Source: an uncultured Clostridia bacterium | Lineage (GTDB): Bacteria; Bacillota; Clostridia; Oscillospirales; Acutalibacteraceae | Length of the DNA: 64,000 nucleotides | Reading direction: 5' to 3' | Assembly (NCBI GenBank): GCA_937892115.1 | Contig: CALAUI010000018.1 | Span: 1,533 to 65,532 of the forward strand | Shown here: positions 1-64,000 of the stretch, one piece after another | How positions within the stretch are numbered: the stretch's first letter is position 1 | How the letters are laid out: each line of letters begins with the position of its first letter | Made by a program: the position numbers and the translations under genes | The notes under the pieces: model-generated | Databases searched by the model: none | The model's input: the letters and a program-made list of their open reading frames with translations, nothing else | What the model was told of the DNA's origin: nothing

Positions 1-111
1 GAAACCCTTGAGCTTTTCCTTGAACGTAACGCAATCACAAAGGCGCAGTTTGACAAAAGCTACGGCGATCTGGTTGAGAAAATGGGCATGAAAGACTATG
101 AGAACAAATAA
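1..111 (+). CDS. 3' end of an unidentified CDS (5' end outside window)
   Basis: Frame 1 is open from the window edge to TAA 109-111. The stop overlaps the next ATG (TAATG). Only 36 C-terminal aa are visible (...FDKSYGDLVEKMGMKDYENK) and the family is not recognisable. Confidence 0.45.
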   Translation, partial: ETLELFLERNAITKAQFDKSYGDLVEKMGMKDYENK

Positions 112-779
112 TGGAAATACAGGCAGTTTTATTTGATATGGACGGAGTCCTCATTGACTCCGAAAGCATAATTTTAGAGGCAGCTCTTGAAGGGTTGAAG
201 CAATTCGGCGTATACGCAAAGCCGGAGGATTTCATCCCCTATATAGGCGGAGGAGAAACAAGATACCTGGGAGGGCCCGCAGAAAAATACGGTGTCCCCT
301 ACGATCCGCAGATGAAGCCCGTGGTATACGAAATCTACGGTAAGATAATAAGAAGCCATCCCGAGCTGGTTTATGACGGCGTACTTGACGTAGTAAAGGA
401 AATAATGAAAAAGTACAAGGCATCCGTATGCTCGGCAGCGGATTTGCCCAAGGTATGTCATAATCTTTATACCATAGGCGTGGGCCCTGAATTCTTTACG
501 GCACTTGTTACCGGAAGCGACGTTTCCAAGCAGAAGCCCCATCCCGATATATTCCTCAAGGGCGCGGAGCTCTGCAAGGCAGACCCTCACTTCTGCGTTG
601 CGATTGACGATGCAATCAACGGCGTAAAAGCCGCCAATGCCGCAGGATGTGTCAGCGTAGGCGTTACGACCTCATTCACCCGTGACGAGCTGAAAGAGGC
701 AGGCGCCATGTACGTCATTGACGATATCCGTGAATTCCCCGCTCTGCTGGAAAAAATCACAAAAGAAGTGAACAGATAA
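111..779 (+). CDS. HAD-IA family hydrolase (beta-phosphoglucomutase-like phosphatase)
   Basis: N-terminal FDMDGVLIDSE (HAD motif I) and a later IDDAINGVKAA (motif IV-like). 222 aa, followed by a hairpin terminator. Confidence 0.85.
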   Translation: MEIQAVLFDMDGVLIDSESIILEAALEGLKQFGVYAKPEDFIPYIGGGETRYLGGPAEKYGVPYDPQMKPVVYEIYGKIIRSHPELVYDGVLDVVKEIMKKYKASVCSAADLPKVCHNLYTIGVGPEFFTALVTGSDVSKQKPHPDIFLKGAELCKADPHFCVAIDDAINGVKAANAAGCVSVGVTTSFTRDELKEAGAMYVIDDIREFPALLEKITKEVNR

Positions 780-785
780 AAATAA

Positions 786-819
786 AGCCGCAGGAAGTGA
801 TTCCCGCGGCTGTTTTTTT
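786..819. terminator. bidirectional intrinsic terminator between convergent genes
   Basis: AGCCGCAGGAA-gtga-TTCCCGCGGCT stem (one mismatch) followed by GTTTTTTTA. An A-run upstream gives a U-run for the minus-strand LUD gene. Confidence 0.7.
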
Positions 820-826
820 ATTCAAA

Positions 827-1456
827 TCAGAATCCGAGACTGTCGTTGACAAGGATTACATGGATTCTGTCCTTATGCCTTGAATATCTGGTAATGAGGA
901 ACTGACAGCAGATAGTATCGGGGCATTTGCAGTCAATGCACTTGCCCGTTTTCGTGCAGGGTGTGGAAAGACCGAAACGCTGGACGTTGATAACCGCCGC
1001 CTCGTTTCTCGCTCTCTTGAGGGCGCTGTCAAGGTCGGAACAAATCTTATTCATGCCCACTATGAGAACAAGCTTTTTCGGCCCGTAGGCATAGGCGGAT
1101 ACTCTGTTTGAATTGCCGTCAATATTGACCAAAATGCCGTCATCGGTAATGGCATTCGTGCTTCCGAGAAATACGTCGGCATCGTATGCAAAAAGCTCTG
1201 CGGCGTGTTTATCGGTTACGGTGCTTCTGTCACAATAATTATATTTTTCGTTTTTGACCGCATCAATCAGACCGATTTCCGCTATGGAAACCGAGCCGCC
1301 GTTTGTTATCTTACTGCCCTCGGGAATGAGGGAAAGGGCTATTTTAAGTGCCTCCTCCTTTGTTTCGGCATAGTAGCCGCTCATATTCCTTGACTGCAGT
1401 CCCCTGATTACCGTTTCGGCAAGCAAATCGTTGCGTTTTACTCTGTTAACATTCAT
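827..1456 (-). CDS. LUD-domain (LutC/YkgG-like lactate-utilisation family) protein with Cys-rich C-terminus
   Basis: Sequence pattern resembles LUD/DUF162 proteins (GSTNAITDDGILVNIDGNSNR) and ends with CTKTGKCIDCKCPDTICC. Start moved from the track's 1501 to ATG 1456 (MNVNRV), which is preceded by AAGGAGAG. Confidence 0.7.
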   Translation of the reverse strand: MNVNRVKRNDLLAETVIRGLQSRNMSGYYAETKEEALKIALSLIPEGSKITNGGSVSIAEIGLIDAVKNEKYNYCDRSTVTDKHAAELFAYDADVFLGSTNAITDDGILVNIDGNSNRVSAYAYGPKKLVLIVGMNKICSDLDSALKRARNEAAVINVQRFGLSTPCTKTGKCIDCKCPDTICCQFLITRYSRHKDRIHVILVNDSLGF

Positions 1457-1471
1457 TCTATTCTCTCCTTT

Positions 1472-1493
1472 TGTAAAGCGTATCCACTTTACA
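1472..1493. promoter_or_regulatory. palindrome TGTAAAG-N8-CTTTACA (copy C) in the 5' UTR of the LUD gene, abutting its RBS
   Basis: Perfect 7-bp inverted repeat read directly from the sequence. It has the same arms as the copy at 1574-1595. Confidence 0.45.
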
Positions 1494-1570
1494 CAGCGCA
1501 TATTTCAAAAGCAGTATCAGCATCACTTTGTTGATATATAAAGTTTTGCTATAAAAATTATTCAATCGGT

Positions 1571-1598
1571 GTCTGTAAAGTGATACTGCTTTACAGAC
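1571..1598. promoter_or_regulatory. palindrome GTCTGTAAAG-N8-CTTTACAGAC (copy A) upstream of the LUD gene promoter region
   Basis: Perfect 10-bp inverted repeat. Its loop plus right arm (1581-1592) recurs as an exact reverse complement at 1508-1519. Confidence 0.45.
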
Positions 1599-1603
1599 TG
1601 ATA

Positions 1604-1636
1604 CATAAAAACAAAAAGCAGGTCAACCGACCTGCT
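1604..1636 (-). terminator. intrinsic terminator of the 27-aa peptide gene (and probably ddh)
   Basis: On the minus strand: AGCAGGTC-ggtt-GACCTGCT followed by TTTTTGTTTTTAT. Confidence 0.8.
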
Positions 1637-1653
1637 GTATTGTTTACGGAATA

Positions 1654-1737
1654 TCAGGTGAACAATCCTGCAATCACGTCTTCAAGACCGAAAATTTCGA
1701 TAATTCCCCAAAAGAAAAGCCAGAAACCTATACTCAT
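1654..1737 (-). CDS. 27-aa hydrophobic small protein (MSIGFWLFFWGIIEIFGLEDVIAGLFT)
   Basis: Not in the ORF track (under 60 aa). ATG at 1737 is preceded by TAAGGAGGCAATCAA. It has its own promoter-like element (1768-1796) and its own terminator (1604-1636). Confidence 0.55.
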   Translation of the reverse strand: MSIGFWLFFWGIIEIFGLEDVIAGLFT

Positions 1738-1767
1738 TTGATTGCCTCCTTATTCATATTCGTAAAG

Positions 1768-1796
1768 ATAATAACATATATAAAACAAAAATGCAA
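1768..1796 (-). promoter_or_regulatory. sigma-A-like promoter for the 27-aa peptide gene
   Basis: Minus strand TTGCAT-17 nt-TATTAT. Confidence 0.45.
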
Positions 1797-1813
1797 CTAA
1801 TTTTTTAACAATA

Positions 1814-2794
1814 TCAAAGCATGTGGGCTCTGAGCTCTTCGCCGGACATACTGCTCAGGTATGCGGGAGGAACGTCAAGAACGGTCTTGCACCCTCTGAT
1901 ACCTTCCTCATACATACGGAAAGCGGCTCTTGCGTAAGCAACAAGTACGCTTGAGGTAAACTCGGGGTTGGAGTCAAGCTTTAAGCTGTATTCGATAACG
2001 TGGTTATTTTCGCTGTTCCAGCCGGTTGAGCCGGTACGGATTACGGAGCCGCCGTGAGGAATACCCTTGTGGTCTCTGTCAAGCTCCTCCTGAGAAATAA
2101 AATACACGGTGGTGTCATAATCGGCAAAATAATTGGGCATCTCTTTGATTTCTTTCTCAATCCTTGCCTTATCCGCATCGGGTGCGGCAACGACCCAGCA
2201 TTCTCTCGTATGCTTTTCTCTCACGGAGAGAACGGGATTTTCACCGTTTCTTACCTTTTCAAGTGCTTCGGGAACGGGCACGGTATACTGCCTTGCATCA
2301 AGAACGCCGTCAATCCTGCGTATGGCATCGGAGTGCCCCTGGCTGACGCCTCTGCCCCAGAAGGTATAGTCGGAGCCGTCGGGGAGAATTGCACCGGCGT
2401 AAACTCTGTTGAGCGAGAACATACCGGGATCCCAGCCGACGGATATCATTGCGATATGGCCGTTATCCTTTGCCGCCTTATCCACGTTTGCAAAATGCTC
2501 GGGAATCCTTGCATGGGTGTCAAAGCTGTCAATAACGTTGAACATTCCGGCATACTTCGGAGTCATTACGGGCAGATCCGTAGCAGAGCCGCCGCAGATG
2601 ATAAGCACGTCAATATCGTCCTTGTATTTTTCAATATCGTTTACGGAAACGACCTTTGCACCCTCGGTAAGAATTTTTACCGACGAGGGATCGCGGCGTG
2701 TGAATACAAATTTAAGCTCTGTGTCGGGGTTGTGCTTTACCGCACATTCAATACCTCTGCCGAGATTTCCGTATCCGAGAACTGCTAACTTCAT
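1814..2794 (-). CDS. ddh: meso-diaminopimelate D-dehydrogenase
   Basis: MKLAVLGYGNLGRG Rossmann N-terminus and a full-length resemblance to Ddh (~326 aa). Start set at ATG 2794 rather than the track's 2815. Confidence 0.85.
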   Translation of the reverse strand: MKLAVLGYGNLGRGIECAVKHNPDTELKFVFTRRDPSSVKILTEGAKVVSVNDIEKYKDDIDVLIICGGSATDLPVMTPKYAGMFNVIDSFDTHARIPEHFANVDKAAKDNGHIAMISVGWDPGMFSLNRVYAGAILPDGSDYTFWGRGVSQGHSDAIRRIDGVLDARQYTVPVPEALEKVRNGENPVLSVREKHTRECWVVAAPDADKARIEKEIKEMPNYFADYDTTVYFISQEELDRDHKGIPHGGSVIRTGSTGWNSENNHVIEYSLKLDSNPEFTSSVLVAYARAAFRMYEEGIRGCKTVLDVPPAYLSSMSGEELRAHML

Positions 2795-2936
2795 ATATTT
2801 CACCTTACTTCCCAAATGTGTAAATGATTATATCACCTGCTTTTTTTACAGTCAATGAAAGCATATACAAATATGTGTTGTTTTTTCCGCATCAATAGTG
2901 TTATAATTGACGAAGTTGAGAACGGAGGTTTTTCCA

Positions 2937-3256
2937 TGAAAGAACTTAACAGAACAAGCTGGCAATATCTGTGCGGCAACGTGGCACTTTATGATGCCGG
3001 AATCAACGATTTTATCGGCTCCGCACCGATAGTTGAAGGCAAGGTGGGAGCATTCACCGACAAATTCAACTATAAGCTTCATCTTAATGCCGAAAATAAA
3101 ACTCCTCTGAAAATCATCGCCTCGTTCTATGTCGGATGCTTCAATTTTGACACTACCGATGACGAGCAGATTACGGTCAGGGAATTTGACCCCTCCGAAG
3201 AAGGACTCAACTCGGCATTTGAATGGCTTGATAAAGAATATAATAACTGCATTTAA
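2937..3256 (+). CDS. hypothetical small protein (106 aa)
   Basis: ATG 2937 is preceded by ACGGAGG. It lies 14 nt upstream of, and is co-oriented with, the DUF4965-type gene. No family recognised. Confidence 0.5.
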
Positions 3257-3270
3257 GGGAGAAAGAAGTA

Positions 3271-5169
3271 ATGAAGTTAAGACAACCCGCAACACCGCTT
3301 ATCACGGCAGACCCCTATTTTTCAGTATGGTCATTTACGGATAAGCTCAACGATTCGGCGACCGTGCACTGGACCGGCTCGGCAAATACAATCAACGGCT
3401 TCGTTACCGTTGACGGTGAAAAATTCAGATTCATGGGCGAAGAAAAAGAAAGCAAAATCAGCCAGACCTTCTGCGATATGAGCGCTCTTGTAACGGATTA
3501 CGTGTTTGAAAACGACAAAATCGTACTGTGCCTGAGCTTTTATACTCCCCTTTTCCCCGAGGATTTATATCACATTTCAAGACCCGTCTCATATATGACA
3601 GCAAAGTATATGTCCGCTGACGGAAAGAAGCACGAGGTTACTCTCGGCATTGATGTTTCCGAGGAAATCTGCCTTGACAAAAAAGGCGACTGCGACGTTA
3701 CGACGGAAACGGGCAAAACGCCCGAAGGTCTGCCCTTTGCAAAAATGGGCTCCGCAGAGCAGAAAATGCTTACCCGTGACGGTGACGACCTGAGAATCGA
3801 GTGGGGATATTTCTATCTTGCAGGCACAAAGGATTCGTCCGCATCCGTCAAAGCTTACGACGATATGACCTTTGTAAGTATTGACGTTCCCATGACAGAG
3901 GATAATGAAGTGACCGTCCTTTTCGCTTATGACGATATCAAATGCCTTGAATACTTCGGCGAAAAGATTGACGCATACTGGAAAACAAAGTGTGACTGCA
4001 TTCTCAAAGCCATTGACGAAGCCGCAGACGAGCAGACGGAAATTCTGGATAAGTGCAGAGAAAAATCCGAAGCTCTCTTTGACGATGCGGAACGGGCAGG
4101 CGGCGAGAAATACGCAGACCTGCTTACCCTTGCCTTCCGTCAGATGATATGCGCACACAAGCTCGCCGCGGACAACGAAGGAAACGTTCTTTTCATCTCA
4201 AAGGAATGCTTTTCAAACGGCTGTGCCGCAACGGTTGACGTCACCTATCCCTCCGCTCCCTTTATGCTTCTCTACAACACGGAGCTTCTCAAGGGTACGC
4301 TCCGACCCATATTCAGATTTTCGCAGACAGAGAAATGGAAATACGATTTTGCACCCCACGATGCCGGAACTTATCCCCTTGTAAACGGTCAGCGTTACGG
4401 CTGGAAGCAGGAAAACGACCCCGCTGAATATCTCAAGAGACAGATGCCCGTTGAGGAAAGCGGAAATATGCTTGTGCTTATGGCGTGCATTTCAATGCTT
4501 GACGGCAATACGGAATTCTGCGACGACAAGATGGATATACTTGCCGGCTGGGTAAAGTATCTTGAACAGTACGGCACCGACCCCGAGGACCAGCTTTGCA
4601 CCGACGACTTTGCAGGTCATCTGGCGCATAACTGCAACCTTTCGCTCAAGGCAATCATGGGTATCGCGGGCTATTCAAAAATACTTTCAATGCAGGGAAA
4701 TCCCGATGGTGATAAATATATGGCAGAAGCAAAGGAAATGGCACTCAGCTGGACAAAGCGTGCCGCAAACGAAGACGGCAGCTTCCGTCTCGCCTTTGAC
4801 AAGCCCGATTCATACAGTATGAAATACAATGCGGTATGGGATAAGCTCTGGGGTACGAAAATCTTTGACCCCTGCGTAATGTATTCGGAACTCTGCTCCA
4901 ATAAAAAGCACTTCAACGCCTACGGTATGCCTCTTGACAACCGTAAGACCTACACAAAATCCGACTGGATTCTGTGGACAGCCGCCATGGCACCCACGAA
5001 GGAAGAATTTGAAGCGTACATTGCTCCCCTCTGGGATGCCTATAACGTTTCTCCCAGCCGTGTACCCATGACAGACTGGTATGACACGGTAACAAGCGAG
5101 GTGGTGGGCTTCCGCCACAGAACGGTCGTAGGCGGTCTGTTCATCAAGCTTCTTGAAGGACTTTTCTGA
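3271..5169 (+). CDS. glutaminase-A-like / DUF4965-DUF5127-DUF1793 family protein (putative glycosidase)
   Basis: N-terminus LRQPATPLITADPYFSVWSF and the overall 632-aa architecture are typical of this family. RBS is AAGGGAGAAAG. Confidence 0.7.
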   Translation: MKLRQPATPLITADPYFSVWSFTDKLNDSATVHWTGSANTINGFVTVDGEKFRFMGEEKESKISQTFCDMSALVTDYVFENDKIVLCLSFYTPLFPEDLYHISRPVSYMTAKYMSADGKKHEVTLGIDVSEEICLDKKGDCDVTTETGKTPEGLPFAKMGSAEQKMLTRDGDDLRIEWGYFYLAGTKDSSASVKAYDDMTFVSIDVPMTEDNEVTVLFAYDDIKCLEYFGEKIDAYWKTKCDCILKAIDEAADEQTEILDKCREKSEALFDDAERAGGEKYADLLTLAFRQMICAHKLAADNEGNVLFISKECFSNGCAATVDVTYPSAPFMLLYNTELLKGTLRPIFRFSQTEKWKYDFAPHDAGTYPLVNGQRYGWKQENDPAEYLKRQMPVEESGNMLVLMACISMLDGNTEFCDDKMDILAGWVKYLEQYGTDPEDQLCTDDFAGHLAHNCNLSLKAIMGIAGYSKILSMQGNPDGDKYMAEAKEMALSWTKRAANEDGSFRLAFDKPDSYSMKYNAVWDKLWGTKIFDPCVMYSELCSNKKHFNAYGMPLDNRKTYTKSDWILWTAAMAPTKEEFEAYIAPLWDAYNVSPSRVPMTDWYDTVTSEVVGFRHRTVVGGLFIKLLEGLF

Positions 5170-5176
5170 TAAAAAT

Positions 5177-5214
5177 AAGACTTGTGCCGGGTGAACGGTA
5201 CAAGTCTTTTTGTT
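5177..5214. terminator. bidirectional intrinsic terminator
   Basis: AAGACTTGT..ACAAGTCTT stem followed by TTTTGTTTT, flanked upstream by an A-run. It sits between convergent genes. Confidence 0.75.
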
Positions 5215-6009
5215 TTACCTTGTCAGAAATTCAAGCATACGCGGTCTGAAATCCGGGGCTTCGTCGTAGACGGTGTGACCGTATTCCCTGCCGTACATAT
5301 ATGATTCACAGTTCAGAAGCGATGCCGTTTCGCGGATGCTGTCGGGAGAAATAAGCTTATCTCCCTCGCTTCCCACCACAAGCACGTCACACTCTATATT
5401 TTTTATCTTATCCTTGACATTGAAGGAAATAATCGTTCTGCCCAGCTTTGCGAAGCGTCTTCCTTCATCAGCGGTAATGCTTCTGCCGGATTCAATGAGT
5501 CCCTCGCCGTATTCCTTCATTATCGCGTCGCCGTAGATACATCTGCACAAAAGCTCATTGGCTTCATATACTCTGCCGCTTTGTGCAAGCGAAGTCCATA
5601 CCTCCATGGCGTTGTTTATGGATTCACAGGACTGCGATAGAGTAGAGCAAAGCACCATTTTCTTTACGAGTCCGGGATATTCCGCCGCAATCATCTGGGC
5701 AATCATTCCTCCCAGGGATGCACCGAAAATGCAGACATCCTCAAGCCCCAGACATTTCATAACGTCCGCGGTATCCCGCGCCATATCCTCTATTGAATAT
5801 TCATCGGGAAGATTTGATCTGCAGTCAAAAAGATATACCGTGAATTTTTCACCGAATTCCTTAAAGCCCGCTTTCAGAGCTTCCTCAAAAAGCGTAACGG
5901 GTTTGAATGAAAGACCGGGAAGAATAACGAAGGTATCCTTTCCTTTTCCGAACCGGAAGTAATTCATTTCTATTCCGTTCACTCTTGCTGTTTCAATCAT
6001 CGCTTTCAC
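5215..6009 (-). CDS. alpha/beta hydrolase
   Basis: Nucleophile elbow GASLGG in IFGASLGGMIAQ. 264 aa. GTG start 5 nt after GGAGG. Confidence 0.8.
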   Translation of the reverse strand: MKAMIETARVNGIEMNYFRFGKGKDTFVILPGLSFKPVTLFEEALKAGFKEFGEKFTVYLFDCRSNLPDEYSIEDMARDTADVMKCLGLEDVCIFGASLGGMIAQMIAAEYPGLVKKMVLCSTLSQSCESINNAMEVWTSLAQSGRVYEANELLCRCIYGDAIMKEYGEGLIESGRSITADEGRRFAKLGRTIISFNVKDKIKNIECDVLVVGSEGDKLISPDSIRETASLLNCESYMYGREYGHTVYDEAPDFRPRMLEFLTR

Positions 6010-6120
6010 CTTTCCCTCCGATAAATCAATTATATCACAACTTCGGACAAGTGCAAGGCGATTATGTATTCTTCACAATTTTTTATTTCCGGAAAGGACT
6101 ATATTGTACAGTAATTTTCA

Positions 6121-6149
6121 TTGACAAACCGACACCGCAAATGTACAAT
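6121..6149 (+). promoter_or_regulatory. sigma-A promoter of the pfl leader
   Basis: Consensus TTGACA (6121-6126), a 17-nt spacer, then TACAAT (6144-6149). Confidence 0.7.
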
Positions 6150-6175
6150 ATTATCAGAAAGTGATAAAGCTTTCG

Positions 6176-6250
6176 GGTGCTTTTCCGCTGACGGAATGTG
6201 AATTGACACAGTGCGGAAAGGTTACCGATAATACCGACCGTCTGGGTAAC
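6176..6250 (+). promoter_or_regulatory. ZTP riboswitch (pfl motif) aptamer
   Basis: GCUGACGGAA (6187-6196) and CCGACCGUCUGGG (6234-6246) match the two conserved ZTP blocks as I remember them. GACGG (6190-6194) can pair with CCGUC (6238-6242) as the pseudoknot. A P1-like CUUUUCC/GGAAAG and a P2-like UGUG/CACA flank these blocks. The element lies upstream of pflB, which is the classic genomic context. Confidence 0.72.
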
Positions 6251-6279
6251 GCTGATTATATCAGGGTTACCCTTTTTTG
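6244..6279 (+). terminator. riboswitch expression-platform terminator
   Basis: GGGTAAC-G-CTGAT..ATCAG-G-GTTACCC followed by TTTTTTGTTT. The 5' arm overlaps the aptamer 3' end (CUGGGUAAC), and an alternative pairing exists with GGTTACC at 6220-6226. Confidence 0.75.
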
Positions 6280-6295
6280 TTTAGGAGGATTTACC

Positions 6296-8524
6296 ATGAA
6301 TTTTGAACAGTGGAACGGATTTAACGGCGGAAACTGGACAGAAAACATTGACGTAAGGGATTTCATTGACAAGAACTACACTCCCTATACCGGAGACGGC
6401 TCTTTCCTTGCTCCCGCAACGGAAAGGACAAAGAAGGCCCTTGCCGAGCTTGAGCGTCTTAAAAAACTTGAGCAGGAAAACGGCGGCGTGCTTTCCGTTG
6501 ACACCACGACCGTATCATCACTTTGCAATTATAAGCCCGGATATCTTTGTGATGAGGATATAATCGTAGGTATGCAGACGGATGAGCCCCTCAAGAGAGG
6601 CGTAAACCCCTTCGGCGGCATCCGTATGGCGCGCTCCGCCTGCGAAGCATACGGATATAAGCTCTCAGATAAAATTGAAGAGTATTTCAAATACAGAACT
6701 ACCCACAACGACGGTGTATTCCGCATTTATACGGACGAAATGAAAGCCGCAAGACACTGTGCTTTGCTGACCGGTCTTCCCGATGCATACGGCAGAGGCA
6801 GAATTATCGGCGACTACCGCCGCATTGCCCTTTACGGCATTGACGTGCTTATTGAGGAAAAGAAAAAGGATAAGCAGAAGGCGGGAGAAAACTTCATGGA
6901 CGTTGACAATATCCGCCTGCTTGAAGAGCTTTATCAGCAAATCAATTTCCTCAATCTGCTCAAGGAAATGGCTTCCATGTACGGCATTGACATTTCAAAG
7001 CCCGCCTCCAACGCAAAAGAAGCAATCCAATGGACTTATTTCGGCTACCTTGCCGCAAACAAGGAGCAGAACGGTGCAGCCATGTCCTTCGGCAGGACCT
7101 CGACTTTCTTTGATATCTATATTGAGCGTGACATCAAAAACGGCGTGCTTGACGAATCGGGTGCTCAGGAGCTTATGGACGACCTGGTACTCAAGCTCAG
7201 ATGTGCCCGCCATCTGCGTACTCCCGAATACAACGAGCTTTTCGGCGGCGATCCCATGTGGATAACGGAAAGCATAGGCGGTATGAGTCTCAATCACAAG
7301 ACACTTGTTACCAAAAACTCATTCCGTGTACTCAATACGCTTTACAATCTCGGTCCCGCGCCCGAGCCCAATCTGACCGTTCTCTGGAGCAATGCTCTTC
7401 CCGAGGGCTTCAAGAAATTCTGTGCAAAGCTTTCAATAGACACGGATTCCATCCAGTACGAAAACGACGACCTTATGAGGCCCCGTTTCGGTGACGACTA
7501 CGCCATCGCCTGCTGTGTATCCGCAATGAAGGTGGGCAAGCAGATGCAGTTTTTCGGTGCAAGAACAAACCTTGCAAAGCTTTTACTGCTTGCAATCAAC
7601 GGTGGTACAGATAACGTTTTCGGTACTCATATCGGTCCTCAGATGGGACCCATGCAGGATGAATATCTTGACTACAAGAAGGTAATGGAGCGTTTCACCG
7701 TTTATCTTGAATGGCTGTGCCGCCTTTACGTAAACACCATGAACTGCATCCACTATATGCACGATAAATATGCTTACGAAAAGACACAGATGGCTCTTCA
7801 CGATACCGACGTTGAACGGCTGATGGCTTTCGGCGTAGCAGGTCTTTCCGTAATCACGGACTCCCTCTCCGCAATCAAATTCGCAAAGGTACGCCCCGTC
7901 AAGGATGAAAGCGGCATTATCGTTGATTTTGAAACCGAAGGTGATTTCCCCAAGTACGGCAACGACGACAACCGTGCGGACGAAATCGCCCAGGAGCTTC
8001 TCGTTATGGTACATAACGAACTGAAGAAGACTCCCGCATATAAGAACGCAAGGCACACCCTCTCCGCACTTACAATCACTTCAAACGTAATGTACGGTAA
8101 AAAGACGGGTGCCACCCCCGACGGCAGAAAGAAGGGCGAGCCCTTTGCTCCCGGTGCAAATCCCATGCATAACCGCGAGGTCAACGGCGCTCTTGCTTCC
8201 CTCAACTCCGTTTCAAAGCTTCCCTATTCCTCCGCTTCGGACGGCATCTCAAACACCTTCTCAATCATCCCCGATGCACTCGGCAAGGACGAAGAAAACA
8301 GAATTTCAAATCTTGTTATGATGCTTGACGGTTACTTCGCAAACGATGCCCATCACATCAACGTAAACGTAATGAACCGCGAAACCCTCATGGACGCATA
8401 CGACCATCCCGAAAATTATCCCAATCTCACCATCAGAGTCTCCGGCTATGCCGTAAACTTTGTCAAGCTTTCAAAAGAACAGCAGAGAGAGGTCATCAAG
8501 AGGACCTTCCACGAGGCAATGTGA
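6296..8524 (+). CDS. pflB: formate C-acetyltransferase (pyruvate formate-lyase)
   Basis: Full-length PFL resemblance, including the glycyl-radical C-terminus [11 protein letters not shown] and the active-site CCVS. Start reset to ATG 6296 (after AGGAGGA) because the track's upstream extension is the riboswitch leader. Confidence 0.95.
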
Positions 8525-9228
8525 TGACGGGCAGGATTCATTCATTCCAGTCCCTCGGCACAGTTGACGGCCCCGGCATAAGAAACGTCGTTTTCATGCA
8601 GGGCTGTCCCCTGCGGTGTGCCTGCTGTCATAACCCCGACACGTGGGACTTTGACGGCGGCGAAGAAATCGAGGCGGATAAGCTCGTTGAGAAAATATCC
8701 CGTTTCCGTTCCTATTTCGGAAGTGAGGGCGGTGTGACCGCCTCCGGCGGAGAGCCCCTCTGTCAGTCGGAATTTCTGACTGAGTTGTTTTCCAAGCTGA
8801 AAAATGCGGGAATAAATACGGCACTTGATACCTCGGGATGTATTTACGGCGAACAGATTGAAAAGCTGCTGGAATATACTGACCTCGTTCTGCTTGACTG
8901 GAAATATGCCGATGCAGAGGATTATCTGCGATACACGAAATGCGACATAGAAAAGGTTGATTTTTTTCTTTCGGAGCTTGAAAAGAAAAATATACCCGTA
9001 TGGATACGCAGAGTAATCATTCCGGGGCTTAACGACGATGAAAGCTCAATGCTTCAGCTGAAATCGTTACGCGAAAAGTACACCTGCATAAAGAAAATCG
9101 AGCTGCTTCCGTTCAGAAAGCTCTGCCTTGAAAAATATCAGTCCATGGGCATTCCCTTTCCCTTTGAAAGCATTCCCGAAGCATCAAAGGCAGATACGGA
9201 AAAACTGGAAGCGGAATTTCTCGGATAA
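8521..9228 (+). CDS. pflA: pyruvate formate-lyase activating enzyme (radical SAM)
   Basis: [26 protein letters not shown] motif. The start overlaps the pflB stop (ATGTGATG). Confidence 0.93.
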
Positions 9229-9233
9229 ACTAT

Positions 9234-9262
9234 CGGCAATCTTCGGATTGCCGTTTTTATTT
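9234..9262 (+). terminator. intrinsic terminator after pflA
   Basis: CGGCAATC-ttcg-GATTGCCG followed by TTTTTATTT. Confidence 0.8.
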
Positions 9263-9330
9263 CGCTTTTATATTGATTTACAGCCCGTAAATATGATACT
9301 TTATACTTAAATTCAGCCGGGAGGAACGTA

Positions 9331-10113
9331 ATGATGAGTATTTCGTTGATTTTTAAGATTATCTCTGCCTGGATAATGAGCATATTCACCGCCTTGGGCA
9401 GTATATCCGGAATGGCGGCGCCTCAAAGCAAAGCCGCTATGATGGCTCACAGAGGATATTCCTTTATGTATCCCGAAAATACGGAGCTTGCCTTTGTTGA
9501 AGCGGCAAAGCACGGTGCAGAGGGTGTGGAAACAGATCTGCGTATCACCAAGGACGGTGTTTACGTACTCAATCACAACGCCGACGTTGTTTTTAACGAC
9601 GGCAGTAAGCTTGTGATTGCAGACAGTACGTATGAGGAGCTTACGGCAAAACCTTTAAGAAACCTCAAGACCTTTGACAAGGTTTATCTCTGTTCCTATG
9701 AAAGATTCCTTGAAGTAATGAAGGAATATGACCTTGAATTCTACATTGAATTTAAGGTGAGTGCAACGGAGGAGCTCATCAGGGACGTTTTTTCAATTGC
9801 AGAGGAAAAATACGACCTTTCAAAATGCATCTACGAATCTCCCCGTATTAACGACCTGATAATCGCAAGAAAGCTTTTCCCGGATATGCCTGCAATGTTC
9901 GTTATCGGCGAGAACGGTATCGACTACGGCAAATGCTTTGAATACAATCTTTCCGCCGATGTCAAATACGGGATAATAACGGAAGAAATGGTAGAGGAGT
10001 TTCACTCAAGAGGGCTTAAAATCGGCTCCTGGACCTGCGACGATCCCTTCACAATCGCCTATTCAAACTCATTGGGTGTGGACTATATCGAATCAAACGT
10101 ATTTTGCAAATAA
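9331..10113 (+). CDS. glycerophosphodiester phosphodiesterase family protein (GDPD), N-terminal membrane anchor/signal
   Basis: AHRGYS..PENT..AF..A...GA.GVETDLRITKDG motif. Hydrophobic N-terminus ISLIFKIISAWIMSIFTALG. RBS is GGGAGGAA. Confidence 0.85.
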   Translation: MMSISLIFKIISAWIMSIFTALGSISGMAAPQSKAAMMAHRGYSFMYPENTELAFVEAAKHGAEGVETDLRITKDGVYVLNHNADVVFNDGSKLVIADSTYEELTAKPLRNLKTFDKVYLCSYERFLEVMKEYDLEFYIEFKVSATEELIRDVFSIAEEKYDLSKCIYESPRINDLIIARKLFPDMPAMFVIGENGIDYGKCFEYNLSADVKYGIITEEMVEEFHSRGLKIGSWTCDDPFTIAYSNSLGVDYIESNVFCK

Positions 10114-10137
10114 AACTTAACGAAACAGAGGAACGCT

Positions 10138-11190
10138 ATGAAAACAGAAGATTTTGATAAAAATTTCCTTGTCGGCACTCCCGACGAAAACGGTCTGTGC
10201 TACATGAACATTACGGAAAAGCCATTTGTCACCTACGGGCTTATGGCTTCCGATAAAAAGGGATATCACAGAATGAATCCCGACGTTGCTGAAAAATGCA
10301 ATGACGGCGTGGCATTTCTCAATTACCATACCGCAGGGGGCAGAGTAAGATTTGCAACCGATTCCGACACGATTTCAATAAAATCGGAATCCGTCTTTAT
10401 GTCAAAGATGCCTCACATGGCATTCACCGGCAGTATCGGCTTTGACTTATACGAAAAGCGTGACAACGAATACGTTTACAGGGGCTCGTTCATTCCCCCC
10501 GTTGATATTGAAGACGGGTACACCTCGTCAATAAACGTAGGTGAAGGCGGAATGAGAGACTATACGGTCAACTTTCCTCTCTACGGCGGCGTAAAGAAGC
10601 TGGAAATCGGTCTTAAAGCCGGCAGTAAGCTTGCGGCGGGCGAAAAATACCGCGATATTCTTCCCGTGGTATATTACGGCTCGTCAATCACTCAGGGGGG
10701 ATGCGCTTCAAGACCCGGAAACGCTTATCAGACGATAGTGACAAGAAAGCTGGATATTGACCATATCAATCTCGGCTTTTCCGGCTCGGCAAAGGCGGAA
10801 AAGGCAATGTGCGACTACCTTGCAGAGCTTGAAATGTCGGTTTTCGTCTGCGACTATGACCACAATGCTCCCACTCTTGAGCATCTGCAGAAGACTCTTC
10901 CCGTGCTGATTGAAACATTCAGGAAGAAACAGCCCGAAACACCGATAATAATGATGTCAAGACCGCAGTGCAGACCCAACGAAGACGAAATTGCAAGGCG
11001 TAATACGGTAAAAAGCGTTTACGAAAGTCAGCTTGCAAAGGGCGATAAAAACATTTACTTTATTGACGGCAGCAAGATTACTCTTTTCTTCGGCGGTGAC
11101 AGTGCAACCGTTGACGGCTCTCATCCGAACGACCTCGGATTCATGTGTATGGCAAAATCCGTATGGGAAGTGCTTGAAAAAATAATATAA
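10138..11190 (+). CDS. SGNH/GDSL-family hydrolase (esterase) with N-terminal beta-rich domain
   Basis: Block I YYGSSITQG and block V DGSHPNDLGF. 350 aa. Confidence 0.8.
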   Translation: MKTEDFDKNFLVGTPDENGLCYMNITEKPFVTYGLMASDKKGYHRMNPDVAEKCNDGVAFLNYHTAGGRVRFATDSDTISIKSESVFMSKMPHMAFTGSIGFDLYEKRDNEYVYRGSFIPPVDIEDGYTSSINVGEGGMRDYTVNFPLYGGVKKLEIGLKAGSKLAAGEKYRDILPVVYYGSSITQGGCASRPGNAYQTIVTRKLDIDHINLGFSGSAKAEKAMCDYLAELEMSVFVCDYDHNAPTLEHLQKTLPVLIETFRKKQPETPIIMMSRPQCRPNEDEIARRNTVKSVYESQLAKGDKNIYFIDGSKITLFFGGDSATVDGSHPNDLGFMCMAKSVWEVLEKII

Positions 11191-11196
11191 GTATAT

Positions 11197-11230
11197 GGCG
11201 GATATTATGAGGATATCCGCCTTTTCTTAT
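11197..11230 (+). terminator. intrinsic terminator
   Basis: GGCGGATAT-tatgagg-ATATCCGCC followed by TTTTCTTATT. Confidence 0.8.
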
Positions 11231-11258
11231 TGATAACCGCGTTCAGTTATGCTATAAT
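11230..11258 (+). promoter_or_regulatory. sigma-A-like promoter
   Basis: TTGATA-17 nt-TATAAT. It leaves only a very short leader before the permease gene. Confidence 0.55.
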
Positions 11259-11278
11259 TTCACAAATTGTTTTTCGGG

Positions 11279-12415
11279 ATGCAAAAAATGACAAAAGTAA
11301 AAGATTTTCTCAAAAAAGATATTATGCTGGTTGTGGCGGTAATCGCCGCAATCGTTTCCCTTTTCATAACAAAACCGAGTATGGCACTGGTGTCCTCCAT
11401 TGACTGGAAAACCCTTGCCACACTTTTTATGCTGCTTTCCGTTCTTGACGGCTTCAAGCACGAAAACCTGTTTCAGCCCCTTATCAATCTTGCGGGCAAA
11501 ATCGGCACACAGACGGGTCTGACATTTTTCCTCGTATTTTCCGTTTTCTTTTCCTCAATGTTCGTGACAAACGACGTGTCGCTTATCATTTTCGTTCCGC
11601 TGACAATTATCCTTTTCCGTGCGGGAGGCAAGGAAAAATACACAATTCCCGTACTTGTACTTGAAAATATTGCGGCTATCCGCGGCTCTCTGCTGACTCC
11701 ATTCGGCAGTCCGCAGAACCTGTTTCTCTATTCGGGAAGCGGTATTCACGCCGTTGATTTTCTCAAAATGATGCTGCCGCTCAATATCGGAAGCGCGGTT
11801 TTGCTGTCAATATTCATTCTGATAATGTACCGCAAAAATCCGAAGGAAAAGATAGGCGGAAGCGAAGAGCTGAATGCAGTATGGGAAAAAGAAGGCAGAG
11901 CGAAAAGAATACTGTATTTTTCTCTTTTCGCAATTATTATTGTCATGATAGTCTCAAGGACTTCACTCTGGCCTTATGTCACCGCTCTGACGGTGATCGC
12001 CCTGCTGATTTTTGACAGAAAAGTATTCCTGAGGGTAGACTATGCTCTTATTTTTACCTTTCTCTGCTTCTTTGTCTTTTCATCCTCCCTTTCCGCAAAT
12101 CCTGCCGTTTCGGAATTTCTCAGAAAGAGCGTGGCAGGCAGGGAATATCTTTGGAGCATTCTCCTCAGCCAGGTGATTTCAAACGTTCCCGCAGCTATAG
12201 TTCTGTGGCCGTTCACCGCCAATCTGAAGGCACTTATATACGGTCTTGATTCCGCGGGACTCTGCTCAATAATCGGCTCTCTGGCATCGGTCATCAATAT
12301 GAGAATATATACAAAGGAATATCCCGGCAACGGTCTGAAATTCATGTGGAAATTTGAAGTCATTTCCCTCGCATTCTTTGCCGTTGTGGTAATTCCCCAG
12401 TATTTTTTAATCTGA
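11279..12415 (+). CDS. anion permease of the ArsB/NhaD (YbiR/CitMHS-like) superfamily
   Basis: Polytopic membrane protein with patterns typical of this superfamily (SMFVTNDVSLIIFVP, LTPFGSPQNL). The start is uncertain (ATG 11279 or 11288, with the track's TTG at 11267) and no clear SD is present. Confidence 0.65.
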   Translation: MQKMTKVKDFLKKDIMLVVAVIAAIVSLFITKPSMALVSSIDWKTLATLFMLLSVLDGFKHENLFQPLINLAGKIGTQTGLTFFLVFSVFFSSMFVTNDVSLIIFVPLTIILFRAGGKEKYTIPVLVLENIAAIRGSLLTPFGSPQNLFLYSGSGIHAVDFLKMMLPLNIGSAVLLSIFILIMYRKNPKEKIGGSEELNAVWEKEGRAKRILYFSLFAIIIVMIVSRTSLWPYVTALTVIALLIFDRKVFLRVDYALIFTFLCFFVFSSSLSANPAVSEFLRKSVAGREYLWSILLSQVISNVPAAIVLWPFTANLKALIYGLDSAGLCSIIGSLASVINMRIYTKEYPGNGLKFMWKFEVISLAFFAVVVIPQYFLI

Positions 12416-12440
12416 ATTAACTCAAAGTGAGGTAGTATAA

Positions 12441-13562
12441 ATGAACAAATACGATATCGCGGCGTTTATCTGGCCCTCCTATACGGGAGACGAAAACAGA
12501 ACGAGGATTTTCTGGCCAGAGGGTTACGGTGAGTGGCAGACGGTCAAGGCAATGACAAACAAGGGCTACGACGGCTGCAGATGGCCCCGCAAGCCCCTCT
12601 GGGGATACGTCAACGAGGCGGACCCCAGGATAATGGAAATGCAGATTCAGTGTGCAGTTGACTACGGTGTAAACACGTTCATCTACGACTGGTACTGGTT
12701 TGATGACCGTCCCTTCCTTGAAAATTGCCTTAACGACGGCTTCCTCAAGGCAAGGAACAACAAGGATATGAAATTCTATCTGATGTGGGCAAACCACGAC
12801 GCCACACATCTGTGGGACAAGCGCAATTCCGCAGACCTTTCAACCGTTATCTGGAAGGGCGCCGTAACTCCCGATATATGGGATAAGATTACGGACCGCA
12901 CCATAGAAAAATACTTTTCAATTGATAATTATTACAAGATTGACGGCTGTCCCGTCTATATGATATTTGACATTGATAATTTTCTCAGAACCTTCGGCAC
13001 AAGCGAAAAAGCAAAAGCGGGGCTTGACCTTTTCAGAGAAAAGACAGTCAAAGCCGGTTTCCCCGGTCTTCACATTCAGATAGTCCACTGGAGAAGGAGA
13101 ACCTATGGCTGGCTTCCCGACGGTGACTCTGCAAAGGGATGTACCATTGAGCAGTTATATTCATTTTTAGGTGCGGATTCCGTTACCAATTACAACTGGG
13201 GCGGCTCGGCAAATCTTGACGGCGATTATTCCGCGATTACCGATGAATATATGGAAAGCATCACAAAGACCGACGGCAATATTTCCATTCCGTATTATCC
13301 CAACATTACAATCGGCTGGGATAATAACGTGAGATTCAACGGCTTCATACCCGGCGTGGTAAAGAACAACACCCCCGAGGCGTTCGGTGAAGCATGCCGC
13401 AGAGTAAAGGAATTTGCAGACAAAAAGCTTGCCGACGGTAAAATGAAGGCACCCCTCATTACGGTCAACAGCTGGAACGAATGGACGGAAACAAGTTATC
13501 TTCAGCCCGACGACCTTTACGGCTACGGATATCTTGAAGAAATAAAGAAAATTTTCGGATAA
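12441..13562 (+). CDS. GH99-like / WbsX-family (Glyco_tran_WbsX) protein
   Basis: N-terminal pattern FIWPSY..FWPEGYGEW..V.....PR.PLWGY....DP..M..Q...A..YGV..F.YDWYWF matches the WbsX/GH99-like signature as I recall it. RBS is GTGAGG. Confidence 0.65.
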   Translation: MNKYDIAAFIWPSYTGDENRTRIFWPEGYGEWQTVKAMTNKGYDGCRWPRKPLWGYVNEADPRIMEMQIQCAVDYGVNTFIYDWYWFDDRPFLENCLNDGFLKARNNKDMKFYLMWANHDATHLWDKRNSADLSTVIWKGAVTPDIWDKITDRTIEKYFSIDNYYKIDGCPVYMIFDIDNFLRTFGTSEKAKAGLDLFREKTVKAGFPGLHIQIVHWRRRTYGWLPDGDSAKGCTIEQLYSFLGADSVTNYNWGGSANLDGDYSAITDEYMESITKTDGNISIPYYPNITIGWDNNVRFNGFIPGVVKNNTPEAFGEACRRVKEFADKKLADGKMKAPLITVNSWNEWTETSYLQPDDLYGYGYLEEIKKIFG

Positions 13563-13573
13563 GGAGATAAATC

Positions 13574-14353
13574 ATGGCAAAAGTAACGGTAGTATTCAAA
13601 ATGATAGGTGCAACAATAGTTGCCCTTTTCACCGCAATCGGCGGTTTATTCGGTTTCGCACCCGAAAGCAGCGTATGTATGATCGCCCACAGAGGATATT
13701 CGGGCTCATATCCCGAAAACACGGAGCTTGCCTTCGTTGAAGCGGCAAAGCACGGCTCAGGCGGAGCCGAAACCGACGTACGTATGACCAAAGACGGCGT
13801 TTACGTGCTCAGTCATAACAGCAGTGCGGTAATGGAAGACGGCACGGAAATGGCTATCGCAGATTACACCTACGAGGAGCTTACGGCTCAGCCCCTCAAA
13901 AATAAAAAAACAGACGATAAGGTATATCTCTGCACCTTCAAAAGATACCTTGAGGTAATGAAGGAAAACGATATGGTCTGCTTCATTGAGCTCAAAGGCG
14001 ATTTCACAAAGGAACAGGTTAAAGAAATTTTCACTATCGCAGAAGAAACCTACGACCTTTCGAAGTGCATCCTGCAGTCCTTTGAATTTGACAATCTCAT
14101 TTCAGCCCGTGAGCTTTTCCCCGACCTTCCCCTTATGCTGACGTACGGCTACGGCGACGGCGATTATTCCAAGTGCTTTGAATACGGCATTTCCATAGAT
14201 GCGGAGTATTGGGCAATTACAGATGAAATGGTAAAGGAATTTCACGATAACGGTCTTGAGGTAGGTGCCTGGACCGCAAACATTTATCCCGTTATTGCTT
14301 TCTGCAAATCCGCGGGAGTTGACTATATTGAATCCGACGTATACGGCGGCTGA
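13574..14353 (+). CDS. glycerophosphodiester phosphodiesterase family protein (GDPD), paralogue of 9331-10113
   Basis: IAHRGYSGSYPENTELAFVEAAKHGSGGAETDVRMTKDG motif, the same length, and the same hydrophobic N-terminus. RBS is AAGGAG. Confidence 0.85.
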   Translation: MAKVTVVFKMIGATIVALFTAIGGLFGFAPESSVCMIAHRGYSGSYPENTELAFVEAAKHGSGGAETDVRMTKDGVYVLSHNSSAVMEDGTEMAIADYTYEELTAQPLKNKKTDDKVYLCTFKRYLEVMKENDMVCFIELKGDFTKEQVKEIFTIAEETYDLSKCILQSFEFDNLISARELFPDLPLMLTYGYGDGDYSKCFEYGISIDAEYWAITDEMVKEFHDNGLEVGAWTANIYPVIAFCKSAGVDYIESDVYGG

Positions 14354-14371
14354 AAATATATTGAAATAAGA

Positions 14372-14412
14372 ATCCGGCAGAGCAATCTGTCGGATTTTTG
14401 CTTTTATTTTTA
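14372..14412 (+). terminator. intrinsic terminator
   Basis: ATCCGGCAGA-gcaa-TCTGTCGGAT followed by TTTTTGCTTTTATTTTT. Confidence 0.8.
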
Positions 14413-14426
14413 TAAAGTTTGCAATA

Positions 14427-14455
14427 TTGATTTTACTGTATTTATGTTTTATAAT
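14427..14455 (+). promoter_or_regulatory. sigma-A-like promoter
   Basis: TTGATT-17 nt-TATAAT, 29 nt upstream of ATG 14484. Confidence 0.55.
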
Positions 14456-14483
14456 GGACTAAATATGTGTTAGGAGGTAGATT

Positions 14484-15383
14484 ATGGCAGTCTGTCCCAG
14501 ATGCGGTCATAAACTGCACATTTATGACTGGAAACCGAATTGCCCCGGATGCGGCGTAAATATGGTCTACTATAATTCCAACGAACGCCTGCTGGCGGAA
14601 ACAGAGGCATCGGAAATAGAGCATGCCCGCTTTCAGCCGAAGGTTGACAGAGCAAAAGCATCCACCATCGGCTCACCCATTACGTGGGTAAGACTCGTCT
14701 GCTCCGTGCTTGTGCTGGCGGTATTCCTCATAGTTCCCCTTGCAAAGGTCAATTTTACCCTTCCCGTTTCGGGAAAGGTCGACGTAACCATGACAGGTCT
14801 GAATTTCTTTACCTTTGTAACCGGGATCGACGCCACCGCCCTTATGGCAATGCTGGGTGTGAAGGTCTTTAAGAAAGCATTGATATTCCTTGCAATATCG
14901 GTTGTAACTCTCGCGCTGTCGGTCGTGTGGATTTTTGTCAGTCTGATTGCGCTCGTTGCTTCTCTCGGTCCCAAGGGCAAGCAGAGAAATATATTCAACC
15001 ACTCCTTCCAGATAGTTCTTACGGTTATCAGCGCCGTTTTCTTTACCCTGTTTTCTTCAAATATGGCTCTTGCCCTGCCCTATGAAGGAAGTCTCGGTTG
15101 GGGCGTTGCAGTTTATCTCTTATTCTTCTTTATCCTGCTGGCTATTGACATTATTACCGCAGTAAAGGGCATTGAAGTAAAATATACTCCCTGCTTCATC
15201 GGCGGTATTCCCGGCGACGAATATTTCAAAATGGTCGAAGAGGGCGTAAGCGAGCTTGAAATCCGCAAAAAGATGGTTGATATTCTCACCGTCATGCAGG
15301 AGGAATTCAGGGCACGCGATGCCGAAGCCAGAGCAAAAGCCGCGGCTGAGGAAGAAGAAAGACGAAGCAGGAGGAAAAAGTAA
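14484..15383 (+). CDS. zinc-ribbon-containing polytopic membrane protein, function unknown
   Basis: N-terminal CPRCG..(14)..CPGCG, then about 5-6 hydrophobic helices and a Lys/Glu/Arg-rich C-terminal tail. RBS is TAGGAGG. The stop overlaps the next start (TAATG). Confidence 0.65.
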   Translation: MAVCPRCGHKLHIYDWKPNCPGCGVNMVYYNSNERLLAETEASEIEHARFQPKVDRAKASTIGSPITWVRLVCSVLVLAVFLIVPLAKVNFTLPVSGKVDVTMTGLNFFTFVTGIDATALMAMLGVKVFKKALIFLAISVVTLALSVVWIFVSLIALVASLGPKGKQRNIFNHSFQIVLTVISAVFFTLFSSNMALALPYEGSLGWGVAVYLLFFFILLAIDIITAVKGIEVKYTPCFIGGIPGDEYFKMVEEGVSELEIRKKMVDILTVMQEEFRARDAEARAKAAAEEEERRSRRKK

Positions 15384-16963
15384 TGGACGACAGAATTTAT
15401 ACTCCTGAAGAGCAAAACGAACTGAACGAGATCAATGGCAAGCTTCGTGAGCTTGTTGACGTTGACAGACGCGTAATCTCCCGCAAAGAAACGATTTCCT
15501 ATATTCTTTTCAACAGTGCAAAGGGCTTCAACATTGACGGCCATAAGGATCTGTTTACCGACTCTATCCTTCATATCGGCTTCAATTTCCAGTCAATCAA
15601 CAACGCTCTCGGCAGCGTATGGGATATACTTGACGATTTCCTCGTTGCATTCGTAGTTGAAAAGACAAGAACAAGATGGGGCAAATTCGTTCCCTATATA
15701 TTCCTCGGCGGTATTCCCTTTGCCCTGCTTTCCGCTCTGTGGTGGCTCATTCCCCTTTTCTTTTCCCCGGAACAGCTTGCAAATACGGAATATGTTCCCA
15801 AATTCGTACTGAGTCTTGTCATCGGTCTTATCATGGAGCTTGTAGGCAATTTCAGAGACGTTTCCATAGGCGGATTCGTTTCCACCATTACCCCCTACGC
15901 ATCCGACAGACGAAGACTGCTGGCGATTTCGGACTATGTTAATATCATCGCTTCCCGTATTCCCGACCTTATTATTGAGTTTACACTCGACTTTATCAAG
16001 AACGGACTTGTCAAGGTCACAAACGGTACGGATGCAATGATAAAGAAATCACTTATGATAATGGGTCCCACCACGGCGCTTATCGGCGGCGTATTCATCG
16101 CCTGGTACTCAACCGTTGCAAAAGAAAGAGTACATCAGAAGATTGAAAAGCCCAAAATCAAAGAAAGTCTTAAAATCGTATTCTCCAACAGACCCATACT
16201 CATGTATATGCTCTCAAATGCACTCGGCTCATTCGGAACGGGTCTTTCCACCAACGACTATTACCGTCAGGTACTCAATATGACTACCTTTGAAACCATA
16301 GCGGGCATTCCCTCATTTTTCTTCCAGCCCATCGGTTTCTCACAGTACAACAAGGTTGCGGAGAAATATTCCACAAAGAGTCTGTATATGATTTCTCAGG
16401 TATTCGCAAAGACGTTTTATATTCCTCTCTGGTTTTACGGCAGATTCATTCATTCAAAGGACGGAAAATACTTCTTCCAGGGCAGGATTCCCATGCTTCC
16501 CGTTACGGCAATATGGGAATGCATCTATGCTACATGGTGGGGTATCAGGACGATATCCATCACGGAAATCAGCAATGAATGCAACGACTACATCGAGTGG
16601 AAATGCGGTTACCGCAACGAAGCAACCCTTTCGGTTGCAAGCACCTTTATATGTAAGATTCCCGGCCGTATAAACGGCATCCTTCAGCCGCAGCTGAGGA
16701 AGTGGATAAATTACGACCAGACCGCCTACACCGAGGGCAGAGAACAGCCCCTGAAGGCACAGAAATGGATATTCGCAATGGCTACGCTTATCCCCGCAAT
16801 TCTCGTTCTTTCAAGTATGATTCCCATGTTCTGGTACAATATTGACAAGGACACCCGCGACAGAATGTACCGTGAGCTTAACGAGAGAAGAACTCTCATG
16901 GCAAAGAAAATCAATATGGAAGCTGACGGCGTTTCCGAAGAAGCAGCCGTTACAGAAGCGTGA
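15383..16963 (+). CDS. GPH-family (MelB-like glycoside-pentoside-hexuronide) MFS symporter
   Basis: Signature DILDDFLVAFVVEKTRTRWGKFVPYIF and about 12 hydrophobic segments. RBS AGGAGGAAAAAG lies inside the upstream gene. Confidence 0.75.
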   Translation: MDDRIYTPEEQNELNEINGKLRELVDVDRRVISRKETISYILFNSAKGFNIDGHKDLFTDSILHIGFNFQSINNALGSVWDILDDFLVAFVVEKTRTRWGKFVPYIFLGGIPFALLSALWWLIPLFFSPEQLANTEYVPKFVLSLVIGLIMELVGNFRDVSIGGFVSTITPYASDRRRLLAISDYVNIIASRIPDLIIEFTLDFIKNGLVKVTNGTDAMIKKSLMIMGPTTALIGGVFIAWYSTVAKERVHQKIEKPKIKESLKIVFSNRPILMYMLSNALGSFGTGLSTNDYYRQVLNMTTFETIAGIPSFFFQPIGFSQYNKVAEKYSTKSLYMISQVFAKTFYIPLWFYGRFIHSKDGKYFFQGRIPMLPVTAIWECIYATWWGIRTISITEISNECNDYIEWKCGYRNEATLSVASTFICKIPGRINGILQPQLRKWINYDQTAYTEGREQPLKAQKWIFAMATLIPAILVLSSMIPMFWYNIDKDTRDRMYRELNERRTLMAKKINMEADGVSEEAAVTEA

Positions 16964-16974
16964 AGGAGAAAATT

Positions 16975-17883
16975 ATGGACAGATATCTGATTATCAACGC
17001 CGATGATTTCGGTATGTGCAGAGGGGCAAATCTCGCAGTTATGGATTTGCTCACGGACAAGGACAGCGCTCTTACGTCATCAACGGTCATGACCCCCTGC
17101 GCCTGGGCACCCGAGGCGTGTCAGTTTGCAAACAAGCATCCTGAGCTTGCCATCGGTGTACACCTGACGTTTACAAGCGAATGGTCAAAATACAGATGGG
17201 CTCCCGTTAATACGAGCAACACCGATTCCCTGCGTGACGGCGAGGGCTTCATGTTCCATGAAAGCGATGAATTTGAAAAGAACGCAAACGTTGAGGAAGT
17301 AATCGGTGAAATCAAGGCACAGGTTGCAAGGTGTAAAGTACTTGGCCTTGACAATCCCTCACATCTTGACAATCACATGGGCTCGCTTTACGGCATTGAA
17401 ACCGGCAGATTCGAGCTGCTTCAGGCAACCCTCGGTGTCTGCGGTGAGCTTGGTCTTCCTTTCCGTCTTCCTTCAAAAATTACAGCGGAAATGTTCTCAA
17501 ATTCAATGCTTGAAATAAACATTGACGCAAACATGGTCAATGCTGCATTCGGTCAGATTACCGGCTATGCAGACAGTCTCAGAGTAGCTCTGCCCGATTA
17601 TCTCATTCCCAACGAATGGGGCGGACCGCAGGACGAAAGCTACGAAAGCTTCAGGGAATATCTGCTGACAATGTATGCGAATATGCCCGAGGGCATCACC
17701 GAAACCTATCTTCATCCCTCACTTGAGACCGATGACCTGAAAGGTACGTCTTCGGTATGGTGGAGAAGAACGTGGGAATACAAGGTAATGAAGGACCCCG
17801 CAACAAAGCAGCATCTTGAAGCCCACAACATTCAGCTTATCAATTACCGTGACCTTGCCAAGATGAGAGGTTACGCAAAATAA
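16975..17883 (+). CDS. YdjC/ChbG/HpnK-family carbohydrate de-N-acetylase
   Basis: N-terminal LIINADDFGM motif. Start set at ATG 16975 after AAGGAG (the track's GTG 16960 overlaps the upstream stop). Confidence 0.8.
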   Translation: MDRYLIINADDFGMCRGANLAVMDLLTDKDSALTSSTVMTPCAWAPEACQFANKHPELAIGVHLTFTSEWSKYRWAPVNTSNTDSLRDGEGFMFHESDEFEKNANVEEVIGEIKAQVARCKVLGLDNPSHLDNHMGSLYGIETGRFELLQATLGVCGELGLPFRLPSKITAEMFSNSMLEINIDANMVNAAFGQITGYADSLRVALPDYLIPNEWGGPQDESYESFREYLLTMYANMPEGITETYLHPSLETDDLKGTSSVWWRRTWEYKVMKDPATKQHLEAHNIQLINYRDLAKMRGYAK

Positions 17884-17893
17884 TAACCGATTT

Positions 17894-17921
17894 CAGCCGA
17901 CAGTAATCTGCCGGCTGTTTT
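17894..17921 (+). terminator. weak internal hairpin / partial terminator
   Basis: CAGCCGACAG-taat-CTGCCGGCTG (one mismatch) followed by only TTTT. No promoter is visible before the next gene. Confidence 0.35.
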
Positions 17922-17936
17922 GAAAGAGGAAGCACT

Positions 17937-18794
17937 ATGAAACCATGGATGAAAGATATCGGCGACAGCACGCTGATATCCGATATCAATATCCCCGGCA
18001 CCCACGACTCGTGTGCAAGGCACGTGGCACTGCATCATTTGACGAAGTGCCAAAATAAATATATTTCAGAGCTTCTTGATATGGGTGTCAGATTATTTGA
18101 CATACGCATACGCAAGCAAGATGATAATATTATCATTGTTCACGCGGTAATAGTATGTAAAAAATCCCCGTTCGGAAAGCCGATTCTTTTTGATGACGTA
18201 CTTGATGCCTGCCGTGATTTTCTGGAGAAAAATCCCTCCGAGACCGTTATCCTCAGCATCAAGAGAGACAGCGGCGATGACGACATAAGCACATTCAGAT
18301 TCTTTTACGAAAAATTCGTCAGAGGAAATCCCATCTGGTACACCGGCGCTTCAATCCCCACTCTCGGTGAGGTGAGAGGAAAGCTTGTACTTTTCAACAG
18401 AAACCGCACGGAAAATCTTGATAAAAACGAGGCAGGACTTGACTTCGGCTCGTGGGAGGAAATGAGCAAGGAGGAAATCGGAAATCCGGTTTTCAGAAAG
18501 TTCCCTCTGACGGGAGAAGAATTCGTCATCCAGGATTTATTCAAATCCCATCCTGCCGACAAATGGAAGGCCGCTTCATCCCTGATGGATATGTTTCTTC
18601 CCGAAAAGCTGCTGGCGGTAAACTTCCTGTCCGGCAACGACACTATCCACTCTCCGCGTGTTTATTCACGGTATATCAACCGCAAATTCATGAATTATCC
18701 CTTTACGAAGGGTAAGAAATACGGCTGGTTTTTACTTGATTTCGCAAATCCCGCGCTCGTTGAAAAAATAACGGATTCAAATAAGAGGAAATAA
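17937..18794 (+). CDS. PI-PLC X-domain (PLC-like phosphodiesterase) protein, no signal peptide
   Basis: NIPGTHDS and RLFDIRIR...IIVHA contexts resemble the bacterial PI-PLC catalytic His regions. RBS is AAGAGGAAG. Confidence 0.75.
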   Translation: MKPWMKDIGDSTLISDINIPGTHDSCARHVALHHLTKCQNKYISELLDMGVRLFDIRIRKQDDNIIIVHAVIVCKKSPFGKPILFDDVLDACRDFLEKNPSETVILSIKRDSGDDDISTFRFFYEKFVRGNPIWYTGASIPTLGEVRGKLVLFNRNRTENLDKNEAGLDFGSWEEMSKEEIGNPVFRKFPLTGEEFVIQDLFKSHPADKWKAASSLMDMFLPEKLLAVNFLSGNDTIHSPRVYSRYINRKFMNYPFTKGKKYGWFLLDFANPALVEKITDSNKRK

Positions 18795-18796
18795 AA

Positions 18797-20563
18797 ATGG
18801 CAAATAAAAAGAAATGCGGCTGCGGTTACAGTCCCCTTGTAATCCTGCCGGGTATAAATCATTCCCCCACTCATCTCTACGATGAAAACGGAAAACGCGC
18901 TCTCAACAGCAAGGGCAGGGAAATAGGGGGAACTCTGGTATTCCTGAACACCGACGAAGTAAAAAAGATGCTCCCGCGGCTGGGTGCAGCGGCTCTGGGA
19001 ACGGTTATCACACAATGTGACTGCGGCTTTAAGAAAACGGTTTACGATACCGCCTGCAAAGCGTTTTCATATCAGAAATGCGACTGTAACGGCGATTTCA
19101 TCAACAATCTCAAAACCGAAAGATGGTACTATCCCATAAAAGAAATGGATGCGGACAGAATCGCGTGGGCATACCGGATGGTACCTATGAAGGCCCTCAC
19201 GAACGTTATCGGTGAAGACCACGCTTACTTTTTCACCTTCAATCTCGTAGGCGATCCGATGGATTCCGCAAGAGAACTGAATGATTTTATTCAGATGGTA
19301 AAGGAACAGACGGGACACGATAAGGTCAATCTCCTGCCCGTAAGTCTGGGCGGCACCATTCTCACCGCATATATGGATTCCTACGGCAAAGCAAACAACT
19401 ACGCCGATATCGATATGATAGTCAACACGGTTGCCTGCCTTGACGGTACGGAAATCGTGGGAGATATGTTTGAAAGACGGTTCAATACAAGCGACAGATA
19501 TCTTCATCACGAGTTTATTCCCGCCATATTAAAAGAGGAAACGGGAAACGCAACTGAAGGATACATAGCAAACTGTCTGCTCCACCTTTTCCCGCAGAAA
19601 AGCTTCAATGCCGTATTTTCGGAATTTATCAGCGGAATGCTTGATACAATAATGATAAACTGCCCTCAGATATGGGCTATGCTTCCCTCATACAGATACG
19701 ATGCCATTGCGCAGAGATATCTCGCGGATTCTTCAAAAGCAAAATTGAAGGAGAGAACGGACCGTTTCCAGCAGGCACGTCTTAATCTGAAGCAGAATCT
19801 TCTTGACGCGGCGGATGCGGGAGTAAAAATAAACAGTATCGCCGGCTCAAATATCAATTTCGGCGATATTCAGTATTCCATGTTCGGAGCAATCAAATCG
19901 TTTGATAGATTCAATTCCGATGGCATTATCAATCTCAGCTCCACTACTCTCGGCGCAACGGGTGCCCCGAATTATCAGACGCTTCCCGAAGGATACGAAC
20001 AGCAGAATCATAAAGAAATCAACTATATTTCACCCGACGGCAGAATAGATGCCTCAACCGCACTTTTACCCGAGCATACGTGGATCTTCCTCAATCAGCA
20101 TCACGAGGTGGGCAACAACGACGTCGTACTGAATCTTGCAAAGGCAATACTTACGGGGGAAGTGAATTCCGTTCACGACGACCCCGAAAAATATCCGCAG
20201 TTCAACGGCACCTGCAACACAAGACATCTCAGAAGATGGCGCCTTCCCGACGGTGAGAAAGCACTTACCGATATTAAATCGGGAGTCCTTGCCTGCTCTG
20301 AATTTGTCCTCACGGAGCTTGAATCGGCAGTTGAAGCAGGCAAAGCCGTCCTCGCCTCCACCGTTGCGGACAGCAAAAAAGCACAGAAGGCAAAAGCCGA
20401 TCTTGAAGCCGTACTTCAGAAGCTGGGCAGATTTACTCCCGACAGAGAGATGACGGAAAAAGAAAAGGCAAAGGAAAAGAAAGCCGAAAAGGCAAGTGAA
20501 TTTCTCCTTAAAGCTCTCGGCGGCGGCAGTGTGACAGACAGATTATTAAGAAGAACAAAGTAA
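18797..20563 (+). CDS. LCAT/PGAP1-like alpha/beta-hydrolase (putative lipase/acyltransferase), cytoplasmic paralogue
   Basis: PLVILPGI and the nucleophile context LLPVSLGGT. Homologous by eye to 41840-43393, with shared Y(I/L)SPDG.IDAST. No signal peptide. Lys/Glu-rich C-terminal tail. Confidence 0.6.
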   Translation: MANKKKCGCGYSPLVILPGINHSPTHLYDENGKRALNSKGREIGGTLVFLNTDEVKKMLPRLGAAALGTVITQCDCGFKKTVYDTACKAFSYQKCDCNGDFINNLKTERWYYPIKEMDADRIAWAYRMVPMKALTNVIGEDHAYFFTFNLVGDPMDSARELNDFIQMVKEQTGHDKVNLLPVSLGGTILTAYMDSYGKANNYADIDMIVNTVACLDGTEIVGDMFERRFNTSDRYLHHEFIPAILKEETGNATEGYIANCLLHLFPQKSFNAVFSEFISGMLDTIMINCPQIWAMLPSYRYDAIAQRYLADSSKAKLKERTDRFQQARLNLKQNLLDAADAGVKINSIAGSNINFGDIQYSMFGAIKSFDRFNSDGIINLSSTTLGATGAPNYQTLPEGYEQQNHKEINYISPDGRIDASTALLPEHTWIFLNQHHEVGNNDVVLNLAKAILTGEVNSVHDDPEKYPQFNGTCNTRHLRRWRLPDGEKALTDIKSGVLACSEFVLTELESAVEAGKAVLASTVADSKKAQKAKADLEAVLQKLGRFTPDREMTEKEKAKEKKAEKASEFLLKALGGGSVTDRLLRRTK

Positions 20564-20604
20564 AAAAACAGCTTCGGGCTCTTGCTCGAAGCTGTTGTGT
20601 TTTA
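20561..20604. terminator. bidirectional intrinsic terminator
   Basis: ACAGCTTCG..CGAAGCTGT stem flanked by an A-run (left) and TGTGTTTTATT (right). It sits between convergent genes. Confidence 0.75.
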
Positions 20605-21522
20605 TTATTCAAAGAGAGGGTTTTCAGGTGAATAAATCCTGATTGCCTTTTTCTTAACGGAAAATTCGATTTCCTTGGGATTTCCGCCGTATTCACCGTC
20701 AAGAGTCCATTCCTCGGGTTTCTCAAGGAAAGTGATTTTGATGTTATCTGCCTTTACGAAGATAAGATTTTCATCCTCGTAATTACCTTTAAGAACGTTT
20801 ATAAGCAGGGGAATTGCCTGAAGTGCCTTGAAATTCTTGACTATAAGCAGCTCAAATTTGCCGTCGTTAAGTACAATTTTCTGTCCTTCAAACTTGAAAA
20901 GACCTGCGACCGACGTTGAGTTTGAAATGGCACCGTAGTGAGCGCCGCCCTCGAATACCTTGCCGTCATATTCGATTCTTACCTTCTTGGGTCTTAACTG
21001 CATAAGAAGGGGGATTGACTGACAGACGAATCCGTTGATCATATATGCGGAATATCCGAGTTTGTTCTTCCACTTCTGATTTGTTGCATATGCAATTGAC
21101 GAGCCGGGGCCGAAGCAGGCAACATAGTTGAAATATCTGTCGTTGAACTGACCGATATCGTATTCGTTGGTGTGGCCTTCCATAATGGTTTTGACTGCGT
21201 CATAATAATGGGGAGGAATACCCAGAGTATTGGCAAAATCATTGGTTGAGCCCATCGGAATATATCCTACGGGGATATCAAGACCTGCCTTGCTGATACC
21301 GTTTACCACCTCGTTGAGTGTTCCGTCACCACCGCATGCAACGATAAAATCATAGCCGGCGGCTTTGTCCTTTGCCGCGTTAACGGCATCACCTGTTCCC
21401 GTAGTCTGATACAAAGTTACCTCGTATTCCTTAGGAGGAAAACTTCTCTCGATTGCCAAAGGCGAGGGTCTTGTTGAATCCTTGCCTGCAACGGGATTGT
21501 AGATGATCAAAACTTTCTTCAT
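20605..21522 (-). CDS. diacylglycerol/lipid kinase (DagK/YegS family)
   Basis: MKKVLIIYNPVAGK and ACGGDGTLNEVVNG motifs. Confidence 0.88.
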   Translation of the reverse strand: MKKVLIIYNPVAGKDSTRPSPLAIERSFPPKEYEVTLYQTTGTGDAVNAAKDKAAGYDFIVACGGDGTLNEVVNGISKAGLDIPVGYIPMGSTNDFANTLGIPPHYYDAVKTIMEGHTNEYDIGQFNDRYFNYVACFGPGSSIAYATNQKWKNKLGYSAYMINGFVCQSIPLLMQLRPKKVRIEYDGKVFEGGAHYGAISNSTSVAGLFKFEGQKIVLNDGKFELLIVKNFKALQAIPLLINVLKGNYEDENLIFVKADNIKITFLEKPEEWTLDGEYGGNPKEIEFSVKKKAIRIYSPENPLFE

Positions 21523-21548
21523 TTGTGCTGACTCCTCTGAAACTGTGT

Positions 21549-22394
21549 TTATTTTATGATCTCCGCCGACCAGGGGAAATCAAATTTTTCTCCCGGCTCA
21601 AGCGAGCGGATTTCTCTCTTCTTTGAGATATCGTCAACCACGTCGTGACAGTCGTTGATGCCGTGCCAGGGCTCAATGCAGACGTAAGGAGCACCGGGCT
21701 TTGCCCAGATACCCAGAACGGGAACGTCACCGAAGGTAAACTTTATCTCATTCTCACCCTTGAGGGTAAGTGTCTTTGACTTAAGTCCCGAAATAATGAG
21801 AGCATCGGGCTCAAAGATTTCTTTTGTAACGGTAATCTGCTTTTCGTTGTTGAGAAGCGGGAACTTCTCGGGCATGAGCAGATTGGTGTTATCTATTCTC
21901 TCGGTGCAGACGGTCTCGGGCTGTTCAAATTCAATCACATCGCCCACCTTGCAGTTGAAGCCGGGATGAGCACCGATGGAGAAATACATCTTTTTGCTGT
22001 CTTTATTGATGACTGTAAGAGTGTTTTTCAGGGTTTTGCCCTCAAGAACGAAGGTAGCAAGCAATTCAAACTCAAAGGGATATTTTTCAAGGGTTTCTGC
22101 CGTGCTTTTTCTTGAAAATACGGCTTTGTTGCCTTCACATTCAACAAGGTCAAAATTCATCTTTCTTACAAGTCCGTGCTTGGGCATTGAATATTCCTTA
22201 CCGTTGTAAAAATATCTGTCACCGTTGAGCTGACCGATAACGGGGAAAAGGATGGGTGCCTGACCGTACCAGATTTCGGTCTTGCCGTACCATACGTATT
22301 CCTTGCCGTTTTCCTTGGATTTGAGTGAATGAAGCTCTGCACCGAAATCATTGATTTCGCATGTAAGAAATTCGTTTTCTATTTTGTAAAACAT
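21549..22394 (-). CDS. aldose 1-epimerase family protein (LacX-like)
   Basis: Length and motifs (PILFPVIGQL, GAHPGF, EPWHG) are typical of LacX-type mutarotase-fold proteins. Confidence 0.75.
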   Translation of the reverse strand: MFYKIENEFLTCEINDFGAELHSLKSKENGKEYVWYGKTEIWYGQAPILFPVIGQLNGDRYFYNGKEYSMPKHGLVRKMNFDLVECEGNKAVFSRKSTAETLEKYPFEFELLATFVLEGKTLKNTLTVINKDSKKMYFSIGAHPGFNCKVGDVIEFEQPETVCTERIDNTNLLMPEKFPLLNNEKQITVTKEIFEPDALIISGLKSKTLTLKGENEIKFTFGDVPVLGIWAKPGAPYVCIEPWHGINDCHDVVDDISKKREIRSLEPGEKFDFPWSAEIIK

Positions 22395-22406
22395 AATTGT
22401 TTCTCC

Positions 22407-23444
22407 TTATGCGGCTATATTTTCCACTACGGAAGCGACGCTTTCAAGCAATCCTCCGGGCTGCACCCCGTTTTCAACGAGTGTGGAGCAGTCAAAATCA
22501 TTTAAGGCAATTTCAAAAACGTAATCCGTCAGGTAATTACCGGTAAAGTAATCTCTGCCTCTGATAACGATTTTATCGCTGTAGATATTGAATTCCATGC
22601 CCTGTCCCTGTGCCTTATATCCGGCACGGTTGTTTTCGCCGAGGGAAGGAACATTGATACACTTGACACCCGACTGGGTAACTACACTGCCGAAGTCAAT
22701 AAAGGGATTGTTGCCTTTAAGTCCTTTATGCAGGTGACCGCTGACGTAATATGTATTCTTGTACTGTCTCATAAGCTTTTCAATTTTAGTTGAAGTGGAA
22801 ATACCGAGACATCCGCCGGGGGCAACGATGGGCCAGAGAATGGCATTGCCGTGAGCCCACATAAGAGGCCAGTGACAGATTACGAAGCAGGGTCTGCCGT
22901 CGGCTGCACCCGAGGCAAGCTCCTCGTCAAGGAAATCAATCTGTTCATTTGTGATTTTACAGATGTTTGAGCCGTTGCCTTCATCACCGAGAACAATTAC
23001 TTTAATCCCGCCCATATCAACGGAATAGTAAATCTTATCGCTTTCGATTCCGAGAGAAGCGTTTCTGCCGGCAATCTGATTTGCTCTGCAGGGACCGCTG
23101 GGATCAAGCTGACCCATATCGTGGTTGCCGGTTGCGATTGCAAGGTTTTCAATAGTGCAATATTCGTCAAGTATACGATAAAAATCCTCAATCTGCTGAG
23201 GCTCGCCGTGATTGGTAATATCGCCTGCAATAATGAGCCCGTCCGTTGTATCCTTTTCGGAGGAAATAAGCTCAAGTGCCTTTATGAGATTATCATCGTT
23301 GTCGCCTTTTGAAATATGCGTATCGGAAAGGACCGCAAATCTGTAAACGGGTCCGTCCTCAAATGCGTAAACCGCCGGAGAGCAGACGGAGAAAATAATA
23401 ACCGCCGAAATCAGAATGCATAATGTCTGTTTAATCTTTTTCAT
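22407..23444 (-). CDS. secreted metallophosphoesterase (calcineurin-like)
   Basis: Signal peptide MKKIKQTLCILISAVIIFSVCSPAVYA. Motifs LSDTH, GDITNHG and GNHD. Confidence 0.82.
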   Translation of the reverse strand: MKKIKQTLCILISAVIIFSVCSPAVYAFEDGPVYRFAVLSDTHISKGDNDDNLIKALELISSEKDTTDGLIIAGDITNHGEPQQIEDFYRILDEYCTIENLAIATGNHDMGQLDPSGPCRANQIAGRNASLGIESDKIYYSVDMGGIKVIVLGDEGNGSNICKITNEQIDFLDEELASGAADGRPCFVICHWPLMWAHGNAILWPIVAPGGCLGISTSTKIEKLMRQYKNTYYVSGHLHKGLKGNNPFIDFGSVVTQSGVKCINVPSLGENNRAGYKAQGQGMEFNIYSDKIVIRGRDYFTGNYLTDYVFEIALNDFDCSTLVENGVQPGGLLESVASVVENIAA

Positions 23445-23549
23445 TTTTCTTCCTCCTGAAACATAGTGATTGATATTTTAACACATTTTGCCCCGAATGT
23501 CTATATACAAAATTCTTTTTTGATAATAATTATTATTTTTTGATAAATA

Positions 23550-23578
23550 TTGATTTTTTATATAAATAGTAGTATAAT
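23550..23578 (+). promoter_or_regulatory. sigma-A-like promoter
   Basis: TTGATT-17 nt-TATAAT, preceded by two TTTTTTGATAA direct repeats. Confidence 0.5.
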
Positions 23579-23622
23579 CGCACTGATAATGGCGAAATAT
23601 CGCAGATAGAAGGTTAATATCT

Positions 23623-24513
23623 ATGTCCTATAATGAATTTGCCGGTGTTTATTCTCTTATTCTCACCACCTTCAACGAGGATTTATCCGTTGATTACAGG
23701 GCTTATGAGGAGTATGTAAACTGGCAGGCATCTTTCAAGCCACAGCATCTTTTCGCAAACTGCGGCTCATCCGAAATGACCGCACTTACCGCAGAAGAAA
23801 GAATCAAGTTGGCAGGTCTTGCAGTTAAAAATTCTCTCGGCGTACCCGTTTATGCAACGGCAAACCTTGCTTATGACAGAGAAAAAGAGCTTGAAGAAAT
23901 GAAAGCTCTCGAGCAGCAGGGCGTTACGGGCCTTGTATTCGTCTCCAAGGGTATGGGAAACAAACCCGAAGAGCAGTATGAATATCTTGCTGAGCTCTCA
24001 ACTCACACAAAGCTTCCCATCGTTCTCTATGAATTCCCCGGTATGAGTCCTCATCTTATGGATGCATCCGTTTACGGTAAGCTTGTTGAAACGGGCAGAT
24101 TCATGGGTATCAAAGACACCACCTGCCGTCTTGAAACGATCAAGGAAAAAATCGCCGTTCAGGGTGATTCCAACGTACTTCAGGCAAATATTCCCTTCCT
24201 TTACGATTCATACGAAGCAGGTGCAAGGGGCGTTGTAGCCACTCCCACCACCTGCGGCGCAGACCTTTTCGTAAAGATGTGGGATGAATGGGTAAAGGGT
24301 GACAAGAAAGCGGCAAGAGAAACCTATAACCAGATTATTCTCCTTGACAACGCCATTGACAGCGGCTTCAACGCAAGTGCAAAATATCTCTGTATCTGCA
24401 GAGGTGTCAATATGAAATGCATCACCAGAAGCAGACAGCAGCTTTCACCCGCAAGAAAGAGATCCATCGAGGCATACGTTGAATGGGCGACCTCATCGGG
24501 TATCCTTAAATAA
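23623..24513 (+). CDS. dihydrodipicolinate synthase/N-acetylneuraminate lyase family (class I aldolase) protein
   Basis: DapA-family pattern. GSSEMTALTAEER is the equivalent of GTTGE, and the Schiff-base Lys context is MGIKDTT. Confidence 0.8.
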   Translation: MSYNEFAGVYSLILTTFNEDLSVDYRAYEEYVNWQASFKPQHLFANCGSSEMTALTAEERIKLAGLAVKNSLGVPVYATANLAYDREKELEEMKALEQQGVTGLVFVSKGMGNKPEEQYEYLAELSTHTKLPIVLYEFPGMSPHLMDASVYGKLVETGRFMGIKDTTCRLETIKEKIAVQGDSNVLQANIPFLYDSYEAGARGVVATPTTCGADLFVKMWDEWVKGDKKAARETYNQIILLDNAIDSGFNASAKYLCICRGVNMKCITRSRQQLSPARKRSIEAYVEWATSSGILK

Positions 24514-24536
24514 TTCTCCACAAAGGAGCAGAATAT

Positions 24537-26009
24537 ATGAAAAAAATCAGTGCAAACGTCTGTGCCGTTACACACGCAGGCAGAGTACGTAAAGAAAATG
24601 AAGATAACTACAGTCTTAACGGCCGTCTGACCACCGGCGACCTCAAAAAAGGCAGTGCATACGTTCAGAAAATGGCAGAGCCCTTCCACCTCGCGGTCTG
24701 CGACGGTATGGGCGGTGAAAGCTTCGGTGAAATCGCTTCCGGTATTGCCGTTGATTCAATAGCAAAGAGTGCCGCGGGCATCTATAACAGCGGTGAGGAT
24801 TATGCCTTTGCCATTGCCAGTGCTCTTGACGATGCAAACTCAAAAATCTGCAGCGAGATTTCAGCCAGAGGCGCCAGAATGGGTACCACCCTTGCGGCAA
24901 TCTATGCGGTAAAGGGCAAGGCAATCTGCGTAAGTATGGGCGATACGAGAATTTATCACTTCTCCAACGGCATTCTCAAGCAGATGAGCTTTGACCACAC
25001 TCACGCTCAGCAGTTTGTTGACGCAGGTGCGGCTACAATGTCCGAAATCAACACAATTCCCGACGCTAAGCATCTTACAAAGCATCTGGGTGTATTCCCC
25101 GAGGAAGCTCCTCTTTCACCCGGTGTCAGCGTAATTGACGATATTGAAAACGGCGACGTAATTCTTCTTTGCAGCGACGGCCTTACCGATATGCTCACCG
25201 ACGATGAGATTTCTCTCATTATCTCGGGCGGTGAAAATGCACAGGACGTTACGGGTAAGCTTATCCGCAAGGCACTTGAAAACGGCGGTAAAGATAACGT
25301 TACCGTAATTACCGCTTTCATGAGCGTTGAGGATACCGCCATCTTCGTTCCCATCGCAGAAGCAATGGTCGGAGACGGTGCAAACTACGAGGAAGAGTAC
25401 CGCAATTCCTACGGTGCAAACGTCCCCTACGGCTACGAAAATAACGATTCACCCTATGCGAATGCAGATGCGGCAGCCGCAGAAAAGCCGGTTGACATTA
25501 TGAGATGGGTAAAGATCGGTGCAATCGTCATAGTCGGCATTATCGTTCTGCTTGCCGGTGCAATCATCATCAAGGGTGCAATTGACAAGAACAGAGAAAA
25601 AGAAGAGGAAGAGGATACCACGGTTTCCACTACCACTACGACAACGGAATACAGCACCGATTCAAGTCTGCTGACCACCACTACCGAGCCCACGGAGACG
25701 GAAAGTGAGACAGAGACGGAAACCGAGACGACCTATTCCACCACAAGATACAGAACAACAACCTATAGGAAGACCACAAAGAAGCCCACCACCACGGCAC
25801 CCTCATCGGGAACGACCGCTCCCTCAACCTCGTCAACTACTTCCACGACGGCACCCGTAAATGATCCCACTTCATCAACCGACACGTCATCATCATCTTC
25901 TTCAGGTGAGTCCACGTCGGCAACCTCAGCCACACAGGCGTCCACGACGGAATCCACAACGGGTCAGACTATTCCCGCAGACCCCAATCTGGGCACAACA
26001 AACCAGTAA
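24537..26009 (+). CDS. PP2C-family Ser/Thr phosphatase with a C-terminal TM helix and a Thr/Ser/Glu-rich tail
   Basis: HAGRVRKENEDNY, CDGMGG and GGKDNVT motifs. TM helix WVKIGAIVIVGIIVLLAGAIII, followed by about 140 aa of T/S/E/P low complexity. Confidence 0.88.
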   Translation: MKKISANVCAVTHAGRVRKENEDNYSLNGRLTTGDLKKGSAYVQKMAEPFHLAVCDGMGGESFGEIASGIAVDSIAKSAAGIYNSGEDYAFAIASALDDANSKICSEISARGARMGTTLAAIYAVKGKAICVSMGDTRIYHFSNGILKQMSFDHTHAQQFVDAGAATMSEINTIPDAKHLTKHLGVFPEEAPLSPGVSVIDDIENGDVILLCSDGLTDMLTDDEISLIISGGENAQDVTGKLIRKALENGGKDNVTVITAFMSVEDTAIFVPIAEAMVGDGANYEEEYRNSYGANVPYGYENNDSPYANADAAAAEKPVDIMRWVKIGAIVIVGIIVLLAGAIIIKGAIDKNREKEEEEDTTVSTTTTTTEYSTDSSLLTTTTEPTETESETETETETTYSTTRYRTTTYRKTTKKPTTTAPSSGTTAPSTSSTTSTTAPVNDPTSSTDTSSSSSSGESTSATSATQASTTESTTGQTIPADPNLGTTNQ

Positions 26010-26023
26010 GAATAATCCATCAG

Positions 26024-26065
26024 AAGCAGAAGCTCCGAAGCGGGCTTCTGCTTTAATATTTTTCA
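26024..26065 (+). terminator. intrinsic terminator after the PP2C gene
   Basis: AAGCAGAAGC..GCTTCTGCTT stem followed by TAATATTTTTC. Confidence 0.6.
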
Positions 26066-26248
26066 GATTTTTTCGTGTTTCTATTGCTAAACGGGAGAAG
26101 AAAAATGTATAATAATCAAGCGGGATATTCCGCCGGATACATCAAAGCACGTAATAAAGAACAGCCCGTAATCCCCCGGCGGTGATTTTTAGTAAAAAAA
26201 AACAAAAAAATCCCCTTCAAAAAAATTAAATTATGTTGCAATTTTATC

Positions 26249-26277
26249 TTGTTGACATATACGCACGGTGTTATAAT
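26249..26277 (+). promoter_or_regulatory. sigma-A-like promoter with extended -10
   Basis: TTGTTG(ACA)-17 nt-TGTTATAAT, preceded by a long A-tract (26191-26230). Confidence 0.55.
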
Positions 26278-26311
26278 AAACCGTATTTTTTAGATTGAAA
26301 GGATGAGATCC

Positions 26312-27502
26312 ATGGAAAGAAAAGTAGGCACAATCTCCAGAGGAATTCGTTGCCCTATCATTCGTCAGGGCGATGATCTCCCCGCAATCGTAGCAAGCAG
26401 CGTAATTGAAGCTGCACAGAGTGAGGGCTTTGAGCTTCGTGACAAGGACGTAGTCGCAGTTACCGAGTCCATCGTTGCAAGAAGCCAGGGAAACTATGCA
26501 TCAGTTGAAAACATTGCCGCAGACGTAAAGGCAAAGCTCGGCGGCGGTACAATCGGTGTTATCCTTCCCATACTTTCCAGAAACCGTTTTGCAATCTGCC
26601 TTAAGGGTATTGCAATGGGTGCAAAGAAAGTCGTACTCATGCTCAGCTATCCCAGTGACGAAGTAGGCAATGCCCTGCTCACCTACGACCAGCTTGACGA
26701 AGCAGGCATCAATCCTTACAGCGACGTGCTCACACTTGAAAAGTATCGCGAGCTTTTCGGTGAAAACATTCACGAATTCACGGGCGTTGACTATGTAGCA
26801 TATTACTCAGACGTTATCAAGTCTGCCGGTGCAGAGGTAGAGATTATTTTTGCAAACAACCCCAGAGTAATCCTTGACTACACGGACTGCGTTCTTACCT
26901 GCGACATTCATACAAGAGCAAGAACAAAGAGAATCCTCAAAGCAGCAGGTGCAAAAATCGTTTGCGGCCTTGACGACATTATGACCGCACCGGTTGACGG
27001 CAGCGGCTTCAACGCCGACTACGGTCTTCTCGGCTCAAATAAATCCACCGAAGATACAATCAAGCTTTTCCCCAAGGATTGCGATGCATTCGTAAAGGCA
27101 ACCCAGAAGCTCCTTGTTGAAGCAACCGGCAAAAACATTGAGGTTATGGTTTACGGCGACGGCGCATTCAAAGATCCTCAGGGTAAAATCTGGGAGCTTG
27201 CAGACCCCGTTGTTTCTCCCGGTTACACAGACGGTCTTTGCGGTACACCCAACGAGCTCAAGCTCAAGTACCTTGCAGATAACGATTTCAAAGGCCTTTC
27301 GGGTGACGAACTCAAAGAGGCAATTTCAAAGAAGATTTCCGAGAAGTCAGGCAGTCTCGTAGGCAATATGGCTTCCCAGGGTACTACCCCCAGAAAGTAT
27401 ACGGATCTTATCGGTTCACTCTGTGACCTTACCAGCGGCTCAGGTGACAAGGGTACGCCCGTTGTACTTATTCAGGGTTACTTTGACAACTATACCAACT
27501 GA
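26312..27502 (+). CDS. CofE-like (F420-0:gamma-glutamyl ligase family, PF01996-type) protein, long ~396-aa form
   Basis: The N-terminal pattern GIRCPIIRQGDDL..I.........GFEL.D.DVVAVTESIVARSQGN is typical of the F420-ligase fold. Start set at ATG 26312 (9 nt after GAAAGGA). Confidence 0.65.
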   Translation: MERKVGTISRGIRCPIIRQGDDLPAIVASSVIEAAQSEGFELRDKDVVAVTESIVARSQGNYASVENIAADVKAKLGGGTIGVILPILSRNRFAICLKGIAMGAKKVVLMLSYPSDEVGNALLTYDQLDEAGINPYSDVLTLEKYRELFGENIHEFTGVDYVAYYSDVIKSAGAEVEIIFANNPRVILDYTDCVLTCDIHTRARTKRILKAAGAKIVCGLDDIMTAPVDGSGFNADYGLLGSNKSTEDTIKLFPKDCDAFVKATQKLLVEATGKNIEVMVYGDGAFKDPQGKIWELADPVVSPGYTDGLCGTPNELKLKYLADNDFKGLSGDELKEAISKKISEKSGSLVGNMASQGTTPRKYTDLIGSLCDLTSGSGDKGTPVVLIQGYFDNYTN

Positions 27503-27518
27503 TAAAGGAGAGATAATT

Positions 27519-28499
27519 ATGCAGGGTAACGTAAGACCCGATGATATGATTCGTATCACCACCCCCGAGCTTGCTCAGAAATTCATTGACGAGCAGGTAG
27601 CCGAAATCAAGGCGCAGGTCGGTGACGGCAAGGTCCTCCTGGCTCTCTCCGGCGGTGTTGATTCATCCGTAGTAGCAGCACTTCTCATCAAGGCAATCGG
27701 CAAGCAGCTCACCTGCGTTCACGTTAACCACGGTCTTCTCCGTAAGGGCGAGCCCGAGCAGGTAATCGAAGTATTCGGCAAGCAGCTTGACGCTAACCTT
27801 ATTTACATTGACGCAACAGACAGATTCCTTGATAAGCTTGCAGGCGTTTCCGATCCCGAAACAAAGCGTAAAATCATCGGCAAGGAATTCATTGACGTAT
27901 TCGCCGAGGAAGCTTATAAGCTTGAAGGCGTTAAGTTCCTTGCTCAGGGAACAATCTATCCCGATATCCTTGAAAGCCACGGCGTAAAGGCACATCACAA
28001 CGTAGGCGGTCTTCCCGAGGATCTTGACTTTGAGCTTGTTGAGCCCGTCAAGCTTCTCTTCAAGGACGAAGTAAGAGTTGTAGGCAAAGAGCTCGGTCTT
28101 CCCGACAATATGGTTTACCGTCAGCCCTTCCCCGGCCCCGGTCTCGGTGTCCGCTGTGTCGGTGCAATCACAAGAGACAGACTTGAAGCAGTCCGCGAAA
28201 GCGACGCTATCCTTCGTGAAGAATTTGATATTGCAGGTCTCAACACAAAGGTTTGGCAGTATTTCACGGTAGTTCCTCCCTTTACCTCAACAGGTATCAA
28301 GGACGGCAAGCGTACAGATAACTGGCCCGTAATCATCCGTGCCGTAAACTCCGTAGACGCTACCGCCGCCACTCCCGAGGAAATTCCCTATGAGGTTCTC
28401 TTCAAAATCCGTGACCGTATCTTCAAAGAGGTCAAGGGTGTAAACCGTGTCCTTTATGACATCAGCACAAAGGAACCCGCTACAATCGAATACGAATAA
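27519..28499 (+). CDS. guaA: GMP synthase ATP-pyrophosphatase subunit (GuaA C-terminal half only; no GATase domain)
   Basis: P-loop LSGGVDSS, KAHHNVGGLP, and a dimerisation end YDISTKEPATIEYE. Start at ATG 27519 after AAAGGAGAG, giving 326 aa. The track's upstream extension overlaps the preceding gene. Confidence 0.85.
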   Translation: MQGNVRPDDMIRITTPELAQKFIDEQVAEIKAQVGDGKVLLALSGGVDSSVVAALLIKAIGKQLTCVHVNHGLLRKGEPEQVIEVFGKQLDANLIYIDATDRFLDKLAGVSDPETKRKIIGKEFIDVFAEEAYKLEGVKFLAQGTIYPDILESHGVKAHHNVGGLPEDLDFELVEPVKLLFKDEVRVVGKELGLPDNMVYRQPFPGPGLGVRCVGAITRDRLEAVRESDAILREEFDIAGLNTKVWQYFTVVPPFTSTGIKDGKRTDNWPVIIRAVNSVDATAATPEEIPYEVLFKIRDRIFKEVKGVNRVLYDISTKEPATIEYE

Positions 28500-28524
28500 T
28501 AACGCAAACATTCGAATAAAAATC

Positions 28525-28570
28525 AGCCCCGAAATTGCCTTAATTGACAGCTTCGGGGTTTAATTTTTAT
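28525..28570 (+). terminator. intrinsic terminator after guaA-like gene
   Basis: AGCCCCGAA..(18-nt loop)..TTCGGGGTT followed by TAATTTTTAT. Confidence 0.6.
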
Positions 28571-28665
28571 CTTATAGCCTTTTATAGCGGTATTACCAAA
28601 CGGCAGAGAGAAAATCCAGTCGCCATTTTTAACATAAACTTTTTATGTTATTTTTCAAAACGGTA

Positions 28666-28694
28666 TTGCTATTATTCCAGATATAGAATATAAT
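28666..28694 (+). promoter_or_regulatory. sigma-A-like promoter of the R-M cassette
   Basis: TTGCTA-17 nt-TATAAT. The inverted repeat GATAT-N8-ATATC (28680-28697) overlaps the -10. Confidence 0.5.
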
Positions 28695-28707
28695 ATCAAC
28701 AAAATAT

Positions 28708-29796
28708 ATGACAGGGGCTGAAGTTATGGATTACATGTCTGCAAGAGAAGCTGCTGATAAATGGGGTATTTCTCAGAGACGGGTTGCTGTTCTTTGCTCT
28801 GAAAACAGAATTGACAATGCCACAATGGTCGGCAACATGTGGATTATTCCTACTGCCGCAGAAAAACCTATCGATGCAAGAAGTGTACGTTACGCAAAAA
28901 ACGACGGCAAAAAAGTAAGACCATTTCTAAAATGGGCAGGTGGAAAAGGACAACTTATTTCGGAAATTGAGCAGTATTATCCATTTGATAACGATACAAT
29001 CACAAAATATGCCGAGCCGTTTGTAGGCGGTGGTGCGGTTTTATTCGATATATTGAGTAAGTATGAATTAGAAGAAATATATATTAGTGACATAAATGCT
29101 GAACTTATCAATACATATCGTACGATCAGAGACAACATTGATGAACTCATTGTGATGTTACAAAAAATGCAGAAAGAATTTCTTCCTGCCGAAGCAGAAC
29201 ATCGCAAGGAATATTATTTGACAAAACGTGAACAGTTTAATGATTTGAAAGCCAATGGTGACGCAAGCATAAATATTGAAAAAGCCGCCCTAATGATTTT
29301 CTTGAATAAAACTTGTTTCAACGGTTTATTCCGTGTTAATAAAAAAGGACTTTTCAATGTGCCGATGGGTGCTTATAAGAATCCGTTAATATGTGATGAG
29401 GAAAATCTTAGAGCTGTATCAGAAAAACTTCAAGGCGTAACGATTGTTTGCGGTGACTACAAAGAATCGTCAGAGTTTATTGATGAAAATACATTTGTAT
29501 ATTTTGATCCACCATATAGACCAATTACAGATACAGCGAGTTTTACTGCATACACCGAAAATCTTTTTAGTGATGAAGAACAAATTGAACTTGCACGATT
29601 TGTTGACGATATGAATAGAAAAGGTGCAAAGATCGTCATCAGCAACTCTGATCCTAAAAACACAAATGAAGAAGATGACTTCTTTGACAACATATATGCG
29701 TCTCACAATATAAAACGAGTTGAAGCAACGCGAATGATTAACTGCAATAGTGAAGCAAGAGGAAAAATAAAAGAATTATTGATTAGTAATTTTTAA
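28708..29796 (+). CDS. Dam-family N6-adenine DNA methyltransferase (DpnM/M.MboIA-like, GATC) with an N-terminal HTH domain
   Basis: The core has RPFLKWAGGKGQL, EPFVGGGAV and FDPPY. An extra N-terminal segment of about 65 aa, SAREAADKWGISQRRVAVLCSENRI, looks like an HTH. The start may instead be ATG 28726. Confidence 0.88.
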   Translation: MTGAEVMDYMSAREAADKWGISQRRVAVLCSENRIDNATMVGNMWIIPTAAEKPIDARSVRYAKNDGKKVRPFLKWAGGKGQLISEIEQYYPFDNDTITKYAEPFVGGGAVLFDILSKYELEEIYISDINAELINTYRTIRDNIDELIVMLQKMQKEFLPAEAEHRKEYYLTKREQFNDLKANGDASINIEKAALMIFLNKTCFNGLFRVNKKGLFNVPMGAYKNPLICDEENLRAVSEKLQGVTIVCGDYKESSEFIDENTFVYFDPPYRPITDTASFTAYTENLFSDEEQIELARFVDDMNRKGAKIVISNSDPKNTNEEDDFFDNIYASHNIKRVEATRMINCNSEARGKIKELLISNF

Positions 29797-29867
29797 GTAG
29801 TATTTTTTGCTGTGATGAAACTTCCAAAAATAAACAAGAACAAATTATTGGGTAGAGGTAAATTGTT

Positions 29868-30743
29868 ATGAGAGATTTTAACAGTTGGTTAGCTGGCTTT
29901 CGTGATAGCATTGCGGATTATGAATATTATATAGACTTTGAAAAAGTGTATCGAAATGTTGAAAGTATTAAGGTTGAGCTAAATATTCTTAACTCACTTA
30001 TTGGTTCAAAAAATATCAAAGATGATTTCAAATCTTTAATTGAAAAATATCCAGAGGTTTTGAAATGTATTCCGTTACTTTTGGCTGTCAGAGCTAATGA
30101 AATTTATTGTCAGAATGAGAACGGCGGATATACTTATAGATTTGATTTTGGTAATTATTCTTCAATATCCGATTCTTATTATGAACAGTATTCTTACTTT
30201 ATGGAGAAAACGGGACTATTTGACCTGCTTGAAAATCATATAATCAATAATCTTGTGGACTATGCAACAGGCGTTGAAACCGGACTTGATTCAAACGGTC
30301 GTAAAAACAGAGGCGGTCATTTAATGGAGGATTTGGTTGAAAGCTATATAAACAAAGCAGGATTCATTAAAGATAAAACATATTTTAAGGAAATGTATAT
30401 ACACCAGATTACGGAAAAATGGGGAATAGACCTTTCCGCTATTTCTAACCAAGGAAAAACGGAAAAGCGATTTGACTATGTTGTTAAAACACCGAATATG
30501 ATCTATGGCATTGAAACTAACTTTTATGGAAGTGGTGGAAGTAAGCTCAATGAAACAGCAAGAAGTTATAAAACACTTGCTTTGGAAACGGAAGAAATAG
30601 AAGGATTTACATTTGTATGGTTCACCGACGGAAAAGGTTGGACAAGTGCACGACACAACCTTGAAGAAACGTTTGATATTATGCAGCACGTCTACAATAT
30701 TAAGGATTTGGAAGATGGTGTAATCGGCGAGGTTTTTAAGTAA
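29868..30743 (+). CDS. DpnII/MboI-family type II restriction endonuclease (GATC)
   Basis: Collinear by eye with R.DpnII as I remember it: SIKVELNILNSLIGSKNI, NLVDYATGVETGLDSNGRKNRGG, GSKLNETARSYK. Confidence 0.85.
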   Translation: MRDFNSWLAGFRDSIADYEYYIDFEKVYRNVESIKVELNILNSLIGSKNIKDDFKSLIEKYPEVLKCIPLLLAVRANEIYCQNENGGYTYRFDFGNYSSISDSYYEQYSYFMEKTGLFDLLENHIINNLVDYATGVETGLDSNGRKNRGGHLMEDLVESYINKAGFIKDKTYFKEMYIHQITEKWGIDLSAISNQGKTEKRFDYVVKTPNMIYGIETNFYGSGGSKLNETARSYKTLALETEEIEGFTFVWFTDGKGWTSARHNLEETFDIMQHVYNIKDLEDGVIGEVFK

Positions 30744-31489
30744 TGACCAAAAAAATAAAAAAATGGGAACCTGATGATTTCGAACTTGAAATGACTACTC
30801 ATTGGTCATTTCCAAAGCGCGGTGATTGGGCAACCCATGATGCAAAATGGCGTGGAAATTGGTCGCCATATATTCCAAGAAATGTTTTGCTCCGTTATTC
30901 AAAAGAGAACGATTTGGTTCTTGATCAGTTTGCAGGTGGTGGAACTACCCTTGTAGAAGCAAAATTATTAAACAGAAATATTATTGGCGTAGATGTTAAT
31001 GATGTTGCACTTGAGCGTTGCAAAGAGAAAATAGATTTTGAACACGAAGGTGCAGAGGGAAAGGTGTATCTTTACAAAGGTGATGCAAGAAAACTTGATT
31101 TTATCCCAGATGGCAGTATTGATTTGATTTGTACTCACCCTCCTTATGCCAACATAATTAAATACAGCGAAAATATTGAAGAAGATTTGTCGCTCTTGAA
31201 GGTTAGGGACTTTCTTAAAGAAATGGAAAAGGTTGCAGCAGAGAGTTATCGTGTGCTAAAAAAAGATAAATTTTGTGCTGTTTTAATGGGTGATACAAGA
31301 AAAAACGGATGCATGATTCCAATGTCATTTGATGTTATGCGCATTTTTGAGGAAGCGGGTTTCAAATTAAAGGAGATAATCATTAAAGAACAACATAACT
31401 GCAAAGCTACCGGATATTGGAAAACTAACAGCATAAAATATAACTTTTTGCTTATCGCTCACGAATATCTCTTTGTTTTCAAAAAGTGA
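30743..31489 (+). CDS. second DNA methyltransferase (N6_N4-MTase-like; motif I before motif IV)
   Basis: VLDQFAGGGTT (AdoMet motif I) followed about 70 aa later by CTHPPY (motif IV). The start overlaps the endonuclease stop (TAATG). Confidence 0.75.
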   Translation: MTKKIKKWEPDDFELEMTTHWSFPKRGDWATHDAKWRGNWSPYIPRNVLLRYSKENDLVLDQFAGGGTTLVEAKLLNRNIIGVDVNDVALERCKEKIDFEHEGAEGKVYLYKGDARKLDFIPDGSIDLICTHPPYANIIKYSENIEEDLSLLKVRDFLKEMEKVAAESYRVLKKDKFCAVLMGDTRKNGCMIPMSFDVMRIFEEAGFKLKEIIIKEQHNCKATGYWKTNSIKYNFLLIAHEYLFVFKK

Positions 31490-31576
31490 AAGTAATAGTA
31501 AGTCCGTCAAAATACATTCTTCGTTCAGAATAATAACGACAATCCCCGTATCCCAGGATGCGGTGATTTATCTTTG

Positions 31577-31605
31577 TTGACTGTAATGTCTTTTTCTGTT
31601 AAAAT
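31577..31605 (+). promoter_or_regulatory. sigma-A-like promoter
   Basis: TTGACT-17 nt-TAAAAT. Confidence 0.5.
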
Positions 31606-31641
31606 TACAGGCGAAAATCCATACCGAAGCAAGGTGTAACA

Positions 31642-32715
31642 ATGGACGAAGAAATAAAAAAGGGAAACACCGTCGAAACGGAACAGCCCGTACACAAGCG
31701 CAGGGTCAGATACAGCGGTACTCATCCGAAAAAATACGAAGAGAAATACAAGGAGCTCAATCCCGAAAAATATGCGGGAGATGTGGAGAAGATTATTCAG
31801 AGCGGTAAAACTCCCGCGGGTATGCACATTCCCATTATGGTGAACGAGATACTTGATTTTCTTGATATTCAGCCGGGGCAAATCGGTTACGATGCTACCC
31901 TCGGCTACGGCGGTCACACCTCAAAAATGCTGGAAAAGCTTCAGGGAAGCGGCCATCTCTACGCAACGGACGTAGACCCGATTGAATCCGTAAAGACGGA
32001 AAAGCGGCTTCGTGAAGCGGGCTACGGCGAGGATATATTCACGGTCAAGAGGATAAACTTCCGCAATATTGACACGGTTGCCGATGAAGAATTTGATTTT
32101 GTGCTGGCTGACTTAGGCGTTTCCTCCATGCAGATTGACAATCCCGAAAGGGGCTTTACGTTCAAATACGACGGCCCTCTTGATTTACGGCTTGACCCCA
32201 CAAAGGGCGAAACCGCGGCACAGCGTCTTAAGCAGTTGAGCTATGCGGAAATGGTCGGTATGCTTGAAGAAAATTCAGACGAGCCATACGCCCGTCAGAT
32301 TGCCGCAGCAATTATGAGAGCATACAAAAGCGGAAAGCCCGTTGAGACCACAAAACAGCTTTATGAGATAATAGAAAATGCCCTTTCATTCCTTCCGAAA
32401 AAGGAGAGAAAGGACACGGTCAAAAAATCAAGTCAGCGCGTTTTCCAGGCACTGCGAATTGACATTAACTCCGAATTTGAGGTGCTGTACGAATTCCTTG
32501 AAAAGTTACCCGATGCCGTAAAAAGCGGCGGCAGAATTGCCATACTCACCTTCCATTCGGGAGAGGACAGACTTGTCAAAAAGGCATTCAAGGAAGGTCT
32601 GAAGGAAGGCATATATTCCGATGCGGCAAGGGACGTTATCCGTCCCTCTGCAGAGGAATGTTATAACAACCCCAGAAGCAAAAGCACTAAAATGCGATGG
32701 GCGATAGTTAAGTGA
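31642..32715 (+). CDS. rsmH: RsmH-family 16S rRNA (cytosine-N4) methyltransferase paralogue with N-terminal extension
   Basis: HIPIMVNEIL, DATLGYGGHT, DLGVSSMQID and LTFHSGEDRLVK motifs, plus an extra basic N-terminus of about 60 aa. It is not in a dcw (mraZ-ftsL) context. Confidence 0.75.
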   Translation: MDEEIKKGNTVETEQPVHKRRVRYSGTHPKKYEEKYKELNPEKYAGDVEKIIQSGKTPAGMHIPIMVNEILDFLDIQPGQIGYDATLGYGGHTSKMLEKLQGSGHLYATDVDPIESVKTEKRLREAGYGEDIFTVKRINFRNIDTVADEEFDFVLADLGVSSMQIDNPERGFTFKYDGPLDLRLDPTKGETAAQRLKQLSYAEMVGMLEENSDEPYARQIAAAIMRAYKSGKPVETTKQLYEIIENALSFLPKKERKDTVKKSSQRVFQALRIDINSEFEVLYEFLEKLPDAVKSGGRIAILTFHSGEDRLVKKAFKEGLKEGIYSDAARDVIRPSAEECYNNPRSKSTKMRWAIVK

Positions 32716-32741
32716 CATTGACATATACGATATGAACAAAA

Positions 32742-32770
32742 ACGGGCACTCCTCAGAGTACCCGTTTTTC
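32742..32770. terminator. bidirectional intrinsic terminator
   Basis: ACGGGCACT-cctc-AGTACCCGT (one mismatch) followed by TTTTTC, with an A-run upstream. It sits between convergent genes. Confidence 0.65.
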
Positions 32771-33799
32771 TTATAATCTGTCCGCAAGGGACAAAATCAG
32801 TTTTTCCGTCTTATCCCATCCGAGGCAGGGATCGGTGATGGATTTGCCGTAGACCGTTCCGTCAACGCTCTGACAGCCGTCCTCAATATAGCTTTCAATC
32901 ATAAAGCCCTTGACGAATTTATTGATTTCTCCGTCGGATTTGCAGGACGAAATCACATTTTCGACTATGTCAATCTGTCTGTCGGCATTCTTGCCGGAAT
33001 TGGCGTGGTTGGCGTCGACGATTACCGAGGGATTATTCAGTCCCGATTCGCCGTAAAGTCCGAGCAGCTTTTCAAGGTCGGCTTTTTCATAATTCGAATG
33101 ACTTTTTCCTTCAAGGTCAACGAAGCCGCGCAGAATCGCGTGAGCAAAGGGATTGCCCTTACTTCTGACCTCCCAGCCCCTGTAAATGAAGGTATGACCG
33201 CTCTGGGCTGTATGGATTGCATTCATCATTATTCCCATATCTCCCGACGTGGGATTTTTCATTCCAACGGGAGCATTCAGACCGCTTGAGGTCAGGCGGT
33301 GCTGTTGATTTTCAACAGACCTTGCGCCAACCGCGACGTATGAAAGCAGATCATTCAGATATCTGATATTTTCGGGATAAAGCATTTCGTCTGCACTGCC
33401 GAAGCCGTATTCCGTCAGCACTCTCATATGAAGCTTGCGTATGGCGATAACGCCCTTGATAAGGTCGGGCTTTTCTCCCGGGTCGGGGTAATGAAGCATA
33501 CCCTTATAACCGTTTCCCGTGGTACGCGGTTTGCTTGTATATACACGGGGAATAATCAGGATTTTATCTTTGACCTGCTCCTGAATATCCCTGAGCCGTG
33601 AAACGTAATCAAGGACGGAATCCTCTCTGTCTGCCGAGCAGGGACCCGCAATAAGCAGTTTCCGGCTGTCTTCTCCGGAAAAAATGCTTTTGATTTCTTC
33701 GTCCCGTGATATTTTTATTTCAGCCGCTTCATCCGAAACAGGATACTGTTCTTTTATTTCCTTCGGTATCGGCAGCTTGCCGATAAATTCCATATTCAT
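32771..33799 (-). CDS. 3-deoxy-7-phosphoheptulonate (DAHP) synthase, class I
   Basis: LLIAGPCSADRE, SKPRTTGNGYKG and VGARSVENQ motifs. Confidence 0.88.
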   Translation of the reverse strand: MNMEFIGKLPIPKEIKEQYPVSDEAAEIKISRDEEIKSIFSGEDSRKLLIAGPCSADREDSVLDYVSRLRDIQEQVKDKILIIPRVYTSKPRTTGNGYKGMLHYPDPGEKPDLIKGVIAIRKLHMRVLTEYGFGSADEMLYPENIRYLNDLLSYVAVGARSVENQQHRLTSSGLNAPVGMKNPTSGDMGIMMNAIHTAQSGHTFIYRGWEVRSKGNPFAHAILRGFVDLEGKSHSNYEKADLEKLLGLYGESGLNNPSVIVDANHANSGKNADRQIDIVENVISSCKSDGEINKFVKGFMIESYIEDGCQSVDGTVYGKSITDPCLGWDKTEKLILSLADRL

Positions 33800-33811
33800 A
33801 TTCTTCTCCTG

Positions 33812-35020
33812 TCAAGTGAGAATTTCCGTATTTATTCCGAGTTCCGTCAGCTTTTCAAAGAAATCGGGAAAGCTTTTTGATACCGTTTCGGCGTTTCTTA
33901 TTTCGCCTCCGGTAACACTGCATATAAGCGCCGCCGCCATTACTATACGGTGGTCATTGTGACCGTCAAAGGGCTCCGCGGGAGCGTGAAGCCTGCAGGA
34001 TGATACCTCTGCTGAGCCGTTATCCGCCTTCAGCAGAACGCCCACCTTGGCAAGCTCGTCTGCCATGGCTTTTATCCTGTCACTTTCCTTTATTCTCAGC
34101 CGCGTTACTCCCGTAAATCTGCCGCCTTTATTCAGTGCCGCAACAGCAAAAAGAATGGGGCCCAGATCGGGGCAGCCGCTTATATCAACGGTTTTGTTTC
34201 CGTTTTTTACCTTATCAAAAAGAAAGGGATAAACGCTGTCCGGCTGAGGATATTCATTATCCGGATTGGTGATTTTGACCCTTCCGCCCACGGTATTGAA
34301 TGCCTCAAGGTAAGCCGCCGAGGAGCTGTCACCCTTTACCCTCAGAAATACGGGATTATATTTAATATTACCTTTTACGGTAAAATCGTTTTCGTTCCTT
34401 TCAATCTCCGCCCCGAAGCGGGAAAGCACATTAACCGTCATATCGGTATAGAAAGCACTTTCAAAGGGCGGTGTCACTCTGACGGTACTGTCCCCCGACA
34501 GCAGAGGCAAGGTCATCAGCAGTCCGCTTATGAACTGACTGCTTATATTGCCCGGTACCGAAAATTCACCGCATTCAAGAGGTCCCTTAACCGTAAGCGA
34601 TTTGCCCTCTCTGATAAACGTCAGCCCTTTTTCCCTGCAGACATTCTCATAGACATCAAGAGGTCTTGTGCTGAGAGAATCACCGGTTTCAAGCCGGAAT
34701 TCCCTGCCCGAAGCAAGCAGGACGGGAATGAGAAATCTCAGCGTTGAGCCGCTGTCACCGCAGTTGAGGGTTTCTTTATTATTCAGTTCCCCGATTTTAA
34801 TTCCTCTGACAAGGGCATTGCCGTTTTCAATACGGATTGTCGCCCCCATGTCTTTAAGACATCTGACCGTCGCCTTTACGTCGTCACTTTCACCGATATT
34901 TTCAATCACGCTTTCTCCGTCTGAAAGTGAAGCGCAGATAAGCATACGGTGAGCAAGACTTTTTGAAGGCGGTGCTTCCACCCTGCCGTTTGCCGAAGAA
35001 GGTTTGATTTTAACCGTCAT
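33812..35020 (-). CDS. aroA: 3-phosphoshikimate 1-carboxyvinyltransferase (EPSP synthase)
   Basis: PPSKSLAHR, LNCGDSGSTLRFL and DHRIVMA motifs. 402 aa. Confidence 0.9.
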   Translation of the reverse strand: MTVKIKPSSANGRVEAPPSKSLAHRMLICASLSDGESVIENIGESDDVKATVRCLKDMGATIRIENGNALVRGIKIGELNNKETLNCGDSGSTLRFLIPVLLASGREFRLETGDSLSTRPLDVYENVCREKGLTFIREGKSLTVKGPLECGEFSVPGNISSQFISGLLMTLPLLSGDSTVRVTPPFESAFYTDMTVNVLSRFGAEIERNENDFTVKGNIKYNPVFLRVKGDSSSAAYLEAFNTVGGRVKITNPDNEYPQPDSVYPFLFDKVKNGNKTVDISGCPDLGPILFAVAALNKGGRFTGVTRLRIKESDRIKAMADELAKVGVLLKADNGSAEVSSCRLHAPAEPFDGHNDHRIVMAAALICSVTGGEIRNAETVSKSFPDFFEKLTELGINTEILT

Positions 35021-35460
35021 CTGTTTTCCTCAATATAATCAATAAGCTTATCTATTGCCTCGTTATAGCCCTCAAATCCTTTGCCCGATACAGTACATAC
35101 GCAGGCATCCCTGACAAAGCTGATTTTCCTGTAATCCTCCCTGCCGTTTACATCTGAAATATGCACCTCTGCGGCAGGCAGATTTACCCCTTTGAGAGCA
35201 TCGCCGATGGCAACGCTTGTATGGGTATAGCCGCCCGGATTGATTACGACAGCATCAAAGTGAGAGAAATACGCTTCATGGATTTTGTCAATAATATCTC
35301 CCTCGTGATTTGACTGATAAAATTCGGGTGTGATTCCTCTTTTTTCGCAGTGAAGCCCTATCATTTCAATTAAATCGGCGTAAGTTTTATTGCCGTAGAT
35401 TTCGGGCTCGCGGATTCCCAGCAAATTGAGATTGGGACCGTTTATTATCATGAATTTCAT
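35017..35460 (-). CDS. aroQ: type II 3-dehydroquinate dehydratase
   Basis: INGPNLNLLGIREPEIYG, SNHEGDIID and INPGGYTHTS motifs. It overlaps both neighbours by 4 nt. Confidence 0.92.
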   Translation of the reverse strand: MKFMIINGPNLNLLGIREPEIYGNKTYADLIEMIGLHCEKRGITPEFYQSNHEGDIIDKIHEAYFSHFDAVVINPGGYTHTSVAIGDALKGVNLPAAEVHISDVNGREDYRKISFVRDACVCTVSGKGFEGYNEAIDKLIDYIEENR

Positions 35461-36707
35461 AATTGCAGTTCCTTTATTATACTGTCTGCGGTTTCTTCAA
35501 AGGATTCAACCTCAAAGATTCTGTCGCAGGTTTCTCTGTATATATCATATCTTTCGGCATAGAGCCGTGACAGAGCATTTGCATCCGAAGAAAGCGGTCT
35601 TGTGCCGTCCGCTTTCAGCTCGTCAACGGGTCTGTCAAGCAGGCAGATTATACCGTTTGATTTCAACAGACAGACATTTTCGCCCCTCAGTATACTTCCT
35701 CCGCCCGTTGCGATAACGAGCCCTTTCCGTGAGGAAAGCCGACGGATGATTTCGCTCTCTCTGTTTCTGAAATATTCCTCGCCCTCGGCAGAAAAAATCT
35801 CTTTTATTTCCCTGCCCTCTTCTTTGACGATAAGCTCATCCGTATCGGCAAATTCTCTGCCCGTTTTCTCTGCAATCAGCTTTCCGATGGCGGTTTTCCC
35901 CGACGTGGGCATACCCGTAAGCACGATATTTCTTTTGCAGTTGAGGACAGTCTGATAAACCTTCTCTGCTTTTTCATCGGGAATCTCTTCGCCGATAAAA
36001 TGCTTTACTGATTCAGCCGCCTGCATAACGAGCATATAGAGACCGCCTGCGGACTTAATCTTTTTATTTTCCCCGCTCTGCACAAGCGATGTTCTCAATG
36101 GATTGTAAATCGCATCCGCTATACCTTCAAGACACGGAAAGCAATCTGTATCAACGGGACACTCGTCAAAATCCGCAGGGTACATTCCCACGGGCGTACA
36201 ATTGATTATCACCTGAGTGTCTTTGTGATTTTTTACCGCTTCTTCGTAGGTGATACCTTCATTCTTTCCGCCTCGGCTCACCTTGAAAAAGCATCTTGCA
36301 TTTCTTCGTCCGCAAACCTCCGCGGCTGTTTTTGATGTGCCGCCCGTACCGAGAATAAGCACCTTTTTATCTTTTATTTCAATTCCCGTTTTGTCAAGGA
36401 GCTTTTCAAGCCCCGCAACGTCCGTATTATAGCCGTAAAGCTTTCCGTCACGGTTGACAACGGTATTGACCGCTCCTACCCTTCGGGCATCGGAATCAAT
36501 GAAATCCAGATACTTCATTACCTCCTGCTTGTAGGGAATGGTGACGTTTATGCCCGAGAAATTTCTTTCTGTAAAAAACGGCTCGAGTTCATCCGGCTCA
36601 AGAGGTATCAGCTTATATTCATAATCGGCAAGCAGGGCATGTATGGGAACGGAATAACTGTGACCGAGCTTTCTGCCGATACAGCCGAATATTCTGTTGT
36701 CAGCCAC
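35457..36707 (-). CDS. aroE: bifunctional shikimate dehydrogenase / shikimate kinase fusion
   Basis: The N-terminal half is AroE-like (GHSYSVPIH, NVTIPYK, GAVNT, GTGGTSK). The C-terminal half is AroK (LTGMPTSGKTAIGKLIAEKTGREFADTDE). Confidence 0.88.
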   Translation of the reverse strand: MADNRIFGCIGRKLGHSYSVPIHALLADYEYKLIPLEPDELEPFFTERNFSGINVTIPYKQEVMKYLDFIDSDARRVGAVNTVVNRDGKLYGYNTDVAGLEKLLDKTGIEIKDKKVLILGTGGTSKTAAEVCGRRNARCFFKVSRGGKNEGITYEEAVKNHKDTQVIINCTPVGMYPADFDECPVDTDCFPCLEGIADAIYNPLRTSLVQSGENKKIKSAGGLYMLVMQAAESVKHFIGEEIPDEKAEKVYQTVLNCKRNIVLTGMPTSGKTAIGKLIAEKTGREFADTDELIVKEEGREIKEIFSAEGEEYFRNRESEIIRRLSSRKGLVIATGGGSILRGENVCLLKSNGIICLLDRPVDELKADGTRPLSSDANALSRLYAERYDIYRETCDRIFEVESFEETADSIIKELQL

Positions 36708-36719
36708 AGCTTCTCCTCC

Positions 36720-37808
36720 TTATCTGAAAAAATCTCTGCCGTGCTCCGACATAATAATATCGCATAATACCAATGCGGTCACGGCGTTTACCACCGGTGC
36801 CGCTCTGTGAATAATTGCAGGGTCGTGTCTGCCGGAAACGGAAATTTCCGTATTTTCCATCGTATCGGTATTTACCGTCTGCTGAGTTTTCCCGATTGAC
36901 GGTGTGGGCTTTACGGCACATCTGAATACAATCGGCATACCGTTTGTAATTCCGCCGTCTATACCTCCCGCATTATTGGTAATGTGAGTTATTTTTCCGT
37001 CCGCAAAAGTAAGAGCGTCGTTATTTTCACTGCCTCTCATACCTGCCGAGGCAAATCCGCTGCCGAATTCAACGCCCTTGATTGCGGGAATTGAAAACAG
37101 AGCGTGAGAAAGCAGACCCTCAACCGTATCAAACCACGGCTCACCGATGCCCGCCTCCATACCGATGACGGCGGTTTCAAGAATACCGCCTACGGAATCC
37201 TTTTCCTCTTTTGCTTTGAGAATTTCCGCTTTCATTTCGCTTGCTTTATTATCGCAAAGTGCGGGAAATTCCTTTGCGGAAAGGGAAACGATATCGGCTT
37301 TGATATCATCAAATTTTATATCGGCAACACCTGCGCATTCCGAAATATGTGTACCGATATAAATTTCCTTGTCTTCAAGCACCTTTTTGCAGATTGCGCC
37401 TGCAGCAACCAGCGCAGCCGTTACTCTGCCCGAAAAGTGCCCGCCGCCTCTTTTATCCTGAAATCCGTTATACTTGCATTCCGCTGTGTAATCGGCGTGC
37501 CCGGGTCTGGGAACAGACGAAATGCCGTCGTAATCCTCCGTACGCACGTCACCGTTATTTATGACGATACATATCGGAGCGCCCGTGGTAAAGCCGTCCT
37601 TTACACCGCTGACGATGCTGAAATCATCATCTTCTCTTCTGGAAGTTGAAATATCGGGTGAGCCCGCTCTCTTTTTCAGTTCCGCCCTGATATAGCCGGT
37701 GTCGATATTTATTCCCGACGGCATACCGTCAAGCACCGCGCCGACGCACGGCCCGTGGCTTTCCCCGAAGAGAGTAATTATTACGTTTGTTCCGAAGCTG
37801 TTTTTCAT
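36720..37808 (-). CDS. aroC: chorismate synthase
   Basis: LFGESHG, RPGHADY and GRHDPA motifs. Start at ATG 37808 after AGAGGA. Confidence 0.92.
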   Translation of the reverse strand: MKNSFGTNVIITLFGESHGPCVGAVLDGMPSGINIDTGYIRAELKKRAGSPDISTSRREDDDFSIVSGVKDGFTTGAPICIVINNGDVRTEDYDGISSVPRPGHADYTAECKYNGFQDKRGGGHFSGRVTAALVAAGAICKKVLEDKEIYIGTHISECAGVADIKFDDIKADIVSLSAKEFPALCDNKASEMKAEILKAKEEKDSVGGILETAVIGMEAGIGEPWFDTVEGLLSHALFSIPAIKGVEFGSGFASAGMRGSENNDALTFADGKITHITNNAGGIDGGITNGMPIVFRCAVKPTPSIGKTQQTVNTDTMENTEISVSGRHDPAIIHRAAPVVNAVTALVLCDIIMSEHGRDFFR

Positions 37809-37809
37809 A

Positions 37810-39027
37810 TCATATCCTCTGAAAGTCAATTTCTCTTATTTCACATTCTCCGATATGCTCCGACCATACGGCACGGATTATGCCGGAATCCGACTTTTTA
37901 TCGTGACGGATAAGCTCGCGGAGTTTTTCGTCGGGAATATCGGTTTCGGTGGGAAGAGAGTATTTTTCAAGAAGAGGAACAAGTCTTTCCCTTACCTCAT
38001 CGGAACACATCCTGCACATACCGATTGCCACCGCTTCGCCGTGCAGCAGACCGCCTGCTTTTTCAACGGCGTGGCCGTAGGTATGACCGAAATTCAGTAT
38101 TCTGCGTATTCCCTTTTCCTTTTCGTCCTTTCTGACAATATTCCATTTCAACCGTATGCTTCTCTCAACGATTTCGTCGCGGATAATGTCAAAATCACTC
38201 TCTTCAATAAGTTCAAATAAGTTCTTATCAAGTATGACCGCCATTTTGATAATCTCCGCCATACCGTTTGATATCTGCCTTTCATCAAGGGTTGACAGCA
38301 AAGCGGTATCAACTATCACGCCCTTCGGCTGATTGAAAGCGCCGATTACATTCTTTACTCCGTTATAGTCAACCGCCGTTTTTCCTCCTATGGACGCATC
38401 CGCCTGGGCGAGAAGCGTAGTGGGAACATTATAGAAATCAATACCCCTCATATAGCAGGACGCGGCAAATCCCGTCAGATCGGAAACCACACCGCCTCCG
38501 ACTGCCACACAGCAATCCGAGCGGGTGAAATCATGCTGAAGCATTTTATCCCAGAGAAGCTTTACGTTTTCAAGGCACTTGCTTTCCTCTCCCCGGTCAA
38601 CCGTTACCGTAATTGCTTCTCTGCACTGTGAGGCAACGGCTTTTGCATATTCCTCAGGTACTCCCGAATCGGTGACGACAAGCACCTTACGGTCAAGGTC
38701 AAAGATTTCAGATGCTCTGTCAATAAGGTGTGAGCCGATTGAAATACCCGGTATTCTGCCGGTAAGCTCATACTGATAATCGCGCGATGCCTTCACGGTT
38801 TCTTTCAGAAAATGCTCACAGTAGGGCAGAAGCTCTTTGTCTTTTAGCCCCGAAAGGTTTTTTTCAATAAGCTGCTTTTCTCTTCCGGAATCGTATATGT
38901 CAATGCCGTTTTCCTTTTTATACTCTGCAATTTCTCTGACGGCACCCATACGGCACTCAAAAAGGGCTGTAAGCTCACCGTCGGTTTCGTCTATTATTTT
39001 TCTCGCTTCTTCAAGTCCCGTCGCCAT
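37810..39027 (-). CDS. aroB: bifunctional chorismate mutase (AroQ-type) / 3-dehydroquinate synthase fusion
   Basis: The N-terminal ~90 aa are CM-like (LEEARKIIDETDGELTALFECRM..). The remainder is AroB (GGGVVSDLTGFAAS, DASIGGKTAVD, NFGHTYGHA). Start at ATG 39027 after AAGGAGG. Confidence 0.85.
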   Translation of the reverse strand: MATGLEEARKIIDETDGELTALFECRMGAVREIAEYKKENGIDIYDSGREKQLIEKNLSGLKDKELLPYCEHFLKETVKASRDYQYELTGRIPGISIGSHLIDRASEIFDLDRKVLVVTDSGVPEEYAKAVASQCREAITVTVDRGEESKCLENVKLLWDKMLQHDFTRSDCCVAVGGGVVSDLTGFAASCYMRGIDFYNVPTTLLAQADASIGGKTAVDYNGVKNVIGAFNQPKGVIVDTALLSTLDERQISNGMAEIIKMAVILDKNLFELIEESDFDIIRDEIVERSIRLKWNIVRKDEKEKGIRRILNFGHTYGHAVEKAGGLLHGEAVAIGMCRMCSDEVRERLVPLLEKYSLPTETDIPDEKLRELIRHDKKSDSGIIRAVWSEHIGECEIREIDFQRI

Positions 39028-39037
39028 GGGTACCTCC

Positions 39038-39730
39038 TTATCTGATTTCTCCGTCAATGATAAGACGGTAATTTCCGCTTCCGATAACCTGCGCCATTTG
39101 CGCCGTTTCCCTTATTCTTTCCGTAACCGCGATACCCGCTCTGCCGAAATCGTCACCGCCGTGGATATCGCTTCCCGATATGAATTTAAGCTCTGAATTT
39201 TTGAAATATTCCTCTGCCTGAACGTTATCCGAGGGCAGATTCTGCGCATTGTAAATTTCTATTGCATCAAAAAATTCTTCTCCGTCAAAAACATCCGGGT
39301 CGGGAATATAGTCTCTGTGACGGAAGGGATGAGCCGCGGCAATAATGCCGTTATTGGCTCTTACGAAATCCCGCATTTCCGTAAGTGACATGGTAAGAAA
39401 CGAGGGGGTACTCAGAAACGCCTCCGGCTCAACACCGTAAATCAGCACTTCCTTACCCTGACGGTATGCTTCCTCAAGACCGAAAAGCACGTCAAAATCC
39501 TTACCCTCTGCGTGTTTCTTCGCTTTGAGATAATCATCAACGTATGCACGGATAAACTCCACGGGAGGCAGTCCTCTGTCAACACATGAATTACCGTGAT
39601 AAAAATGGTTGGTAAAAACCATACCGCTGAGTCCCTTTGAAACAGCGGCATCCACCATTTCCTCTGCCGATGAATAGCCGCAGGCACTGCAGCCGCTTGT
39701 ATGTGAATGCATCTCGTATTTGTAATACAT
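39038..39730 (-). CDS. PHP-domain metal-dependent phosphoesterase
   Basis: The N-terminal YEMHSHTS motif is typical of PHP/histidinol-phosphatase-like proteins. It is the first gene of the aro transcription unit. Confidence 0.7.
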   Translation of the reverse strand: MYYKYEMHSHTSGCSACGYSSAEEMVDAAVSKGLSGMVFTNHFYHGNSCVDRGLPPVEFIRAYVDDYLKAKKHAEGKDFDVLFGLEEAYRQGKEVLIYGVEPEAFLSTPSFLTMSLTEMRDFVRANNGIIAAAHPFRHRDYIPDPDVFDGEEFFDAIEIYNAQNLPSDNVQAEEYFKNSELKFISGSDIHGGDDFGRAGIAVTERIRETAQMAQVIGSGNYRLIIDGEIR

Positions 39731-39762
39731 ATCCTTACCTCTTGTATGCGGGTTGATATTTT

Positions 39763-39791
39763 ATTTTAATACAATAAACACATCTTTTCAA
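39763..39791 (-). promoter_or_regulatory. sigma-A-like promoter of the PHP-aro operon
   Basis: Minus strand TTGAAA-17 nt-TAAAAT, with a short leader. Confidence 0.5.
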
Positions 39792-39809
39792 TAATATGCA
39801 AATAAAAAG

Positions 39810-39838
39810 TTGAAAGCTTGTAAAATTTGGGGTAAAAT
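39810..39838 (+). promoter_or_regulatory. sigma-A-like promoter of the two-component operon
   Basis: TTGAAA-17 nt-TAAAAT. Confidence 0.5.
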
Positions 39839-39872
39839 AGAAGCATAAGTAAACGCAAAGGAGAGAGCAATA

Positions 39873-40553
39873 TTGAAAATCCTGATAGCAGACGACGAAA
39901 CCGCCATTTCCGAAGCGGTAGCTGACGTGCTTATTTTTCATAAATACCTTGTAGACGTTGTGAATAACGGCAAGGATGCCCTCGAATTTGCAAAGCTCGG
40001 AAACTATGACGGTATCATATTGGATATCATGATGCCCGGAATGGACGGAATACAGGTACTGGAAGCGCTGAGAAAAAGCGGCTGCCGTACTCCCGTAATG
40101 CTTCTTACCGCAAAAACACAGATTGAAGACAGAATCGCGGGTCTTGATGCAGGAGCAGACGATTACCTTCCCAAGCCCTTTGCCATGGGCGAGCTTGTGG
40201 CAAGAGTAAGGGCAATGCTTCGCCGCAAGGACGATTTTACTCCCGATGTAATCACCTGCGCCGACGTTGTTCTTAACCGTCAGAACAGTACCCTTTCCGC
40301 AAACGGAAAGTCATTTGTGCTGCCCAAGCTGGAATTCAGAATGATGGAAACCTTTATGACCAATAAGGGCGTTTATCTTTCAAGCGAAGACCTGCTGACC
40401 AGGGTGTGGGGCTATGACAGCAATGCCGAGCTTGGCACCGTATGGGTATATATCTCATATCTGAGAAAGAAGCTCATAGCCATAACCGACAAGGTTGAAA
40501 TCACCGCAAAAAGAAACGTGGGCTATATGTTAACGGAGAAAAGCAATGATTAA
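39873..40553 (+). CDS. OmpR-family response regulator
   Basis: MKILIADDE, DIMMPGMDG and LTAK motifs, with a winged-helix C-terminus. TTG start after AAAGGAGAG. Confidence 0.9.
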   Translation: MKILIADDETAISEAVADVLIFHKYLVDVVNNGKDALEFAKLGNYDGIILDIMMPGMDGIQVLEALRKSGCRTPVMLLTAKTQIEDRIAGLDAGADDYLPKPFAMGELVARVRAMLRRKDDFTPDVITCADVVLNRQNSTLSANGKSFVLPKLEFRMMETFMTNKGVYLSSEDLLTRVWGYDSNAELGTVWVYISYLRKKLIAITDKVEITAKRNVGYMLTEKSND

Positions 40554-41793
40554 AGCTCTTAAAAAGAAATTCGTCAGACTGGCGATGTCCGTAGTTACGA
40601 TACTGCTCCTTGCATTCATTGCGGCTATAAATATCACAAACTTTGTTTCATCCCTAAACCGTTCACGCTCGGTCCTGAAATCCGTTATTAACGAGTATAA
40701 TTCCCACACGTCTTCCGATTATGAAAACGCAGAAAAAACGGAAGAGCCGCAAAAAGACGGCACGGGCTTTTCCTTCGGCGGAATCAGTGAGGATGATACA
40801 AAAAGAGCAGGAGTATTCAGAGTAGTTCTCGACTCAAACTCCAGCCCCATTTCGGCTGAAACAAACAATATCAAGACCGTTGACGATTTTGAAGCAAGAC
40901 TTTATGCGATAAATGCGGTCGATTCAAAAAAGAATCACGGAATGCTGGATAATTTTATCTTTGATATCAGCAAGACCGAAGGCGGAAGCATCATCACCTT
41001 CCTTGACGTTACCGAGAGCAACCGCTCCGTGCTGTTTATTCTTTCCGCATCCCTCGGCATAGGATTATTCTGTTGGCTGGCAATGTTTCTTGCCTTCAAT
41101 ATACTGAGCGAAAAAATAACCGGGCCGATAGCCGATAACCTGGAAAAGCAAAAGCAGTTCATATCCGATGCGGGGCACGAAATCAAAACACCTCTTGCAT
41201 CAATCAAGGCAAATGCGGAAGCACTTGAACTGTATAACGGCGAAAGCAAATGGTCAAAAAACATCCTCACTCAGACGGATAAGCTCTCTTCGCTCGTAAA
41301 AGAGCTGCTGGAGCTTTCAAGAACGGGTGAAGCGGCGGATAACCTTGAAATCAAAAGCATTGATCTGAGCGAGCTCGTCATGAAATCCGTTGACGACTTC
41401 AGCGAATACGCCATTTCAGACGGCAAGACGATTTCGGCGGATATTCAGGCAGATGTTAAAATCAAAAGCGATTCAAAATTCCTCATCAGAATCCTTGAGG
41501 TGCTTCTTGATAACGCGGTGAAATATTCATCTGAGGAAAGCACCGTAAAGGTAATGCTGAATAAGGACAGACATCAAACCGTGATCGCGGTTTCAAACAG
41601 ATGCGTAAGTCTTCCCGAATGCGAGCCGGAAAAACTCTTTGACCGCTTTTACAGAACGGATTCATCAAGAAGCACCGAGGGCTTCGGCATAGGTCTTTCC
41701 TCCGCAAAGGCGGCGGCTGAAACACTCGGCGGAGAGCTCTACTGCGAATATACAGAGCCGGACAGAATCACGTTCGTACTCAGATTTATATAA
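40546..41793 (+). CDS. sensor histidine kinase (two TM helices, HisKA + HATPase_c)
   Basis: H-box FISDAGHEIKTPLASI, N-box LLDNAVKYS, and G-box GFGIGLS. It overlaps the RR stop. Confidence 0.9.
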   Translation: MIKALKKKFVRLAMSVVTILLLAFIAAINITNFVSSLNRSRSVLKSVINEYNSHTSSDYENAEKTEEPQKDGTGFSFGGISEDDTKRAGVFRVVLDSNSSPISAETNNIKTVDDFEARLYAINAVDSKKNHGMLDNFIFDISKTEGGSIITFLDVTESNRSVLFILSASLGIGLFCWLAMFLAFNILSEKITGPIADNLEKQKQFISDAGHEIKTPLASIKANAEALELYNGESKWSKNILTQTDKLSSLVKELLELSRTGEAADNLEIKSIDLSELVMKSVDDFSEYAISDGKTISADIQADVKIKSDSKFLIRILEVLLDNAVKYSSEESTVKVMLNKDRHQTVIAVSNRCVSLPECEPEKLFDRFYRTDSSRSTEGFGIGLSSAKAAAETLGGELYCEYTEPDRITFVLRFI

Positions 41794-41794
41794 A

Positions 41795-41834
41795 AATTCA
41801 AGCCCGTGAGTAAAATCTCACGGGCTGTTTTTAT
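41795..41834. terminator. bidirectional intrinsic terminator
   Basis: AGCCCGTGAG-taaaat-CTCACGGGCT followed by GTTTTTATT, with an A-run upstream. Confidence 0.8.
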
Positions 41835-41839
41835 TCGGT

Positions 41840-43393
41840 TCAGAATGAGAAAATTCCTTTAAGCTTTGCAAGAATCTCATAGAAGAAATTGCGGATATTA
41901 TAGAAGAACGAAAGAATTTTCGCGGTGATATTATTGCTTTCCTCACCTGTTACGGGTGTAAGCGTTTTACTGCCGTTGCTGTATGTGAGGAACTGGGCAT
42001 ATTCACAGTCGGAAACGGTTTTCTGCTGCTTTTCATCCGCAAAATAAAATACGAAATCGGATGCTCCGCCCACGGGATAATCAACGTGACCCATATCACG
42101 GATAAACCACGTAATTTCGGGGAAAAGGCAGGTTGAAGCGTCAATCTGACCGTCCGGTGAAAGATAGTTCTTTTCGGGATAGAGCTTCTGCGTGTAGCCG
42201 TCACCCAGAGTTTCACCCAGAAGCGAGCAGGTCGCTCCGCCGCTTGCATAAACGCAGTCAATGAGGTAGTCATTATTTCCGTGACTGCCGGCGGGGGTTA
42301 CGGGAAGACCCGCCATATTATACTGAGCAAAGATATACATATTGGTGTCGTTCATTGCTTCTTCAATGATACTCTTTGCATTTTTCTGAATTTCGCGGTA
42401 GGTTTCCGTTCTTTCAAGAAGCTTCTCATCGGCACCGTCGGGGAACATAAACGCCATGTCGGCTTCATAGTCACCATCGGGAGCCATTGCCCACATACCG
42501 GGCATTGAGCCGAAAACGGGAACGAGAAGCTCGTCATAAAGGCGGTCCTTCACGGATATGACAAGGTCGTTTGCCCAATCGGATACCTTTGTATTAAAGC
42601 CGTTTTTATTCAGACCGTCGTTGAGATAATATATAATCTGCTCAAGGGTATCGTTTCTCGTAAGCTGTGCAAGGCGCTTGAAAAGCCCGTCAAGACTCAC
42701 CTCAATGTCGCCCTTATACAGCTCTCCCACAACGGACGTGCCCTGAAAAGCGGTTGAGCAGAATTCAACCGAGTCAACGTCCTTGCTGCCGTACTTAGCG
42801 AGATAGGCAAGAGTTACCGTGCCGCCCATACTGAAGCAGGCAAGGGCAAGGCGGTCGCATTTTGTTTCTTCCCTCACCTTTTTGATAAACAGATTCAGGT
42901 CGTCTGCGTGGTCAAGAGGGTCAAGCCGCCAGTCATAATTGAAGAAAAACGTGTTTTCCGCACCGTATTTCTTCATAGCGGCGTTGACGATGCCTTCCTC
43001 GTCCTTTTTTGCATCCTCAAAAGCGGTTTCGCCCACAAGGGAAGCAAAGGTGTCGGTATGTATATCCATAACCGAGGTGCCGTCGGGATTGCAGGCAATC
43101 ACGCCGAAAACATCCCTCAGTACAGGGAAAATTTTATCCGCTAATTTATCCGCGTCCTTTGTCACAAGGTAGCTCATCACGGGAGGAAGAAGCTTACCGA
43201 CCATTTCAAGAATCGTTGAGGTCGAAAGAGGATAAATCTTGTTGTCTTCACTGTCATAAAGAGGGAAAGTATTCATTCCGCTCACGGCGATGAATGCAGT
43301 CTTTTCCTCTGCGGCAAATCCCGTTACGCAGATACCGGAAAGCATTACGGCACAAAGCAGAATTGATATTACTGATTTTACTGTCTTTTTCAT
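41840..43393 (-). CDS. secreted LCAT-like alpha/beta-hydrolase (putative lipase/acyltransferase)
   Basis: Signal peptide MKKTVKSVISILLCAVMLSGICVTGFAA. LCAT-family FNYDWRLDP and nucleophile context ACFSMGGT. Start at ATG 43393 after GAGGAA. Confidence 0.7.
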   Translation of the reverse strand: MKKTVKSVISILLCAVMLSGICVTGFAAEEKTAFIAVSGMNTFPLYDSEDNKIYPLSTSTILEMVGKLLPPVMSYLVTKDADKLADKIFPVLRDVFGVIACNPDGTSVMDIHTDTFASLVGETAFEDAKKDEEGIVNAAMKKYGAENTFFFNYDWRLDPLDHADDLNLFIKKVREETKCDRLALACFSMGGTVTLAYLAKYGSKDVDSVEFCSTAFQGTSVVGELYKGDIEVSLDGLFKRLAQLTRNDTLEQIIYYLNDGLNKNGFNTKVSDWANDLVISVKDRLYDELLVPVFGSMPGMWAMAPDGDYEADMAFMFPDGADEKLLERTETYREIQKNAKSIIEEAMNDTNMYIFAQYNMAGLPVTPAGSHGNNDYLIDCVYASGGATCSLLGETLGDGYTQKLYPEKNYLSPDGQIDASTCLFPEITWFIRDMGHVDYPVGGASDFVFYFADEKQQKTVSDCEYAQFLTYSNGSKTLTPVTGEESNNITAKILSFFYNIRNFFYEILAKLKGIFSF

Positions 43394-43403
43394 ATTCATT
43401 TCC

Positions 43404-44351
43404 TCAATACACAACATTTACGGGATTCCCCGCGATAAATGCATCTATATTCTCCTTCACTATACCCATAAGGCGGCTTCTCGTTTCAAATCCTGCCCAT
43501 GCGATATGGGGAGTGATTGTAACGTTATCAAGACCGAAAAGAGGATTATCCGCCTTGGGCGGCTCAAATTCCATGACGTCAAGACCCGCCGCCGCAATAG
43601 TGCCGTTTCTGAGAGCATCGGCAAGAGCAGTCTCGTCAATAACAGGTCCTCTTGAGGTGTTTATTATCATGGCGGATTTTTTCATTTTGCCGAGAAATTC
43701 CGCATTCACCATGCCCTTGGTCGACGGGTTGAGAGGACAGTGCAGGGTAATGAAATCGGACCCGGCGATAAGCGTATCTCTGTCGGTAAACACAACATCT
43801 TTATACGGTGCGGGATGATTCGTATTTGCCAGCACCTTCATACCGAAGGCAAAAGCGATATCGGCAACCGCCTTTCCGATTTTACCGAATCCGATAATGC
43901 CGATAGTCTTATCCTTCAGCTCCCACAAGGGTGTTTCGCGGAAGCAGAAATCGGGATTTCTTGACCACGCACCGGAATGAACACTGTCGGAATGTATCGC
44001 CACACGGTTGGTAAATTCAAGAATATGAGCGAAGGTACACTGAGCCACCGCCTCGGTGGAATAGGTGGGAACATTGCATACGGGGATTCCCCTCTCCCTG
44101 CAGTATTCCCAGTCAACGATATTGAAGCCCGTGCTGAGCAGCCCTATGTATTTGAGATCCTTCAGCTTTGAAAGTGTCTCACGGGTGAGGGGCGTTTTGT
44201 TTGCGATTATCATATCGTATCCGTCGGCTCTTTCAAGCACGCGGTCTTCCTCCGTGCGGTCATAAACAGTATACTCACCGTATTCACCCAGCCATTCCCA
44301 CGAAAGATCGCCGGGGTTTTCCGCATAGCCGTCAATTACTACCGTTTTCAT
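43404..44351 (-). CDS. D-isomer-specific 2-hydroxyacid dehydrogenase (glycerate/hydroxypyruvate reductase-like)
   Basis: GIIGFGKIG NAD motif, with the downstream catalytic-region contexts NTSRG and PHIAW. Start at ATG 44351 after AAGGAAG. Confidence 0.85.
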   Translation of the reverse strand: MKTVVIDGYAENPGDLSWEWLGEYGEYTVYDRTEEDRVLERADGYDMIIANKTPLTRETLSKLKDLKYIGLLSTGFNIVDWEYCRERGIPVCNVPTYSTEAVAQCTFAHILEFTNRVAIHSDSVHSGAWSRNPDFCFRETPLWELKDKTIGIIGFGKIGKAVADIAFAFGMKVLANTNHPAPYKDVVFTDRDTLIAGSDFITLHCPLNPSTKGMVNAEFLGKMKKSAMIINTSRGPVIDETALADALRNGTIAAAGLDVMEFEPPKADNPLFGLDNVTITPHIAWAGFETRSRLMGIVKENIDAFIAGNPVNVVY

Positions 44352-45159
44352 TTGTATCTTCCTTTCCCGAAAAGAATTTATAAAGGACCTTTGCGACACC
44401 TTCATCCTCATTGGATGCGGTGATATAGTCTGCCTTTGATTTTACTTTTTCCGAAGCGTTTGCCATGGCAATTCCGAGCCCCGCATATTCAATCATACTC
44501 AGGTCGTTTTCACCGTCACCTACGGCTATCATTTCTTCCCGGTCAATGCCGTAGATTTCACCCAGCTTTTCCATTGCCTTTGCCTTTGACACCAGAGCAT
44601 TGCAGATTTCAAGATAGGCGGGATTTGAGGTGAAGCAGGAAACGGATTCAAAGCTTTCATTACCCATTATCTCAACAAACTGCTGTACTCTCTCTGTCTC
44701 GTCATACCAGAGAATTTTTGCGATTCCCTGAGAAATAAGTGCTTCGCAGTCAGTTACCTTTATGGGCTCAAGCCCCGAATGGCGTTTATATTTTTCCGTT
44801 CTTTCATTCAGAACGTTGCAATACAATTTTTCATCCGACCAGATGCACATCGTCGTACCCAGCGCATCGCCGAGGGCAAGGATTTTCCTCGCATCATCGG
44901 GATAAAGTCCTTGGGAATACAGCACCTCATCGGTTTTCAGGTCGATGATTTTTCCTCCGTTATAAACGATTGCGGAAGAATCAATGCCGTTAAGGAAATC
45001 ATATTTTCTGATTCCCGGTACGGGCCTTCCCGAGGATACCACAAATCTGATTCCTCTGTCGCATACGTCTCTGATTGCAGACAGAGTATTTTCGCTTATT
45101 TCGCCGTTATTTTTGAGCAAGGTGCCGTCCATATCAACGGCAATCAGTTTATATTTCAA
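44332..45159 (-). CDS. Cof-type HAD-IIB sugar phosphatase
   Basis: LIAVDMDGTLL and GDGENDLSM motifs. Start is probably TTG 45159 (8 nt after GGAG), not the track's GTG 45168. Confidence 0.82.
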   Translation of the reverse strand: MKYKLIAVDMDGTLLKNNGEISENTLSAIRDVCDRGIRFVVSSGRPVPGIRKYDFLNGIDSSAIVYNGGKIIDLKTDEVLYSQGLYPDDARKILALGDALGTTMCIWSDEKLYCNVLNERTEKYKRHSGLEPIKVTDCEALISQGIAKILWYDETERVQQFVEIMGNESFESVSCFTSNPAYLEICNALVSKAKAMEKLGEIYGIDREEMIAVGDGENDLSMIEYAGLGIAMANASEKVKSKADYITASNEDEGVAKVLYKFFSGKEDTNENGSN

Positions 45160-45234
45160 GCCGATCACTCCGTAATTTTATCCTTAATACTATATCACAA
45201 ACAGCGGCTGATTGCACCCCTTTTCAAAAAAATA

Positions 45235-45263
45235 TTGATTTATTCCCTATTTTATTATAAAAT
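45235..45263 (+). promoter_or_regulatory. sigma-A-like promoter
   Basis: TTGATT-17 nt-TAAAAT. Confidence 0.5.
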
Positions 45264-45308
45264 ATAGTGTATTTGTATTATTTAACCTGTCTGAAAGGAG
45301 GAATCAAG

Positions 45309-46145
45309 ATGGCAAAAAGCAAGCGTAAAAAGCAAAAAAAGCTCCTGCTGTTTGCGGGACTTATACTGATACTTATGTCGTTTGTCACGGAAGCTTTGAT
45401 TCTTTCACTCAGATACGAGAACCTATGGGTATGGTACAAGGACGTTCAGCAATATCTCTTCGACCTTGAGGATAAAATCCTCAGTCTGAATATGTCCTGG
45501 GGATTTTTCCTTGCAATCATGGCTCTTTATGTAGTCAAGTGCTTCTTCCCCATTTATACCACCTCCACCGTATTCTTCATCACCGGTGCCGTTTTGCCCA
45601 TCAGATTTTCCATTCCCGTAAACATTCTGGGTACGATATTGCAGTTTTCCATCAAATACGGTATGGGATATAAATTCGGCGCTCCGCTGACGTGGAAATT
45701 CATCAGTAAAAACGACCGCTTCCGCGGTATCATAGATTCCGGCGGAAAGGGAAATCCGTATACTCTGCTGGCAATGCGGCTTATACCCATTATGCCTCTC
45801 AATACGGTATCCTCCGTTTACGGCTCGTTCAGGTTTAATTTCCTTAAATATCTCGGGATTTCCCTGGTGGGATTCATGCCCAGAATCATTTCATTCACCT
45901 ATGCAGGCCGCAACATATTCGATCCCCTGTCGCTGGGCTTCCTCGTTCCGATTATGATAATCACCCTGTTATCGGGACTTACCATGCTCAGCGCCAACGG
46001 TGTATGGACTCTGATTGAGAAATTCGCACACATCTATAAATCAAAGAAAGCCATCCGTATTCAGACAAAGCAGGAGGCAAAAGCCGCCGGAGACGCAGAA
46101 GAAACGGATGAAAACGAAACAAAGGAAGCGACAGACAATGATTAA
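45309..46145 (+). CDS. TVP38/TMEM64 (SNARE-associated, DedA-related) membrane protein
   Basis: Polytopic protein with the pattern MRLIPIMPLNTVSSVYG. Start at ATG 45309 after GAAAGGAGGAA. Acidic/basic C-terminal tail. Confidence 0.62.
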   Translation: MAKSKRKKQKKLLLFAGLILILMSFVTEALILSLRYENLWVWYKDVQQYLFDLEDKILSLNMSWGFFLAIMALYVVKCFFPIYTTSTVFFITGAVLPIRFSIPVNILGTILQFSIKYGMGYKFGAPLTWKFISKNDRFRGIIDSGGKGNPYTLLAMRLIPIMPLNTVSSVYGSFRFNFLKYLGISLVGFMPRIISFTYAGRNIFDPLSLGFLVPIMIITLLSGLTMLSANGVWTLIEKFAHIYKSKKAIRIQTKQEAKAAGDAEETDENETKEATDND

Positions 46146-47421
46146 AAACAGTAAGCTCAGAGAAAATATAGCAGCAGGCAATTACGATTGCGCTTTTGCA
46201 AAGTTGTACAAAAAATCCGATATTTCCGCTCAGAAGGAAAGATATATACGCGTATCAAACGAATTTGACGATATATACGGAGAAGGTGCAGACGTTGCCG
46301 TTTTCAGCGCACCCGGCAGAACGGAAGTAGGCGGCAATCATACCGACCACAATCACGGTAAAGTGCTTGCGGCAGGCGTTGACCTTGATGCAATCGCAGT
46401 CGCTTCAAAAAACGGAGAAAACATCGTCAGAGTAAAATCCGAGGGCTACGGAATGGACGTTATCGACCTTTCCGTTCTCACTCCTCAAGATGAAGAAACA
46501 AGCCATTCCGCTTCCCTTGTGAGAGGCGTTTGCGCCGCATTCAGTGAGAGGGGCTACAATATCGGCGGATTCAATGCCGCAACTGCATCCGACGTTATCA
46601 GTGGCTCCGGTCTTTCATCATCCGCCGCATTTGAAGTGCTTGTAGGCACAATGCTCAACGAGCTTTATAATGACGGCAAGGTTAGTGCGGTAGAGATAGC
46701 GCAGATTGCTCAGTATGCGGAAAATAAATTCTTCGGTAAGCCCTGCGGACTTATGGACCAGATGGCCTGCTCAGTAGGCGGATTCGTCAAGATTGATTTC
46801 AACGATCCCTGCGCGCCCGTTATAGAAAAGGTCGGCTTTGATTTCGCATCCTGCGGTCACTCACTCTGCATTATTGACTCGGGCGCCGATCATTCGGACC
46901 TTACGGACGAGTATGCGGCAGTCAGAGGTGAAATGGAAAAAGCGGCAGAAGTATTCGGCAAAAAGGTACTTCGTGACGTTGACAGAAATGAATTTGAAGC
47001 CAACATTTCAAAGGTAAGATGTCAGGTCAACGACAGAGCCGTTCTGCGCGCAAAACATTTCTTCAACGAAAACGAAAGAGTAGACAAGCAGGCATCCGCC
47101 CTTGAAAGCGGTGATTTTGAGGCATTCAAGTCACTTATCATCGAAAGCGGATACTCATCATATATGTATAATCAGAACGTATTCACATGCAAATATCCTC
47201 TCAACCAGGCAGTTTCCGTTGCTCTTGCAATATGCAGTGACGTCCTGAAGGGCAAAGGTGCATGGAGAGTTCACGGCGGCGGCTTCGCAGGCACTATCCA
47301 GGCATTCGTTCCCAATGATATGCTTGATGAATTCAAGGAAAGAATCTGTGCCGTTTACGGTGAAAAAGCATGCTACGTTCTCAACATCCGTCCCGTCGGC
47401 GGTACTCTTGTAATTGACTGA
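46138..47421 (+). CDS. galK: galactokinase (GHMP kinase family)
   Basis: FSAPGRTEVGGNHTDHNHG galactokinase signature and GHMP motif SGSGLSSSAA. Start at ATG 46138, overlapping the upstream stop. Confidence 0.78.
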   Translation: MIKNSKLRENIAAGNYDCAFAKLYKKSDISAQKERYIRVSNEFDDIYGEGADVAVFSAPGRTEVGGNHTDHNHGKVLAAGVDLDAIAVASKNGENIVRVKSEGYGMDVIDLSVLTPQDEETSHSASLVRGVCAAFSERGYNIGGFNAATASDVISGSGLSSSAAFEVLVGTMLNELYNDGKVSAVEIAQIAQYAENKFFGKPCGLMDQMACSVGGFVKIDFNDPCAPVIEKVGFDFASCGHSLCIIDSGADHSDLTDEYAAVRGEMEKAAEVFGKKVLRDVDRNEFEANISKVRCQVNDRAVLRAKHFFNENERVDKQASALESGDFEAFKSLIIESGYSSYMYNQNVFTCKYPLNQAVSVALAICSDVLKGKGAWRVHGGGFAGTIQAFVPNDMLDEFKERICAVYGEKACYVLNIRPVGGTLVID

Positions 47422-47436
47422 TAAGAGGTTTTGATT

Positions 47437-48465
47437 ATGGAATATACCGAAGTAAAAGAGCTGCTTTATGAGCTTTGTGCTCTTAAGGGAACCTCCGGCG
47501 CGGAAAACGGTGCCGCAGAAGTTTCCGCAAAAATGCTTCAGAAATATATGCCCGTTCACAGAGACGTTCTGGGCAGCGTAATAGGTGTCAGAGAAGGTAA
47601 AAATCCCATCCTCCTTGATGCACATATCGACCAGATAGGTCTTATCGTAACCGCCGTTGACGACGACGGCTTCGTAAAAATCGCAAAGGTCGGCGGCTCC
47701 GATATCAGAGTTCTTACCGCCGCCCGTGTGATTATTCACGGAAAAGAGGACGTTTTCGGAGTAATCACCAGCGTTCCTCCTCACCTGAGAAGTTCAAAGG
47801 ACGAGGGCAATGCCCTGCCTTTTGACGAAATTACCATTGATATCGGTATGACAAAGGAAGAGGGACTTAAGCTTATCGCTCCCGGCGACAGAATCACATT
47901 CGTTGCTCCGTTTGACACTTTACTGGGCAACAGAATCGCCTCCCCCTCCGTTGATGACAGAGCAGGTGTAGCCGCTATTCTCAGATGTCTTCAGCTTCTT
48001 GAAGGCAAAGAGAATCTCTGCGGTATTGAGGTCATGTTTTCCGCTCAGGAGGAAACCGGCGGAAGCGGTGCTGCGGCAGGTGCGTTCAATGCTTCTTCAA
48101 AGGAAGCCATTGCCTGCGATGTAAGCTTCGCAAGTGCTCCCGGTGTATCTGCGGAAAAATATGCTTCTCTCGGTAAAGGTACACTCGTGGGCTTCGCTCC
48201 CGCCCTTGACTATGCAATGAGCAAAAAGCTTATGCAGATTGCAAAGGAAAAGGAAATCCCCGCTTCGGAGGAAGTAATGGGCGGCAGAACCGGCACAAAC
48301 GGTGACGATATACAGATTGCAGGCGGCGGAATCAGAACGGGTCTCCTTTCAATTCCCATCCGCAATATGCACACCTCTGTTGAGGTGGTTGACCTTGCTG
48401 ATATAGAAAGTACAGCAAAGCTTATGGCTGAATACATCATTGAGAGGAGCGAGCACCTTGCTTGA
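47437..48465 (+). CDS. M42-family metallopeptidase (YsdC/FrvX/CelM-like aminopeptidase)
   Basis: LDAHIDQIGLIV, DDRAGV and QEETGGSGA motifs. Start at ATG 47437 after AAGAGG. Confidence 0.82.
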   Translation: MEYTEVKELLYELCALKGTSGAENGAAEVSAKMLQKYMPVHRDVLGSVIGVREGKNPILLDAHIDQIGLIVTAVDDDGFVKIAKVGGSDIRVLTAARVIIHGKEDVFGVITSVPPHLRSSKDEGNALPFDEITIDIGMTKEEGLKLIAPGDRITFVAPFDTLLGNRIASPSVDDRAGVAAILRCLQLLEGKENLCGIEVMFSAQEETGGSGAAAGAFNASSKEAIACDVSFASAPGVSAEKYASLGKGTLVGFAPALDYAMSKKLMQIAKEKEIPASEEVMGGRTGTNGDDIQIAGGGIRTGLLSIPIRNMHTSVEVVDLADIESTAKLMAEYIIERSEHLA

Positions 48466-49477
48466 CACGTTAAAGGAATTATGCAATCTCCCGGGTATTT
48501 CAGGCCGTGAAGATTCAGTCAGAAATTATATAATATCAAAGATAGAGGGCTTCTGCGAATACAGCATTGACCCTCTGGGAAATCTGATATGCTTCAAAAA
48601 AGGCAGACAGACCGCAAAAAACAAGGTAATGCTTGACGCTCACATGGACGAAGTGGGCCTCATCGTTACGGGTATAGATAACGACGGATTTATTAAATTC
48701 GCCAAGGTAGGCGGCGTTGACGAAAGAGTAATCATCGGCAGAAACGTGCGTATCGGCGAAAACAATATACCCGGCGTACTGGGTATCAAGCCCATTCATC
48801 TGATTGAAAAAGATGATGAAGACAAAATACCCAAATCCGATGAAATGTATATTGATATCGGTGCCTGCAATAAGGACGAAGCAATGAAGCTCGTTTCCTT
48901 AGGCGAGGAAATACACTTTGAAAGTGATTTCAGACAGTTCGGAAGCGGATTCATTGAATCAAAAGCCATTGATGACAGAGCCGGATGTGCAATGCTCATT
49001 GACATTATCCGCTCCGATATGGAATACGACTGCTGGTTCAGCTTCAGCGTGCAGGAGGAAATCGGTACAAGAGGTGCGACCGCAAGCGCATTTACCATAG
49101 CTCCCGACTACGCCATAGTCACCGAAACCACCACCGCAGCTGACATCAACGGTGCAAAGGGTGAGGCAAGAGTCTGCGTATGCGGTGAAGGCGGTACCGT
49201 TTCATTTATGGACAGAGCCACCGTATATAATCACGATTTATATCTCAAAGCACTTGAAATTGCAAAGAAAAACAACATAAAGGTACAGACGAAGACAAGA
49301 GTTGCGGGCGGCAACGACGCAGGGGCTATTCATAAGAGCCGCGGCGGCGTAAAGACGGTAACCGTTTCCGTTCCCTGCAGATATCTTCATTCTCCCTGCT
49401 GTGTTTGTAAATATGAGGATATAGTCAGTTCAAGAGACCTCGTCAAAGCTCTGGCTGAGGAATTTGCAGGATGCTGA
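48458..49477 (+). CDS. M42-family metallopeptidase, second paralogue
   Basis: LDAHMDEVGLIV, DDRAGC and QEEIGTRGA motifs. Start uncertain (TTG 48458, 9 nt after GAGGAG, or TTG 48440). Confidence 0.8.
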   Translation: MLDTLKELCNLPGISGREDSVRNYIISKIEGFCEYSIDPLGNLICFKKGRQTAKNKVMLDAHMDEVGLIVTGIDNDGFIKFAKVGGVDERVIIGRNVRIGENNIPGVLGIKPIHLIEKDDEDKIPKSDEMYIDIGACNKDEAMKLVSLGEEIHFESDFRQFGSGFIESKAIDDRAGCAMLIDIIRSDMEYDCWFSFSVQEEIGTRGATASAFTIAPDYAIVTETTTAADINGAKGEARVCVCGEGGTVSFMDRATVYNHDLYLKALEIAKKNNIKVQTKTRVAGGNDAGAIHKSRGGVKTVTVSVPCRYLHSPCCVCKYEDIVSSRDLVKALAEEFAGC

Positions 49478-50211
49478 AACTGATTGACGGTATATCTTCT
49501 CTTGACTTTTTGCCTGCCGATCCGTTTTCGGCGGTAATAACGGCTATGGCATCCACGTACGGTACGGACTACGGATTTGCAAGATTCTACGTTCAGGATA
49601 ACAGAGCCGCATTGAGCATCGTTGACGGCAACGTTAATATCTTTGCCTCAGCGGATGCGGATATTGACGAAATAAGAGAGTTTCTGAACGTGGTGGGTTA
49701 TTCATCCGTCAGAGGCGAAAAAGGGGTTATTGACCGTCTGGGGCTTGATATTGCCGATTCATCATACATTGTTGAGTATGCCGGCAAAAACGTGCCCGCT
49801 CCGGCCGGATTTACGGACAGCAGAGAGCCCCGTGAAATATATTCCCTGCTGACTCTCTCCGGCTTTGATATGGGAGATTTCAACGCGTTTTCTCAGGACG
49901 TATGTATCCGTCTGAATAAAGGTACGGCTTCCTTCGGAGGTATTGCGGAGGATGAGCTGTGCTGCTGCTGTTTCAGACTTTTTGAAGGCAGCAAAAGTAT
50001 TTTACTGGGAGCGGTCGCAACCCATCCCGATTTTCGCGGCAGAGGGCTTGCCTCCTCTCTCGTTCCCTATATGGCAGATAGCAAAAAGCCGTCGTTCCTC
50101 TTCACAAGGAATGACGCCCTGCTTGATTTTTATATAAATTGCGGCTTTGAAGAAAAGGGCAGATGGGCTCTGTCACTCAGCCGTGATACTCTCACGGAGG
50201 ACTCGGAATGA
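49471..50211 (+). CDS. GNAT-family N-acetyltransferase (C-terminal domain)
   Basis: AcCoA-binding pattern VATHPDFRGRGLASSLV. RBS is GAGGAA. Confidence 0.65.
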   Translation: MLKLIDGISSLDFLPADPFSAVITAMASTYGTDYGFARFYVQDNRAALSIVDGNVNIFASADADIDEIREFLNVVGYSSVRGEKGVIDRLGLDIADSSYIVEYAGKNVPAPAGFTDSREPREIYSLLTLSGFDMGDFNAFSQDVCIRLNKGTASFGGIAEDELCCCCFRLFEGSKSILLGAVATHPDFRGRGLASSLVPYMADSKKPSFLFTRNDALLDFYINCGFEEKGRWALSLSRDTLTEDSE

Positions 50212-50897
50212 TACCCATTATTATATTATCCGTCGCATCGTTTGTCTTTGCAGGTGCCTGCATCATATTGAGAAGCAAAAACAAGTCCTTCGGCGGTATG
50301 GTGTGCAAATTTATGGCATCCTTCGGCTTTATAGGAGTTGCCGTAATCGGAAACTATGTTAACGGCGGTGCGGATTTAGGTTATTTCAGTCTGATATGCT
50401 TTGCACTGATGTTCGGCTTCTGCGGCGATATATTCCTGGGCATCAAGGAAATCGCTCCCATATTCAAAAAGAAGCTCGTCATCCTCGGTACGGCATTTTT
50501 CCTTATCGGTCACATCGTTTATCTTATCGGCTTTTTCAAAATCGGCGCAAGCGCGATATCCACCGTATTCCTTCCTCTCGGTGTGGGAGTCGCTCTGATA
50601 ATGATAGCGGTGCTGAAAATCAATGCGGACAAAAAATTCAAGGCAGTCCTTACCGTTTACTATGCTCTGCTGATTTTTAAGCTCGGCGCGTCCGCTTCCC
50701 TGCTGATAAAGGATTTCTCAATTACGGGTATTCTTCTGGTTGCGGCTTCCGTACTGTTCATAATCAGCGATACGTGTCTCGGAATAATTTATTTTACTCC
50801 CGTAAAAAAGAAAAACGGGCTGGTAATGACGGAGCTTTCAACCTATTATCCCGCTCAGCTTTTATTCGCTCTCAGCGTAGTTTTCATAGGCAAATAA
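50208..50897 (+). CDS. YhhN-family (lysoplasmalogenase-like) membrane protein
   Basis: 229 aa with about 8 hydrophobic helices, including GDIFLG- and ISDTCLG-type motifs. RBS is GGAGGA. Confidence 0.55.
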   Translation: MIPIIILSVASFVFAGACIILRSKNKSFGGMVCKFMASFGFIGVAVIGNYVNGGADLGYFSLICFALMFGFCGDIFLGIKEIAPIFKKKLVILGTAFFLIGHIVYLIGFFKIGASAISTVFLPLGVGVALIMIAVLKINADKKFKAVLTVYYALLIFKLGASASLLIKDFSITGILLVAASVLFIISDTCLGIIYFTPVKKKNGLVMTELSTYYPAQLLFALSVVFIGK

Positions 50898-50911
50898 TTA
50901 AATAAAATATA

Positions 50912-50957
50912 AAGAAGAATCTCAGGACGGCATATCCCGAAATTCTTCTTTTTTTAT
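50912..50957. terminator. bidirectional intrinsic terminator
   Basis: AAGAAGAAT..(inner TC.GGA/TCC.GA)..ATTCTTCTT followed by TTTTTATT. Confidence 0.6.
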
Positions 50958-51922
50958 TCTTTCTGACTTTTTATGATGCTTTCGGCGAGTGCTTTCAGCA
51001 TATCAAGAGATTCAAGTGCGCCTATATCACGGCGGAACTGTGCCGCGCCCCTCATACCCTTGGTGTACCAGCCGGCGTGCTTTCTTGCTTCGCGGATACC
51101 CACGTAATCGCCTTTATATTCGCAAAGGCGGGTAATATGGCGGAGCATAACGTCCATTTTCTCTTCAACGGTGGGGTTGGTTTTCACCTCACCCAAAGTG
51201 AAATATTCGTTTATCTGTCTGAAAAGCCAGGGACAGCCCAATGCGCCTCTGCCTATCATAATAAAATCACAGCCGGTATATTCGTACATGTGCTTTGCAC
51301 TTTCAATATCATCAATATCCCCGTTGCCGATTACGGGAATCGTAAGCGCATCGGCTACCGCTTTAATCATATCATAATTCACCGGAGGTGCATACATCTG
51401 CTTCCTCGTTCTGCCGTGAACCGTCAAAGCAGAAGCTCCCGCCTGCTGAAGCATTATTGCCATTTCAACCGCATTCAGATGCTCGTCATCCCAGCCGGTT
51501 CTGATTTTACAGGTAACAGGAACTCTGACCGCATTCACCACCGCGTTTGTGATTTGAGCAGCCAGCTCCGGGGATTTCATCAGCGCACTGCCTCCGCCGT
51601 GACCTGCCACCTTCGGTGCGGGACAGCCCATATTGATATCAACCGCAATACACCCGCTCTGTTCGGCTTTTTTTGCCGCTTCAGCCATTGTTTCCGGCTC
51701 ACAGCCGAAAATCTGAACTGCCGCATTATTTTCTTTTTCACCCAACGTCATAAGCATTCCCGATTTGCGGTCATGCATGGTAAGTCCTTTTGAACTGACC
51801 ATTTCGCTGACAACGTAGGATGCACCGTATTCAAGACATATCTCACGAAACGCCCTGTCCGTCACTCCGGCCATTGGCGCAAGTGCGGCATATCCCGATA
51901 AAACCGTTTCACCTATTTGCAT
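50954..51922 (-). CDS. dusB: tRNA-dihydrouridine synthase B
   Basis: LAPMAGVTDRAFR, DINMGCP and TVHGRTR motifs. Confidence 0.9.
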   Translation of the reverse strand: MQIGETVLSGYAALAPMAGVTDRAFREICLEYGASYVVSEMVSSKGLTMHDRKSGMLMTLGEKENNAAVQIFGCEPETMAEAAKKAEQSGCIAVDINMGCPAPKVAGHGGGSALMKSPELAAQITNAVVNAVRVPVTCKIRTGWDDEHLNAVEMAIMLQQAGASALTVHGRTRKQMYAPPVNYDMIKAVADALTIPVIGNGDIDDIESAKHMYEYTGCDFIMIGRGALGCPWLFRQINEYFTLGEVKTNPTVEEKMDVMLRHITRLCEYKGDYVGIREARKHAGWYTKGMRGAAQFRRDIGALESLDMLKALAESIIKSQKE

Positions 51923-51931
51923 ACTGTATCC

Positions 51932-52807
51932 TTATTTGCAGATTATTTCGTCAATTCTGTCGGCGTAAAAATCGGAGGGCTTTGTCATTACGACGTAGCA
52001 ATCCTTACCGTTTTCATCGGGGACAAAGTGATTTTTACCCGTTTCGACTTCAACAGAGCCCTTACCGAAGACTTCCTTATAGCCCTCACCTTCAACGTCG
52101 CCGGAAACGGCAAGAAGAGTTACCATGGGATCCCATGAGGACCTGCCTTTGCCGTGACCGATTGCATCAAATGCTTTGAACGTAAGAGAATCTCTGTCAA
52201 GATTTCTTCCGCTGATTACATCATTTCCGTTTTCCCAGCCCGACATTACCAGTGGAACGGGGCAGTTTTCAAGAATATCGGCTGATGCGATACGGGAGCG
52301 GGCGTTATTGCAGAAATTATGCTCGCAGCAGCCGTCCTCATCCCATTTGCCGCCCATAATCCAGATCTTGCCGACCTTATTCTTTACAAGCTCAAAGCCG
52401 TCAAGAGGCGAATACGCATCGCCCTTGCTTTTAAGAAGTCCGTCAATGACGTTAAGAAATCCGACGGCAATAATATCAACCTTCTGCTCTGATTCGGACA
52501 GCAGACGGCGGTAACATTCAACACCGTCAAGATAATCCTTTCTGTCTGAATAAGCGGCAAGTATCTTCTGATATTTCGGCGTTCCCGCAAAATCATCTGC
52601 CTTCTCATCAATTCCGATGGGAAGATTTTTTATGCCGTTTTCATTGAGAAAGGCATCCACGGATCTGACGGAATATTCCGTATACGCGTTGATAACGACA
52701 CCGTAAAGCTCAATCTCACCATTATTATGCTTGCTGCAAAGAATCTTAAGAGCGGCACAGTCATCGCAATCTGTCCACCAATCCGTATCAAATATAAATC
52801 TTTTCAT
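51932..52807 (-). CDS. nucleoside-hydrolase-like protein (atypical Asp cluster)
   Basis: The N-terminal FDTDWWTDCDDCAAL resembles the DxDxxxDD motif of IU-nucleoside hydrolases but carries an extra residue. The rest is only weakly recognisable. Confidence 0.4.
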   Translation of the reverse strand: MKRFIFDTDWWTDCDDCAALKILCSKHNNGEIELYGVVINAYTEYSVRSVDAFLNENGIKNLPIGIDEKADDFAGTPKYQKILAAYSDRKDYLDGVECYRRLLSESEQKVDIIAVGFLNVIDGLLKSKGDAYSPLDGFELVKNKVGKIWIMGGKWDEDGCCEHNFCNNARSRIASADILENCPVPLVMSGWENGNDVISGRNLDRDSLTFKAFDAIGHGKGRSSWDPMVTLLAVSGDVEGEGYKEVFGKGSVEVETGKNHFVPDENGKDCYVVMTKPSDFYADRIDEIICK

Positions 52808-53451
52808 ACTAACTCCTTAAAATCAAGCTCCTCAAAGCTCATATAAAAGCTGTCGCAAATTTCTTTCATTTCGCCCGTTTTCTTTTCAAAATCATCGTAA
52901 AGTCCGATTACTCTGAAGCCGTCTTTTTTTGCGGTGACAGCACAGTGCAGGGCATCCTCAAAGACAACCGTATCCGATTTATCCGTCCCGAGGAAATTGA
53001 GAGCTTCTTCATAAATGACCGGCTCATCCTTACCGTGCCCCACCTCGGTGCAGGTAAAAATTTTACCGAAACAGTCAAGTATGCCGATTCGCTTTAATGC
53101 CGCACTTACGAGGGGCTCGTCCGTAGCGGTCGCCACCGTCATTTTTACTCCCATATCAGAGAGCTTCCTTACAAATTCCGCCGCTCCAGGTTTCGGCTGA
53201 ACGCGAAAGGCATATTCATCGTAAACCATATCGTTTATGCCCTCTGCAATCTGCTTTACCGTAAGCGGAAGATTATATTCGTTTTTCAGATATTCACATC
53301 CCTGAGCAAGACTCATCCTGATTACGGTTTCATTCAGTCCCGGCTTCGCCGCGACACCGAGAGAGTCAAGGTATCTCGTACCGTAAACCTCCCACACGCC
53401 CATAGAATCAAGTAGAGTACCGTCAAGGTCAAAGATTGCTCCGTTTATCAT
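52804..53451 (-). CDS. HAD-IA family hydrolase
   Basis: AIFDLDGTLLDS motif I and a later VFEDALHC (motif IV-like). Confidence 0.82.
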   Translation of the reverse strand: MINGAIFDLDGTLLDSMGVWEVYGTRYLDSLGVAAKPGLNETVIRMSLAQGCEYLKNEYNLPLTVKQIAEGINDMVYDEYAFRVQPKPGAAEFVRKLSDMGVKMTVATATDEPLVSAALKRIGILDCFGKIFTCTEVGHGKDEPVIYEEALNFLGTDKSDTVVFEDALHCAVTAKKDGFRVIGLYDDFEKKTGEMKEICDSFYMSFEELDFKELV

Positions 53452-54072
53452 TTATTCACCCGGCATTTTTGAAAGAATTACCATAAGAACACCGTCACCG
53501 ACGCTGATTTCAGCCGTGCCGTTCCATTCGTTGCTGACACCGAGGGGCTCGGTGTTATTCATAATAACGTTATCAAGCTCGTACTTAACGCCCTTTTCAC
53601 AGACGTTTTTGCTTATATCCGTAACGGAAAGTACAGAGATTGAATAGCCGGGCATTTCGGGAATTTTTACCGAATTGTTGCTGATGAAATAAATCAGGTC
53701 TCTTTCGTCAATTACGGTAACCTTCACATTATTCTTCGCGGCAAAGGTACAGGCGTTGATATTACCCATAAGGTGATCAAATCTGCCGCCGTTTGCACAG
53801 TAAAGATATATCTCGTCAAAGCCCTCTTTGACGGCGTAACGGAAGGCAACCATGGTATCGGTGTCGTTCTTTTCCACAGGCAAGATGATTTTACCTATAT
53901 CATCGGGGAGATGACCCGTATAGGAATCAAAGTCACCTATTATCAGGTCAGGCTTCACCGCGGCATAAAGAGCATATTCATAGCCCTTGTCGCAGGCGAT
54001 GATAAAATCGCACTCACCGATTTTATCAAGGGGCGAAAAGTTACCGCCGGAAATAATACCGCAGATTTTCAT
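53452..54072 (-). CDS. thiN: thiamine diphosphokinase
   Basis: IIACDKG and IGDFDS motifs, with the TPK C-terminal beta domain. 206 aa. Confidence 0.8.
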   Translation of the reverse strand: MKICGIISGGNFSPLDKIGECDFIIACDKGYEYALYAAVKPDLIIGDFDSYTGHLPDDIGKIILPVEKNDTDTMVAFRYAVKEGFDEIYLYCANGGRFDHLMGNINACTFAAKNNVKVTVIDERDLIYFISNNSVKIPEMPGYSISVLSVTDISKNVCEKGVKYELDNVIMNNTEPLGVSNEWNGTAEISVGDGVLMVILSKMPGE

Positions 54073-54130
54073 AATATCACCTTCCTTTTTATTTTCTCGC
54101 TTTTATTATACAACCTTTTGAATTTCTTGG

Positions 54131-54173
54131 CAACAGAAAAAAGAAAAGGCAGCAACACCGGAGTGTTACTGCC
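54131..54173 (-). terminator. intrinsic terminator after tuf
   Basis: Minus strand GGCAGTAACAC-tccg-GTGTTGCTGCC followed by TTTTCTTTTTTC. Confidence 0.85.
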
Positions 54174-54192
54174 TTGGGATTACAAAATCAAA

Positions 54193-55392
54193 TTATTCGT
54201 TGATTTCGATAACAACGCCTGAACCAACGGTTCTGCCGCCTTCACGGATAGCAAAACGAAGACCGTTTTCAATAGCGATGGGAGTGATAAGCTCAACCTT
54301 CATGTCAACGTTATCACCGGGCATGCACATTTCTGTGCCTTCGGGAAGAGTGATTACGCCTGTAACGTCGGTAGTTCTGAAATAGAACTGAGGACGATAG
54401 TTGTTGAAGAAGGGAGTATGACGGCCGCCTTCATCCTTAGTAAGAACGTAAACCTGGCCTACGAACTTTGTATGAGGATTGATTGAACCGGGCTTGCAGA
54501 GTACCTGACCACGTTCGATTTCTGTTCTCTGAACACCACGAAGGAGAGCGCCGATGTTGTCGCCTGCTTCAGCGTAGTCAAGGATCTTTCTGAACATTTC
54601 GATACCGGTAACAACGGTCTTTCTTCTTTCTTCTGTGAGACCGATGATTTCAACTTCTTCAGAAGTTCTGAGCTGACCTCTTTCAACTCTACCTGTAGCA
54701 ACTGTACCACGGCCTGTGATGGTGAATACGTCCTCTACGGGCATAAGGAAGGGCATGTCTGCCTTACGGTCGGGAGTGGGGATATAGCTGTCAACAGCAT
54801 CCATGAGTTCCCAGATGCAAGCGATTTCGGGAGCTGCAACGTCGCCGCCGGCATATTCGAGTGCCTTAAGAGCTGAACCCTTGATGATGGGGCCTTCTTC
54901 GTCGAAGCCGTACTCAGCAAGTGTTTCTCTGATTTCCATTTCAACGAGCTCGAGAAGTTCGGGGTCGTCAACCTGGTCAACCTTGTTCATGAAAACAACG
55001 ATCTTGGGAACGCCTACCTGACGAGCAAGGAGAAGGTGTTCTTTTGTCTGAGCCATAGGACCGTCGGTGGAAGCGATAACAAGGATAGCACCGTCCATCT
55101 GAGCAGCACCTGTGATCATGTTCTTGATATAGTCAGCGTGGCCCGGGCAGTCAACGTGAGCATAGTGACGAGCATCTGTCTCGTACTCAACGTGAGCTGT
55201 ATTGATTGTGATACCACGTTCTCTTTCTTCGGGAGCCTTATCGATGTTAGCGTAGTCAACGAAAGCTGCGCCGCCCTTCATAGCGAGGGTCTTTGTGATA
55301 GCTGCTGTAAGAGTAGTCTTACCATGGTCAACGTGACCGATTGTACCGATGTTTACATGGGGCTTAGAACGGTTAAATTTTTCTTTTGCCAT
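54193..55392 (-). CDS. tuf: elongation factor Tu
   Basis: [27 protein letters not shown]. Start at ATG 55392 after AAGGAGGAAAC (the track's extension is spurious). Confidence 0.98.
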
Positions 55393-55445
55393 TTTAAGTT
55401 TCCTCCTTATTTTGAAAACATTTAGTGATGCACAAGCATAAGTTG

Positions 55446-55474
55446 ATTTTATCAGCAAATACTTGCAATTTCAA
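55446..55474 (-). promoter_or_regulatory. internal sigma-A-like promoter upstream of tuf
   Basis: Minus strand TTGAAA-17 nt-TAAAAT in the fusA-tuf spacer. Confidence 0.45.
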
Positions 55475-55503
55475 GTTTTTTTTGAAGATTTTTGCGAATT
55501 ATC

Positions 55504-57570
55504 TTATTTCTCTGCAACAATTTTTTCGGCTATGCTCTTGGGAACCTCGGCATAATGACTGGGCTCCATTACATACTGGCCTCTGCCCTGAGTCTTTGAA
55601 CGAAGGGAAGTGGCGTAACCGAACATATTGGAGAGAGGAATATTGGCGTCAATCTGTGTAGCACCGGTTCTTGCTTCCTGACCCTGGATAAGACCGCGGC
55701 GGGAGTTACAGTCACCGATAACGTCACCGATGTATTCATCGGGAACAATGATGGCACACTTCATGATGGGCTCCATAAGAACGGGAGCTGCCTTTCTCAT
55801 TGCATCCTTGAATGCCATTGAAGCGGCAATCTTGAATGCCATTTCGGAAGAGTCAACCTCGTGATATGAACCGTCGTAAAGAGTAACCTTTACGTCAACT
55901 ACGTTGTAACCTGCAAGAGTACCGCTGAGCATTGCGCCCTTGATACCTGCCTCGATGGCGTTGAAATACTCCTTGGGAATAGCACCGCCGACGATGTTGT
56001 TGACAAATTCGTAGCCCTTTTCGGGATTGGGTTCAATATTGATCTTAACATGACCGTACTGACCTTTACCGCCTGACTGTCTTGCATACTTGGTATCAGA
56101 GCTTGCGGGAACGGTAATGGTTTCGCGGTATGCAACCTGGGGCTGACCTACATTTGCCTCAACCTTGAATTCACGAAGAAGTCTGTCAACGATGATTTCA
56201 AGATGAAGCTCGCCCATACCGGCGATAATGGTCTGACCTGTCTCCTCATCGGTATAGCACTTGAAGGTGGGGTCTTCCTCTGCCAGCTTTGCAAGAGCAA
56301 TACCCATCTTTTCCTGACCTGCTTTGGTCTTGGGCTCGATGGCTACTCTGATAACGGGCTCGGGGAATTCCATTGATTCAAGTATGATGGGATGTCTCTG
56401 GTCGCAGAGTGTATCGCCCGTAGTTGTCTGCTTGACACCTACACAAGCGGCGATATCACCGGCGTAACAGCACTCAATATCCTGTCTGTGGTTGGCATGC
56501 ATCTGAAGAATGCGTCCCATTCTTTCATTTACATCCTTGGTTGAGTTATATACTGTTGCACCTGTATCAACAGAGCCGGAGTAAACTCTGAAGAAGCAGA
56601 GCTTACCTACGAAGGGGTCTGTCGTAATCTTGAAAGCAAGAGCTGAGAAGGGCTCTGTGTCAGATGAATGTCTGACCTCTTCCTTATCAGTTCTGGGGTT
56701 TACACCCTTGATTGCTTCAACGTCTGTGGGAGCGGGCATATAGTCAACTACTGCATCAAGCAGGAGCTGAACGCCCTTGTTGCGGTAGGATGTACCGCAG
56801 CATACGGGTACCATTTCATTGGCGATTGTGGACTGTCTGATGCACTTCTTGATTTCATCAACGGTAAGCTCTTCGCCGTTGAAGTACTTTTCCATAAGTG
56901 CTTCATCCTGCTCTGCAACGTGCTCAATAAGCTCGTCGCGATATTTCTGAGCAAGCTCTTTCATATCGTCGGGAATATCCTCAACGTCAATCTGGGTGCC
57001 CATATCGTCTCTGTAATAGAAGGCCTTCATGATAACAAGATCAATTATACCTTCAAAAGTTGCTTCCGCGCCGATGGGAAGCTGAATGGGAACGGCATTA
57101 CATTTAAGTCTGTCCTTCATCATGTCAACAACATGATAGAAGTCTGCACCCATAATGTCCATCTTATTGACGTAAACCATTCTGGGAACCTTATATTTAT
57201 CTGCCTGTCTCCATACGGTTTCACTCTGGGGCTCAACGCCGCCTTTAGCGCAGAGAACTGTTACGGAGCCGTCGAGAACACGCAGGGAACGTTCAACCTC
57301 AACTGTGAAGTCAACGTGACCCGGTGTATCGATGATGTTGATACGGTGGTCCTTCCAAAAGCAGGTAGTTGCAGCGGAAGTGATTGTGATACCACGTTCC
57401 TGCTCCTGAGCCATAAAGTCCATTGTTGCAGCACCATCGTGTGTTTCGCCGATCTTATGAGTTTTACCTGTATAATACAGGATTCGTTCAGTTGTAGTGG
57501 TCTTACCGGCATCGATATGTGCCATAATACCAATGTTTCTTGTCATCTCAAGAGAAACCTGTCTTGGCAT
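55504..57570 (-). CDS. fusA: elongation factor G
   Basis: [26 protein letters not shown] and full-length EF-G resemblance. 688 aa. Confidence 0.98.
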
Positions 57571-57621
57571 ATTAACCTCCGAATAAGTGTAAAAACTAAA
57601 ATCTGCTCAACCGACAGATGA

Positions 57622-58092
57622 TTACCATCTGAAGTGTGCAAATGCCTTGTTGGATTCTGCCATCTTGTGAGTATCTTCACGCTTCTTGAATGAACCACCG
57701 GTCTGGTTGATTGCATCCATGATTTCGTTGGCAAGGCGCTCTTTCATTGTTCTCTCGGAACGTGCACGAGCGTAAGTGGTGATCCAACGCAGACCAAGGG
57801 TCTGTCTTCTGGCGGGTCTAACCTCCATGGGAACCTGATAGGTTGCACCGCCGACACGGCGAGCCTTAACTTCGAGAACGGGCATAACATTCTCCATAGC
57901 TTCCTCAAAAGCTTCGAGGGGCTCCTTACCGGTCTTTTCTTTAACAATGTCAAAAGCATCGTAAACGATCTTCTGAGCTACACCCTTCTTACCGTCAAGC
58001 ATGATGTTGTTGATAAGACGAGTGACAAGGGTTGAATTGTAAAGCGGATCAGGCAAAACTTCACGTTTTGCTATGTTGCCTCTTCTTGGCAC
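57622..58092 (-). CDS. rpsG: 30S ribosomal protein S7
   Basis: (M)[22 protein letters not shown] start 58092 after GAAGGAGGGAAG. 156 aa. Confidence 0.97.
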
Positions 58093-58242
58093 TTCGCTTC
58101 CCTCCTTCATAATAATGATATCATAGGTACTCGAGTGACAAATTCTCGTGGCGCCAACGCAGAGACTATACATTATATATATGTACTGCATTGGTAGGAA
58201 TAAAATTCCGGCCTGCAAGAAGATTTGTCTTAATGTTGCGGA

Positions 58243-58662
58243 TTATTTCTTTACCTTAGGACGCTTTGCACCGTACTTTGAACGGGCCTGCATTCTGCCG
58301 TTAACGCCCTGAGTATCAAGGGTACCGCGAATGATGTGGTAACGTACACCGGGAAGGTCCTTTACACGGCCGCCGCGGATAAGAACAACTGAGTGCTCCT
58401 GAAGGTTGTGACCTACGCCGGGAATGTAAGCTGAAACTTCGATTCCGTTTGTAAGACGAACTCTGGCGATCTTACGAAGAGCTGAGTTGGGCTTCTTGGG
58501 AGTAGCAGTTTTAACAGCGGTGCAAACGCCGCGCTTCTGGGGTGAATCCTGATCGGTCATTACGTTCTTCTTAGAGTTCAGTCCCTTTAAGAGTGCGGGT
58601 GCTTTGGGCTTCTTTTCAAGTGTCTCTCTGCCGTTACGAACAAGCTGATTAAAGGTAGGCAT
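58243..58662 (-). CDS. rpsL: 30S ribosomal protein S12
   Basis: [13 protein letters not shown]...[10 protein letters not shown]. Start at ATG 58662 after AAAGGAGAG. 139 aa. Confidence 0.97.
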
Positions 58663-58741
58663 GTATTCTCTCCTTTCTTGAATAGTATGTATGTGCAGGA
58701 TTTCCCGAATAATCGGGAAACCCGATACACCACAATTTAGC

Positions 58742-58771
58742 ATTTTATCACAGGTTGCCCTGCCTTGTCAA
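58742..58771 (-). promoter_or_regulatory. sigma-A-like promoter of the rpsL operon
   Basis: Minus strand TTGACA-18 nt-TAAAAT in the rpoC-rpsL spacer. Confidence 0.55.
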
Positions 58772-58786
58772 CACTTTTAACAAGAA

Positions 58787-61700
58787 TCAGTCAATATTTT
58801 CGTCAATATTTACAGACTTTTTTACGGGGTAGGCCTTTGCTTCACTGTAACACTTCATACCTGTACCTGAGGGAAGAAGCTTACCGATGATAACGTTTTC
58901 CTTAAGGCCGAGAAGTCTGTCTTCCTTGCCCTTGATTGCAGCATCCGTAAGAACCTTTGTGGTCTCCTGGAATGATGCGGCGGAAAGGAATGACTCTGTT
59001 GCAAGTGATGCCTTTGTAATACCGAGAAGCGTGGGAACTGCTTCGGCAAGTACGGGTTCCTCGCCCTTTGCCTCCGCCTCTGCCTTGATGCGTGCATTCT
59101 CTCTGACAAATTCCTGTCTTTCAACCGTCTGGTCGGGAAGGAACTTGGAATTACCGGGCTCGGTAATTCTGAGCTGACGCATCATCTGACGTACGATAAC
59201 CTCGATATGCTTATCGTTGATACCAACGCCCTGAAGACGGTATGTCTTCTGAACTTCTCTGATAAGGTAATCGTGAACGGCGTCAACACCGAGAATGGCG
59301 AGGATATCCTTGGGATCCTGCGCACCTTCGGTAAGCTGGTCGCCCTTCTTGACCTTATCGCCGTCTGTTACCTTCTTCTTGAAGCCGTAAGGAATAAGGT
59401 ATGCCTTTTCCGTACCGTCATCAGCGGTAACAACAACGTGGTCTGAATTCTTTATCTTTCTGATACTTGCGATACCGTCGATTTCACTCATGATTGCAAG
59501 TACCTTGGGCTTACGGGCTTCAAAGAGTTCCTCAACTCTGGGAAGACCTGAAGTAATATCCGACTGGTCTGCGGCACCGCCGGTGTGGAAGGTTCTCATT
59601 GTAAGCTGAGTACCGGGCTCACCGATTGACTGAGCGGCGATGATACCTACTGCTTCACCTACGGTAACGGGTCTGCCGGATGCAAGGTTCTTACCGTAGC
59701 ACTTGATACATACGCCGTGATCGGATTCGCAGGTAAGAAGTGAACGGATTTTGATCATGGGCTTGGAATCCTCTTCAACCTCACCCTTTGCTACCTTGGC
59801 GGCGTGCTCTTTCTTAACTGCAGCGGCAACCTTGTTTGCAAGGTCATCTGTCATAAGCTCATCCTTACTGCAGATGAGAGCGCCTGTTTCGGAATCGTAA
59901 TAATCTTCAAAGAGGTATCTGCCGGAAAGACGCTCCTCAATGGATACGATCTTTCTTGAGTCCTTCTTCTTTTCATCATCGAAGATATCATATACGTTGA
60001 TACCGTCGCTGCAGTGGCAGTCTTCCTCGCGGATGATAACATCCTGGGAAACGTCAACAAGTCGTCTGGTAAGGTAACCGGAGTCGGCTGTACGCAGAGC
60101 GGTATCTGCAAGACCCTTACGGGCACCACGGGCTGAAATGTAATATTCCAGAATGTTAAGACCTTCACGGTAGTTAGCTCTGATGGGGACTTCAATTACC
60201 TTACCTGAGGTGTTGGCAATAAGTCCGCGCATGCCGGCGAGCTGACGAAGCTGTGAGTCGTTACCACGGGCGCCTGAATCAAGCATAATGTTGATGGGGT
60301 TGTAAGCGTTGAAGTTTGCCTTCAGCTCCTGGAATACGCTGGCTGAGCAGTTTTCCCAAACCTTGAGGGTTTCCTTGGAACGCTTTTCTTCGGTAAGGAA
60401 GCCCCTGTCATAAAGCTTTCTGACCTTCGCAACATCCTCGTCTGCCTTCTTGAGGATTTCCCATTTCTTGGGAGGAATGGAAGCGTCGCAAACTGCAACG
60501 GTAAGGCCTGAATAGGTTGAATACTTATATCCCTGTGCCTTGATCTTATCAAGAACGACTGCGGATACGGAAGTACCGTGAATCTTGATACAGCGGTCAA
60601 TAAGCTTACCCAGTACCTTTTTATTTACTTTTTCATTTATTTCGGGTGTGAAGAGATTTTCGGGCTTTGTTCTGTCAATGAAGCCGAGATCCTGAGGAAT
60701 GGGCTGGTTGAAGATGATACGGCCGAGAGTGGTGGTCTCAAGGCGGGTAATCATTTCACCGTTGAATTCCTTGGACATACGGATTCTGATATGAACGTGA
60801 AGACCGATATCGCCTTCATCGTAAGCCATAACGGCTTCATTTACGGAGCCGAAGGTCTTGTAAATGATAACGGGATTGCCGTTTTCGTCAAGGATAAGGT
60901 TGCCGTTTTCATCCCTTGCCTGAAGAGGAGCGCCGGGCTCACAGGGATTCTCGGGACTGTAATCGTCGTTTTCCTTATTATTATCATTAACCATTGTAAG
61001 ATAGTAGGAACCGAGGATCATATCCTGAGTGGGAACGGTAACGGGCTTACCGTCTGAGGGCTTGAGCAGGTTGTTGGCGGCAAGCATAAGGAATCTTGCC
61101 TCTGCCTGTGCCTCTGCCGAAAGAGGAACGTGAACAGCCATCTGGTCACCGTCGAAGTCGGCATTGAATGCGGTACATACAAGGGGATGAAGCTTGATAG
61201 CTCTGCCCTCTACAAGTACGGGCTCAAATGCCTGGATACCGAGGCGGTGAAGAGTGGGAGCACGGTTAAGCATTACGGGATGGTCCTTGATAACGATTTC
61301 AAGAGCGTCCCATACTTCGGGAACTGCTCTGTCAACCATCTTACGGGCTGACTTGACATTGCCTGCCTTCTCGGTCTCAACAAGTCTCTTCATAATGAAG
61401 GGCTTGAAAAGCTCAAGAGCCATTTCCTTGGGAAGACCGCACTGATAAAGCTTCAGCTCGGGACCTACGACGATAACGGAACGGCCTGAGTAGTCAACAC
61501 GCTTACCCAGAAGGTTCTGTCTGAAACGTCCCTGCTTACCTTTAAGCATATCGGAAAGAGATTTGAGGGCTCTGTTGGAGGGACCTGTAACGGGTCTGCC
61601 TCTTCTGCCGTTATCAATAAGGGCATCAACAGCTTCCTGGAGCATTCTCTTTTCGTTTCTGATAATGATTTCGGGAGAACCGAGCTCAATGAGCTTTGCA

Positions 61701-62518
61701 AGACGGTTGTTTCTGTTGATAACACGTCTGTAAAGATCGTTGAGGTCTGACGTTGCGAAACGTCCGCCTTCAAGCTGTACCATAGGACGAAGCTCGGGAG
61801 GAAGAACGGGAATTACATCCATGATCATCCACTCGGGTCTGTTGCCTGAAAGTCTGAAGGATTCAACAACTTCAAGTCTCTTGAGAAGCTTGGCTTTCTT
61901 CTGTGTGGAAGCGGTTTCAAGCTCTTCCTTGAGCTGAGCGGAAAGTTCGTCAAGGTCAATGCCTGCAAGCAGTTCCTTGACTGCTTCTGCACCCATACCT
62001 GCCTTGAAGTCATCTTCGTATCTCAGACGGTACTCTTCAAAATCCTTCTCTTCAAGTGTCTGGCACTTTTCAAGAGGTGTGTCACCGGGATCGATAACGA
62101 TGTGCTTTGCAAAGTAAAGTACACGTTCAAGATCCTTGGGAGATATATCAAGGATAAGACTCATTCTTGAGGGGATACCCTTGAAATACCAGATATGTGA
62201 AACGGGAGTTGCAAGCTCAATGTGGCCCATTCTTTCACGGCGGACCTTTGCTCTTGTGATTTCAACACCGCAGCGTTCACAGACCTTGCCCTTATATCTG
62301 ACCTTTTTATACTTACCGCAATGGCATTCCCAGTCCTTGGTGGGTCCGAAAATCTTTTCGCAGAAAAGGCCGTCCTTCTCGGGCTTGAGGGTTCTGTAAT
62401 TTATTGTCTCGGGCTTCTTGACCTCACCGTAGGACCACTCTCTGATGGTCTCGGGGGAGGCAAGGCCGATTTTTATGGATTCAAAAGTGAGATTGTCGTT
62501 AGTTTCAATAATATCCAT
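58787..62518 (-). CDS. rpoC: DNA-directed RNA polymerase subunit beta'
   Basis: Zn-finger [20 protein letters not shown] and catalytic NADFDGDQM. 1243 aa. Confidence 0.98.
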
Positions 62519-62555
62519 TAACGATGCCCCTTCCTTAGTTTATTTTTAGCGGAGA

Positions 62556-64000
62556 TTAAAATTCTTCCTCTGATGAGGAGCCGAAGTCAAGTCCGAAATC
62601 CATGGAATCGCCGTCATCAAATCCGATGTCGTCTTCCATGATTCCCACTGCGCCTGCGTAGAAATCTTCGTCTGAATCATCATCGGATTCAAAGATGTCG
62701 TTTTCAAGACTGTCTTCATCAATACCGAAGCCGGCCTGATTCTCTGCATCGTTTACATTTTCAAATGCTTCCTTGTGATCGTCTGCCGATGCGGGGAAGT
62801 CATTGTCAAATGAGGTGCGAAGGTCGATTTCTTCACCGTTCTTGTCAAGGACCTTGATGTCAAGAGCAAGTGACTGAAGCTCTTTTACAAGTACCTTGAA
62901 TGCTTCGGGAGTGCCGGGATTGGGAACGTTATCGCCCTTTACGATTGCCTCGTATGTGGCAACACGTCCGTTGGTATCGTCTGACTTGACTGTAAGAATC
63001 TCCTGAAGGGTATATGCTGCGCCGTATGCTTCAAGTGCCCAAACTTCCATTTCACCGAAACGCTGGCCGCCGAACTGAGCTTTACCGCCGAGGGGCTGCT
63101 GTGTAACGAGAGAGTAGGGACCTGTTGAACGGGCGTGAATCTTATCGTCAACAAGGTGATGGAGCTTGAGATAGTACATTACGCCGACTGTTACGGGGTT
63201 ATCAAACTTACGGCCCGTACGTCCGTCGTAAAGAACGGTCTTACCGCTCTGGTCAATCTTGTAAACCTTGGATTCATCAAATTCATACTTGCTTTCGTCG
63301 AATTCTTCACCGTGCGCTTCTGCGTATGCTTTTGCGGCGGCGGCTCTCTGAGCAAGCTCTTCCTTCGCCTTGATGACCGCCTGCTTGTTGGCCTCCTCGA
63401 ATGCATCGTGGATGTCGGATTCGTGAGCGCCGTCAAATACGGGAGTCATAACCTTGCAGTCAAGTGAACGTGCTGCAAGACCAAGGTGAACTTCAAGTAC
63501 CTGACCGATATTCATTCGGGAAGGTACGCCGAGGGGATTAAGTACGATATCAAGAGGAGTACCGTCGGGAAGGAAGGGCATATCTTCCTGAGGAAGGATT
63601 CTTGAAACAACGCCCTTGTTACCGTGACGGCCTGCCATCTTATCGCCTACGGAAAGCTTACGCTTCTGGGCGATGTAGCAGCGGACTACCTTATTTACGC
63701 CGGGAGCCAGCTCGTCGCTGTTTTCCTTTGTGAATACCTCAACGTTGACAACAACGCCGTAAGTACCGTGGGGAACTCTCAGGGAAGTATCTCTTACTTC
63801 CTTTGCCTTCTCACCGAAGATGGCGTGAAGCAGTCTCTCTTCGGGAGTCATTTCGGTTTCGCCCTTGGGTGTGACCTTACCTACAAGGATATCGCCGGAA
63901 CGGACTTCCGCACCGATGCGGATGATGCCTTCCTCGTCAAGATTTGCAAGGGCATCCTCACCGGTATTGGGAATGTCTCTTGTGATATCTTCGGGTCCGA
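62556..64000 (-). CDS. rpoB: DNA-directed RNA polymerase subunit beta (3' part; 5' end outside window)
   Basis: The frame stays open to the window edge (..[54 protein letters not shown]). Acidic C-terminal tail. Confidence 0.97.

Follow-up and report, generated by a model that had tools for sequence, protein, structure and literature searches.

The locus described here raises the question of whether eleven adjoining genes constitute a single pathway or separate operons that have come to lie side by side. The genes are found in a window of 64,000 nucleotides (the whole stretch of DNA analysed) from an uncultured bacterium of the Acutalibacteraceae (Oscillospirales). In the initial annotation, they were interpreted as one glyco-phospholipid head-group salvage system, in which cleavage by two GDPDs would be followed by import, de-acylation, de-acetylation and diester cleavage, and finally by recycling through DagK. 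The open reading frames, ten co-directional genes and a convergent DagK gene, were found exactly where they had been placed, as were the terminators and both promoters (Table 1). The family assignments were likewise borne out, save for an "LCAT-like" lipase. A literature search returned no characterised utilisation locus matching the block, in line with the earlier statement that no characterised pathway with this gene set is known.

Table 1. Genes and regulatory features of the block; positions are counted from the first letter of the window.
Feature	Position	Strand	Characteristics and evidence
Hairpin terminator	9234..9253	both	8-bp stem, 5 GC pairs; 3' of PFL-activase gene, left boundary of unit A
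GDPD1, glycerophosphodiester phosphodiesterase, N-terminal membrane anchor	9331..10113	+	Pfam GDPD, 86.7 bits
SGNH esterase, signal-less, GxDLY N-domain and Lipase_GDSL_3	10138..11190	+	Pfam, 134 and 99.8 bits
Terminator-like hairpin	11197..11221	+	End of unit A; consensus scan
Promoter-like site, unit B	11230..11258	+	TTGATA-17-TATAAT, TG extended -10; 11/12 matches, best of the region
CitMHS / ArsB-NhaD-superfamily anion permease	11267..12415	+	About 9 or more TM (hydropathy); Pfam CitMHS, 92.3 bits
Cytoplasmic GH99-like Glyco_tran_WbsX protein	12441..13562	+	Pfam, 144 bits
GDPD2, membrane-anchored glycerophosphodiester phosphodiesterase	13574..14353	+	Pfam GDPD, 102.8 bits; PDB GDPDs, 3e-16
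Terminator-like hairpin	14367..14400	+	End of unit B; consensus scan, sequence
Promoter-like site, unit C	14427..14455	+	TTGATT-17-TATAAT; 10/12; consensus scan, sequence
ZnTM	14484..15383	+	C4 zinc ribbon, amphipathic helix, four-helix TM bundle, extracytoplasmic beta-strands, conserved C-terminal domain (predicted)
Divergent MFS_2/GPH transporter	15383..16963	+	Pfam MFS_2, 98.7 bits; apparently coupled translationally to ZnTM and YdjC
YdjC-family (ChbG-like) carbohydrate de-N-acetylase, cytoplasmic	16960..17883	+	Pfam YdjC, 174.9 bits
Weak hairpin	17894..17918	+	AGCCG...CGGCT, then GTTTTG; between YdjC and PI-PLC genes; read from sequence
Signal-less bacterial-type PI-PLC homolog, full TIM barrel	17937..18794	+	Pfam PI-PLC-X, 50 bits
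ABH588, signal-less lipase-like alpha/beta-hydrolase, 588 aa	18797..20563	+	Weak Pfam alpha/beta-hydrolase matches only
Strong hairpin	20567..20596		13-bp stem, 7 GC pairs; common to convergent ABH588 and DagK genes
DagK/YegS-type lipid kinase	20605..21522	-	Pfam DAGK_cat, 113.6 bits

The block is punctuated into three units, A (GDPD1, SGNH), B (permease, WbsX, GDPD2) and C (ZnTM to ABH588). A consensus scan placed terminator-like hairpins on the left of unit A, at the ends of units A and B, and between ABH588 and DagK, where a bidirectional terminator had been proposed; the top two plus-strand promoter-like sites of the block precede units B and C. As the totals of such sites are not above those of shuffled sequences, it is their placement in the three intergenic gaps that counts. 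Between 14484 and 20563, the scan found no strong terminator, and stop and start codons overlap at 15383 and 16960-16963 or are spaced by 3 nt (18794/18797), an arrangement that fits translational coupling. The weak hairpin reported earlier at 17894 is absent from the scan output and visible on inspection of the sequence, and is a possible attenuating or processing site.

The block stays together only in three near-identical Acutalibacteraceae contigs (84-99% amino acid identity). The whole block recurs only in locus L002, with a split SGNH gene, while L003 holds the rest without GDPD1; unit A thus already varies at this distance. The part from GDPD2 to DagK is present in L166 (ZnTM 84%) and that from GPH to DagK in L001. 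Elsewhere, WbsX orthologs (72-77% identity) have genomic neighbours unrelated to the block, and 78 of the 80 genome loci with a PI-PLC homolog hold no other block gene in conserved order; these unrelated contexts argue against a co-conserved eleven-gene system. Co-conservation of one integrated system therefore largely failed for units A, B and DagK, and a single salvage pathway appears distinctly improbable. Its enzyme set is coherent in theme, the block is kept wholly or in part in L002, L003 and L166, a GDPD gene lies 3' of a ZnTM homolog in L159, and phosphoesterases are repeatedly found near the ZnTM-MFS_2 pair. However, synteny at 84-99% identity carries no functional information, and the units are set apart by three terminator/promoter pairs. 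Moreover, if the PI-PLC cleaves a soluble head group that has already been de-acylated, no diacylglycerol would be set free for DagK. The individual substrates named for this pathway earlier (teichoic acid, GIPC, GPI) are conjectural.

DagK itself belongs to a separate, convergent operon that also encodes an aldose epimerase and a secreted phosphoesterase of the Metallophos family, and its synteny with block genes is confined to the near-identical L001, L002, L003 and L166; its inclusion in the pathway is accordingly not upheld. Kinases of the DgkB type are classically linked to lipoteichoic-acid turnover. This link, the membrane anchors of the GDPDs, and the many Acutalibacteraceae in which PI-PLC homologs lie beside polysaccharide-synthesis genes (Bac_transf, CapD-like dehydratase and GT1, in 13-29 loci) would suit a role in the biosynthesis or remodelling of cell-envelope glycolipids or teichoic acids, with the MFS_2 protein flipping or exporting a glycolipid or phospho-glycan and the enzymes trimming precursors. 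We regard such a role as very improbable: the polysaccharide-synthesis neighbourhoods all belong to a single family and may simply be inherited, Pfam searches of the block revealed no glycosyltransferase, polymerase or LtaS-type gene, and catabolic glycosidases are attached to the transporter pair in relatives.

The two GDPDs are paralogs (57% identity) that both contain the HR..E..D..H motifs and a single N-terminal hydrophobic segment (residues 4-22), which agrees with the anchoring proposed earlier; hydropathy revealed no hydrophobic N-terminus in the SGNH, WbsX, YdjC, PI-PLC and ABH588 proteins. In both GDPDs, the N-terminal region gives a weak match to the model for the S. aureus lysophosphatidylglycerol phospholipase D, an enzyme described previously (PMC10404611). 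The anchors recall membrane-associated GDPDs, and the position of GDPD catalytic domains beside an anion permease recalls GlpQ/UgpQ scavenging with GlpT/Ugp. Unlike these systems and the S. aureus enzyme, the GDPDs score far under every NCBIfam equivalog cut-off, and the block contains neither a GlpT or Ugp transporter nor a glycerol-3-phosphate dehydrogenase; it instead pairs a GDPD with a GH99-like protein, a pairing not conserved elsewhere. The SGNH esterase matches an uncharacterised protein (PDB 4lhs, 1.7e-38) and, weakly, SsfX3. The WbsX protein is extremely conserved, with more than 7000 homologs, the top 120 of which are all at least 70% identical, and its AF2 model resembles 5ngw and GH99 endo-alpha-mannanases (TM about 0.55). 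Owing to this GH99-type fold, the earlier statement that the block lacks a canonical glycoside hydrolase needs qualification. Units A and B can be described as phosphodiester- and ester-scavenging genes thematically compatible with unit C, but a mechanistic tie between them is not supported by the evidence.

Unit C opens with ZnTM, which matches no Pfam family beyond sub-threshold generic zinc ribbons (CPxCG...CPxCG), and no consistent Pfam domain was found across its 217 homologs. Its initial description as a zinc-ribbon polytopic membrane protein agrees with the invariance of C4, C7, C20 and C23 in the homolog alignment and with a predicted four-helix TM bundle (AF2 model, pLDDT 87.5). In a Foldseek search, the top match was LetA (E 3.4e-3, probability 0.99), followed by TARPs, claudins and DUOXA1; TARPs and claudins are also the reported structural neighbours of the LetA module, which consists of a Zn ribbon and a tetraspan TMD (PMC13017536). 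The TM-scores to LetA are low (0.20-0.24), and neither sequence similarity to LetA or PqiA nor a PqiA Pfam match was detected; the resemblance of the model to one LetA module is weak. ZnTM is predicted to share with such a module a cytoplasmic C4 zinc ribbon, a four-helix TM bundle and extracytoplasmic beta-strands. In contrast to the two-module LetA/PqiA proteins of Proteobacteria (PMC13017536), ZnTM has one module, occurs in monoderm Clostridia with an MFS_2 transporter rather than an MCE protein as partner, and carries an additional conserved C-terminal domain and a coiled coil. Any role assigned to it is putative.

The partner transporter (about 525 aa) scores well over the Pfam MFS_2 threshold, and its top named NCBIfam models are gph, the glucuronide transporter and MelB; it nevertheless falls far under every curated equivalog or subfamily cut-off (e.g., TIGR00792, 107.5 bits against 231), and PDB matches to MelB and MFSD2A are weak and limited to N-terminal fragments. 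Unlike MelB, UidB and MFSD2A, it carries at its N-terminus a conserved cytoplasmic extension of about 70 residues, and it has a dedicated Zn-ribbon partner gene, which, to our knowledge, is not seen with characterised GPH/MFS_2 members. In a sample biased toward the contigs that the searches returned, ZnTM lies near MFS_2 in 13 of 18 informative lineages and is directly adjacent on the same strand in 10; its distant-branch homologs lie in neighbourhoods unrelated to the block. The cargo of this cassette varies: GH92, GH130-like and beta-lactamase-family genes in L162, GH29, SASA and GH42 in L167, that of the window in L166, and none in L163, L164 and L175. In addition, PAP2 adjoins the pair in L173, and short Zn-ribbon-only ORFs can replace ZnTM beside GPH, so that its TM part is dispensable for the association.

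Given the lone and PAP2-adjacent pairs and the LetA-like model, a lipid substrate fits as well as a glycoside. The cassette could then acquire lipids or lysolipids, with ZnTM as a single LetA-like module that takes up amphiphilic lipids (e.g., lyso-PI or lyso-glyco-inositol-phospholipids of plant or fungal membranes) together with an MFSD2A-like MFS_2 protein; the cytoplasmic PI-PLC, the lipase-like hydrolase and DagK would dismantle and recycle them, and the anchored GDPDs would serve as membrane-bound enzymes of the lysophospholipase D type. The Foldseek neighbours, the weak matches to MFSD2A and to the S. aureus phospholipase D, and the lipid-related neighbours (PI-PLC, lipase-like hydrolase, DagK and GDPD in the window, PAP2 in L173) all point this way. 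Lipid acquisition is nonetheless rather unlikely in view of the low TM-scores, the missing sequence similarity to LetA or PqiA, the single module without MCE partner, the Zn-ribbon-only ORFs, the narrow confinement of DagK synteny, the GH92, GH130, GH29, GH42, GH4 and GH3 genes joined to the pair in relatives, and a PI-PLC that lacks interfacial tryptophans for membrane binding.

The last point follows from comparison of the PI-PLC homolog with secreted enzymes such as B. cereus/B. thuringiensis PI-PLC, S. aureus Plc and Listeria PlcA. It shares their single-domain TIM barrel over its full length (profile match to PDB PI-PLCs, 6e-49; 30% identity to the B. cereus enzyme over residues 4-283). 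H23, D55, R57, H69, R155, D200 and D268 are invariant among its homologs, and equivalents of H32, D33, D67, R69, H82, K115, R163, D198 and D274 are retained, as is an aromatic residue at 200. Judged from the alignment, the catalytic set (base/acid His, Arg69, Asp33/67/274) and the inositol-contacting set (Lys115, Arg163, Asp198) are complete, and the earlier description of a signal-less X-domain protein with both catalytic histidines stands. Unlike the secreted toxins and virulence factors, it belongs to a signal-less clade formed with its 27 closest homologs, its gene sits within a predicted uptake operon, and the equivalents of W47 and W242, which serve interfacial membrane insertion, are replaced. 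The loss of these residues and the lack of a signal peptide argue for a soluble cytoplasmic substrate. The YdjC protein matches PDB 8jqe (3.7e-25) and ChbG (7vi8); it accompanies ZnTM and GPH in L149, and its linkage to the cassette is confined to close relatives (at least 83% identity). For ABH588 (1009 representative clusters), the LCAT-like label was rejected: there is no Pfam LCAT match, and among solved structures it comes nearest to LipA/PhaZ7/Burkholderia-type lipases, with similarity around the nucleophile elbow only. Its triad, Ser183-Asp375-His436, is invariant, and nearly all homologs carry signal peptides.

Members of unit C re-associate in other lineages and orders, which supports its earlier interpretation as an uptake and cytoplasmic-processing operon. 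The order hydrolase-ZnTM-GPH is found in L094, where the hydrolase is also signal-less, and PI-PLC-GPH in L045. In L040, L041, L042, L043, L046 and L065, the hydrolase gene directly precedes and overlaps that of PI-PLC; its L040-type copies carry signal peptides, so the two proteins may work in different compartments there. The order PI-PLC-GH4-unknown-PHP-GPH-Zn-ribbon ORF occurs in L044, L057 and L069 and would fit a phosphorylated glycoside being imported and then cleaved inside the cell; in L044, the only one of these contigs to extend further, the operon continues with Metallophos and MBL genes. These re-associations bear on whether the unit C enzymes simply happen to lie next to a transporter cassette of general use and serve unrelated processes, as might be suggested by the frequently solitary pair, by cargo that differs in every lineage and by PI-PLC homologs located mostly elsewhere. 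Such independence is quite improbable, however, because the genes re-associate repeatedly and independently, coding regions overlap or nearly abut with no strong terminator between them, and the hydrolase signal peptide is lost specifically in transporter-linked copies.

We therefore favour, tentatively and at somewhat less than an even chance, the view that unit C, within a region of three independently inherited operons, takes up a glycoside or inositol compound with a phosphodiester linkage and degrades it in the cytoplasm. The layout, in which cytoplasmic trimming enzymes come after a transporter, is that of Gram-positive oligosaccharide utilisation operons; a YdjC/ChbG-type deacetylase also occurs in the chb operon, and related cassettes elsewhere are accompanied by GH92, GH130, GH29, GH42 and GH4 genes. 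Unit C differs from such operons in lacking a PTS/ABC system, regulator, kinase and classical glycosidase, and in having phosphodiesterase- and lipase-type enzymes instead. Since it holds neither a classical glycosidase nor a sugar kinase, a glycoside substrate is suggested by its relatives only; transport direction, substrate class and reaction order are likewise what we infer.

From the perspective of the organism, the region would represent a lineage-specific juxtaposition of three operons on the chromosome of a herbivore-gut Acutalibacteraceae bacterium, rather than one conserved pathway, with unit C as its functional core. ZnTM and the coupled MFS_2/GPH symporter would form a two-gene cassette importing a glycoside-like solute; the cytoplasmic enzymes appended to it differ from genome to genome. 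Those of this lineage, the YdjC de-N-acetylase, the signal-less PI-PLC and the signal-less lipase-like hydrolase, would dismantle in the cytoplasm a phosphodiester-linked glycoside or head group that probably contains inositol and is probably N-acetylated or acylated. The reproducible core of the block is thus an undescribed membrane protein with a zinc ribbon, together with its sugar-type transporter partner.

The gene boundaries proposed in the initial annotation for the eleven-gene block at 9331-21522 were all reproduced in the ORF list, and most of its family calls were recovered in Pfam and NCBIfam scans, the exception being an LCAT-like label for the 588-aa protein (see the table below). 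A consensus scan placed terminator-like hairpins at 9234, 11197, 14367, and 20567 and the best promoter-like sites at 11230 and 14427, within intergenic gaps, in keeping with the proposed punctuation; the weak hairpin at 17894 can likewise be seen in the sequence. An Rfam search of positions 8500-24600 at a permissive threshold detected no riboswitch or leader and returned two chance-level hits on terminator hairpins. From hydropathy, each GDPD has the single N-terminal anchor ascribed to it, and no signal peptide was found in the PI-PLC homolog or the 588-aa hydrolase (ABH588), as had been stated, nor in SGNH, WbsX, or YdjC.

Coordinates of the features discussed, in the window unless a locus handle (L, fetched locus carrying homologs of block genes) is given
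Feature	Position	Strand	Basis or remark
GtaA-type six-hairpin protein	3271-5169	+	DUF4964/DUF5127 domains; further upstream of block
PFL-family glycyl-radical enzyme and activase	6161-9228	+	Directly upstream of block
GDPD1 phosphodiesterase	9331-10113	+	Pfam GDPD, 86.7 bits (cut-off 23.6)
SGNH esterase, GxDLY N-domain	10138-11190	+	Pfam
CitMHS/ArsB-NhaD-type permease	11267-12415	+	Pfam
Glyco_tran_WbsX protein	12441-13562	+	Pfam
GDPD2 phosphodiesterase	13574-14353	+	Pfam GDPD, 102.8 bits (cut-off 23.6)
ZnTM, family-less, CPxCG...CPxCG zinc ribbon	14484-15383	+	ORF list, Pfam scan
MFS_2/GPH transporter	15383-16963	+	Pfam MFS_2, 98.7 bits (cut-off 27)
YdjC deacetylase	16960-17883	+	Pfam, 174.9 bits (cut-off 29.7)
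PI-PLC-X protein	17937-18794	+	Pfam, 50 bits (cut-off 23.1)
588-aa protein (ABH588)	18797-20563	+	Pfam, weak alpha/beta-hydrolase matches only
DAGK_cat kinase (DagK), convergent	20605-21522	-	Pfam
Secreted Metallophos phosphoesterase	22407-23444	-	In DagK operon
DpnII-type cassette	28708-31489	+	Dam-like D12 methyltransferase, DpnII endonuclease, second N6/N4 methyltransferase
Secreted ABH588 paralog, 525 aa	41840-43417	-	Profile E 8.9e-69; classic signal peptide
YhhN-family (lysoplasmalogenase-type) membrane protein	50208-50897	+	
Site lacking GDPD1, horse-faeces MAG	L003:1412-2220		SGNH directly after PFL activase
SGNH as two ORFs	L002:2204-3256		Frameshift or assembly error
PF00144 copy	L162:8525-9694		
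PF00144 copy	L163:9027-9887	-	
PF00144 copy	L167:7433-8689		
Short Zn-ribbon ORF	L044:6653-6856		
Short Zn-ribbon ORF	L057:7789-7992		
Short Zn-ribbon ORF	L069:13663-13848		

The components are mostly from well-known families. GDPD1 and GDPD2 are paralogs (57% identical) that score 52-68 bits against the GlpQ, UgpQ, and LpgD equivalogs, whose cut-offs lie at 251-450; YdjC matches 8jqe, 2i5i, and 7vi8 in the PDB and does not reach equivalog cut-offs. Together with SGNH, these proteins are clear family members that fall far below any equivalog threshold, and the transporter of the block is also far below every equivalog cut-off (TIGR00792, 107.5 bits against 231). The earlier statement that no pathway with this gene set has been characterised agrees with our literature search, which found no characterised locus of this composition. 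No characterised equivalent turned up for WbsX/PF14307/GH99-like proteins, 8JQE, or 5NGW, nor for operons with an intracellular PI-PLC, the breakdown of GIPC by gut bacteria, or phospholipases of Acutalibacteraceae; several of these queries gave irrelevant matches alone. Outside the block, the window carries core chromosomal genes (rpoBC, tuf/fusA, and a shikimate operon) plus a DpnII restriction-modification cassette, which lies in a low-GC island (0.375-0.384 vs ~0.46) and was probably acquired horizontally.

The block had been read as a candidate salvage system. In PI-PLC-anchored synteny over 80 loci (one genome per GTDB species, 10-kb flanks), the neighbourhood was common only to the close relatives L002 and L003 (87-99% amino acid identity), and the block genes were not found in the other 78, where the PI-PLC is 31-46% identical. 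Exact or near-exact copies lie in MAGs labelled Acutalibacteraceae or Clostridia, L003 coming from horse faeces, and many related loci derive from ruminant and other herbivore guts. The full block is restricted to relatives with at least 84% amino acid identity, DagK is adjacent only in L001, L002, L003, and L166, and the contexts of PI-PLC, ZnTM, and WbsX elsewhere differ. Unit A (GDPD1 and SGNH) already varies in the closest relatives, GDPD1 being absent from L003 and the SGNH gene split in L002. By co-conservation, the yardstick that the initial annotation itself had proposed, the eleven genes do not form a co-inherited locus. On comparison of these sequences, the block breaks up into modules: ZnTM-GPH is met again elsewhere, as is PI-PLC paired with the hydrolase or with GPH, but units A and B and DagK are not; a fully integrated eleven-gene pathway is, in our estimate, quite unlikely. 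The commonest PI-PLC neighbours in the 78 loci are a CapD-like dehydratase, GT1, a Bac_transf sugar transferase, and mnmE. Such polysaccharide-synthesis and housekeeping neighbours were considered as functional partners and set aside in favour of family-level descent, and a role of the block in envelope biosynthesis is regarded as very improbable.

Unit B (CitMHS permease, WbsX, and GDPD2) was rejected as a conserved module because WbsX contexts elsewhere lack CitMHS or GDPD partners. None of the orthologs at 72-77% identity stands beside either gene; they adjoin FtsEX/PcsB, GH28/GDSL, or MutY/nitroreductase genes. The family has more than 7000 homologs, the best 120 cluster representatives being at least 70% identical, and the WbsX alignment contains well over 100 invariant columns. 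WbsX is thus a strongly constrained, predicted cytoplasmic enzyme, and its neighbours differ completely between genomes (L168, L169, L171, and L172). A PDB sequence search gave no match, and relatives came instead from a fold search: the AF2 model, of mixed confidence (pLDDT 75.6), has a predicted GH99-type (beta-alpha)8 fold (Foldseek, 5ngw, E 2e-9), with matches to GH99 endo-alpha-mannanases at E ~1e-8 to 1e-7 and overall TM scores of 0.50-0.58. The description of the block as free of canonical glycoside hydrolases thus needs correcting for WbsX. Between them, units A and B supply the surface GDPDs, the anion permease, and two cytoplasmic enzymes, SGNH and the GH99-like protein; they may feed on related phosphodiester polymers, though they are inherited independently.

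A recurring part of the block is found at the head of unit C (ZnTM, MFS_2/GPH, YdjC, PI-PLC, and ABH588). In intermediate relatives, the ZnTM gene is directly followed by an MFS_2 gene (~525 aa), usually with overlapping stop and start, and the partner carries the same distinctive N-terminal extension as the window transporter. What comes next varies with the locus. The pair precedes YdjC, PI-PLC, and the hydrolase in L166 (ZnTM 84% identical), as in the window; GH92, a GH130-like gene, and a beta-lactamase-family hydrolase in L162 (70%); and GH29, a beta-lactamase-family gene, SASA, and GH42 in L167 (49%). It stands by itself in L163 (49%) and in L164/L165 (48%), the latter with Metallophos and PHP genes close by; ZnTM is followed by MFS_2 in L175, and the two genes are divergent in L173, with a PAP2 phosphatase between them. 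After dereplication at 80% identity, 18 lineages were informative. In 13 of them an MFS_2 homolog lies within 3.5 kb of ZnTM, in 10 cases as its immediate same-strand neighbour, and ZnTM is unlinked in the other five, one of them an abundant human-gut species. ZnTM-anchored metagenome synteny covered 80 loci, 57 of which belong to one human-gut species. A distant branch in human-gut assemblies (~43% identity, YYGMEERLL motif) has no MFS_2 link, a FabG-like SDR and an unknown 287-aa protein always lying upstream (L091, L093, and L095-L098 among the 57 loci). Since ZnTM is next to the SDR and unlinked to GPH in these 57 loci, the family has an unlinked branch. Because linkage holds in 13 of 18 lineages with differing downstream genes, the ZnTM-MFS_2 pair, judged by gene order, acts like a portable transporter unit that each lineage combines with enzymes of its own. 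The ZnTM family and its regular association with a single MFS_2 subfamily are apparently new elements. A PF00144 beta-lactamase-family serine hydrolase adjoins the pair in three otherwise different neighbourhoods.

For ZnTM itself, 217 homologs can be detected, and Pfam assigns no domain to them consistently; generic zinc-ribbon matches occur in 37 of 38 aligned members, every one below its cut-off. Mean column identity is 52%, C4, C7, C20, and C23 are invariant in the 38 sequences, and an E..H..Q..DR helix and a C-terminal C.IGG.P..EYF...G.SE.EIR motif are conserved. The AF2 model built from these sequences is confident (pLDDT 87.5) and runs from the zinc ribbon through a long helix, TM1, an extracytoplasmic beta-hairpin with short helices, TM2, TM3, a short beta-strand, and TM4 to a small domain at the C-terminus with another long helix. 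Foldseek gave no PDB match at E <=1e-3; the best match was LetA of the E. coli lipid-transport complex LetAB (E 3.4e-3, probability 0.99, TM 0.20-0.24), with TARPs, claudins, and DUOXA1 next (TARP/claudin TM <=0.46, target-normalised). In the definition given for LetA, a module has a cytoplasmic zinc ribbon and then a tetraspan TM domain that bears an extracytoplasmic beta-sheet, and its structural neighbours are likewise TARP and claudin; LetA modules are widespread in Proteobacteria, with MCE proteins as partners (PMC13017536). Like LetA/PqiA, ZnTM has a cytoplasmic C4 zinc ribbon before its TM domain. The model of ZnTM has a predicted tetraspan topology with extracytoplasmic beta-strands. 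Unlike LetA/PqiA, it has one module (LetA has two), is partnered by MFS_2 rather than an MCE protein, and belongs to a monoderm host. Membership of LetA/PqiA by sequence was rejected, the ZnTM profile having no LetA/PqiA match in the PDB or Pfam. Because the model architecture and Foldseek neighbours resemble those of LetA, ZnTM looks like a single LetA-type module, which we treat as a structural lead, not as family membership.

This LetA-like fold also bears on the main rival to our reading of unit C, namely that its genes import and recycle amphiphilic inositol lipids. A weak similarity of GPH to MFSD2A and the lipid-enzyme neighbours (PAP2, DagK, and the lipase-like hydrolase) point the same way, and we consider this account unlikely. 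A more specific version, in which ZnTM is a true, highly diverged LetA-type module that monoderm Clostridia have recruited and that forms with the MFS_2 symporter a hitherto unrecognised two-component importer of amphiphilic inositol-phospho-glycolipid fragments (such as plant GIPC/PI-derived lyso-lipids), to be broken down in the cytoplasm by PI-PLC, hydrolase, and YdjC, seems rather improbable.

Among the unit C enzymes, the PI-PLC homolog is the best defined. A profile of 40 homologs matched 25 PI-PLC chains in the PDB (E 6e-49 to 4e-45, profile positions 4-289), the S. aureus, B. cereus, and Listeria structures being matched whole-length; the homology to B. cereus-type PI-PLC thus spans the full single-domain (beta-alpha) barrel. 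In pairwise alignment, it is 30% identical over residues 4-283 to the B. cereus sequence, whose numbering agrees with the ranges of the PDB profile alignment. The B. cereus functional residues are catalytic His32/His82, Arg69, and Asp33/67/274 and inositol-binding Lys115, Arg163, Asp198, and Tyr200. The window protein keeps equivalents of His32, Asp33, Asp67, Arg69, His82, Lys115, Arg163, Asp198, and Asp274, and Tyr200 aligns to F202 (Phe for Tyr); H23, D24, D55, R57, H69, K109, R155, D200, and D268 are invariant or nearly so in the 40 homologs. The alignment thereby bears out the earlier observation that both catalytic-His contexts are present, H23 and H69 being the predicted equivalents.

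Bacterial PI-PLCs convert phosphatidylinositol or GPI to diacylglycerol and inositol cyclic phosphate, and W47 and W242 of the Bacillus enzyme are membrane-inserting interfacial tryptophans. In contrast to that enzyme, the window protein has T and I at these positions and no N-terminal hydrophobic segment, and it begins where the secreted enzymes begin once mature. Signal peptides are lacking in all 27 of its closest homologs, and more distant ones have a signal peptide or TM anchor. These features lead us to infer that the enzyme works in the cytoplasm, on an inositol-phosphate diester that is soluble; a signal-less PI-PLC clade embedded in predicted uptake operons is a new element.

ABH588 belongs to a family of ~1000 representative clusters, nearly all with classic signal peptides. 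Its Ser-Asp-His triad, S183 (VSLGG), D375, and H436, does not vary across 43 sequences. Its detectable likeness to solved structures is confined to the G-x-S-x-G nucleophile elbow (LipA, PhaZ7, and Burkholderia lipases), this region aligning to LipA at E 8e-9. The LCAT-like label was dropped: PF02450 is matched by neither the window protein nor any of the 43 family members, and the PDB profile matches include no LCAT or LPLA2. Because the paralog encoded near a D-2-hydroxyacid dehydrogenase and a HAD phosphatase has a signal peptide, the genome encodes both a secreted and a signal-less copy.

These enzymes also re-associate. A profile-based search of all fetched loci, followed by maps and Pfam scans, found a hydrolase-family gene directly upstream of, and overlapping, a PI-PLC homolog in six loci (L040, L041, L042, L043, L046, and L065), hydrolase-ZnTM-GPH in L094 (this hydrolase, too, lacks a signal peptide), ZnTM-GPH-YdjC in L149, and PI-PLC-GPH beside a divergent GH3 in L045. 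In L044, L057, and L069, a tight operon comprises PI-PLC, GH4, a 154-aa unknown, a PHP phosphoesterase, GPH, and, directly 3' of GPH, a 61-67-aa ORF; Metallophos and MBL come next in L044, whose contig alone extends further. This short ORF comprises only a ZnTM-type zinc ribbon and an amphipathic helix, so that the ribbon can apparently occur apart from the membrane domain and, for this reason, looks like a cytoplasmic, transporter-associated part. The independent rearrangements are the chief ground for proposing a common substrate for PI-PLC, hydrolase, GPH, and the Zn-ribbon protein, and the rearranged gene sets suggest one with both a phosphoester and a glycosidic bond. A pure coincidence of neighbours appears improbable beside these recurrences.

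We tentatively prefer, as a quite possible reading, unit C as an uptake-and-processing operon for a phosphodiester-carrying, glycoside-like solute. ZnTM and MFS_2 would bring in the solute; in the cytoplasm, YdjC would take off an N-acetyl group, the PI-PLC-like enzyme would cut an inositol-phosphate diester, and ABH588 would remove an acyl ester.

Whatever the substrate, the ZnTM family, with >200 homologs and no model in Pfam, is apparently undescribed as a regular companion of one MFS_2 subfamily, as is its candidate kinship to the newly described LetA fold. If the LetA-module importer were real, the LetA family would no longer be confined to MCE systems and to bacteria with two membranes, and a first route by which gut bacteria catabolise inositol-lipid head groups would be at hand. 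Plant, fungal, and bacterial envelopes are rich in inositol- and glycerol-phosphate-linked glycans, yet phospholipase C, GIPC, and glycerophosphoinositol go unmentioned in a 2025 review of inositol metabolism in the gut (PMC12482443). If the preferred reading of unit C holds, herbivore-gut Oscillospirales would have a cytoplasmic PI-PLC branch wired to a dedicated importer, which would point to the catabolism of inositol- or glycerol-phosphate-linked glycans.
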